Under the pieces are notes generated by a model. It ran no database searches, had not been told where the DNA came from, and was given only the letters and a program-made list of their open reading frames with translations. The position numbers and the translations under genes are program-made. DNA of 46,343 nucleotides from an uncultured Lentisphaerales bacterium (lineage in GTDB: Bacteria > Verrucomicrobiota > Lentisphaeria > JABSQK01 > UBA12247), in assembly GCA_943788985.1 (NCBI GenBank), contig CALSSJ010000019.1, positions 1 through 46,343 on the forward strand, written 5' to 3'. How positions within the stretch are numbered: position 1 is the stretch's first letter; each line of letters starts with the position of its first letter. Shown here in pieces: positions 1 to 46,343 of the stretch.

Positions 1-1076
1 GGACCACCCCCAAGGGTGAGTTGTATAACGCGCATGAAATTCTGCCGACGGTAACACCGCTGGCAACTGGCGACAACGGCAACAAGAAGCAGGGCGAGCA
101 GGTTTGTATCTGGGTGAACCAGTGCGAGAAAACCCGGATCTTTGGGACCTCGATGGGCCATCATAACGAGACCATGCAGCAGCCGGTCTACGGAGACCTG
201 CTGACTCGAGGCCTACTTTGGGCCTGCGATCGCTTGCCAGAAGCTGAGAAGCCGGAGCCAAGAAAGATCTGCCTGGTCGCTGGCAAGGACAGTCATGGAC
301 GCGACGCGCATGCCCATGGCCCCGGCCTGCACTTCCTCAGGGACGAACTGACCGCTCACGCTCCCGGCGTTGAAGTGGCCTTGCATAAAGGCGGCTGGCC
401 TCAAGATCCGGCATTTTTCGAAGGCGCAGATGCCATCGTGATCTATTGTGACGGCGGGCGCAGGCATGTCACCATGAACCATCGTGATGCGCTGGACACA
501 ATGGCCGCGGCGGGAGTGGGAATCGGCTGCATTCACTACGCTGTGGAGATGCCCAAAGGCGAACCAGGCGATGCCTTGTGCGGCTGGATCGGCGGCTATT
601 TCGAGACCCACTGGTCGGTGAATCCACACTGGACTGCCGACTTCACCACCTTGCCCACGCACGCCGTAACCCAAGGCCTGTCGCCGTTTCAGCTGCATGA
701 TGAATGGTACTTTCACATGCGCTTTAACGAGGGAATGAAGGGCGTGGCTCCGCTGCTATCCGCGGTGCCACCCGAAAGCACAATCACCCGCAAGGACGGT
801 CCCCATAGCAACAACCCGACTGTTCGCGAGGAAGTGAAGGCGGGAGTACCGCAGCATGTGGCGTGGGTGACGACACGCGAGGACGGCGGCCGCGGCTTTG
901 GTGTCACCGGTGGGCATTTTCACAAGAGCTGGCAGGAAGACAACTTCCGTAAGCTGGTGCTGAACGCGATCCTCTGGATTGCCCATGAGGATGTGCCGGA
1001 GGGCGGGGTCCCCAGCCCGACGCCGAGTGATGTGCTTCTGGAATCTTACTTGAACAAATATGGAGGGAAGAAGTGA
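1..1076 (+). CDS. ThuA-like (trehalose utilisation, class I GATase-like fold) multi-domain protein, 5' partial
   Basis: Frame is open from the window edge. It contains the end of one ThuA-like domain (RIFGTSMGH...LLTRGLLWA) and a full second one (LVAGKDSHG...H, GIGCIHYAVE, DEWYFHMRF, GGRGFGVTGGHFH..W, LVLNAILW). Confidence 0.8.
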   Translation, partial: TTPKGELYNAHEILPTVTPLATGDNGNKKQGEQVCIWVNQCEKTRIFGTSMGHHNETMQQPVYGDLLTRGLLWACDRLPEAEKPEPRKICLVAGKDSHGRDAHAHGPGLHFLRDELTAHAPGVEVALHKGGWPQDPAFFEGADAIVIYCDGGRRHVTMNHRDALDTMAAAGVGIGCIHYAVEMPKGEPGDALCGWIGGYFETHWSVNPHWTADFTTLPTHAVTQGLSPFQLHDEWYFHMRFNEGMKGVAPLLSAVPPESTITRKDGPHSNNPTVREEVKAGVPQHVAWVTTREDGGRGFGVTGGHFHKSWQEDNFRKLVLNAILWIAHEDVPEGGVPSPTPSDVLLESYLNKYGGKK

Positions 1077-2337
1077 TGGAACCCATAACTCGCAAAAATT
1101 TCATTGGGAATGCGGCGGCTGTTGGCGCCACACTGAGTAGTTTTTCGGTGTTAACTTCCCGTGGTGAAGCTTCGGGACGAGTGTTCAAGGCAGCCTTGGT
1201 CGGTTGCGGTGGCCGCGGAAATGGCGCGGCAAAGAACCTGACCGCCGCTGCCAAGCAACTTGGTGTAAGCATTCAGTGGGTGGCAGCAGCAGATTGGTTC
1301 GACGAAAAGGCCAAGCGCTGCGGCAAGAAATTCGAAATCCCAGAAGCCCGCTGTTACGGCGGTGCCGACGGCTATCGCAAGGTGATGGAAAGCGATGCCG
1401 AGATCGTGGTGCAGGCCACAACGCCAAACTTCCGACCGCTGCATCTTGAGGCAGCTGTGGCTGCAGGCAAGCATAGCTTTGTCGAGAAACCCGTGGCCGT
1501 AGACCCGCCCGGAGCCAGGCGCATTATCGCTGTTGGCGAGCAGGCCAAGCAGAAGGCCCTGGCGATCGTGGCCGGGACACAGCGTCGTCATGAAGCACGA
1601 TATCGCGCTGCAGCCCATCAGATCCACAACGGTGCCATCGGCGATATTCTGAACGGACAGGTGTACTGGCTCGGCAGGGTGCCGTGGATCCGACCGCGCA
1701 AGCCCGGCCAGAATGACCCAGACTACTTGATTCAAAACTGGCTGAACTGGTCCATGATGTCCGGCGATCATATCTGCGAACAGCACGTTCATAATCTGGA
1801 TGTGGCGAACTGGTTTATCGGGAGAAACCCGGTGATGGCCAATGGCTTTGGTGGACGCAGGCAAGCGCACCACCGGCGATCAGTACGATTTCTTCAGCAT
1901 TGACTTTGACTATGGCGAGGGCTGTCATGTCCAGAGCATGTGTCGCCAGATCGCTGGCTGCTACTCACGGGTCGGTGAAGTCTTTGCCGGAACGGAAGGC
2001 ACGTACAGCGGCAAGATCAAGTCTCGCGCCGGGCTCGACATCAAGGTGCCCACCTTCCGTGAGGGAAACCCCTACGTGAACGAGCACTACCATATGCTCG
2101 AGAGCATCATCGCAGAGAAGCCACTCAATGAGGCGGAGACGGTTGCCAACGCCACCATGGCGGCGATTATGGGCCGTATCTCCGCGTACACGGGACAGAT
2201 CGTGCGGTGGAGTGACGTGATGGATAACGAGAAATCACGATTCTACAACTACGCCGTGGGCCCGACCGCCGAAGATTTCGAAACCGGAAATGTAGTTGCC
2301 CCCGAGGATGACGTGATTTCCCTGCCACCCCGCGTAG
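1076..2337 (+). CDS. Gfo/Idh/MocA family oxidoreductase with Tat-like signal; two apparent +1 frameshifts (probable sequencing errors)
   Basis: TRKNFI leader, ALVGCGGRG, FVEKPVA, GTQRRH, GDHICEQHVHNLDV. ORFs 1073..1903 and 1842..2501 join at about 1860 (GFGGR/GKRTTGDQYD). Removing one C from the run at 2328-2331 gives LPPA* ending at 2337. Start overlaps the upstream stop (TGATG). Confidence 0.85.
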
Positions 2338-2440
2338 GCCGGGAGCGCGGGCGGATCGCCCGCGTCACCTCGCGGCGCACCAGAAAGTCAGCTCTACGTC
2401 CTACGTTGGCGTTCATAACTGCAGGCCCGTTGATTCAATG

Positions 2441-2558
2441 TCGTCCTCGTCCTCATCCTTCTACACACCTCGTATCGGATTGGGTTGAGGAGAGAGGTTG
2501 ACGGCGTGGTAACTTGGAATCGTCCACCTGGTCCCCCCGGAAGGAGTCGTGTACACAG
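2441..2558. repeat. Dispersed repeat / MITE-like element, copy 1
   Basis: Shares ctcgtatcggattgggttgag, gagagaggttgacgg, atcgtccacctggtc and gaaggagtcgtgt.cacag with 45476-45648. Confidence 0.8.
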
Positions 2559-2765
2559 CGCCCCCCTTTTGGCAGGGCTGTCTACCAAAGTCGGAACCAT
2601 AGAAACCAATGATTGATCTCGCAGACAGGCCCGTATGGGTGACTCAGAAGACATAGTGAGCGTGGGGGTGCGCTTATTGCTATCTTTCTTCTTGTCTTTG
2701 GGCAAAATAGCCATTTTTTGCGCAGTGATTTCCCTAACAATTCACACAGCTTGAGCATTGCTTCC

Positions 2766-3949
2766 GTGAATACTACTATCTTATCGTTTCTCGTTTTTAC
2801 CGGATTGGTCGGGCTCATTACTTGGATCATGACTCGGAAGGACGACCACGGGAGTAGCGACGGCTATTTTCTCGGTGGCCGCAGTCTGACCTTTCCCTTT
2901 ATTGCCGGGTCTCTTTTATTAACCAACTTATCCACCTAACAGCTTGTCGGACTAAATGGCTCGGCTTCTTCATACTGCGGCCCCCGAACGATTTAACTCG
3001 ATCGGCGCGCCAGATCAATCCGTTCCGTTTGGCACAATTTTACCGGCGTGTTGCTGCTGAATCTATTCTACTGGTGTACCAATCAGCAGATCATTCAGCG
3101 TACCTTTGGCGCCTCCAGCTTGGAGGAAGGACAGAAAGGCGTATTGCTCACGGCTGGCTTAGAGCTGCTGGGGCCGGTTTATCTGGTGATTCCGGGCATG
3201 ATTGCCTTCTATCTATTCTCGTCCGACCCTGAATTCAAGAGCGTGAACGCCTACGGAACATTGGTGAAGACTGTTCTGCCCCCTTACCTGACTGGCTTCT
3301 TTGCGGCCGCCATGGTGGGAGCCATCTTGAGTTCATTCAACTCCGCCTTGAACTCGACCTGCACACTTTTCAGTCTCGGCTTTTATAAAAATGTGCTGAA
3401 TAAAGGAGCCGATGAGGCCCAAGTTGTTCGATCAGGAAAATGGTTCGGCCTGATTATCGCAACTACGTCAATACTCATTGCCCCAATGCTAGACGGACAG
3501 GATAAGATTTTTGACTACCTGCAGAAGACGAACGGCATCTATTTCATCCTCCTATTTGCTGTCGTGATTGTCGGCATGCTGAGTAAGCGGGTTCCCGCAT
3601 TGTCCGCGAAAGTGGGAATGATCGTGGGCTTCACCATGATCCCATTTTCTATTTTGTGCCGGTGGGTATAAAGCTGGTCGCAGGAATAAATGGGTTTCAC
3701 TTTCTGGGCCTGGCGGTTGCGATCATCATTGCAGTGATGCTTATCATTGCAAAACTTCATACCCGAGCTGAGGATTTAGTTCAGGAGGACGTTAAGGCAG
3801 TTGACATGACGCCCTGGAAGCACGGCAAGCTGGCCGGAATTGTTCTTTGCCTACTTGTCGTTTTAATCTATGCAAAATTTGCGGACTTTTCAGCCTTGGG
3901 CAAGCAGGCACCTGAGCCGGCCAAGCCAGCTCTAGAGCAAAGCGAGTAG
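2766..3949 (+). pseudogene. Sodium:solute symporter (SSS, YidK-like) pseudogene
   Basis: GYFLGGRSL, LTNLST*QLVGLNG (TAA at 2937 where Glu is expected), FYWCTNQQIIQR, GAILSSFNSALNS. Large internal deletion near 2970-2985 and -1 frameshifts near 3040 and 3642. Confidence 0.85.
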
Positions 3950-4080
3950 GCGTTCTCCCAAATACGCTACCGCTATCTCTTTCACGATTCAGATAGCTGT
4001 CGACAGGATTAACAGGATTCATTCCGGGAGCCCAGGCGAGGCCCCGCGGCGATTCTGCCTCCCCAGGCAATTTTGCCCCA

Positions 4081-4260
4081 TGCCCCACTCGCCGCGACCG
4101 GCACAGCCGGAGGCGTGCTAGGAGACAGGACGAAGACGACGAGCGCCAACACGGGGATCCAGTGCACATGGCCGAAGTCGTCTGGCTGCTCTTACGCTAG
4201 CGCCCAGACCGCGCGCCAAAACGGCAGCTAGAGGGCAAGCGTGGCGAGGAGCGAACACCC
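4081..4260 (-). pseudogene. Possible N-terminal relic of an exosortase-family membrane protein
   Basis: Minus-strand translation LLATLAL*LPFWRAVWALA*EQPDDFGHVHWIPVLALVVFV resembles the exosortase N-terminal pattern LYxP...W...DYSH...IP. Two in-frame stops. Confidence 0.3.
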
Positions 4261-4569
4261 GCGTCCCAGCACGTGCTATACTGGCACCTCAATGATATCG
4301 AAGCGAAGCCCATCGCGCACCCTGCACCACAGTTCTTTCAGGCTACGCGAGGATTCTTCGGCAGGGTGAGGTTATTGACATGGTGCACATCTCTTGATCA
4401 GGAGAATTGTTTCGGGAAGGTCGCAGCGCCAGGTGTCGCTGTTTACCGAACTCGCAAGCAGGAAGAATCCAATCATGGGACCAATTCTGCCCACGCCGGG
4501 AGTTGTCGATGAAGTCAGAGGCGGTGCTGATCCTACCGCCGCCTAGTCGCCAGAACAATACCGCGATTC

Positions 4570-5277
4570 TCAACGAAGCCGGAGCTCCCGCTCACCGGGC
4601 TGCTCGTCAAATTTCAAGGCACCAAAATAAGCAGGGAGATGGAAGTTCGGCCTGGGAAAGTCGACGATGGTCCAGGTCAGCCAGTGAGGATGAGACGTCT
4701 TATCGGCGCATTTGTAAAGGTTTGCCCTCCAGGTCACATCCTTGGCAGGGAGGACGGCAGCCGGGCAGTATTTCCTGAGGACAGTAAACGGCAAGCGGTA
4801 TTCGATGGTCCAGGTCGTGGGATCCTTGATCTCTGGATCCACACGTTTCGGAAGCGTATGAGCAATGGTGACACGGTCGGCGTCTGTGGCCGCCACGGGG
4901 ATGGACTCGGTGGCGTTCGGATGCCACTCGAAGAGCATCGTTCCCCCACAATTGATTTCGATATTAAAATAGAAATCGCTAAGCGCGGGTGCCGGTGTGA
5001 AGAACAACTCAGCGCAGCTGTCCAGGCACACGGGATCCTGGTAGGTCTGCGCTACGGCTCGCACGTAGCGATCCTCAACCCGAAAGATGACATAGAGAGC
5101 CGTTTCATCCCAGGCGAGTTTGGCCAATACCTTTGGCCGGTGGCTGGGCTCCGCGCCCATGTGGTTGTTGATCAGCAGTGGCTGGATTGCTTGCCACGCT
5201 GGCTTATCCCAGTCGGCATCAATTGCGATGGAGTCAAAGAGCTTCGCGACGCTATAGACCGGTGGCTCTTTTTCCAT
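4570..5277 (-). CDS. Carbohydrate-binding family 9-like (CBM9_2/DOMON-like) protein
   Basis: IDADWDKPAW, LAWDETALYVIF, DSCAELF, YFNIEINCGG, WTIEYRLPF, WRANLYKC, PNFHLP.YFG motifs. Confidence 0.8.
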   Translation of the reverse strand: MEKEPPVYSVAKLFDSIAIDADWDKPAWQAIQPLLINNHMGAEPSHRPKVLAKLAWDETALYVIFRVEDRYVRAVAQTYQDPVCLDSCAELFFTPAPALSDFYFNIEINCGGTMLFEWHPNATESIPVAATDADRVTIAHTLPKRVDPEIKDPTTWTIEYRLPFTVLRKYCPAAVLPAKDVTWRANLYKCADKTSHPHWLTWTIVDFPRPNFHLPAYFGALKFDEQPGERELRLR

Positions 5278-5319
5278 CTTCGAGGCCCTCCGCTGGCACG
5301 AATAGGACGCACTTTAGGT

Positions 5320-5533
5320 TTAACAGGGCCGTTCGTCCTACATGATTGACATGCAGCGGTTGCAGCACCACGCCGATAGCGCCCGTCTCACCTGCTGCTC
5401 GGAGTTTTCGCACCGCGTCACGCGCCGCAGGTAGGGTCGCGATGGGGCCGCCTGGCGAGACGTTAATCTCTGCTGCGAATAGAACCGGGGCGGCAATAGA
5501 TACGATTAATGCGAATCGGATCAGAGTCTTCAT
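5320..5533 (-). pseudogene. Relic of a secreted right-handed beta-helix (pectin-lyase-fold) protein
   Basis: Signal peptide plus VSPGGPIATLPAARDAVRKLR...GVVL, typical of the N-terminus of such proteins. It is followed directly by QPLHVNHVG, which resembles their C-terminal motif. The middle is missing. Confidence 0.5.
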
Positions 5534-5758
5534 CTTCTTGGCACCTGATTCTGGTATGTGGCATGGTCATATTGGTCAGTCCACAAAAAGAAGCTGTGTG
5601 GAAAACTGAAACCTACTCTCTATGCCGCCGATATTCTAGACGACGTGGCGAAACCCAAAAATCGGGCAGCCTAGTCCAGCAGGGAGGGGGGGCGAAGGGC
5701 GACTGGGGCGGTAAAGATTTTTTTGCCTCATCCTTCTTCATTCCCGACGTACCTGCTC

Positions 5759-6427
5759 CTATGGCAGCATTTTGACCATGAGATCCTTGAACTCTACGTG
5801 ACTCTTGGGATCGTGAGCTTGGATCGCAAAGGTGCCTTCGCTTAACTGCCGCTTGGGACGGTCCAGGTCGTCTGGCTCCGTGTAGTCCACGGTCTGCTTG
5901 CCATTGATCTTAATGATGATCTGTTTGCCGTCCACCTTGATGTGGTAGTCGAACCACTCGTTGTCTTTGACCGGAGATTTATTCAGGACATCCTGAATGG
6001 CGTAGAGCCCGCCCGTCTTCTTATTGTCCTTGTGCGTATTGTTGACCTGGGCTTCATAGCCCGTGTTGGGCCAGCCCTTGTCTTGGAACTTGCTATGGAA
6101 GTACAGCCCTGAGTTCGAGCCCGGTGTGATGTAGACCTTGGCCTTGAACTCGAAGTTTTTGAAGGTACCATCGTTGACCGTGCCGGTATAGAAAGCGTGG
6201 GTGCGCGGCCCTTTTACCACGATCTTGCCGTCTTTGGCGGTGATCGACGAAGGGTTCTCGCCGTTGACCGTCCAGCCGTCCAGATTTTTGCCATTAAACA
6301 GACTGATCCAGCCTGCTTCAGACTCGTCGGCGGCCGACTCACCGGCCCAGGCGATCCCCAGATTCAGCAGCAGAACGATCCCCGTCACACCAGCACCGGC
6401 AGTCTTGAAACACTTCCTTTTATTCAT
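5759..6427 (-). CDS. DUF1080 / 3-keto-disaccharide hydrolase family protein, secreted
   Basis: GWISLFNGKNLDGW, NFEFKA, NSGLYF, GYEAQV, TGGLY, GTFAIQAHD, VEFKD motifs; signal peptide; SD aaggag upstream. Confidence 0.9.
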   Translation of the reverse strand: MNKRKCFKTAGAGVTGIVLLLNLGIAWAGESAADESEAGWISLFNGKNLDGWTVNGENPSSITAKDGKIVVKGPRTHAFYTGTVNDGTFKNFEFKAKVYITPGSNSGLYFHSKFQDKGWPNTGYEAQVNNTHKDNKKTGGLYAIQDVLNKSPVKDNEWFDYHIKVDGKQIIIKINGKQTVDYTEPDDLDRPKRQLSEGTFAIQAHDPKSHVEFKDLMVKMLP

Positions 6428-6749
6428 GCGAACTCCTTTTTATTTAGTAGCAGCTGTACCGTCAGACGAATACGTACAGTCGGTGTATACAAGGATCGCG
6501 TCAACCGCTCAGCCCATTTCTCGCGTGCATCTTGGGGGTGAACGTCTCCTGTGAGCGCGGGCGTGCCGTGTCCAGTGAACTCGCAACGCTCTCTCTTTCC
6601 CGTTCTTTTTCTCAGAATCTTTACTGATTCTGCTATTCTATGAGGCAACAGAGGCGAATGCCTGCTTCAGAATAGTGGCAATCACTTTGATGCCCGCATG
6701 TACCATCGCTTCATCCTGAGAGTAGGTCACTGTGATAGACTCGTTGTGG

Positions 6750-7390
6750 TGCGCCCAATGATCGTCGGCGACCTGCTCGTGCGCTTGGAGTAGGACGCCA
6801 GCCCGGACAACACAGTGATTGTGTATGCGTCGGAACACGGTGAAATGGCCGGTGAGCATGGGCTGTGGTGGAAGAATCGCTGGCATGAAGCAAGCGCTCG
6901 CATTCCCTCGCTGATTTCGACGGCGGAGCAGCGGCGGGAAGCTGCGCTTACGGGAGTTTGTCAGGCTCCTCTAGCGTTGATCGATCTGTTCCGGACTTTG
7001 CTCAGTCTGGCCGGGGCAGTACCAGCTGCGGAGCTAGACGGCGAAGATCTGTCGGCGGTGCTGGTCGGCGGCCCCGCACCGGACGATCCGGTGGTCACGG
7101 ATTCACTGGCACCGCGCTGGTGCAAGGGCACAGAGTTTCGCATGGTCCGGCAAGGGCGCTATGACTACGGGCGGTTTCACGATGCCCTGCCGCTGGCGTT
7201 CGATCTGGAGAACGATCCAGAAAAACAGCGTAACCTTTTGCCTGAAGCAGAGATTCCTGCGGGGTTCGCACTTCCGCTGGCGACGGGCGGAAATGTCTAC
7301 ACGATGCCGGACGGTCGGCTGGTGAAGGCAGACGAGACGCTGCATCATCTGGTACAGGTGGGGACGTTGGTAGATTTTTCGGACCGGTGA
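6750..7390 (+). pseudogene. Sulfatase (choline-sulfatase-like) C-terminal fragment
   Basis: GDLLVRLE*DASPDNTVIVYASEHGEMAGEHGLWWK...EASARIP, LIDLFRTL, FDLENDP. In-frame TAG at about 6791, SDHG changed to SEHG, no N-terminal CxPxR seen. Confidence 0.75.
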
Positions 7391-7491
7391 GGTGCTTGAT
7401 GCAGCGCAATCGAGGTTCCGCAATCGAAGCTTCTGCGCACTTGGCTATTGTATGTACTTTTGCTTCTGACCCACTCTCGTTGGACTTCTCT

Positions 7492-9135
7492 ATGCAGCCT
7501 CTTACGCATCTCCCGTTTTCCGACAAGCGCACTGGCCCTGTCGTATTGTGTATCATGGATGGAGTAGCCTATGGCAAGCGGCCAGAAGGCGATGCGGTGG
7601 CAGCTGCTTATACACCGACGCTGGATGCCTTGCATGAGAGTAGCCTGAACGTTCGCTTAAAGGCGCATGGCAGCGCTGTGGGGATGCCGAGCGAAGACGA
7701 TATGGGCAATAGCGAAGTGGGGCATAATGCGATCGGAGCTGGACGGGTATTTGCGCAGGGGGCCAAGCTGGTGAATCAGGCGATCGCGAGTGGCAGACTG
7801 TTCGAGGGTGAGACCTGGAAGGCTGTGATGAGCCAGGCGCAAGGAAGCACGCTGCATTTAATTGGTCTCTTATCGGACGGCAATGTGCACGCACACATTG
7901 ATCATTGGAAGGCCTTTGTGCGGCGGGCTGCTGCCGACGGGGTCGAGAAGATTCGGTTGCACACGTTGTTGGATGGACGTGACGTGGGCGAAACTTCGGC
8001 TTTGGAGTACATCGAGCCGATCGAAGCAGTGCTTGCGGAACTCAATGCTGCCGGTGCCGACTGTCGGATCGCTTCCGGCGGTGGCCGGATGTTTTTGACG
8101 ATGGATCGCTACGATGCCGATTGGTCGATGGTGCAGCGTGGCTGGGATACCCACGTGCATGGACAGGGCCGTCAGTTCAGCAGTGTAAGTGAAGCGATTA
8201 CGACGCTGCGAAAAGAAACCGGTGCAATTGACCAAGATCTGGGCGCGTTCGTGATTGGCGAGGATGGAGAGCCTGTGGGTGCCATTCAGGACGGCGATGC
8301 TGTGGTGATGATGAATTTTCGTGGCGATCGAGCGATCGAGCTGACCAAGGCCTTCGAATTCGATGAGTTGGACAAGATTGACCGTGGCGTGCGTCCGGAT
8401 GTTCTGTACGCTGGCATGATGTCGTACGACTCGGATCAGGGCTTGCCGGAGAAGTTCTTGGTGGACCCACCGGAGTTGGACCGGACGATCGGCGAGTACC
8501 TGGCGACGACCGGCGTCCGGCAATTCGCGATCAGCGAAACGCAGAAGTTTGGGCATGTTACGTATTTCTTCAACGGGAATCGCTCGGATAAGTTCGATGA
8601 GGCACTGGAGACCTATGTCGAAGTACCATCCGATCGGCTGCCTTTCGAACAGCGTCCGTGGATGAAGGCGGCTGAGATCACGGATTTGGTGATCGAACAG
8701 CTCCGAAGCCGGGAAGGGCGCTACTTCATGCGCATCAATATGCCGAATGGCGATATGGTCGGGCATACAGGGAACTTTTTGGCGGCGCAGATTTCGGTGG
8801 AAGCCGTAGATCTGTGTCTGGCACGGCTGTTGCCGGAGGTGGAGGCCGCTGGCGGTGTATTGATCGTGACGGCAGACCACGGGAATGCGGACGAGATGTA
8901 CGAGTTCGACAAGAAGACCGGCGAGGTCAAGGTCGAAAATGGGAAGCGAAAGGCGAAGACCAGTCACACGCTGAATCCTGTCCCGTGTCTGATCTTTGAC
9001 CCGGCCTATGAGGGCGAATACGAGCTGGCGTCGTTGGATACGCCGGGCATTTCATCGCTGACCGCGACTTGCCTGAACTTGCTTGGCTTCGCGGCGCCGG
9101 AAGATTACGACCCATCGTTGATTCAATTTAAATAG
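7492..9135 (+). CDS. gpmI: 2,3-bisphosphoglycerate-independent phosphoglycerate mutase
   Basis: VLCIMDG, MGNSEVGH, GLLSDGNVH, LDGRD, MDR, NFRGDR, ETQKFGHVTYFFNG, NGDMVGHTG, TADHGNAD, HTLNPVP. ATG 7492 preferred over GTG 7387. Confidence 0.96.
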   Translation: MQPLTHLPFSDKRTGPVVLCIMDGVAYGKRPEGDAVAAAYTPTLDALHESSLNVRLKAHGSAVGMPSEDDMGNSEVGHNAIGAGRVFAQGAKLVNQAIASGRLFEGETWKAVMSQAQGSTLHLIGLLSDGNVHAHIDHWKAFVRRAAADGVEKIRLHTLLDGRDVGETSALEYIEPIEAVLAELNAAGADCRIASGGGRMFLTMDRYDADWSMVQRGWDTHVHGQGRQFSSVSEAITTLRKETGAIDQDLGAFVIGEDGEPVGAIQDGDAVVMMNFRGDRAIELTKAFEFDELDKIDRGVRPDVLYAGMMSYDSDQGLPEKFLVDPPELDRTIGEYLATTGVRQFAISETQKFGHVTYFFNGNRSDKFDEALETYVEVPSDRLPFEQRPWMKAAEITDLVIEQLRSREGRYFMRINMPNGDMVGHTGNFLAAQISVEAVDLCLARLLPEVEAAGGVLIVTADHGNADEMYEFDKKTGEVKVENGKRKAKTSHTLNPVPCLIFDPAYEGEYELASLDTPGISSLTATCLNLLGFAAPEDYDPSLIQFK

Positions 9136-9149
9136 CGGAGGATGGCCTG

Positions 9150-9739
9150 ATGCAGAAATCTTTGAGTGAACTGGCGGCCGCAGGCCTGCTGGGTGGCGCG
9201 TTGCTGGTAACGGACGCCGCGCTTGCCAATGAAGGAATTTCTGTGGATACGCATCGTCTGCAGCCGTTATCTGAGCGAGAGCGTGCCTATTATGCCGTGC
9301 ACGACTGCGCCGGGCTAAACGTGTGCCGTGGGCTTGGCGGCTGCAAGGTGAGCAATGCGACGCTGCATAAGCTGGCTCGCCAGGCTGGCGTGGACCCGTG
9401 GACTGCGGGACTGGCCCATGACTGCGCTGGCAAGAATGAGTGCAAGGGGCTTGGCGGTTGCCGGGTGTCTGCAGAAACGTTTGCGAAACTGAAAGCGCAA
9501 TTGCCGCAGTATAGCGAAGTGCATAACTGTAGTGGCCTGAACAGCTGTCTGGGGACTTGGAGGCTGCAAGGTGACCAAGAATCAGTTGCGCAGGTTGGCG
9601 AAGGCCGCTGGTGTTTTCGGAGGCGGAAGCAGGGGCTGTGCACGACTGCGCTGGGAATAACGCATGCAAGGGCCTCGGTGGTTGCAAAGTATCTGCCGAA
9701 CTCCTTCAGAAACTGAAGGCAGAGAATAGTGCGGAATAG
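9150..9739 (+). CDS. Secreted Cys/His-rich repeat protein (4 x HxCxGxNxCxGLGGC), BufA2/bufferin-precursor-like; two +1 frameshifts
   Basis: SD ggagg and signal peptide ending AALA. Removing one G from 9551-9554 and one T from 9614-9617 restores motifs 3 and 4 and the stop TAG at 9737-9739. Confidence 0.75.
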
Positions 9740-10086
9740 GCATTTTGCCTGACCGCACGTTCCTGTTGTTTTGAATAAAAGGGGAGGGCGTTGGTGGAAT
9801 GTCATGAGAATCGTGACGCTCAGTGGAGCAGGATGCTGTTGTTCAGCCTGGGCTCCTGTCGGCCGCGTCCTTCGGGCAGAGGGGCAGAACATTAAAATAT
9901 CATTTCAGTTAAATCATGGTGACCCGGCTGGCGTTGAGGGAGAGAACGGCTAGGTTTGAAGGGTAGGAATGTGTCATTCGAGTCGGGGACGCCGATTTGA
10001 AATCTGGCAGTTTCGGGGAGTTCCTGAAAATTTTCTCTCGGTCCCAAATTACTTTTGTGCACGTGACGTGAAGTTGGAGTGGTGAT

Positions 10087-13000
10087 GTGAGGGCAAGAGC
10101 TGTAGCAAAGTTCGGGGCGGCCAGGGGCGTCAAGCGTTGGGTTCAGTTGGCAATCTGGGCCGCTGTGGTCTGCGTTTGGAATGTCACTGCGCAGCAGATT
10201 GAGTTCCGCAGCCCTACTTCTGCAACCAGTAGCGAGGCCACAAGCAATCATGACGTGGTGATTGAGTTAACCTCGGGCGGCGCGTTGGGAAGCGATCTGT
10301 TTTTCGATGTGACGGATTTACTTTCTGGGGCTGCCGAGAGCGCCACGGATTACACCGCGCTTGCTGCGCCCACCACGCTCACTTTTTCCGCTGGCTCAGT
10401 TAACGGCGATACCGTGGTCGTCTCCATTCCGGTCATTCAGGACACAGATGTGGAGGGCGCCGAGGCCGTCGACTTGCGCTTATCCAATCCCAGCTTTGGC
10501 GCGCTCGGTACGCAGACCAACCACACGGCCACGATCACGGATGACGAGACCTTGGGCAGAGTTGGGTTTCAATCGGCGACGAGTTCGACGATTGATGAGT
10601 TCACGGCAACCACTGACGTTGTCCTTGTTCTGAGCCTGGCCTCCGGTTCGCTCGCGGAGGATGCGATCGTGAACGTGACGGACCAACTAACTGGCGCTGC
10701 CGCGTCAGGCACTGACTACGGGGCGCTAGCCACGCCGGTCACACTCACATTCTCGGCGGGATCCATCAACGGCGCCACAATTGTGGTCCCGATTGGTGTG
10801 ATTGACGATGCTACGACTGAGGGAAATGAGTCCATTGATCTCGCGATCTCGGCTGTCTCCGGTTCGGCGTCTGCAGGTGCTCAAACGAGCCATGAGTTCA
10901 GGATCACCGACGACGACAATCCGTTTGTTGCGTTCGAAACGTCCAACTCCTCGCGCACCGAGGATACTGTTGTCCATCCCGTAATGATTCGTCTCACCTT
11001 GCCGTTCGGCGGCACCATCCCGACCGACCTCTTTGTAGACGTCACAGACATTGCTGGCGATACAGCTACGAGTGGCACCGATTATGCTAATTTTGGTTCA
11101 CCGTTGACCGTATCCTTTCCTGCCGGCTCGCCGGACACCACGACGGCTGTCGTATCGATTCCCGTTCTGGAAGATCTGCTAGGGGAGGGGGACGAGACCA
11201 TCGACCTTCGCCTATCGAACGCAGTGGGGGGCGGTGGTGTTGTCCTCGGGGCTCCGACCAATCATAGGTTCACCATCCTCGATGATGAGGACGTCAGTGT
11301 GGAGTTTGCGGACTCTGCAACTGGCGTGGTCGAGAGTACGACCAGCCATGATGTCGTTTTGGTGCTGTCCGTTGACGGGGGCGGTACGATCGCGGACGAG
11401 GTGACTGTGGAGGTCACCGACCTACTTACCGGCACAGCTACTTCGGCCACGGACTACACGTCATTGGCTGTGCCGATCATTCTTACCTTTCCCGCTGGCT
11501 CTGCTGGCGGCGATACTGTGGTGGTCACAGTGCCAATCCTGGACGATATCCAGCTCGAAACCAGTGAAACCGTCAACCTGCAACTGGGCAATCCGAGCAA
11601 CGCAAGTCTGGGCGTAGTCACCAGCCATATTGTGACCATTTCGGATGACGACGTTGCGCCAAGCATCAATTTTGACTCGTCCAGTAGCGCGACTGCGAAT
11701 GAGAGCACGGGAAACCATGCTGTCGTGCTTGTCCTTTCCATGCCCAGCGGAACCCTGGGGGCGGATGCGACTGCGGACATCACAGACTTGCTCACAGGCA
11801 CTGCGGATAGTGGGACGGATTACACGACTCTTGCTTCGCCGATCACCGTAACCTTCAGCGCTGGCAGTGCCGATGGAGCGACTGTTGTGGTGAATATCCC
11901 GGTTCAGAATGATTTGGTTGTTGAAGGTGGTGAGACCGTAGATTTGAACCTCTCCAACCCTACTGGTGGCGCAGTGATCGGTGCCGTGGATACCCACGAA
12001 GCCACGATCACAGATGACGATGTGGTGACCGTCAACTTTGCGTCCGGATCCAGTAGCGTGAACGAAGCGAATACAACGCAGGATGTGGTTGTGGCGCTGT
12101 CTATCCCGGGCGGCGGTACTCTCGATGCCCCGTGGACTGTTGACGTCTTGGACCTCGGTGGCGGCACGGCGGCTAACGGTTTGGATTACACCGCGATCAG
12201 CAGTCCTGTCACCGTTACTTTCCCAGCTGCTGCGGCTGATGGTGCCACCGTTGTGGTATCGGTCACCATTTTGGATGACCCGACCATTGAAGCCACGGAG
12301 ACCATCGATCTAGTTCTGGCCAACTCCAGCTCGCCATTAGCGCTTGGCACGACGACAACCCATAGCATTTCCATCCTCGATGACGATGCCGCCTCCATCA
12401 GTTTCCAGTCTGGCAGCAGTTCGGTTAACGAAGGCAATACGACCCAAGATGTCATTGTTGTTCTGAGCATTTCGGGGCCGACACCGGTCGACATCACCTT
12501 TGAGGTCACGGATTTACTGAGCGGCAGTGCAGCTAATGGGACCGACTACACAACCTTGGCTAGCCCGGTGACTCTGACGTTTCTGGCGGGTTCTGCCAAT
12601 GGTGACACCCAGATTGTGCCGGTCGGTATACTTCAGGATGCAACCACGGAAAGCGACGAAACGATCGTTCTTGAATTGGGCAACCCGAGTGGCGCCGCAA
12701 CTCTTGGTACCTCGACCGAGCACATCGTGACGATCGTAGACGACGATCAGGCCTTGGTCGAATTTCAGTCGGCGACGAGCAGCATCGGCGAAAGCGCTGG
12801 GACTCTGTTTGTGGTTGTCGAACTGAGCGGAGGCACGGCGCTGCCAGCGGATGTCACTGTGGATGTCGCCGACCAGTTTTCGGGGACAGCGGCCAGCGAT
12901 ACGGACTACACTGCGATTGGTACGCCACAGGCAGTCACCTTTCCAAGCGGCAGTAATCCAGGGGATACCCAGGTTGTTTCGATACCGATCACACCTGATA

Positions 13001-16000
13001 CGCTTGTCGAGGGAAGCGAGACGCTAAATTTGGCGCTCAGTAATGTGGCCGGGCCTGGTGTGATTGGGAGTCAGACGATCCACGTTTCCACTATCACGGA
13101 TGACGACTTCGCTTCGTTGACCTTCCAGGCCAGCACCAGCTCTGTCGGCGAAGCAAACACTACACACAACGTCGTGGTTACCTTGCAATTGCCCAGTGGG
13201 ACCTTGCCCGCTGATACCACTGTCGACATCGCAGATCTTGGGAGTGGAACTGCTACAACAGCCACCGATTATACCTTCAGTACGCCGATTACAGTGACCT
13301 TTGCGTCGGGGGCAGCCGATGGGACAACTGTGGTCATTGCGATCGGTATCCTTGGTGATGTCGCGACGGAGGATAACGAGACGATCGCTCTGCAATTGCA
13401 GAATCCATCAGTACTTGGGGCACTCGGGGCGACGTCCAATCATGTCGTCTCGATCACGGATGATGATGCCCCGACAGTCACTTTTCAGTCTGGTGCCAGC
13501 TCGGTCGACGAAGCAAACACAACACACAACATTGTCGTCGTGCTCAACACGCCCAGTGCCCTGCCAGCAGACGTCACCATTGACGTCTCTGATGCACTCT
13601 CCGGCTCTGCCACCAGCGCGACTGACTACGCTGCGTTTGCGGGGCTAACCGTAACCTTTTCCTCGGGAGCTACTGACGGTGAGACACAAGCGGTCCCGAT
13701 TTCGATCTTGGACGATGCGGCTGGCGAAGGGCTGGAGGTGATTGACTTTCAGCTCAGCAATCCGACCGGACTCCTGACTTTGGGAGCCACCACTGAGCAT
13801 GTGGTGACGATTGTTGATGACGAGGTGGCGATCATTGAGTTCCAGTCTGCCACCAGTTCCAATACGGAAGACGGGTTGATCCTGACCGTGGTCGTTGAGA
13901 TTTCGAGCGGCTCTGCTGCCACGGATGCGACTGTTGACGTGACCGATCTCCTGACGGGGTCTGCCACCAGCGCTACGGACTACACGGCGCTGCCAGTTCC
14001 GGTGACAGTGACCTTTCCGGCTGGGGCTGCGCCTGGAACCACGAGGCATGTTGTCATTACGCTGCTGGACGATGTGCTGTTCGAGCCGAACGAGACAATC
14101 GACCTCTTGATGTCCAATCCCACGGGGCCCGCATCACTCGGGGCAACAACACCCCATCAGGCAACGATCATTGATGACGACACCGCAAACTTCACCTTCA
14201 CAACGTCGGCCAGCAGCGTGACCGAGGCTGCTACTACGCAATTCATTGTCGTCGAGCTGGAACTCCCGGGCGGCGGCCCGCTGCCGTCTGATTTCACTGT
14301 GGATGTCGCCGACATAGGCGGTGGCTCAGCAACTTCGGGGACGGACTATGGGGCGACGGGCTTGCTCACCCTTACCTTCGCTGCAGGTACGGCGACAGGG
14401 GCCACCCAAGTCATCCCATTGGGCATCATTGACGATGCGTTACTTGAATCGAGCGAGACTGTAAACCTGCGCCTCAGCAACCCGAGTTCGCCAGGGCAGA
14501 TTGGCGCGACCAGCAATCACGTCATTACCATCGTCGATGATGATTTCAACGGGACCGTTGAGTTCCAGAGCGCCACCAGCGCTTCAGCTGGCGAATCCGG
14601 AACCATTGCTGTTGTGGTCGAGCTCATGACCACAGGTGGCGTCGCACCCGCAGACATCGTCGTGAGCATCACCGATCTACTGACTGGCAGTGCCACCAGT
14701 GCGACCGATTACAGCGCACTGGCCAGCCCGATTACGCTTACCTTTGCGGCCGGCGCAAATAATGGCGATACCCTCACGTTCCCGATCAACATTCTCCCTG
14801 ATGCACTTACGGAAGGCCATGAGTCCGTAGACCTGCGCATCACCGGCGTGAGTGGGCCAGCGTCTGTGGGGTCCACAAGCAACCATCAGGTCACCATCAG
14901 CGACGACGACGGGTCGTTTGTCGCCTTCCAGTCCTCTGCCAGCAGCGTCGGCGAAGCCGATACCACGCACAACGTGGTGGTGGAACTGACCATTCCTTCA
15001 GGCACACCGCTGACCGGTCCGCTGACCGTAGACGTGACCGATCTGTTGACTGGCAGCGCGACCAGCGCGATCGACTTCAGCGCAATCGCCGCACCAGTTT
15101 CGGTCGTCTTTCCCGCTGCTTCCGGCAGCGGGGCGACCCAAGTCGTGCCGATCTCTATTCTGCAGGACTCGGTCCTCGAAGGCAGCGAAACCATTAATCT
15201 ACAACTCTCCAATGTGGTCACGGCCGATGGCGTTGTCCTAGGGGCGCCCACCGATCACACCGTCACCATCCTAGACGATGAAAACGACGGCACAGTTGAC
15301 TTCCAGTTGATCGCCAGCTCGATCAACGAAAACAACGTCTTGCATTTCATCGGCATGATTCTGAGTTTGGATGGTGGCGTTACTCTTGGCAATGAGGTCA
15401 CTGTCGAGGTAAGCGACCTGCTGAGCGGAACGGCCACGGCAGGGACCGATTTTACCGCGGTTGGCACCCAGACACTCAGTTTCCCGGTCGGGTCCACCAG
15501 TGGCACCGGGCTGTTTCTCCAGATTCCAATTTTGGATGACACCATCGGTGAACCGGATGAAACGATCGACCTGGCCTTGACTGCGGTCAGCGGACCTGCC
15601 GCGCTTGGCCCACAGACCGCACACGAAGTCACCATTCTGGACAACGACGGCATCGCGACCTTCCAGCTCAGCAGCAGCAACATCACCGAGACCAACACCG
15701 TCCACACTGTCATTGTCGAGCTGGTGGCGAGTGCGGCGCTGGTCGCCGATGGCTATATCGAAGTCACAGATCTTGGCACAGGCAGCGCCACAAGTGGCTC
15801 GGATTATGCGGCGCTGGTGAGCCCTGTGATTTTGACCTTTGCCGCCGGCTCCACGTCCGGAGCCACGCAGGTCGTCTCGATCACCATTCAGAACGATACC
15901 TACACCGAGGGCGACGAGACCATCAACCTGCGCCTTGCCAGTTCGGGGACACTCGGCGTCGGCAACACCAGCAATCACACGGTCACCATCAACGACGATG

Positions 16001-19000
16001 AAAGCGACCCGATCGTTCAGTTCCAGAACAGCGCCTCAAACCTAACCGAGGCCACGACCACCCAGAATGTCATCCTCGAGTTGACCTTGCCCAGTGGTGG
16101 TACGCTGGGGAATAACCTGACGCTCGATGTCAGTGACTTACTCACCGGTAACGCTACCAGCGGCACCGACTATGCGGCGCTGGCCATCCCTGAGACGGTG
16201 ACCTTCCCGGCAGGCACGGCCACAGCAGCCACGGCCGTGATCGGCGTCCCGGTGATTAATGATTTTATCATCGAAGGCGACGAAACCGTCGACCTGCGTA
16301 TGAGTAATCCGACGTTCGGCGCTCTGGGCAGTACCACCAATCACATCATCACCATCAATGATGGTGAGTTCGCCAGCATCGGCTACCGCACCGCCACATC
16401 GAGCGTCGGCGAGGCAACGACCACACACAGTGTCATCATCGACCTGACGATTACCGGTGCTGGTGCCTTGGCCACCGATTTGGTCATCAGCTACAGCGAT
16501 CTTCTCACCGGCACCGCGGCCAGCACCAGCGATTACACCGCGATCTCCACCACACAAGTCACCTTTGTGGCGGGAACCGGGACCAGCCAAACTGTGGTCG
16601 TCTCGATCCCGGTCCTAGACGACCCCCTGGTGGAGGGCGATGAGACCATTAACTTGGATCTGCAAGTGGTATCGGGCTCCGCCACCGCGACGACCACCCA
16701 GCACGCCGTTACCCTTTTCGACGACGAAGCTGGTGGCACCATCAACCTCCAATCGCCGGCCAGCTCTACCACCGAGGCGAACCCAATTCACTTTGTGGGC
16801 GTCGTCCTGAGCTTGGCGGGTGGCACCACACTTGGGCAGCCTGTCGTGGTCGAAGTCACCGATCAGCTGACTGGAACTGCCACAAGCGCGACCGACTACA
16901 CAGCCCTGGCAACCCCAATCATCCTAATCTTCCCAGTTGGCTCAAGCAGCGGGACCGCGCTTTTCTTTGACATCGCTCCAGTCGATGATCTGATCGGCGA
17001 GGGCGACGAGACCATTGATCTCGCCTTTACGTCCATCACCGGGCCCGCCACTGCGGGTTTGCAGACCTCGCATACGGCGACCATTCTCGATGACGACACC
17101 GGCGTCTCCTTGGTGCTCGGCACCAGCAGTGTTGCGGAGTCCACAACTACGCATTCCGTGATTGTCACCCTGACCATCGGCACCGGGACACTGGCGGCAG
17201 ATGCCACCGTACAGATCACCGATCTGGGAACCGGATCAGCGACAGCTGGAACCGACTATACTGCCATTGGAACCGTAACCGTGACGTTCGCGGCAGGCAG
17301 TGCCGATGGAGCCACGCAGGTGGTCAGCATTCCGATTCTGGATGACCTCGGCATGGAAGGCAGCGAGACTATCAATCTCCAGCTTCAGAATGCTACAGGC
17401 CCGCCGAACCTTGGGGCCACGACCTCGCACGTGGTGACGATCACAGACGATGACTTCCCGTCTGTTGCCTTCCAAAGCGCCGCCACAACCAAGAGTGAGA
17501 GCGGCTCCCCCCATTCCATCGTCGTGGTCGTGACCACGCCAGAAGGCCTAACCACGAGCCCGTTGACCGTGCAAGTGAGTGATCTGCTGACGGGAACCGC
17601 GACCAGCAATACGGACTACAGCACCTTTGCCACTGCGACCCTGACCTTTCCGACGGGAAGCGCCTCGGGGGACACGCAAGTCACCACCTTGACCGTGACC
17701 GACGACACAGATGACGAATCCGCCGAGACAGTTGACTTTCTCCTCGCCAGCGTCAGCGGTGGGCCCAATGGCATACTCGGGGCCACGACCACCCACACGG
17801 TCACGATCCTCGATAACGACGGCCTCGCCGTCGTCAAATCTGTCTCAACGACCAATCAGGCCCACACCACTGGGAGCGCGGTGACCATCGGCGAGATCGT
17901 TACTTACTCCTACGTCGTCACGATCCCGGAGACTGCGTCCACCTTCAACTTGCGCAGTATCGACACGCTGCCAGCCAATTTTACGTATGAGGCAGGTACC
18001 GTCTCGGTCACGACTGGCAACGCTGGCATGTCTATTGCCAGCACTGTCACCACCTGGACGCAGCCAACCCTACAGATTGACCTGACCACCGTTGCCAACC
18101 CAGCCAACGGCGACGGCTCCGACGACTTCCTGACCGTCACCTACCAGGCTCTAGTTGCGAACACCGCCACCAACGAAGCCGGCCAGAGCAAGACCAACAC
18201 TGTACAGGTGACAGACTTCAGCAATACGGTCAGCGATTCCACCACGGTGACCATCGTCGAGCCAGATGTCAGCGTCACCAAAACCGTGGCCGACATCACG
18301 CGCTGCGATGGAGTCGCCAGCATCGTCACCCTTGGCGACGTCCTCGAATACAGCCTGGTCGTGACCGAGACCACTGGTATCGACGCCTTCGACCTCAGCA
18401 TCACCGATCTCGTCGATGAAGGCCTTGCCTACGATACCTCGTTTACCCCGACGGTCACCGGCACCGGAAATACCATAAGCGCAGCCACCACCAGTGGAAC
18501 CGGCGGAGTGGGCGATCCGCAAACCATTACCTGGAGCCTGGCGCTGGCCAACGCCGACATCGACGTCGAGCCAAGCAGCAGCATCACCATCACCTACCGG
18601 GTGACCGTGCTCGCCACTGCCACCCCGAGTGCCACGCTCAACAACACCGCCACCATCGGCTTCTCGTCGATCGACGGCACCGATGCGAATGAGCGGTCCA
18701 ACGCCAGCGCCCCCGGCACCAATGATTACCAGGACCAGGCGAGCATCCCGGTCAGCGTCAAGCCAACTGGAACCACCCACAGCATCCCCGCATCCCGCCG
18801 CCGTAATCCGACCTTCATCGATGCCGCTGGCAACATTACGGGGCCTGGCGGGCCGGGTGTATTGACCGCAAATGACACCTTATCGTTGACCGATGGCTCG
18901 GGCGTGACCATTACCGGGGATGGTATTTCCGGCCCGCCCCCAGCAGGTGCGCCAGATGTGACCGTGGTCGCTGGTGCCACTGCGACCATCAATACCGACG

Positions 19001-22000
19001 GCACGGCCAGTTTCAACTATGGCGTCGTGACCATCAATGCCGGAGCGACGCTGACGATCACCGGGGATACAGCGATCAGCTTCGAGCAGATCCAGATGTT
19101 GAGCGGCTCCACATTGATTCTCCCCGACAGCACGACTCTGACCGTCACCGGCCCCTGCGAACTGAACGGTGGCGTCGGCACCGCCAACTACGTCACCATC
19201 CGGGCCGCTGGCACGGGCCCGCTCAGCATCAACTTCCAATGTTCGTTCACCGGCGACCACTTTCGGATCGAGGATATCGGCACTGGCACCATTACCTTTG
19301 ATGGCGACACCCAGATCGACTACGCCATCTTTGTCGATGGCTGCCTTGGCGGTGCTTACATCCAGTACAACGACAGCGATGACGTCACTTGGACCAATCT
19401 GGCATTTCATTGCGATTGTACGCCCACCAAGAGCACGATCGCAACGGGTGCCGCTGGCGGTAACGTCACCGTAGACGGCTACGCCCAAACCATCGCCACG
19501 CTTTGGTGCGGCGGGGATGCCAGCGACAGTGAGACCGGCGGTGTCGTCAGCTGGCTCAACGCCACACCGATTCGTGACCTCGCAGGCTCGCTCGAAGCCG
19601 CTGCCGACGGCGGTGTGACTGTGATCTGGCATACGGTCCAAGAAACCATGGTCGCTCACTTCCGCGTCGAGCGTCAGCGTGCCGCTGCGAACTCCGCAAC
19701 CTTCACCGAAGTCGGTCGCGTCTTCGCCACCGCCGAGGAGTTTGGCAATGCGGACTACGCATTCCTGGATCGCAGCGCCGAGCCTGGCGTCGCCTATCGC
19801 TATCGCATCAACGTCATCGATACCGACGGCACCCATCGCTGGTACGACCTTGGCGAGGCCAGCGCTTCCCGCAAAGCCGCACCCGCACCACGCCGTGCCG
19901 AGCCGCGGGCAGACAACACCCCGATCGCCAGCTCCGTAACCGTCACGACTCCAGACTACGAAGTCGCGGGTTACGCGGCTGATACGCCTGCGCAGAGCGG
20001 AACTGCCAGTAAGGCTGCGGTCTCCGCAACAGGGCTCTACTCCGTCCCGGGCGGCGACCCCGTCTACAACTTTGGCACCCAGCTGCCACGCCTCGGTGAC
20101 AGCCAATCCTTCGTCTTCGTGCGTGAGGTCAGCGACTACTACACCGATTCCAACGTGATCTGGACCGGCCGACTCCAGACCGCTGGCGCAGCCTCCAGCG
20201 GGCCGGAGTTGGGCATTGACGGGACCCTCTCCATGGAGGGTTATATCGGGCGCCATCACGTCGAATCCAACCAGTCCTTCTCGGTGAACTCCAGCCTGCC
20301 TGCCGGACCGAACTGGTACTATCAGACCCGCATCAACACCGAATCCACGCTATCCGTCGACGTCGCGCTGCCTGCACCGACCGCTGGCACTGCCACGATT
20401 CGCGTTGCGATTCGCACCAATTCCGACATCGCCCACACCCTGACGATACGCTGCAACGACATCGTCCTCGGCACCGCGGACTGGTTCGGCAATGGGCATC
20501 GCCAGCTTGAAATGACATTCGCCGCCAGCACACTGCGCAGCGGCGACAACACCGTGACACTCAGCACCACCAACGCCACCAGCGAACATCGCCTCGATTG
20601 GATCGAGATCGATACGCCAACCGCGCTGTCAGTCGGAACCAGTGGCGTTACGGTGCAGGCCACGGAAGCCGTGGACTTCACACTGCCCGTCGGCAGTCTC
20701 GCCGTGGACGTCACCGCGTTTGGCAACGAGAGCATCTTGCCTGCCACCAATGGCGTCGTCACCATCCCAGCTGGCCACATCGTCCATGTTGCGAACACCG
20801 CAAAGAGCCTGACCTGGTCCAGCCCGACCACTCTCGTAACTCCAAGCCTGGCCTCCGTTCAGTACCTTGCCGTTGCCCCCGAGGCCTGGCTCGGCCGCCT
20901 CCAGCCGATTGTGAGCAAGCACGGCATGCGCACGTTGCTTATCTCGCTCGAAGACGTCAACGACATCTACGGCGCTGGCCTGTTCGGTCCCGGCGGGCTG
21001 GTCGGCCTGACCCAACGTGCCCAGGCTGACTACCTGCTGCTGGGTGCGGGCACGACCTACGACTATAAAAACTTCGAAGGCCGCGGCACGGATCTTGGGA
21101 TTCCAACGGGTTGGCTCCAAGTGCGTGAAGGCATGGCGGCAACCGATGACATCTACAGCGCAAACCTGACCACCGCCGTCGGCCGCCTCCCAGCTCGATC
21201 CAGCAATGAGCTGCTGAACATGGTGAACAAGATCGTTAATTTCAAGCCCACGCAGCGTGTGGTGCTGCTAGCCGATCGCGACGACAGTGAAGGTGGCGTC
21301 AACCGCTTCTCCGAAGCCCAGGCCTCCCTCCAAAATCTGGTGCCGACCGTCCTGATCGAGTCGGAGACACAGGACAGCGCAGCGGTTCGCAGCGACCTGA
21401 TCGCCGCGATTCAGTCTGGTGCCCGGACCGTAGCCTTTCAAGGCCATGCTGGCTTTCAGGAGATTGGAGATCGGTTCGTCGATGTCAACAACGCCTCTTC
21501 ATTCCCTACCAGCGCCTGGCTCTTGTCCACCTGTTTGACCGGTAGCTACTTCATCAACAGCAGCACCCCGACCCTGGCCCGTACGCTGATGAATACCCCG
21601 AACGCGGGTGGCGCGATGGTCATTGCCAGCACGCGTTTTGGCCACGCAGATTACGAGCATCAGATGATCACCAAGGCTCTCGAGATCATGGCCGCCGACG
21701 GTGGCACCTGGGGCCAGATCCTGCGGACTTTGAAGCGGGACCTGGATCACGAAACCCTAGCTGTGTTCCAGCTGTTTGGCGATCCTGCGATGGCCAGCTC
21801 TGCCGACGACGATCCGCGGTCGATCATTTTGCGGAGTCCGCAAGGCGGCAGCCTTGTCGGGGGCAACGGTCTCGTGACCATTGGCTTTGGCTTGCAGGGC
21901 GAAGGCTGGTGGGATGAGACCCTGCGGGTAAGCTATCGTCGAGATGGTGGCCCGTGGCTAACGATCCGCCAGCTCAACGCCGTACCTGGCCAGAGCGAGT

Positions 22001-22068
22001 ACAGCAATGACTGGCTCCCGCCAACCGATGGTGAAGGCTACCAGATCAAGATCGAGGTCGCCGAATAG
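10087..22068 (+). CDS. Giant secreted adhesin-like protein (3993 aa): 21 Calx-beta-like repeats, 2 isopeptide/DUF11-type domains, PVEL-like domain, C25-family peptidase domain
   Basis: Uninterrupted ORF with SD ggag and signal peptide. About 121-aa repeats (F...TDLLxGxATxxTDY...TF...D...EGDET..L......TITDDD) at about 10195-17823. C25 motifs at about 20857-21792: YLLLG..TYDYKN, GRLPA, FQGHA, STCL.G.Y, GGA, LFGDPA. Confidence 0.9.
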   Translation: MRARAVAKFGAARGVKRWVQLAIWAAVVCVWNVTAQQIEFRSPTSATSSEATSNHDVVIELTSGGALGSDLFFDVTDLLSGAAESATDYTALAAPTTLTFSAGSVNGDTVVVSIPVIQDTDVEGAEAVDLRLSNPSFGALGTQTNHTATITDDETLGRVGFQSATSSTIDEFTATTDVVLVLSLASGSLAEDAIVNVTDQLTGAAASGTDYGALATPVTLTFSAGSINGATIVVPIGVIDDATTEGNESIDLAISAVSGSASAGAQTSHEFRITDDDNPFVAFETSNSSRTEDTVVHPVMIRLTLPFGGTIPTDLFVDVTDIAGDTATSGTDYANFGSPLTVSFPAGSPDTTTAVVSIPVLEDLLGEGDETIDLRLSNAVGGGGVVLGAPTNHRFTILDDEDVSVEFADSATGVVESTTSHDVVLVLSVDGGGTIADEVTVEVTDLLTGTATSATDYTSLAVPIILTFPAGSAGGDTVVVTVPILDDIQLETSETVNLQLGNPSNASLGVVTSHIVTISDDDVAPSINFDSSSSATANESTGNHAVVLVLSMPSGTLGADATADITDLLTGTADSGTDYTTLASPITVTFSAGSADGATVVVNIPVQNDLVVEGGETVDLNLSNPTGGAVIGAVDTHEATITDDDVVTVNFASGSSSVNEANTTQDVVVALSIPGGGTLDAPWTVDVLDLGGGTAANGLDYTAISSPVTVTFPAAAADGATVVVSVTILDDPTIEATETIDLVLANSSSPLALGTTTTHSISILDDDAASISFQSGSSSVNEGNTTQDVIVVLSISGPTPVDITFEVTDLLSGSAANGTDYTTLASPVTLTFLAGSANGDTQIVPVGILQDATTESDETIVLELGNPSGAATLGTSTEHIVTIVDDDQALVEFQSATSSIGESAGTLFVVVELSGGTALPADVTVDVADQFSGTAASDTDYTAIGTPQAVTFPSGSNPGDTQVVSIPITPDTLVEGSETLNLALSNVAGPGVIGSQTIHVSTITDDDFASLTFQASTSSVGEANTTHNVVVTLQLPSGTLPADTTVDIADLGSGTATTATDYTFSTPITVTFASGAADGTTVVIAIGILGDVATEDNETIALQLQNPSVLGALGATSNHVVSITDDDAPTVTFQSGASSVDEANTTHNIVVVLNTPSALPADVTIDVSDALSGSATSATDYAAFAGLTVTFSSGATDGETQAVPISILDDAAGEGLEVIDFQLSNPTGLLTLGATTEHVVTIVDDEVAIIEFQSATSSNTEDGLILTVVVEISSGSAATDATVDVTDLLTGSATSATDYTALPVPVTVTFPAGAAPGTTRHVVITLLDDVLFEPNETIDLLMSNPTGPASLGATTPHQATIIDDDTANFTFTTSASSVTEAATTQFIVVELELPGGGPLPSDFTVDVADIGGGSATSGTDYGATGLLTLTFAAGTATGATQVIPLGIIDDALLESSETVNLRLSNPSSPGQIGATSNHVITIVDDDFNGTVEFQSATSASAGESGTIAVVVELMTTGGVAPADIVVSITDLLTGSATSATDYSALASPITLTFAAGANNGDTLTFPINILPDALTEGHESVDLRITGVSGPASVGSTSNHQVTISDDDGSFVAFQSSASSVGEADTTHNVVVELTIPSGTPLTGPLTVDVTDLLTGSATSAIDFSAIAAPVSVVFPAASGSGATQVVPISILQDSVLEGSETINLQLSNVVTADGVVLGAPTDHTVTILDDENDGTVDFQLIASSINENNVLHFIGMILSLDGGVTLGNEVTVEVSDLLSGTATAGTDFTAVGTQTLSFPVGSTSGTGLFLQIPILDDTIGEPDETIDLALTAVSGPAALGPQTAHEVTILDNDGIATFQLSSSNITETNTVHTVIVELVASAALVADGYIEVTDLGTGSATSGSDYAALVSPVILTFAAGSTSGATQVVSITIQNDTYTEGDETINLRLASSGTLGVGNTSNHTVTINDDESDPIVQFQNSASNLTEATTTQNVILELTLPSGGTLGNNLTLDVSDLLTGNATSGTDYAALAIPETVTFPAGTATAATAVIGVPVINDFIIEGDETVDLRMSNPTFGALGSTTNHIITINDGEFASIGYRTATSSVGEATTTHSVIIDLTITGAGALATDLVISYSDLLTGTAASTSDYTAISTTQVTFVAGTGTSQTVVVSIPVLDDPLVEGDETINLDLQVVSGSATATTTQHAVTLFDDEAGGTINLQSPASSTTEANPIHFVGVVLSLAGGTTLGQPVVVEVTDQLTGTATSATDYTALATPIILIFPVGSSSGTALFFDIAPVDDLIGEGDETIDLAFTSITGPATAGLQTSHTATILDDDTGVSLVLGTSSVAESTTTHSVIVTLTIGTGTLAADATVQITDLGTGSATAGTDYTAIGTVTVTFAAGSADGATQVVSIPILDDLGMEGSETINLQLQNATGPPNLGATTSHVVTITDDDFPSVAFQSAATTKSESGSPHSIVVVVTTPEGLTTSPLTVQVSDLLTGTATSNTDYSTFATATLTFPTGSASGDTQVTTLTVTDDTDDESAETVDFLLASVSGGPNGILGATTTHTVTILDNDGLAVVKSVSTTNQAHTTGSAVTIGEIVTYSYVVTIPETASTFNLRSIDTLPANFTYEAGTVSVTTGNAGMSIASTVTTWTQPTLQIDLTTVANPANGDGSDDFLTVTYQALVANTATNEAGQSKTNTVQVTDFSNTVSDSTTVTIVEPDVSVTKTVADITRCDGVASIVTLGDVLEYSLVVTETTGIDAFDLSITDLVDEGLAYDTSFTPTVTGTGNTISAATTSGTGGVGDPQTITWSLALANADIDVEPSSSITITYRVTVLATATPSATLNNTATIGFSSIDGTDANERSNASAPGTNDYQDQASIPVSVKPTGTTHSIPASRRRNPTFIDAAGNITGPGGPGVLTANDTLSLTDGSGVTITGDGISGPPPAGAPDVTVVAGATATINTDGTASFNYGVVTINAGATLTITGDTAISFEQIQMLSGSTLILPDSTTLTVTGPCELNGGVGTANYVTIRAAGTGPLSINFQCSFTGDHFRIEDIGTGTITFDGDTQIDYAIFVDGCLGGAYIQYNDSDDVTWTNLAFHCDCTPTKSTIATGAAGGNVTVDGYAQTIATLWCGGDASDSETGGVVSWLNATPIRDLAGSLEAAADGGVTVIWHTVQETMVAHFRVERQRAAANSATFTEVGRVFATAEEFGNADYAFLDRSAEPGVAYRYRINVIDTDGTHRWYDLGEASASRKAAPAPRRAEPRADNTPIASSVTVTTPDYEVAGYAADTPAQSGTASKAAVSATGLYSVPGGDPVYNFGTQLPRLGDSQSFVFVREVSDYYTDSNVIWTGRLQTAGAASSGPELGIDGTLSMEGYIGRHHVESNQSFSVNSSLPAGPNWYYQTRINTESTLSVDVALPAPTAGTATIRVAIRTNSDIAHTLTIRCNDIVLGTADWFGNGHRQLEMTFAASTLRSGDNTVTLSTTNATSEHRLDWIEIDTPTALSVGTSGVTVQATEAVDFTLPVGSLAVDVTAFGNESILPATNGVVTIPAGHIVHVANTAKSLTWSSPTTLVTPSLASVQYLAVAPEAWLGRLQPIVSKHGMRTLLISLEDVNDIYGAGLFGPGGLVGLTQRAQADYLLLGAGTTYDYKNFEGRGTDLGIPTGWLQVREGMAATDDIYSANLTTAVGRLPARSSNELLNMVNKIVNFKPTQRVVLLADRDDSEGGVNRFSEAQASLQNLVPTVLIESETQDSAAVRSDLIAAIQSGARTVAFQGHAGFQEIGDRFVDVNNASSFPTSAWLLSTCLTGSYFINSSTPTLARTLMNTPNAGGAMVIASTRFGHADYEHQMITKALEIMAADGGTWGQILRTLKRDLDHETLAVFQLFGDPAMASSADDDPRSIILRSPQGGSLVGGNGLVTIGFGLQGEGWWDETLRVSYRRDGGPWLTIRQLNAVPGQSEYSNDWLPPTDGEGYQIKIEVAE

Positions 22069-22080
22069 GCGAGGGGCTTT

Positions 22081-22176
22081 ACTGGGAGCGCCGGATGTAT
22101 CCGGCAACGGAGCCCCCTCGTTCCTCGTTTCTCAGTTCACACGCCACGAATGCCGGATGCATCCGGCCCTCCCAGT
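22081..22176. repeat. REP-doublet (REPIN-like) inverted repeat, copy 1
   Basis: Arms actgggagcgccggatgtatccggca (22081-22106) and tgccggatgcatccggccctcccagt (22151-22176) are 24/26 complementary. Each arm is itself palindromic. Confidence 0.8.
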
Positions 22177-22195
22177 GACGTCACGTCGGTCGGCT

Positions 22196-22290
22196 CAGAC
22201 CCTCCAGGCCATCCCCGGCCAGGCCGACTTCCAGATCGACTGGACACCCCCACCAAAGGCGTTGGCTACCAGATCCGCATTCGCTCCAAC
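22196..22290 (+). pseudogene. Orphan remnant of a third paralogous adhesin C-terminus
   Basis: QTLQAIPGQADFQIDWTPP/TKGVGYQIRI aligns with RQLNAVPGQSEYSNDWLPPTDGEGYQIKI at the end of both giant proteins. One frameshift in a C run. Confidence 0.7.
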
Positions 22291-22416
22291 CAGGCCCCGC
22301 ATCAAAGCATCTGGGTGAAGTGGGCGACTGCTAGTTGTGATATGGGCTGATATGATGTATCAGTATTGGTTATCTGCAGCTCTGCGTGCTCTGTGAACTG
22401 GACAACTGTTCCTGCT

Positions 22417-25400
22417 ATGCTTTCCCCGCTCCGCATCGTCGGTTTGTTACTATTTTTCTGGGGGATCGGTGTCTGTGCTCAATCGGTATCGTTTCAGACG
22501 GCCACGAGCACCAGTGAAGACGAGGGGCTGGCCCACGATGTGGTCGTGCAACTGACGACGGGGGCCCCGCTGGGGGCGCCGCTGACAGTGGATGTGCGAG
22601 ACCTGCTGACAGGAACGGCGACGGCCTCGACGGACTATACCGCCATTGGCACCCAGACGGCGACGTTTATTGCTGGTAGCACCAATGGCTCAACCCAGAC
22701 GATTGTATTGACGCCCACACAGGATTTTGACCAGGAGGGGGACGAGACCGTAGACTTCGTGCTGGAGAACGTCAGCGGCGGTATTCTCGGCAGTAGCACC
22801 ACGCATATCGCCACCATTAACGAGGACGACTGTGTCTGTGACGGGGGCGATCTGAACTTCACCCGTTTCGAGCCCATCACCATCGATGGTGATGTGTCAG
22901 ACTGGGAGAATGTGCTCGACGACCGAGATAATAATGTCTGTGACGGCACCCAGAACGCCCCTTTGCTCCCGCCACAGCCCGATCGTGATTCAGGCGCACA
23001 GGCGGGCCGTGACATGGTCCATTTTGCGTTCACATGGGATGCCACAAGCCTCTACTTCTATACCCGCCGCGCCGCATCTTCGAACCCCAATACGCACTTC
23101 ATCTACTATGTCGACGAAGACAACGACGGGCAGATGGAGAGTGGCGAAACGGTGGTCCAAGCCATATGGAGTGGAGCCAGTTCGACCATCTCTGTTAATA
23201 TCTACGATTATGTCGAAGACGGGGGGGACCCCGACGACATGGCCGATGGATCGGGCTTTGCCGACGGCTATACGCTTCCCGGCACGGAAGCATCAGGCAT
23301 AGCGGGGCCCAACGGTCAGGCAACCGCGAATGGCGACGAGATGGAGTTTTCTTTTACATGGGCATCGATTGGAGTTGCACCGCAACGTGCGTTCAATTAT
23401 CATGTTACAGTGAACAATAACTTCAGCACCCCCTTCGCCAGCGCGCTGGACAACGCGGGCGGTTGCAGTGGCGGATTGGGTTCGACCCAATTCGCGGCCC
23501 CGCTGATCGAGCCGGATGAGGGCAGAGAATATGACCCGGGCGATACCTTGGTTTTTGCCAAACAACTCGCCAACGATGGCAACGACACAGACACCATCAA
23601 TCTTACCTGGTCGGCTGTCGGCGGGCATACGCCCACTTCGGTGACCTTCTATGACGATGCCGATAGCAGCGGCACGCTGACCGGAGGGGATACCGTACTT
23701 ACCGACACGGACGGTGACACCAATCCGGACAGCGGACCACTCGCCCTTTTTACCTCCATGGATATTCTGGTCGAATATGTCGTCGACGGGGCAGCCACGG
23801 GCACTTCGGTCATCACCCTTACTTCGTCCTCCAACTTCAGCCCGGCTGCAACGGAAACCGCCGAAGATACGCTCTTCCCGAAGCCCAGCGTGCGCTTTGA
23901 CTCCAGCACCAGTGCTACGGCGGAAACTGGCTCGCATGCGATCACGCTCAGCTTGGACTTTCCCAGCGGTGGCACGTTGACAGCGGATGTTGTGGTGGAT
24001 ATCACCGATAACGGCACTGGTGCCGCGAACAGCGGCACGGACTACACCAGTATCGGCGTGCCGGCTACAGTCACCTTCGTGGCCGGCTCGGGGCCGGGAG
24101 CTACCCAGCAGGTGAGTATCACGATCACGCCAGATACGAATGTGGAAGGGGACGAGACGGTCGACCTGCAGATTACAGCGACAAGCGGCCCCGCAAATCT
24201 GGGATCAACGACCAATCACACCTTCACTATCACCGATGATGACACGGCGACGATTCAATTCCAAGCGGCAAGCAGCGCAACTGCGGATGAGGCCTCTTCT
24301 ACCCATAACGTCGTACTGGTGGTGAACACGCCACCCGGCGGGGCGATTCATGTGCCGATTACCGTTGACATTACGGATGCGGCCAGCGGCTCGGCTCTCA
24401 GTGGTACTGATTATGCGGCGATCGGCACGCAGACGGTGACATTTTCGGCGTTTTCAGCTGATGGTTCCACACAATTGGGCGGCGTGCTGGTGATCCAGGA
24501 TACGCAGGTCGAGGGGGATGAGACGCTTACCTTGGCACTGTCCAATCCGGGGAGTCTGGCCGTGGTAGGCGCAACGACGCAGCATACCGCGACGATCACC
24601 GATGACGACGAGGCGCAGGCGAGATTTCAGACTGGGACCAGTTCGGTGGCAGAGCCCAACAGCCGCAGTATTATCGTGCAGCTGGACACCAGCGGGGCAA
24701 CGTTGGCTCTGGACCTGACGGTTGAGGTCGCGGATCTGCTCAGCGGCTCTGCAACCAGCAACACGGACTATACGACCTTCACAACCGCCACGGTCACGTT
24801 TTCATCCGGGGCCGCGGACGGCGCAACGCAGGTGGCGACGCTCAGTACGCTGGATGACAGCCTGGTGGAGGTAGATGAGACCTTGGACTTTCGGCTGCAG
24901 AACCCGAGCGCACTGTTGCTGCTGGGTACGAGCACAAACCATACCGCGACGATTACCGATGATGAGTCGGCTTCGGTGGCCTTTCAGGCGGCCAGCAGTT
25001 CTTTGACGGAAGCCACGACGACACACTCGGTCGTCGTCACCCTGACCGCGACGGGAACATTGCAGGATGCCTTGACCGTGGATGTCCGTGACCTTGGTAC
25101 TGGGGCGGCGCTTACAGGTACGGACTTTACCTACTTTGGTTCGCCGGTGACGGTGACCTTTGCGGTGGGCTCGGCGAATGGTGCCACGCAGCTGGTCCCG
25201 ATTCAGATTCTGGAAGATACCTTGATTGAGGACACAGAGACGATTGACCTGCGCTTGGAGAATGCCAGCAGCCCGGTGAGCCTTGGCGCGACAACAAATC
25301 ATCCGCTCAGCATCCTGGATGATGAAGCTGCGACGGTGACGTTTACGTTGGATAACAGTTCGCTTGGCGAGGCCGCAGGTCCGCACACGATCGTGATCCA

Positions 25401-28400
25401 ACTCGGGGGCACACCAGGAGCGACGCTGGGCAGTGACGCGACTGTGGATGTGGCGGATCTGCTCACGGGAAGCGCGACCTCAGGCACGGACTATACGCTA
25501 ACTTCGCCCACGGTGTTGACCTTCGCGGCCGGTTCCAGCGACGGAGATACCCAGATCCTGACGATTCCGGTCACCTCCGATACCTTGGTGGAGGGCGACG
25601 AGACGGTAAATCTGCAATTGCAGAATGCCAGTGGTTCCGGTTTGGCGCTAGGAGCCACGACCGACCGCGCCCTAACCATCATCGATGATGAGTTCGCCTC
25701 ACTTGCCTTTCAAACAGGGACCAGTTCTGTCGCCGAGGCAAACACGACCTTGGATGTTGTCCTAGTCTTAACCGTCACCGCCGGAGCCACTCTGGCAGAC
25801 GCGGAGACGGTGAATCTCTCAGATCTGGGCAGTGGGACCGCCAGCAGCGGCGCCGACTATACGGCGTTGGCGGCACCAGAAGTGGTCAGCTTTCCCGCGG
25901 GCAGTGCGACCGGGACCACGCAGGTGCTGCCGCTCTCCGTGCTGAATGATCTGTTGGCGGAAGGCGACGAAACGATCGATATGCAGATTGCAGCCCCGTC
26001 GGCACCGCTGACGCTGGGGGCGCAAACCACGCACACGACGACGATCACAGACCCGGAGACCCCTTCGGTCGCCTTCGCCGTCGCCAGCAGCGCCACCGGG
26101 GCGGAGTCGGGCACGCACTCGGTCATTGTCACCCTATCGATTGCCAATAGCGGCATTCTCCAGGACGATGCCACGGTGGAAGTCAGTGACCTGCTGAGCG
26201 GGACGGCCAGCAGCGGCACAGACTACACGGCTTTGGCCACCCCGATCGTGTTGACGTTTACGGCCCTAAGCGGGGATGGCGCTACCCAGGTGGTCTCGAT
26301 TCCAGTGACCACGGATGTCCTGTTGGAAGGCGATGAAACCGTAGATCTGCGCTTAGTAAATCCGGCTGGGTCGGGCCTGACTGATAGGTGTTCAGACGAA
26401 TCATGAAGCCACCATCACAGACGACGAGACCGCAAGTATTGCTTTTCAGAGTGCGGCGGTTTCGGCCGCAGAGACAGTAGGCACGCACAATGTGCTGCTA
26501 CAGCTTACGGTCTCTGGAGGCGGGAGTCTGGCCAGCAACCAGACCATTGAGGTGGCCGATCTGGGCACGGGGACGGCGCTGGCTAGCGGCACGGACTACA
26601 CGTTCGTTACGCCGTTGACGGTGACCTTCTCTGCGGGGGCTAACAGCGGCGATACAGAGCAGGTCCCGATCGCCGTCACCAACGATACGCTGGTTGAGCT
26701 TGCCGAGACGCTAAACCTGCGGCTGCAGAATCCAGCTGGACCCGTGACCTTGGGCGCTCAGAGCAATCACACTACGACCATTACCGACAATGAGACTGCC
26801 ACCGTGGCGTTTGCCGCGGCCTCCAGCGCATCCGCCGGAGAAACCGGCACGCTCGCAGTGGTGGTCACGCTGACGACGACTGGAGGCGGGACCTTACAGG
26901 ACCCAGTGACCGTCGATGTCAGCGATGTCCTCTCTGGCACCGCGCTTTTGGGCACAGAATACACCTTCACCACGCCGGTCACCCTGATCTACCCTGCCGC
27001 CAGTGGTAACGGCACAACCCAAGTCGCCGTGCTTACCATCCTGACGGACACCTTAGTCGAGGGCGATGAAACTGTAGATTTCACCGCAAGCAGCGCTACT
27101 GGCGCGGCCTCGCTGGGGGCGCAGACCACCCACGAAGCGACAATTACCGATGATGAGTTTGCGGATGTCGTATTCCAGGTGGCCAACAGTTCTGTGATAG
27201 AGGCCGTGACCACCCATACCGTGGTGGTGCTGCTCAATGTCACGGCCGGAGCTTCGCTGGCGACCGACGTCACAGTCACCATGGATGACCAAGGCGGTTC
27301 GACGGCGTCCAGCGGGACCGACTACAGCAGCTTCGGCCCGCTGGTGCTCACCTTTACCGCCGGGACCATCACCGGTGCGACGCAGGAGCTTTCGCTGAGT
27401 ATCCTCGACGACCTGCTAGCGGAAGGAACAGAATTTATTGACTTGGAACTGAGTGGCGCCTCATCGCCCTTAACCTTGGGAGCAACCAGCCTTCACCCGG
27501 TCTCGATTCTCGACCCTGAGACGCCGGAGGTTGATTTTGCGGTCGCAACAAGCGCCTCTGCAGTAGAAAGTGGCAACCACAACATCGTGCTCGTCCTGAC
27601 GGTGTTCGGTGGCGGTACGCTGGGAACGGCTGCCACAGTTGAGGTGGCCGATGTTGGCTCAGGTTCTGCGACCAGCGCTACGGATTACACCGCGCTGGCA
27701 CCGATCGTCGTCACGCTCCCTGCGGGCAGCGGCGATGGTAGCACGCACTATGCCGGGCTCCCAATCATCTCCGACAACCTGCTCGAAGGCGACGAGACCG
27801 TCGACATGGTGCTGCAGAATCCAGCGGGGGCTGGCTTGATTCTCGGTGTCGGACTGACCACGCACACCGCCACCATCACCGATGACGAAACCGCCAACTT
27901 TACCTTTCAAGCCGCCACAAGCTCAAGTGCCGAGGCCAGTACGACCGTCGAAGTCATTGTCACGCTCAATGTCTCGAGCGGCGGGATACTGCTCACCTCA
28001 GCCACCGTCGAGATCAGCGATGCGGCCAGTGGCTCGGCAACCAGCGCCACTGATTACGCAGCATTTGCCACCACCACGGTCACGTTTGCCCCCAGTTCGT
28101 CCGACGGTGATACACAGGTCGTCTCCGTGGTTCTGCTGGACGATACCTTGGTTGAAGGGAACGAAACCATTGACTTCGTGCTGCAGAATCCCAGCAGCCC
28201 CGTCGCCCTAGGTGCGCAAAGCAGCCATGAGCTGACCATTACCGATGGCGAAACTGGAGCCTTCAATTTCCAGCTTGCCGCCAGCAACGTTGCCGAAGCA
28301 GCAGCCAGCGGCAGTATCGTGGTCGTTCTTAGCACGACCGGCGGTGCCACCCTCGCTAGCGCCGCCTCCGTCAACATCTCAGATCTGCTCAGTGGCAGCG

Positions 28401-31400
28401 CAACTGTGGGCACAGACTACTCATTTTCCTCGCCCGCTACGGTGATTTTTCCCGCTGGCTCAGGCAGCGGCGTCACCCGTGTCACCGCTGTAAACATATT
28501 GGATGACCTGATCACCGAGGCCGATGAAACCGTGCAACTGCTGCTCTCCACCCCCAGCGCCCCCATCACGGTCGGTGCCACTAACCTGCATGCGCTCACC
28601 ATTCTCGACGATGAAATCGCCCGCGCGACCTTCCAGGTTGCCACCAGTTCGCTGGGCGAGGCGAACACCACACACGTCGTGACCATCGCTTTGACCGTCG
28701 ACAACGGCGGCTCTGTGCCTGGCGGCTTCAGTGTCACGCTCACCGATCTTGGCACTGGCTCTGCCTCCGTCGGCAGCGACTACAGCGCGATCGGCTCACC
28801 GATCAGCTTCGTCTTCCCAGCCGGTGCCAGCGACGGCGATTCGCAGCTGCAGACCATCACCATTCTCGACGATGCGACCGCTGAGGCGAACGAGACCATC
28901 AACCTGCGCCTGAGCAGCCCAACCAGCCCCGTGGAGCTAGGCACCAGTAGCCACGCCGTCACAATCATCGACGACGACTTCTTGGGCATATTCAGCTTTC
29001 AGAGCGCGGCCAGCACCACCGCCAGCGAGGCAAGCACCTTTCACTACGTCGTCGTCGAGATGACGACTACCGGGGGCAGTCCAGCGCCCGTTGCTTTGAC
29101 GGTCGAAATTGTCGATGCCTTAACCGGCTTGGCCACGACCGGGAGCGACTACGCGACCTTGGCCAATCCCACGCAATTAGTCTTCCCTGCCGGGAGCGTC
29201 AGTGGTGCCACCCAACTCGTTGCCGTCAGCATCATCGATGATCCGACGACCGAAGGCTTTGAAACTATTGATCTGGAGATCGGCGCGATTGCCGGGCCGG
29301 GCACCACTGGCGCGGCCACCGCTCACACCATCACCATTTTTGACGATGACGGGCCATTCATTAACTTCTACGCCAGCAGGAGCACGGTCGCGGAGACCGC
29401 AGCCAGCCAACAGATCGTCGTGCAGCTATTCATCCCCGCAGGCGGGCCTTCCACCTGTGACGCAACTGTCCAGATCAATGATCTCGGAACCGGAAGTGCT
29501 GGTGCTGCAGACTACGCAATGCCAAATACCACTACCATTTTCTTTCCCACCGGAAGCGCCTCCGGTTCCCTGCAAACCATCGCGATCAATCTCACAGATG
29601 ACGCCTTTGCCGAGGGCGATGAGACGATCGACCTCCAACTGCTCAACCTGACCCCAGGCTGTATCCCGATTGGCGCGCCTACTACCCATCAAGTGACCAT
29701 CACCGACGATGAAAACCCTGGCAAAATCAATATGCGGTTTTTGGACAGCCAGGTTGACGAGGATAACGTGATTCACTTTGTGGCCTTGATCATGACGCTG
29801 GATCCCGGTGTGCGCCTGGGCAATGAGATCGGGATCGAAGTCACCGATCTACTCAGCGGCAGCGCGACCAGCGCCATCGACTACAGCGCCATGGCCACGC
29901 CCACCACGGTCACTTTCCCGATCGGGCGCACCAACGGGGGCCGCGATGTTTATCCCCATTAACATCATCGAGGACTTTGTCGGCGAGAGCGACGAAACGA
30001 TTAACCTGACTGTGAGCGGTATTTCCGGCCCCGGGTTGTTCGGGTCGCAAACCAACCACGTCGTCACCATCCTCGATGATGACGGCAGCGTCTTTTTTAA
30101 ATCCGCCACCAGCACTGTCTTAGAAGCTGGCGGCGTGTTCCACACCGTTGTCGTAGAGCTTGAAACCCCGACAAATCTGTCCGTCGCTGGCGCCGCGCAG
30201 ATCACCGACCTGCTTACCGGAAGTGCCACAAGCGGTACGGATTATATGGAATTGCCCAGTCCCGTCAGCGTGGTCTTTCCGGTTGGCTCAGCCGACGGCA
30301 GTACCCAGGTAGTGCCTATCTTGATCCAAGATGACGCCAGCACCGAAGGGCCCGAAACGCTGCAGTTGCGCATGACCGGTTCCACCAACCTACGCCTCGA
30401 CGGTCAGACCAATCACGTCGTGACGATTACCGACGATGAAGCAGCCCCCTTCGGTCGCCTTCACCGTCAGTGCCAGCTCAGAAACGGAGGCCAATGCCAG
30501 CGTCAGCATCACCGCCAAGCTCACCGTACCATCCGGAACCCTCGGCAACCCACTCAGTGTCAGCCTCACCGACCAACTCACTGGCACCGCCACCAGCGGC
30601 ACTGACTACGCAGCGTTGAGCACACCAGAGACACTTACCTTTCCGGCCGGTTCCGCAGACTGCGCCACAATTACCTTCACCTTGTCAATCTTCAATGACT
30701 TCCTTATTGAGGGCACAGAAACCCTCGAACTGCTCCTCAGCAACCCGTCATTTGGCACAATCGGTGCTACCCCCTTGCTCACCCTCTCGATCGTGGACAC
30801 CGAAACCGCTCTCATCGGCTTTCAGACCGCTACCAGCAGCGTCGGCGAAGCGAACACCACGCACAACCTCGTGGTTGCACTCACTATCACCGGCGGCGTC
30901 CTCGCCAGCGATCTCATTGTCCAGTACACTGACCTATTAACCGGTTCAGCAGCCTCCGGCACTGACTACAGCCCCATTACCTCACAGCAGTTTACCTTCG
31001 TCGCTGGCTCCGGTTTCAGCGAGACCCGTGACATCCCGGCCACCATCGCCGATGATCTCGTGCTCGAAGGCGACGAGACCATCAATCTCGATCTGCAGGT
31101 GGTCTCAGGCTTCGCCACGCCCGCAACCACCCAGCACGCCGTCACCATTAGCGACGACGAAGCCCCGGCCATGATCGACTTTCAGTTCCCCGGTTCATCC
31201 ACCGACGAGAGCACGTCCGTCCATTTCGCTGGTCTGGTGATGATCATCCCTGGGCCTTATCCGCTCGGCAATGACATAGAAGTGGAAGTCACCGACCAGT
31301 TTACCGGCTCCGCCACCAGTGGCACAGATTACACCGCCTTGACGATACCAGTCGCGCTTACCTTTCCCGCTGGCTCTAGCAGCGGATACGCCCTATTCCT

Positions 31401-34400
31401 GCCCCTCAATCCGATCGATGACCTGATTGGTGAAGGGGATGAAACCGTAAACTTGGCAATCACTGGGATCAACGGGCCGGGCGTGCCGGGCGCTCAGACC
31501 GAGCATTCCGTTACCATCAACGATGACGACACCAGCTTCAGCTTCGCAGCCAGCAGCAGCACCGTTGCGGAGTCCGCAGGTGCCCAATCCGTGGTTGTGA
31601 CCTTGAGTGCCGGTGTCGCCCTGACAGTAGATGCTACCGTCGATGTTATGGATCTCCTCAGTGGGAGTGCGACTAACGGTGCCGACTACATCTCCCCAGG
31701 CACTGCGACCCTCAAACTTTCCCGCCGGCAGCACGGATGGCACGACTCAGTCCGTGAGCATCGTCATCAGTTCTGATCTCTCGCCAGAGTCCTCGGAGAC
31801 GATTGACCTGGTCTTGCAGAATCCCACCGGGGAACCCTCCGTGAGCACAGGAACCACCCACACGGTCACTATCACAGACGATGACATCCCGTCTGTTGCG
31901 TTCCAGAGCGCGGCCATGAGCGTGAGTGAAAGCGGCGCATCCCAGTCTGTCGTAGTGGTCCTGACCACGCCAGGGGGCGTTATCACCAGCGCTGTGACCG
32001 TACAACTCAGCGACTTGCTCACGGGAACCGCTACCAGCAACACAGATTACAGTACCTTTGCCACCGCAACCTTGAACTTTCCCGCCGGGAGCGCCTCGGG
32101 CGCTACCCAAGTCGGCACCTTAACTGTCACCGACGACACGGATGACGAATCGAATGAGACGGTTCAATTCCGCCTCGCTAGCGTCAGCGGCGGCCCGAAT
32201 GCCATCTTGGGTGCCACGACTAACCACACCGCGACCATCAATGACAACGACGGTCTCGAAGTCGTCAAGTCTGTATCTGCCACCAACCAGGCCCACACCA
32301 CCGGGACCGCGGTGACCATCGGCGAGATCATCACCTACTCCTACCTCGTCACGATCCCGGAAACAGCCTCGACCTTTGACCTGCGCAGCACCGACACCCT
32401 GCCGGCCAACCTGACGTTCGAGGCTGGCACCGTCTCCGTCGCGACTGGAAACGCCGGCATGTCCATCGCCGGCACCACCACAACCTGGACGCCACCGACC
32501 TTGCAGATCGACCTAACCACCGTGGCCAACCCGGCCAATGGCGACGGTTCAGACGACTTCCTAACCATCACCTACCAAGCGCTGGTTGCGAACACCGCAA
32601 CCAACGAAGCTGGCCAGACCAAGACCAACACCGTGCAAGTGACAGACTTCAGCGACACAGTCAGCGATTCCACCACGGTAACCATCGTTGAGCCAGACGT
32701 CAGCGTCACCAAGACCGTGGCCGACATTACGCGCTGCGATGGAGTCGCTAGCATCGTCACCCCTGGCGATGTCCTTGAATACAGCCTGGTCGTGACCGAG
32801 ACCAATGCCATCGACGCCTTCGACCTCAGCATTACCGATGTCCTCGATGAAGGCCTCGCCTACGACACCTCGTTTACCCCGATCGTCACCGGCACCGGAA
32901 ACACCATTAGCGCGGGCAGCACTAGTGGCACCGGCGGAGTGGGCGATCCCCAGACCATCACCTGGAGCTTGGCGCTGGCCAACGCCGACATCGACGTCGA
33001 GCCAAGCAACAGCATCACCATCACCTACCGTGTCACGGTGCTCGCCACTGCCACACCGAGTGCCACCCTCAACAACACCGCCACCATCGGCTTCTCTTCG
33101 ATCGACGGCAGCGATGCGAATGAGCGGTCCGACGCCAGCGCCCCCGGCACCAATGACTACCAGAGTCAGGCCACCATCTCCGTCAGCGTCAAACCAAGCG
33201 GCACCACCTTCAGCATCCCCGCCTCCCGCCGCCGTACTCCCACCTTCATCGATGCGGCTGGCAACATCACTGGCCCAGGCGGCCCGGCGGTACTGACCGC
33301 AGATGACTCCTTATCCCTGACCGATGGCTCCGGTGTCACCATCACCGGCGACGGCATCTCTGGACCGCCCCCCGTCGGGGCTCCTGACATCACCGTGGTC
33401 GCTGGGGCAACCGCCACCATCATCACCGACGGCACTGCCAGTTTCAACTATGGCGTCGTCACCATCAACACCGGCGCCACGCTGACGCTAACTGGCGACA
33501 CCACCATCTCGTTCGAGCAGATCGTCATGACGAGCGGCTCCACGTTGGTACTGCCGGACAGCACCAGCCTGACCGTCACTGGGCCCTGCGAGCTAAACGG
33601 CGGCGTCGGGATCGCTAACTACGTCACCATCCGCGCCGCTGGCTCGGGCCCGCTTAGCATCACCTTCCAGTGTTCATTTACCGGCGACCATTTCCGCATC
33701 GAAGACATCGGCACCGGCACCGTCACCTTCGATGGCGACACCCAGATCGACTACGCCATCTTTCTCGATGGCTGTCTGGGCGGCGTCTACGTCCAGTACA
33801 ACGATAGCGACGACGTCACTTGGACTAACCTGGCATTTCACTGCGATTGTACCCCCACCAAGACCACGATCGCGACCGGAGCCGCTGGTGGCAACGTTAC
33901 CGTAGACGGCTATGCGCAGACCATCGCCACCCGTTGGTGCGGTGGCGACACCACCGACAGCGAGACCGGCGGCGCCGTCACCTGGCTCAACGCCACGCCA
34001 GTCCGTGACCTTGTAGGCTCCGTCGAAGCCGCTGCCGAGGGCGGTGTGACCGTGGCCTGGCAGACCATCCAGGAAGCCATGGTCGCTCACTTCCGCGTCG
34101 AGCGTCAGTCAGCCGCTGCGAACTCCGCAATTTTCACGGAAATCGGCCGGGCCTTCGCCATTGCGGAAGAGTTTGGCGATGCCGACTACACATTCCTCGA
34201 CCGTAGCGCCGATCCTGGCGTCGCCTATCGCTATCGTATCAACGTCATCGATACCGACGGCACCCATCGCTGGTACGACCTCGGCGAAGCCACCGCCACC
34301 GGCAAGGCGCACCCAGCGCCACGCCGCGCCCAGCCACGAGCAGACAACACGCCGGTCGCCAACTCCGTCACCGTCACCACGCCAGACTACCAAGTTGCGA

Positions 34401-36499
34401 CATACGCCGCCGACACACCTGCCCAGAGCGGCACCGCCAGCAAAGCTGCGGTTTTCGCATCTGGGCTCTACATCGTCCCCGGCAGCAACCCGGTCTACAA
34501 CTTCGGCACCCAGCTTCCGCGCCTCGGCGACAACCAGTCCTTCGTCTTCGTGCGTGGCGTCAACGACTACTACACCGATTCCAACGTGATCTGGACCGGC
34601 CTGCTCCAGGCCACTGGCGCTGCCTCCACCGGGCCGGGACTGACGCTTGATGGAACCCTCTCGACAGCAGGCTATATCGGGCGCCATCACGTCGAATCCA
34701 ATCAGTCCTTCTCGCCAAACTCCGACCTGCCTGCAGGCCCTAACTGGTACTACAAGACCCGCATCAATACCGAATCCACGCTATCTGTCAACGTCACACT
34801 GCCTCCGCCCACTACCGGCACTGCCACGATTCGCGTGGCGACTCGCACCAACTCTGACATCGCCCATACCCTGACCGTCCGCTGCAACGACATCGTCATC
34901 GGCACTGCCGACTGGTTAGGCGGCGGCCATCGCCAGATCGAGCTGACATGCGCTAGCGACGTCCTGCGCAGCGGCGACAACACCGTGACACTCAGCACCA
35001 CCAATGCTGCCAGTGAGCATCGCCTTGACTGGATCGAAATCGATACCCCAACCGAACTATCGGTGGGCAGTAATGGCGTCACCATACAGGCTACAGAAGC
35101 CGTTTTTCTCAGCCTGCCAAGCAGTAGTTTTGCCGTCGATGTTACCGATTTTGGCAACGAGCACATCTTGCCAGCATCCAACGGCACAGTCGCCGTCCCA
35201 GCTGGCCACCTCATCCATGTTGCGAACTCCGCGAAGCCGCTGACTTGGTCCAGCCCGACCACTCTCGTGAGTCCAAGCCTGGCCTCCGTGCAGTACATTG
35301 CCGTTGCACCCGCGGCTTGGCTCGGGCGACTCCAGCAGATTGTCGCAAAGCGCGGGATGCGCACCCTCCTCATCTCGCTGGAAGACGTGAATGATATCTA
35401 TGGCGCTGGCTTGTTCGGGCCTGCTGGTCTGGTGGGCCTGACCCAACGTGCCCAGGCCGACTACCTGCTCCTCGGCGCTGGGACGACCTACGACTACAAG
35501 AACTTCGAAGGCCGCAGCACAGATCTTGGGATTCCAACAGGGTGGATTCAGGTCCGTGAAGGCATGGCCGCAACCGATGACATCTACAGCGCAAACTTCA
35601 CCACCGCCGTCGGCCGCCTCCCGGCTCGATCGAGCAACGAGCTTCTTAACATGGTCAACAAGATCGTTGAATTTGAACCGTCACAACGCGTGGTTCTGCT
35701 GCCAGACCGTGACGACAGCGAAGGTGGCGTCAACCGTTTCTCAGAAGCGCAGGCATCGATCCAGCATCTAGTGCCGACGGTCCTGATCGAGACCGAGACC
35801 CAGGACAACGCCGCCATCCGTCGCGACCTCATCGCCGCGATCCAGTCTGGTGCACGCACCGTCGCCTTCCAGGGCCATGCTGGCTTCCAGGAGATTGGCG
35901 ATGGCTTCGTCGATGTCAACAACGCATCCTCCTTCCCGACCAGCGCCTGGCTCCTCTCTACCTGCCTGACCGGTAGCTACTTCGTCAACACCAGCGCCCC
36001 CACGCTGGCACGCACACTCTTGAATACCCCGAATGCTGGCGGTGCCATGGTGATCGCCAGCACCCGCTTTGGCAATGCCGATTACGAGCATCAGATGATT
36101 ACCAAGGCGCTTGAGATCATGGCTGCTGATGGCGGCAGCTGGGGCCAGATCCTACAGACTCTGAAGCGCGATCTGGACCATGAAACCATGGCCGTGTTCC
36201 AGCTGTTTGGCGATCCAGCCATGGCCAGTTCGGCCAGCGACGATCCCCGTTCGATCAGCTTGCGCAGTCCGCAAGGCGGTGGCTTAGCTGGCGCTAATAG
36301 CACAGTGACCATCGAGTTTCACCTGCAGGGCGAAGGCTGGTGGGATGATACTCTGACCATCAGCTACCGCCGCCCTGGGGCACCCTGGCTGATAATCCGC
36401 CAGCTCAGTGCCGTACCTGGCCAGAGCGAGTACAGCATGGACTGGTTCCCCCCCACCGACGGTGAAGGCTACCAGATCAAGATTGAGGTCGCCGAATAG
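22417..36499 (+). CDS. Second giant adhesin-like paralog (about 4690 aa): DOMON/CBM9-like N-terminal domain, 24 Calx-beta-like repeats, isopeptide/DUF11 domains, PVEL-like domain, C25 peptidase; four +1 frameshifts
   Basis: Signal peptide MLSPLRIVGLLLFFWGIGVCA. ORFs 22366, 26492, 29808, 30436 and 31631 join seamlessly after removing single bases at about 26382, 29936-40 (G5), 30445-49 (C5) and 31714-16 (A3). The 3' part is colinear with the first gene. Confidence 0.85.
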
Positions 36500-36600
36500 G
36501 GGAGGGCTTCACTGGGAGCGTCGGAGGCATCTGGCAACAGAGCCTGCTCGTTCCTCGGTTCACGCGCCACGAATGCCAGATGCGTCCGGCGGTCCCAGTG
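31892..36600 (+). repeat. About 4.7-kb direct duplication of 17461-22176
   Basis: Constant offset of 14431 at four checked anchors (17461/31892, 18121/32552, 21445/35876, 22068/36499). Includes the downstream REP element. Confidence 0.92.
36510..36600. repeat. REP-doublet (REPIN-like) inverted repeat, copy 2, between convergent genes
   Basis: Arms cactgggagcgtcggaggcatctggca (36510-36536) and tgccagatgcgtccggcggtcccagtg (36574-36600). Homologous to 22081-22176. Confidence 0.8.
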
Positions 36601-36620
36601 AGATAACGTCAGACTTAAAA

Positions 36621-37763
36621 TCAGTAGGGCTGAAAGGCGGTTACGAAGTCCGCAATTAGGTCTTCGACGGCTTCGATGCCGACAGAGAAGCGGATCAGCC
36701 CGTTGGTGATCCCGACCTTCTCGCGCTCGGACTGCGGGATGCTTGCGTGTGTCATGCTCGCGGGATGGCAGACCAGCGACTCGACGCCGCCTAGGCTTTC
36801 GGCCAAGGCGAAGTAGCGAAACTTTCCCAAACACTCGCGAATCTCAGTGAGATCACGGTCGATTTCCATCGTCACAATTCCGGAGCCGCCACGCATCTGG
36901 CGCTTGGCTAACTCGTGCTGAGGATGCGAGGCGAGGAACGGATAGCGCACCCAGTTCACTTGCGCGTCTTGCTCGAGGTGGCTAGCAAAGGCCAGGGCGT
37001 TGGTCGCGTGTTGGGCCATGCGCACGGCCAGCGTCTTGACCCCGCGTTGTATCAGCCAGGTGTCGAACGGTGATGGATTCAGGCCGATCGCTTTCTGAGC
37101 AAAGACCATCTTTTCATACCAGTCGGGATCGTTGGTGGTGACCAGGCCGCCTAAGCAATCCGAATGCCCGTTGATGTATTTGGTGGTAGAGGTGACGCAG
37201 ACGTTGGCGCCAAGCTCGAGCGGTGATTGGAAGTAGGGGGAGGCAAAGGTGTTGTCTACCACCAGTCGGGCATTTGCGGACTTGGCAACGGCTGAGATTG
37301 CAGCGATGTCCAGGACCTTGAGCATCGGATTCGTGGGGGACTCGATCCAGACCAGATCGGGAGCTAGGTCTGCGATTTTCGCAATGTTTGCGGAGTTTGC
37401 AAAATCGAGGTAGGTGACATAAACGCCAAATTTCTCGAAGACGCGATCGAACAGTCGATAGGTGCAGCCGTAGACATTTTCTTCGGCGACGACATGGGAG
37501 CCGGTCTTGAGGGTGGAGACGATCGCGCTGATGGCGGCCATGCCGCTGGCAAAGACGGTTGCGAACTTCGCACGGTCAAGGGCGCTGAGGGTTTGTTCGA
37601 GATTAGTGAAGTTTGGGTTCCCAGAGCGGGTGTAGTCGTAGCCACGTGTGTCACCCGGGGCAAACTGGGCAAAGGTAGAGGTGGCATAAATGGGCGGGAT
37701 CACCGCGCCGGTGTGGGGCTCAGGTTCCTGGCCTTGGTGTATGGCTGCGGTCTCAAGTCTCAC
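36621..37763 (-). CDS. Cystathionine gamma-lyase/synthase family PLP enzyme (Cys/Met metabolism)
   Basis: GAVIPPIYATSTF, YDYTRSGNP, FASGMAA, WIESPTNP, VVDNTFASPY, STTKYINGHSD (PLP Lys), LAESLGGVESL, LIRFSVGIE. Confidence 0.93.
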   Translation of the reverse strand: MRLETAAIHQGQEPEPHTGAVIPPIYATSTFAQFAPGDTRGYDYTRSGNPNFTNLEQTLSALDRAKFATVFASGMAAISAIVSTLKTGSHVVAEENVYGCTYRLFDRVFEKFGVYVTYLDFANSANIAKIADLAPDLVWIESPTNPMLKVLDIAAISAVAKSANARLVVDNTFASPYFQSPLELGANVCVTSTTKYINGHSDCLGGLVTTNDPDWYEKMVFAQKAIGLNPSPFDTWLIQRGVKTLAVRMAQHATNALAFASHLEQDAQVNWVRYPFLASHPQHELAKRQMRGGSGIVTMEIDRDLTEIRECLGKFRYFALAESLGGVESLVCHPASMTHASIPQSEREKVGITNGLIRFSVGIEAVEDLIADFVTAFQPY

Positions 37764-39126
37764 GAAACATCTCCAGTACGGTGTCTATGGTATGCTCAGC
37801 CAAGGCGGCATTGACCGTAACCAGGCGGGCAGCAGGTGAGCCGTTTACGTCGGCGTAGTTGATCATGCAACTGCCTTCGCGCTGGAGTCGATTGCGTACG
37901 GCAACAGTGCGGCTGCCATCGGTGTCGCCGCGCAGTCGGAAGCAGACCATGAGGGTCTGACGCGGGCAGGCGAGTTCGAGATGTGCGGAGTCCGCAACGC
38001 GGGCTTCGGCATAGGCGGCAAGGGCAAAGAAGCGGTCAATGCGGTCGGCAAAGCCTTGGTCTCCGTGGTGCTGCCAGGCAAGCCAGAGTTTGAGGGCATC
38101 GACGCGTCGTCCGCACTGCAGCGAGGCGTGCCCGAGGTCGCAGGCACCGCTGGCAGTTTCCTCATGAAAGAGGTAGTCAGCTCGGCCGACGTCGCAGACG
38201 TCGCGCAGGACAGTGGGCTGGCGGGTGAGGATGGTGGCGCTAACCAGCGGCATGCTCAGCAGTTTATGGGGATCCCAAGTGACGGAGTCGGCATGCTCAA
38301 TCCCCTGCAGGAGGGGGTGCTGGGTGGGGCTGAGTAGCAAGCTGCCACCGAAGGCGCCGTCGACATGAAACCAGAGGTTGTTCTGAGTTGCGAACTCCGC
38401 AAGTTCTGGCAGCGGGTCGATGGCGCCTTTTACGGTGGTGCCAGCGGTGGCAGCTAGGAAGAAGGGGAGGGCGTTGTCGGCGCGTGCTACCGCGACGGCT
38501 TTGCGGAGATCGCAAAGAGACATTCGGCCGTCGGCATCGGTCGGGACGCGGATTAGGTTTTGGGTGCCGAGCCCGAGCACGGCTGCTGCCTTGGCAAAGG
38601 AGTAGTGGGCTTCCGCAGAGATGAAGGCACGGAGTGGGGGCGCGCCGCTGAGCCCGAGCACAGTGACCTCTGGCTGGACGCGTTGCCGGGCGCAGAGCAT
38701 GGCAAGCATGTTGGCGTTGCTCCCGCCAGTGACGAATTGCCCGCCACCGCCAGTGAGCCCAGCCGAGGCGAGCATACGCTCGATGAGAACTTGCTCGATG
38801 AGCGTGCCAGCGGGTGCTACTTCGTAGGTGTACATGGAGGCATTGGTGGCAGCAGCCAAGATCTCGCCGGCGATTCCAGCCGGGTCGCTGCCGCCGAATA
38901 GCTGGTTGATGAACAACGGGGAGTGCGTGCGCACGGAGTGCTGCAGATAGCGCGCCATGGCGTCTATGACTGCGCTGGTGGGCTGTGGCTGGGCTGGGAG
39001 TTCGAGTTGCAAGGCGTCCCGCAGCGCCGCAGGCTCGAGCCGGCGGCAGACGGGGGTGTCTGTGCTCAGGAACTCCCGCGCCAGACGGACGGCTTCATCG
39101 AGCAGTGTGAGATCGTCGGATTTCAA
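37753..39126 (-). CDS. Group II PLP-dependent decarboxylase, CSAD/GADL1-like
   Basis: FINQLFGG, SMYTYEVAP, GGSNANM, AHYS, ATAGTTVKGAIDP, HVDGAFGG, WDPHK (PLP Lys), LQCGRRVDALKLWL. Confidence 0.9.
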   Translation of the reverse strand: MKSDDLTLLDEAVRLAREFLSTDTPVCRRLEPAALRDALQLELPAQPQPTSAVIDAMARYLQHSVRTHSPLFINQLFGGSDPAGIAGEILAAATNASMYTYEVAPAGTLIEQVLIERMLASAGLTGGGGQFVTGGSNANMLAMLCARQRVQPEVTVLGLSGAPPLRAFISAEAHYSFAKAAAVLGLGTQNLIRVPTDADGRMSLCDLRKAVAVARADNALPFFLAATAGTTVKGAIDPLPELAEFATQNNLWFHVDGAFGGSLLLSPTQHPLLQGIEHADSVTWDPHKLLSMPLVSATILTRQPTVLRDVCDVGRADYLFHEETASGACDLGHASLQCGRRVDALKLWLAWQHHGDQGFADRIDRFFALAAYAEARVADSAHLELACPRQTLMVCFRLRGDTDGSRTVAVRNRLQREGSCMINYADVNGSPAARLVTVNAALAEHTIDTVLEMFRET

Positions 39127-40280
39127 ATGATGCCCGCCAGCCAGAGAACCAGAATTGTGATGAGCAGAGCGGCGCCAGCAATGAGAAAGGGCACAGTGGA
39201 TTTCTGCCCTGAATCTGGCTCGGGAATTGTATCTGGCGCAGGTGTGACGGAGCGCTTTGCCGTCGCGATCTTTTGCGTCGGACGGGCCTTGGAGTTCTTG
39301 GTCGCAGGTGCCTGAGCCTGATCACGAATGTAGGCTTCGGTGGAGTTGGCCGTGGGATTACTATTGCGGGCTTCTTCGGCTGCCTTTGCGATCTCCGCAA
39401 TCGCGGGGCGATCATCCGGGGAAGGGGAGAGCATGGCGCTGATTAGCTCGCTGAGTTTGCGATCCATATCTTTTCGTAGGCGAAACGGCTCGGGCCGCTT
39501 GGTGTCGCGGATGGCGGCCAGCCGCGACTGGATGTCGACCCCACCGTAGGGAGAGGCACCGGTGAAGAGCACGTAGAAGTGATGCCCCAGGGAGAAGATG
39601 TCCCCCGCGGGGGAAGCGCCTTGGTGAGCGAGAAGCTCCGGAGAGGCTCCCTGAAAGCGATCTTTTTCAAGCGTGAGGATGTTGTAGCCTTCGACATCCC
39701 AGACGGCCTGCAACAAGCCAGCATCTGCCAGCTTGAGTTCGTCATCATCATCCAAGAGGAAGTTCCTCGGGCGTAGGTCTCCATGCGCCAGATGGTTGGT
39801 ATGCAGATGTTGAAGGGCTTGGGCTGCACTGCACAGCCAGGCATAGAGCTGAGGGCTGGAGAAGAGCGCAGGAACGGGGGGGATCTTGCTGTGGACGGTG
39901 CCGTTCTTATAGAATGGCATGGTTAGAAAGGGACGTTCGTCGTGCTCGCCGCAGCTGAAGGTGGTGGCGATGCCGGGATGAGTGGGGGCTGCTGCCGCTT
40001 GTTTTGCCCGGTCGCGAAAGGCGGCTGCCAACGTGGCGTCTTCCTCCACGAGTGGTGCTAGAAATACTTTTACCGCGACCTCGCGATCCAGTGCTGGGTC
40101 GATGGCCTGGTAGACTTCAGTGAGCATGCCTTCACCGACTCTGGCGATAAGGCTTACGGCACCGAATTCGCGCGGGACGGTCAAGGTGGTGGCGCACAAA
40201 GGGCAATTCACTTTTGAGAAGGCCGCCATGTCGGTAACATCGAGCTTCTGTTCGCAGTGGTAGCAACGTATCTTGATCAT
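39123..40280 (-). CDS. Membrane-anchored Ser/Thr kinase-like protein with N-terminal Zn ribbon
   Basis: CYHC...CPLC, VAVK, HGDLRPRN, DAG, SPE, DIFSLG, low-complexity linker and a C-terminal TM helix. Confidence 0.85.
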   Translation of the reverse strand: MIKIRCYHCEQKLDVTDMAAFSKVNCPLCATTLTVPREFGAVSLIARVGEGMLTEVYQAIDPALDREVAVKVFLAPLVEEDATLAAAFRDRAKQAAAAPTHPGIATTFSCGEHDERPFLTMPFYKNGTVHSKIPPVPALFSSPQLYAWLCSAAQALQHLHTNHLAHGDLRPRNFLLDDDDELKLADAGLLQAVWDVEGYNILTLEKDRFQGASPELLAHQGASPAGDIFSLGHHFYVLFTGASPYGGVDIQSRLAAIRDTKRPEPFRLRKDMDRKLSELISAMLSPSPDDRPAIAEIAKAAEEARNSNPTANSTEAYIRDQAQAPATKNSKARPTQKIATAKRSVTPAPDTIPEPDSGQKSTVPFLIAGAALLITILVLWLAGII

Positions 40281-40686
40281 GTGCGAAGCTTTGCTGTGAG
40301 ATCGATGTAGGGCTGCGCTCCTGTCCTATGATGACGCCCTCGACCTGTGGCAGCTGGCCAGGGTTGTGAGACAGCTGCATAACGGAACGTTCCACGTCGC
40401 AAAATTGTACGTGGCGCGTAGCCGAACTCGCCGATGTCGGCTGTTGATCTAGCTGGCTTGAGGACGATGATCATGATCGATTCCGAAGGTCTGAGAGCTG
40501 GGAAAGGTAGATCAGGACCGTTGAATTGACAATGGGAGCAGGAAGCCTTCAACAATAACCAACAGCCAACAGGGAATTTTGAATCGCCAATGATGACCGT
40601 TGAGCATGCAATCCAGCTCCTGGGGATTGGCCTGACGGCGCTCTCGTACGCTCCGCTTTGGGCTAATGCGACCGACGCGCCGGCGA

Positions 40687-41441
40687 TTAATCGCCGGGGG
40701 AGAAGATGCCGCTGGAACTGAAAGTGACGCTCCCGCTATAGGTTTTGGCGGCGCCAGAGAGGCGCAGGGTGCTGGCCGTAATCTTCGTGACTGAGCCGGT
40801 GCCAGTGATGTTGTAGCTCAGTGATTGCGTCGCTGTGCTGCTGTATGTGAGCCCCAGCGTTGTTGATGGCGATGTCCCGCGCGTAGCTGCCACTGTTGAG
40901 CCTGCCCGAGTCGGCGACGGCGAGTGTGCCCGCGTTGATCGTGATCGCGTTGCCGGCTTGGGACATGTTATTGGTCGTGTCTGTAAGAGTTAGGACGCCG
41001 TTGCCATTCTTCACCATGCCCCAGCGATCGTGTCTCACGGACACTTGAAGGTCAACCGTATCTGGGCCATTCGCAACCGTGTAAATGCTGAAAAATGTAT
41101 GCTGCATGTTGAAGCGGTCGCCGCTGACGGTGTGCTTCGAACCACCCGTCGTCACGAACGTACTCGTGCGCCAAAGGAGGGCGTCGAAATCTATGGTGCC
41201 GCCGCCATCGCTATCGAAGGTGAATGTATCCGGGTGTGGCGTTATTCCAGGAAGCGGTGGCCCCGCCCGCGTGAGCGGAATCCCAGTTTGCAGTTGTGGT
41301 GTCCCAGGTGCTATTGCCGCCATCCGCATTTCCTGTTGTATCGGTGTGATCCTAGTGGAAGTTGGCACTGCCTACGGGACTCGCAGCAAGAAGTACGGCC
41401 AGAATCAGGACTGGCAAACAAGCCGTGTAAGACAGGGACAT
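40687..41441 (-). pseudogene. Autotransporter-associated beta-strand repeat (PATR) protein relic
   Basis: SD gaaggga, ATG 41441, signal peptide, NFH*D (stop where W is expected), GGNSTWDTTTANW. PATR-like KNGNGVLTLT..N....ITINAGTL and KITASTLRLSGAAKTYSG. Frameshifts, truncated. Confidence 0.7.
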
Positions 41442-41641
41442 GGCATCCCTTCTCTACGGTATTATTGACACCTGTGCGCATCGTATCTAAGCGCGCAACT
41501 CTCGGCCCTTTCAAAACGTCGCGCGATCTGCAATCGACAGGTTCATTTACCAGTGATAAGGCGTCCTTGCCGATCTGTCAACGAGTTCCATATAGGCAAA
41601 TAGTCGAAAGGGGTTGATGAACTCGATTGCTATTGCTATCG

Positions 41642-42604
41642 TTACTCAGCCGGGAGGCTCCCGTGGAGTCGATAGGCCTGTAAGCTGTCGACGAGGTCGG
41701 GTAAGGTTTTGAACCGTTTTTTGCGCTCGAAGGCGAGAGCTTTGAGGCAGATTCGGTCGAGATCCGTGGGAATATCGCGCTGCGGCGCGGCTCGGCTGGG
41801 CTTCTCTGGGCGCTTGAGCAGGACTTGGGCCACTACGTCCTCGATCTCACCGCGCTTTACCAGCGGTTGCAGCGTAAGTGCCTCGTAGAACATGCTGCCA
41901 ATGTTATAGATGTCGGTGCCTTCATCGATACCGCTGTCCCCGCGGGCCTGCTCCGGTGACATGTACAAGGGAGTGCCGTAGCGCTTGCCGGGCTGGGTCA
42001 GGCCTGCATCAGTCATTTTGGCGGAGGAGCGCACGTCGTTGCCTTCATCGCCATGGACCTTAGCCAGGCCCCAATCGAGGACCGTAACTTCGCCAAATTC
42101 TCCGATCAGAATGTTTGCAGGCTTGAGGTCGCGATGGATCACACCGTGGGCGTGGGCATAAGAAACTGTCTGGCCGACCTGGATCAAAATGTCAATGAGG
42201 CGTGGTATCGGGAAATCCTGTGTCGTTTCCGGGCATTCTTCGACGAGCTTGGCGAAAATCTGGTCCAGATCGCGACCGACCAGCAGCTTCATCGTGAAGT
42301 AGAGATTCCCCGAGCGATCGCGGCCGATTTCATAGAGCGGCACAGTGCCAGGATGCGAAATCTTGGCGGTGACGCGTGCTTCGCGCAGGAATCGGCGGTT
42401 CGCCTGTTCCGAATCGCGGTATTCCGGGCGCAGCGTTTTATAAGCCACGTCCCGCTTGAGGTTTTTGTCATAGCAACGCTGAATGATGGACATGCCACCC
42501 TCACCAAGCGGGCGGAACCGGCCGTATTTGAGCGATCCGCTTAGCCAATGGCGCGGCAGATCACTGTCAGTTTCAGCGATATAGATCAGGTCGTCGTCGT
42601 GCAT
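41642..42604 (-). CDS. Cytoplasmic Ser/Thr protein kinase (Hanks type, DWG variant)
   Basis: LGEGG, VAYK, FLREAR, HRDLKPAN, LDWGLAK, GTPLYMSPEQ. SD gagggag precedes ATG 42604. Confidence 0.92.
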   Translation of the reverse strand: MHDDDLIYIAETDSDLPRHWLSGSLKYGRFRPLGEGGMSIIQRCYDKNLKRDVAYKTLRPEYRDSEQANRRFLREARVTAKISHPGTVPLYEIGRDRSGNLYFTMKLLVGRDLDQIFAKLVEECPETTQDFPIPRLIDILIQVGQTVSYAHAHGVIHRDLKPANILIGEFGEVTVLDWGLAKVHGDEGNDVRSSAKMTDAGLTQPGKRYGTPLYMSPEQARGDSGIDEGTDIYNIGSMFYEALTLQPLVKRGEIEDVVAQVLLKRPEKPSRAAPQRDIPTDLDRICLKALAFERKKRFKTLPDLVDSLQAYRLHGSLPAE

Positions 42605-42760
42605 GCGTGCGCTCCCTCGTGCATTTCGCTGAACTGTATGCAGGGGCGCGCAAAATAGCTTGCTGCAGTCCGTATAAATCATCTGCATCCTTCTCTGTTG
42701 CCCCTGCACAACATTCACGTATCGTACTGATTCGACGGAAACGACAGTTGGAGCGCTCAA

Positions 42761-44512
42761 ATGGCGAATGAAGACCAGGAAGAGACCATTCTGGATGATG
42801 AATTACTGGGTTCTCCAGAACGTCGTCGGCTTGAGAGGGTCTGTGAGAGCATGCTTGCTCGTCGGCATCCCGCGAATCGCTACCTGGTGCAGCGCGAGTT
42901 GGCGCGCGGTGGCATGGGGGTAATCAACGTAGTCCTGGACCAAGACCTGCGGCGGACCTCCGCGATGAAAGTCATGCCCCCGAAAATAGCGATGGATGAA
43001 ACCCGGCTGCGCCAGTTCGTGGAAGAGGCGCGAGTGACTGCACAACTTGAGCACCCGAACATTGTCCCGATTCACGACATTGGGATTCATCCAGAGACTC
43101 GCACACCGTTTTATGCGATGAAGTTGGTGGAAGGTCAGCCGTTTAATAAGGTGCTAGACCTGCTCGAACATGGAGGCCCAGAGGCGCGGGAGTCCTATGG
43201 GCGAGAGGCACTTCTTGACGTGTTCCGTTCTGTTTGCCAGGCCGTTGCCTACGCGCATTCCAAGGGCGTAATTCATCGCGACATCAAGCCTGACAACGTC
43301 ATGGTGGGCAAGTTTGGCGAAGTCCAACTCATGGACTGGGGACTGGCGAAGTACATCGGCAGTGAAGATGATGGCGAAGAGACAGGGAGCGTGCGCACCG
43401 TAGATCCGTTCAGTGCCGAACTGACGCAGGATGGCATCATCAAGGGCAGCCCGGCCTACATGGCACCCGAGCAAGCCTGCGGCGATGTCGAGGCGATCGA
43501 TGAGCGTACAGACATCTTTCTGTTAGGGGCGATGCTCTACCACATCTGCGCGTTGAAACCGCCGTATCTCGGCGAGTCGCTCATGGACATGGTCGTGAAA
43601 GCCGAGCTTTGTGATCACCCGCTGCCTCGTGAGGCGCATCCAGATGGAAAGGTTCCGGCTGCGCTTGAGCAGATCATCCTCAAGGCCATGTCTCCGCTGA
43701 AGGAGAACCGCTATCAGGGGGTTGAGGAGCTGATCCGCGAGATCGATGCCTTCACGCAGGGCCGCCGCGTCTGCGTGCGCAGGTTCTTTAAATTCCCGGC
43801 GAGCATCTGATCCGAACTGGCGGCCACGAGCGCGACACCCTTCGTGATCATTGAAGGGAAAGTCGAGGTCTACCGAACGTTGGACGGCCGTAATGTCTGT
43901 ATAGCGTCACTTGGGCCCGGTGACATCGTCGGGGAAATGGCGGCCATCTCCAAAGACACACGCTCTGCAAATGTGATTGCGAAGTCCGCAACCGATGCGC
44001 TGGCGATCTCTCAGGAATCCATCACTGACCGAACTGGCCAAGCTGCCCCCGTGGCTTGGACAGATCGTACTTTACGCTCGCCGATCCGCGTGCCGCCCGC
44101 CTCGATACCCAGTGCAATCCGGTGTTGCTCAACCGCAGGTTCTTCCCTATTATTCATCAGATCTACACCATTTACCCTCACTGCCGAGTTGCCTGGAAAA
44201 GGGCCAAATCAAGAGTTCGTTTGCGCGACCTGACGTGGTGCAGGAAGTCGCGATGCAGCTGAACATTGATCCGTCGGTGATCGACGCGGTGTTTTAATAT
44301 CCTGGTGGAATGCGGGTTACTCCGCAACGAAGGGCCCAGAACTGTTGGTGCGCGATCCAGAGACCTTTCGTTTCTTCGTGGATTATTGTCGGCAACGCTT
44401 TGAGCCGGAGCGTGGCGTACGACGAGTAAAAGCCCTGCGTCTCACGGGAAACAACGAAAGCACGTTCAAGCGGGCATTGCGCAAGCTCGAGTCATTGGCC
44501 GAACAGGGGTGA
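42761..44512 (+). CDS. Ser/Thr kinase fused to a cNMP-binding domain and a Crp-like winged helix; multiple frameshifts after 43790
   Basis: LARGGMG, HRDIKPDN, MDWGLAK, GSPAYMAPEQ. Reconstructed PGEHLIRTG...FVIIEGKVEV...LGPGDIVGEMA....RSANV, then QEVAMQLNIDPSVIDAVFNILVECGLL...LLVRDP; stop TGA at 44510-44512. Confidence 0.8.
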
Positions 44513-45396
44513 GCGAGCACACGCTGAAAGCCCGGCTGCGAGGGTGGCTCGAACTGCTGCGCCCGCCAAACCTGTTCTCCCGTCCCGGGCGACCCGATTA
44601 TCGGGGCTTTAGCGACGGGATATGTCGGCTCGCTGTCTGTGCTGTTGCCGCCGGGTGATCACTGTCTTGCTGGGCTACGCCTATGGCCTGGTCTTGAATG
44701 ACGTGGTGGACTACAAAGTCGATAGCGCAGAGCGTCCGGAGCGTCCCATTCCCAGCGGCAGAGTCCCGATTTGGGCTGCGATTCTGCTCGCCATTTCCCT
44801 GGCTGCGGCAGCCCTGGCGGTGAGCTGGGAGTGGGCTGAGTTCGTGCTAGCGCTGCTTGCACTGATCACTGCTTACAACCTTCTGAAACACGTTCCTCAC
44901 CTCGGAGAGATTTTGATGGCGTTGACCCGGGTCGGGAGCGTGGTATTGGGCTTCGTAGTTTGCTGGGAAGCGGTCCCCGCATACGATATTCTCGAGGCGG
45001 GAAATTTTCTTCTGGCGATCACGGCAGTTTTCGCCTACATCTTTATTCTGTCCGGCATTGCCCGCAACGAGATGCAATCGCTGCCAAGCCGTGGCTTGAT
45101 TTGGTGCCTTCGTATTCTTCCGATCGTGACATGCGCGGGACTTTTCCTGTATGGCAGCCCGCTATTTATGCCGCTGGGTAGTCTCTGGCTCTATTATTTC
45201 TGGGGCACCTGCAATCGGCTCGCTCGTGCCACCGAGTGTTGTCAGGTCCCGCCCCTCATCGGGCGCTTGATTCGCTGCTATATCCTGATGCAGGCCGCTA
45301 TGATCGCCGGGCTTGGGTCGTTCCTACCTCGGACTGGGAGTGGCTTTGTTGGCAATCGGAGCCACCATCGTCGGGCGCAAGTTATACGCGTCCTAA
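44509..45396 (+). CDS. UbiA-family prenyltransferase (EboC-like); +1 frameshifts
   Basis: GTG overlaps the upstream stop (GTGA). WLELLRPPNLF, GLVLNDVVD...D..ERPERPIPSG, AYN..K. Corrected end GRKLYAS* at 45396. Confidence 0.85.
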
Positions 45397-45475
45397 CCTC
45401 AGGCATCTTGTTGATTCCTGGCACGCCGCCTGAGCGAGGCTCATCCGCACGGCCCGAAAAATGGAAAACGGTACC

Positions 45476-45648
45476 GATCGTCCCTCAACCTCCTACACAG
45501 CTCGTATCGGATTGGGTTGAGCAGAGAGTTCGACGAGAGAGGTTGACGGAGCGGTAACCTGGAATCATCCACCCCTATCGTCCACCTGGTCTCCGCGAAG
45601 GAGTCGTGTGCACAGTGAAAGTTGTCCCGTTCGAGGACGAGGACGATT
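45476..45648. repeat. Dispersed repeat / MITE-like element, copy 2
   Basis: Homologous to 2441-2558. Ends atcgtccctc ... gaggacgaggacgat form an imperfect terminal inverted repeat. Confidence 0.8.
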
Positions 45649-45705
45649 GGTGCCACGGGTTTCCGCCGAATCAAGAGCCCTGAACCTAACCGCCCTGGAA
45701 AATCA

Positions 45706-45789
45706 GAACCCGAAGGGGTAGGCTCGTTATTCTTACGAGTAGCGTTTATTAACGCTGTGTATTTCACCTACGGCCCGCCCTTCGGGTTC
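45706..45789. repeat. Multi-stem inverted-repeat element (REP-like or structured RNA)
   Basis: Perfect 12-bp IR gaacccgaaggg / cccttcgggttc enclosing gtag/ctac and three short hairpins. Confidence 0.6.
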
Positions 45790-46015
45790 CTACATCGAAT
45801 GATGCGGCCAGAACCCGCGAGGTTTTCACGCCTTCTCAACTTTTCCTTGGGGAGGGGGATCGGCCACCCCGCCCCGGCTCGCTGGAGGAAGGAGATTAAG
45901 GAGGAAGGATTAAGGAAGTACGCGGTGATCTCTTGCCGCGCAGGCTGCGCTCCAGACCGGTATGGCAGAGGGGCGATGAAATCCGCAAACTGCGCGATAC
46001 TATCAGCGCCAGGCG

Positions 46016-46343
46016 CTACAAAGCGTCCGTGGCGATGTGATAATGCGGATCCGTTGTCACATCGACATCGACCAAATTCCCGGCCTTGTCCAACACCTGT
46101 TGGCACTCCGCCGAGAGATGGCGCAAGTGCAACGACTTACCTGCATCGCGATACCGCGAGGCGACCGCATTGATCGCCTCCAGTGCCGACCTGGTCATAG
46201 ACTCGCGTGTAGTAGAAGTCGATCACCACCTCGTCCGCATCGGATTCCGGAGTGAATAGCTGCTTAAAGGTAGTCACCGAGGCGAAAAAGAGCGGTCCGT
46301 GCATCTGGTAGCTCGTGCGGCGTCCCTCGTCTTCCGGTTTTGC
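46016..46343 (-). CDS. SulP-family anion transporter, C-terminal STAS domain (5' partial; +1 frameshift near 46192)
   Basis: [13 protein letters not shown]...F.P..D...VVIDF...RVYDQSALEAI....RY...GK.LHLRHLS..C. Confidence 0.88.

Follow-up and report, generated by a model that had tools for sequence, protein, structure and literature searches.

Peptidase family C25 includes the gingipains, among which RgpA and Kgp are protease-adhesin polyproteins, and PorU, by which Bacteroidota attach proteins to their surface and which to our knowledge is known only as part of the type IX attachment complex. As described in the available sections of two reports, PorU cuts before a small Ig-like domain, between T/E/D/N and G/A/S, and the cargo is passed to an amine or released (PMC10202324, PMC4560394); part of a third gives its site specificity as low (PMC5445135). 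Type IX secretion system (T9SS) genes are absent outside the FCB group, according to a portion of PMC11285876. Caspase-like autoprocessing domains occur in toxins and large surface proteins, as stated in the accessible part of PMC3482391.

Here, we describe two giant proteins (A and B) of an uncultured Lentisphaerales bacterium that end in an FN3-fold domain and a C25 enzyme. PorU is the best fold and profile match, sharing the N-terminal beta region, the C25 domain with its His/Cys dyad and, in both giants, an equivalent of Arg722; it differs in that the module is fused behind putative cargo with FN3 in front, lacks the part of PorU after position 732, including the CTD, and occurs in a genome without a PorV, SprA, GldN or CTD match. 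Gingipains RgpB and Kgp (PDB 1cvr, 4rbm) share the C25 fold, the dyad and an Ig-like domain after the catalytic domain, whereas in the giants the protease is C-terminal to the adhesin stalk, and neither Propeptide_C25 (PF08126) nor a CTD was matched. The position of RgpB Asp163, which we take to be the acidic S1 residue, is Ser in A and B in a profile alignment that is gapped there. Autoprocessing domains of clan CD, found in RTX/MARTX and polymorphic toxins as well as in large surface proteins, are likewise built-in cysteine proteases of giant secreted proteins, with self-cutting proposed or shown (PMC3482391, in part). In contrast, the giants use another family, C25 with a PorU N-terminal region, in a constant C-terminal unit with variable N-terminal cargo and a putative dedicated FN3 tag; no toxin domains were found in them. 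The T9SS type A CTD (TIGR04183, PF18962) is, like our FN3 domain, a small seven-stranded beta-sandwich after cargo, paired with a PorU-type enzyme, but the FN3 domain matches no CTD model, has FN3 structural neighbours and sits inside the chain, before the enzyme.

Full-text literature, mainly outside the subscription journals, held no description of an FN3 + C25 fusion or of this FN3 domain, and neither C25 nor gingipain is mentioned in the available main text of PMC9210967 and bioRxiv 10.1101/2023.11.21.568195; PMC12618676 likewise contributes nothing here. Described here are an uncatalogued putative FN3 tag and a PorU-derived enzyme behind exchangeable cargo, in bacteria where T9SS was not found.

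Locus and layout of the two giant proteins

The window (the whole 46,343-nt stretch analysed, contig CALSSJ010000019.1) carries the two giant genes in tandem on its + strand, A then B (Table 1); sequencing runs containing this DNA are marine or estuarine. Giant A runs from a signal peptide through a Calx-beta stalk, two pilin/DUF11-type domains (PF16569 also matched there, below cut-off) and a beta-rich region without family match to the FN3 domain, the PorU-like module and an Ig-like tail. An HMM search recovered the Calx-beta repeats. Among fibrillar-adhesin features, repeated stalk domains are present in A (Pfam), and no known adhesive or anchor domain was recognised in the giants.

Table 1. 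Positions of features in and around the two giant genes (window coordinates)
Feature	Position	Strand	Details
Giant A	10087..22068	+	3993 aa, single ORF; 3993 aa also in other assemblies
Probable Sec signal peptide of A	10087..10191	+	By eye; NVTA end, then Q
Calx-beta repeat stalk of A	10192..17820	+	20 Pfam stretches, E 6e-150
Two isopeptide-pilin/DUF11-type domains of A	17824..18771	+	TIGR04226, 60 bits (cut-off 30)
Beta-rich Cys-containing region of A, final stalk part	18784..19551	+	Sequence
NATP junction and seven-stranded FN3-fold domain of A ("PVEL-like")	19558..19860	+	Profile, AlphaFold, Foldseek
Disordered Arg/Lys/Pro-rich linker of A	19870..19971	+	About 34 aa; pLDDT under 50, model residues 142-175
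Beta domains of A matching PorU N-terminal region	19993..20862	+	NF033707; Foldseek 6za2
C25 catalytic domain of A	20863..21792	+	His 21445, Cys 21532, Arg 21634 (compare PorU Arg722)
Tail of A, 88-aa beta-sandwich	21802..22065	+	Not T9SS CTD; absent from most family members
Inverted repeat after A	22081..22176	.	26-nt arms
Giant B	22417..36499	+	4692 aa in other assemblies (P0073)
NATP junction and FN3-fold domain of B	33989..34291	+	Sequence, profile
C25 domain of B	35294..36223	+	His 35876, Cys 35963
Tail of B	36233..36496	+	80% identity to tail of A
Inverted repeat after B	36509..36601	.	28-nt arms; resembles repeat after A

Giant B is broken into five ORFs between 22366 and 36499 in this assembly by four single-base assembly insertions near 26384, 29936, 30445 and 31714; in an independent contig (L062), giant B is uninterrupted and lacks these bases. 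The last three insertions are absent from contigs of four runs from four studies, and the first is absent in X2 and X4 (X7 has no coverage there, X17 no listing). Relative to L062, our assembly also has additional bases at 9551 and 9614, within a gene for a BufA2 bufferin-like Cys-rich exported peptide (9150-9716; NCBIfam, below cut-off), and housekeeping genes at 1073-2501, 3048-3671 and 6815-7390 look split or truncated, consistent with assembly indel errors. Three Ser/Thr kinase genes cluster at 39123-43810, and two of these lie back to back, at 42760/42761.

Across their last 1593 aa, A and B are 85% identical. Near the N-terminus of giant B (residues about 130-355; 22800-23480) lies a non-Calx insert absent from A, a candidate ligand-binding tip that by eye is like the N-terminal domain of a smaller giant in genome G121. 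A partial degenerate copy of the tail sequence lies between the giants (22190-22275). Homologues of the A tail were found at G123:C204 and on contig C17 of this genome (G000), where the C25 end and the tail occur a third time (G000:C17:132465-132976) in decayed form, with stops and a frameshift.

The C-terminal module and its relatives

The initial annotation assigned both giants a C25-like domain, and Pfam Peptidase_C25 (PF01364) bears this out at 95 and 98 bits (cut-off 23), covering residues 3593-3902 of A; the His and Cys codons lie exactly where it had placed them. A module profile matched PorU 6za2 (E 1.6e-39) and RgpB 1cvr (E 2e-32) and aligned the His and Cys motifs with those of both. 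What had been missed is that the approximately 290 aa between FN3 and C25 correspond to the PorU N-terminal region: residues 3404-3903 of A match positions 155-731 of 1,095 in NF033707 (PorU). With 56 bits against a cut-off of 420, partial coverage, no CTD and no T9SS gene found in the genome, identification of the giants as PorU was rejected.

The last 873 aa of A were modelled with AlphaFold (73 rows; pLDDT 76, pTM 0.73), giving a seven-stranded sandwich, a disordered linker, beta domains, C25 and a small tail; residues 1-43, which include NATP, scored under 50. PorU 6za2 was the top Foldseek match (E 1.6e-21), followed by RgpB and Kgp; its rmsd of 17.5 over 908 columns indicates that the domains are positioned differently from PorU. 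Both giants have an equivalent of PorU Arg722 (ASTR at Cys+34; PorU, FSTTR at Cys+32), a residue found in only one of 148 family representatives, B itself, and absent from the nearest relative, L031.

Comparison of A with B gave a dN/dS of 0.054 for C25, the lowest of seven regions (others, 0.076-0.23); the C25 domain is under the strongest purifying selection within the part common to both. The PorU model scores A at 56 bits versus 135-239 for seven other family members, and a quick tree (58 rows, one dropped) placed A and B together with the FN3-less L031 on a long branch. A and B are very divergent members of the module family.

The NATP/FN3 stretch, NATP(I/V)RDL...GVTV.W...HFRVER...YRYRI..IDTDG, is present in both giants as previously described, except that NATP starts at 19558 and 33989, 3 bases earlier than claimed. 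Its proposed "PVEL-like" character survives a noncircular check: a 175-member profile built without A and B still recovers both (E 1.4e-9 and 3.3e-9), and nothing else, when the genome is read in six frames (50,838 ORFs). The same profile matches P0001 (E 4e-16), in which a PLPVQL start and FN3 are followed by a weak T9SS-tail match. The local match begins after NATP, so the equation of NATP with the PT/LPV of the family comes from the multiple alignment only. Folded alone, the domain has seven strands (pLDDT 79), strand A beginning four residues past NATP; its best Foldseek match is an Ihog FNIII domain (E 1.1e-4), and most further matches are FN3 domains. Searches of the domain gave no NCBIfam model, no Pfam fn3 or other convincing Pfam match and no match to TIGR04183 or PF18962.

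The architecture proposed for the giants is real in both of them and is not confined to them, since it recurs in a large, uncatalogued multiphylum family. A search with the last 845 aa matched 8 of 301 class genomes, to which an FN3 search added G113 and G167, and this count is a minimum. A nine-row profile found 46 long proteins, 40 of them (A and B included) with a module-type C25. FN3 directly precedes the PorU-like part in 36 of these 40 and is undetectable in four (P0038-P0041); the other six have FN3 without C25 (four) or are gingipain-like (two). Sources include Thermoanaerobaculia, Vicinamibacteria, Candidatus Electronema and Nitrospirota, and the neighbours in the Atlas are clusters of Acidobacteriota. 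When run against 1.84 billion representatives, the profile found 11,245 proteins at E under 1e-30, a figure that covers all C25 kinds. Among the best 150 of these, a set selected by a profile that holds FN3 and including B and some query rows, FN3 then C25 occurs in 148; the His and Cys motifs are kept in 145 of the 148, and 133 end no more than 20 aa after C25, with stalks up to about 5,400 aa. Counted the other way, free of that selection, the 301 class genomes gave 16 FN3 matches, and 15 of them have a PorU-like region behind them, in one case past a frameshift and in two at contig ends; the 16th is a weak match behind C25. The match of family members to PorU starts at about position 83-190 and extends to 732. 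One frame, at G113:C881 (L103), stays open for 10,096 aa and has the module at its end.

The upstream boundary of the module is sharp. The junction Thr lies 20 residues before an invariant Trp in 129 of 144 proteins and is preceded by Pro in 84 of 144, and conservation upstream of this Thr/Pro is under 0.7 bit. Out of 1,460 protein pairs that are alike downstream, 1,359 share no more than 20% upstream, and two paralogues in G167 show 98% identity in the 60 aa that start at the Thr and 7% ahead of it. Cargo in 23 scanned proteins included SdrD, DUF11, lamin-tail, kelch, papain, subtilase and a second C25. Such a boundary, together with such varied cargo, indicates that the module is exchanged as a block starting at the Thr.

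Junction, export and neighbouring genes

Self-cutting near NATP, as the initial annotation suggested, was compared with the PorU rule. A cut between N and A fits it in both giants, and one between T and P does not. In A and B, the junction Thr is offset by one residue from the family and is followed by Pro; family members mostly have Leu, Ala, Arg or Tyr after it (Pro in 10 of 170, A and B included). Of 170 junction windows, 75 contain a PorU-type dipeptide (T/E/D/N, then G/A/S); upstream control windows gave 86, 98 and 116. NATP has a pLDDT under 50 in the small-domain model as well, and the conserved (P)T may be just the structural start of the FN3 domain. The R+K fraction of family linkers has a median of 0.11 versus 0.035 in stalks.

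In line with the earlier failure to recognise a T9SS CTD, neither TIGR04183 nor PF18962 matched the giants. A survey of the genome (83.6% complete) gave no Por_Secre_tail, SprA_N, PorV, GldN or TIGR04183 match, the PorV search being the one backed by a control that gave a match; PorV was likewise without match in five other carrier genomes, as were GldN and TIGR04183 in four. Three secretins and two ShlB-type barrels are present. A "GWN" domain, shared by 33 ORFs of the genome (for example, C5:45312-52145, C5:61011-73346, C18:116240-135715 and C23:124049-140962) and nearly always C-terminal, includes most of the largest secreted proteins among its carriers and is a possible lineage-wide secretion signal; it is absent from A and B. 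One "GWN" ORF has a secretin match (C5:44725-45294) directly upstream.

Outside the fusion, the FN3 domain occurs in a Chloroflexota genome (G304) with a single C25 protein that lacks FN3; two upstream genes end in FN3, and two more proteins carry it. In P0042, P0044 and P0046, the C-terminal FN3 is followed by another short PT-type motif, a membrane helix and basic residues; this is the three-part layout of sorting signals and has no NCBIfam model. Each of two Nitrospirota genomes (G301, G302) has one FN3 and one C25, in the same ORF, and in G303, with four FN3 and four C25, three are in cis and the other is interrupted by a contig end. Multiple or tandem copies of the module are common (G000, G121, G167, G113).

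Polysaccharide export/ligase-like genes (Wzc/Wza/ligase-like or Wzm/Wzt) flank the enzyme at four of six relatives' loci (L067, L069, L074, L060) in a neighbour scan that covered 28 of 67 listed ORFs, five of the 28 from L074. A radical SAM gene is present at three of the four, with HprK-like and S26-like genes in L069 and L074. No Wz-type or radical SAM neighbours were seen at G121, G093 or in this window, where Pfam also found no glycan-assembly genes. As a separate observation, a radical SAM/PqqD-like/HprK-like/S26-like set adjoins the module at L067, L069 and L074 (Nitrospirota and Chloroflexota loci). P0006 shows an S24-type match at its N-terminus, and P0007 and P0012 start similarly.

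Possible functions of the module

The best explanation, to which we give an even chance, is that the 835 residues at the end of each giant form a mobile unit of FN3, linker and PorU-like enzyme, predicted to process or anchor its own chain in cis. The chain would leave the cytoplasm by Sec export through its N-terminal signal and cross the outer membrane by a non-T9SS route, for which a secretin system is the most plausible candidate. FN3 would be the recognition tag, as the Ig-like CTD is for PorU, and the linker would let it reach the enzyme; with FN3 as tag, the cut would be set by position and not by strict sequence. The module would cut near the stalk/FN3 junction, and the stalk would then pass to a surface amine acceptor or be released. 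In that last step, the thioester would be resolved by a glycan or peptide amine (anchoring, a shade better than an even prospect) or by water (release, a shade worse).

Counting toward action in cis are the closeness of PorU in structure and profile, the sharp boundary, the swapping of cargo, the low dN/dS of C25, the FN3-C25 pairing and kept dyad of the family, FN3 ahead of a T9SS-like tail (P0001) or a membrane helix (P0042, P0044, P0046), the single FN3 and C25 in one ORF in Nitrospirota, the C25-less FN3 genes in Chloroflexota and the polysaccharide-gene neighbours. Counting against it are the lack of PorU-type dipeptide enrichment, the low pLDDT of NATP, the rarity of the Arg722 equivalent, the divergence of A and B, the FN3-less proteins (L031, P0038-P0041) and the window's lack of a glycan-assembly gene; one enzyme per cargo is also a costly design for a catalyst.

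A more specific and more tentative version, which we consider rather doubtful, is a self-sortase: a portable unit of FN3 tag and PorU-type transpeptidase that, in several phyla without T9SS, would sever whatever secreted cargo stands before the tag and join it covalently to a glycan or amine on the surface. The same tag stands in trans in Chloroflexota and before T9SS tails, so if the self-sortase is real, type IX secretion would be younger and less widespread than the PorU/tag pair.

A displayed, gingipain-like hydrolase whose targets would be outside proteins from food, prey or matrix, with FN3 as an ordinary spacer, is unlikely. It would suit the plain FN3 fold, the junction without PorU-type site enrichment and the membership of gingipains in C25, and other C25 proteins of this class do show a gingipain-type propeptide layout. 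The module, however, tracks the PorU N-terminal region and not the gingipain propeptide, and the RgpB Asp163 position is not Asp. The same FN3 also ends C25-less secreted proteins beside a stand-alone C25, and other proteases are found among the cargo; with cargo so varied, a sorting unit fits better than a protease on a stalk.

Action in trans, by which an intermolecular sortase or cross-linker would join A and B or act on other secreted proteins with FN3 as docking tag, seems quite improbable. PorU itself works in trans and is regulated between molecules (PMC10202324, in part), the arrangement in G304 is of this kind, and tandem or multiple modules are common. Against this, FN3 occurs in this genome on A and B only, so that a tagged substrate can only be A or B, and the single copies in G301 and G302 leave only the protein itself or identical neighbours as tagged partners. 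A noncatalytic module, binding the cell surface or aiding folding or export with a latent or vestigial dyad, would agree with the strong divergence and shortened loops of these copies and the decayed third one but is very unlikely given a dyad intact in A, B and 145 of 148 relatives and the lowest dN/dS in C25.

We regard the module as PorU-derived and conserved, not as PorU by membership, with PorU-like action on its own chain being likely. If the cis-acting reading is true, a single-chain PorU-type unit with its own tag would add to the ways in which bacteria release or fasten their giant surface proteins. Cut selection by PorU-type enzymes could then be tested simply, on one polypeptide. 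The unit could possibly serve as a protein-ligation tool, and it would account for an FN3 domain that is very common among environmental bacteria yet uncatalogued.
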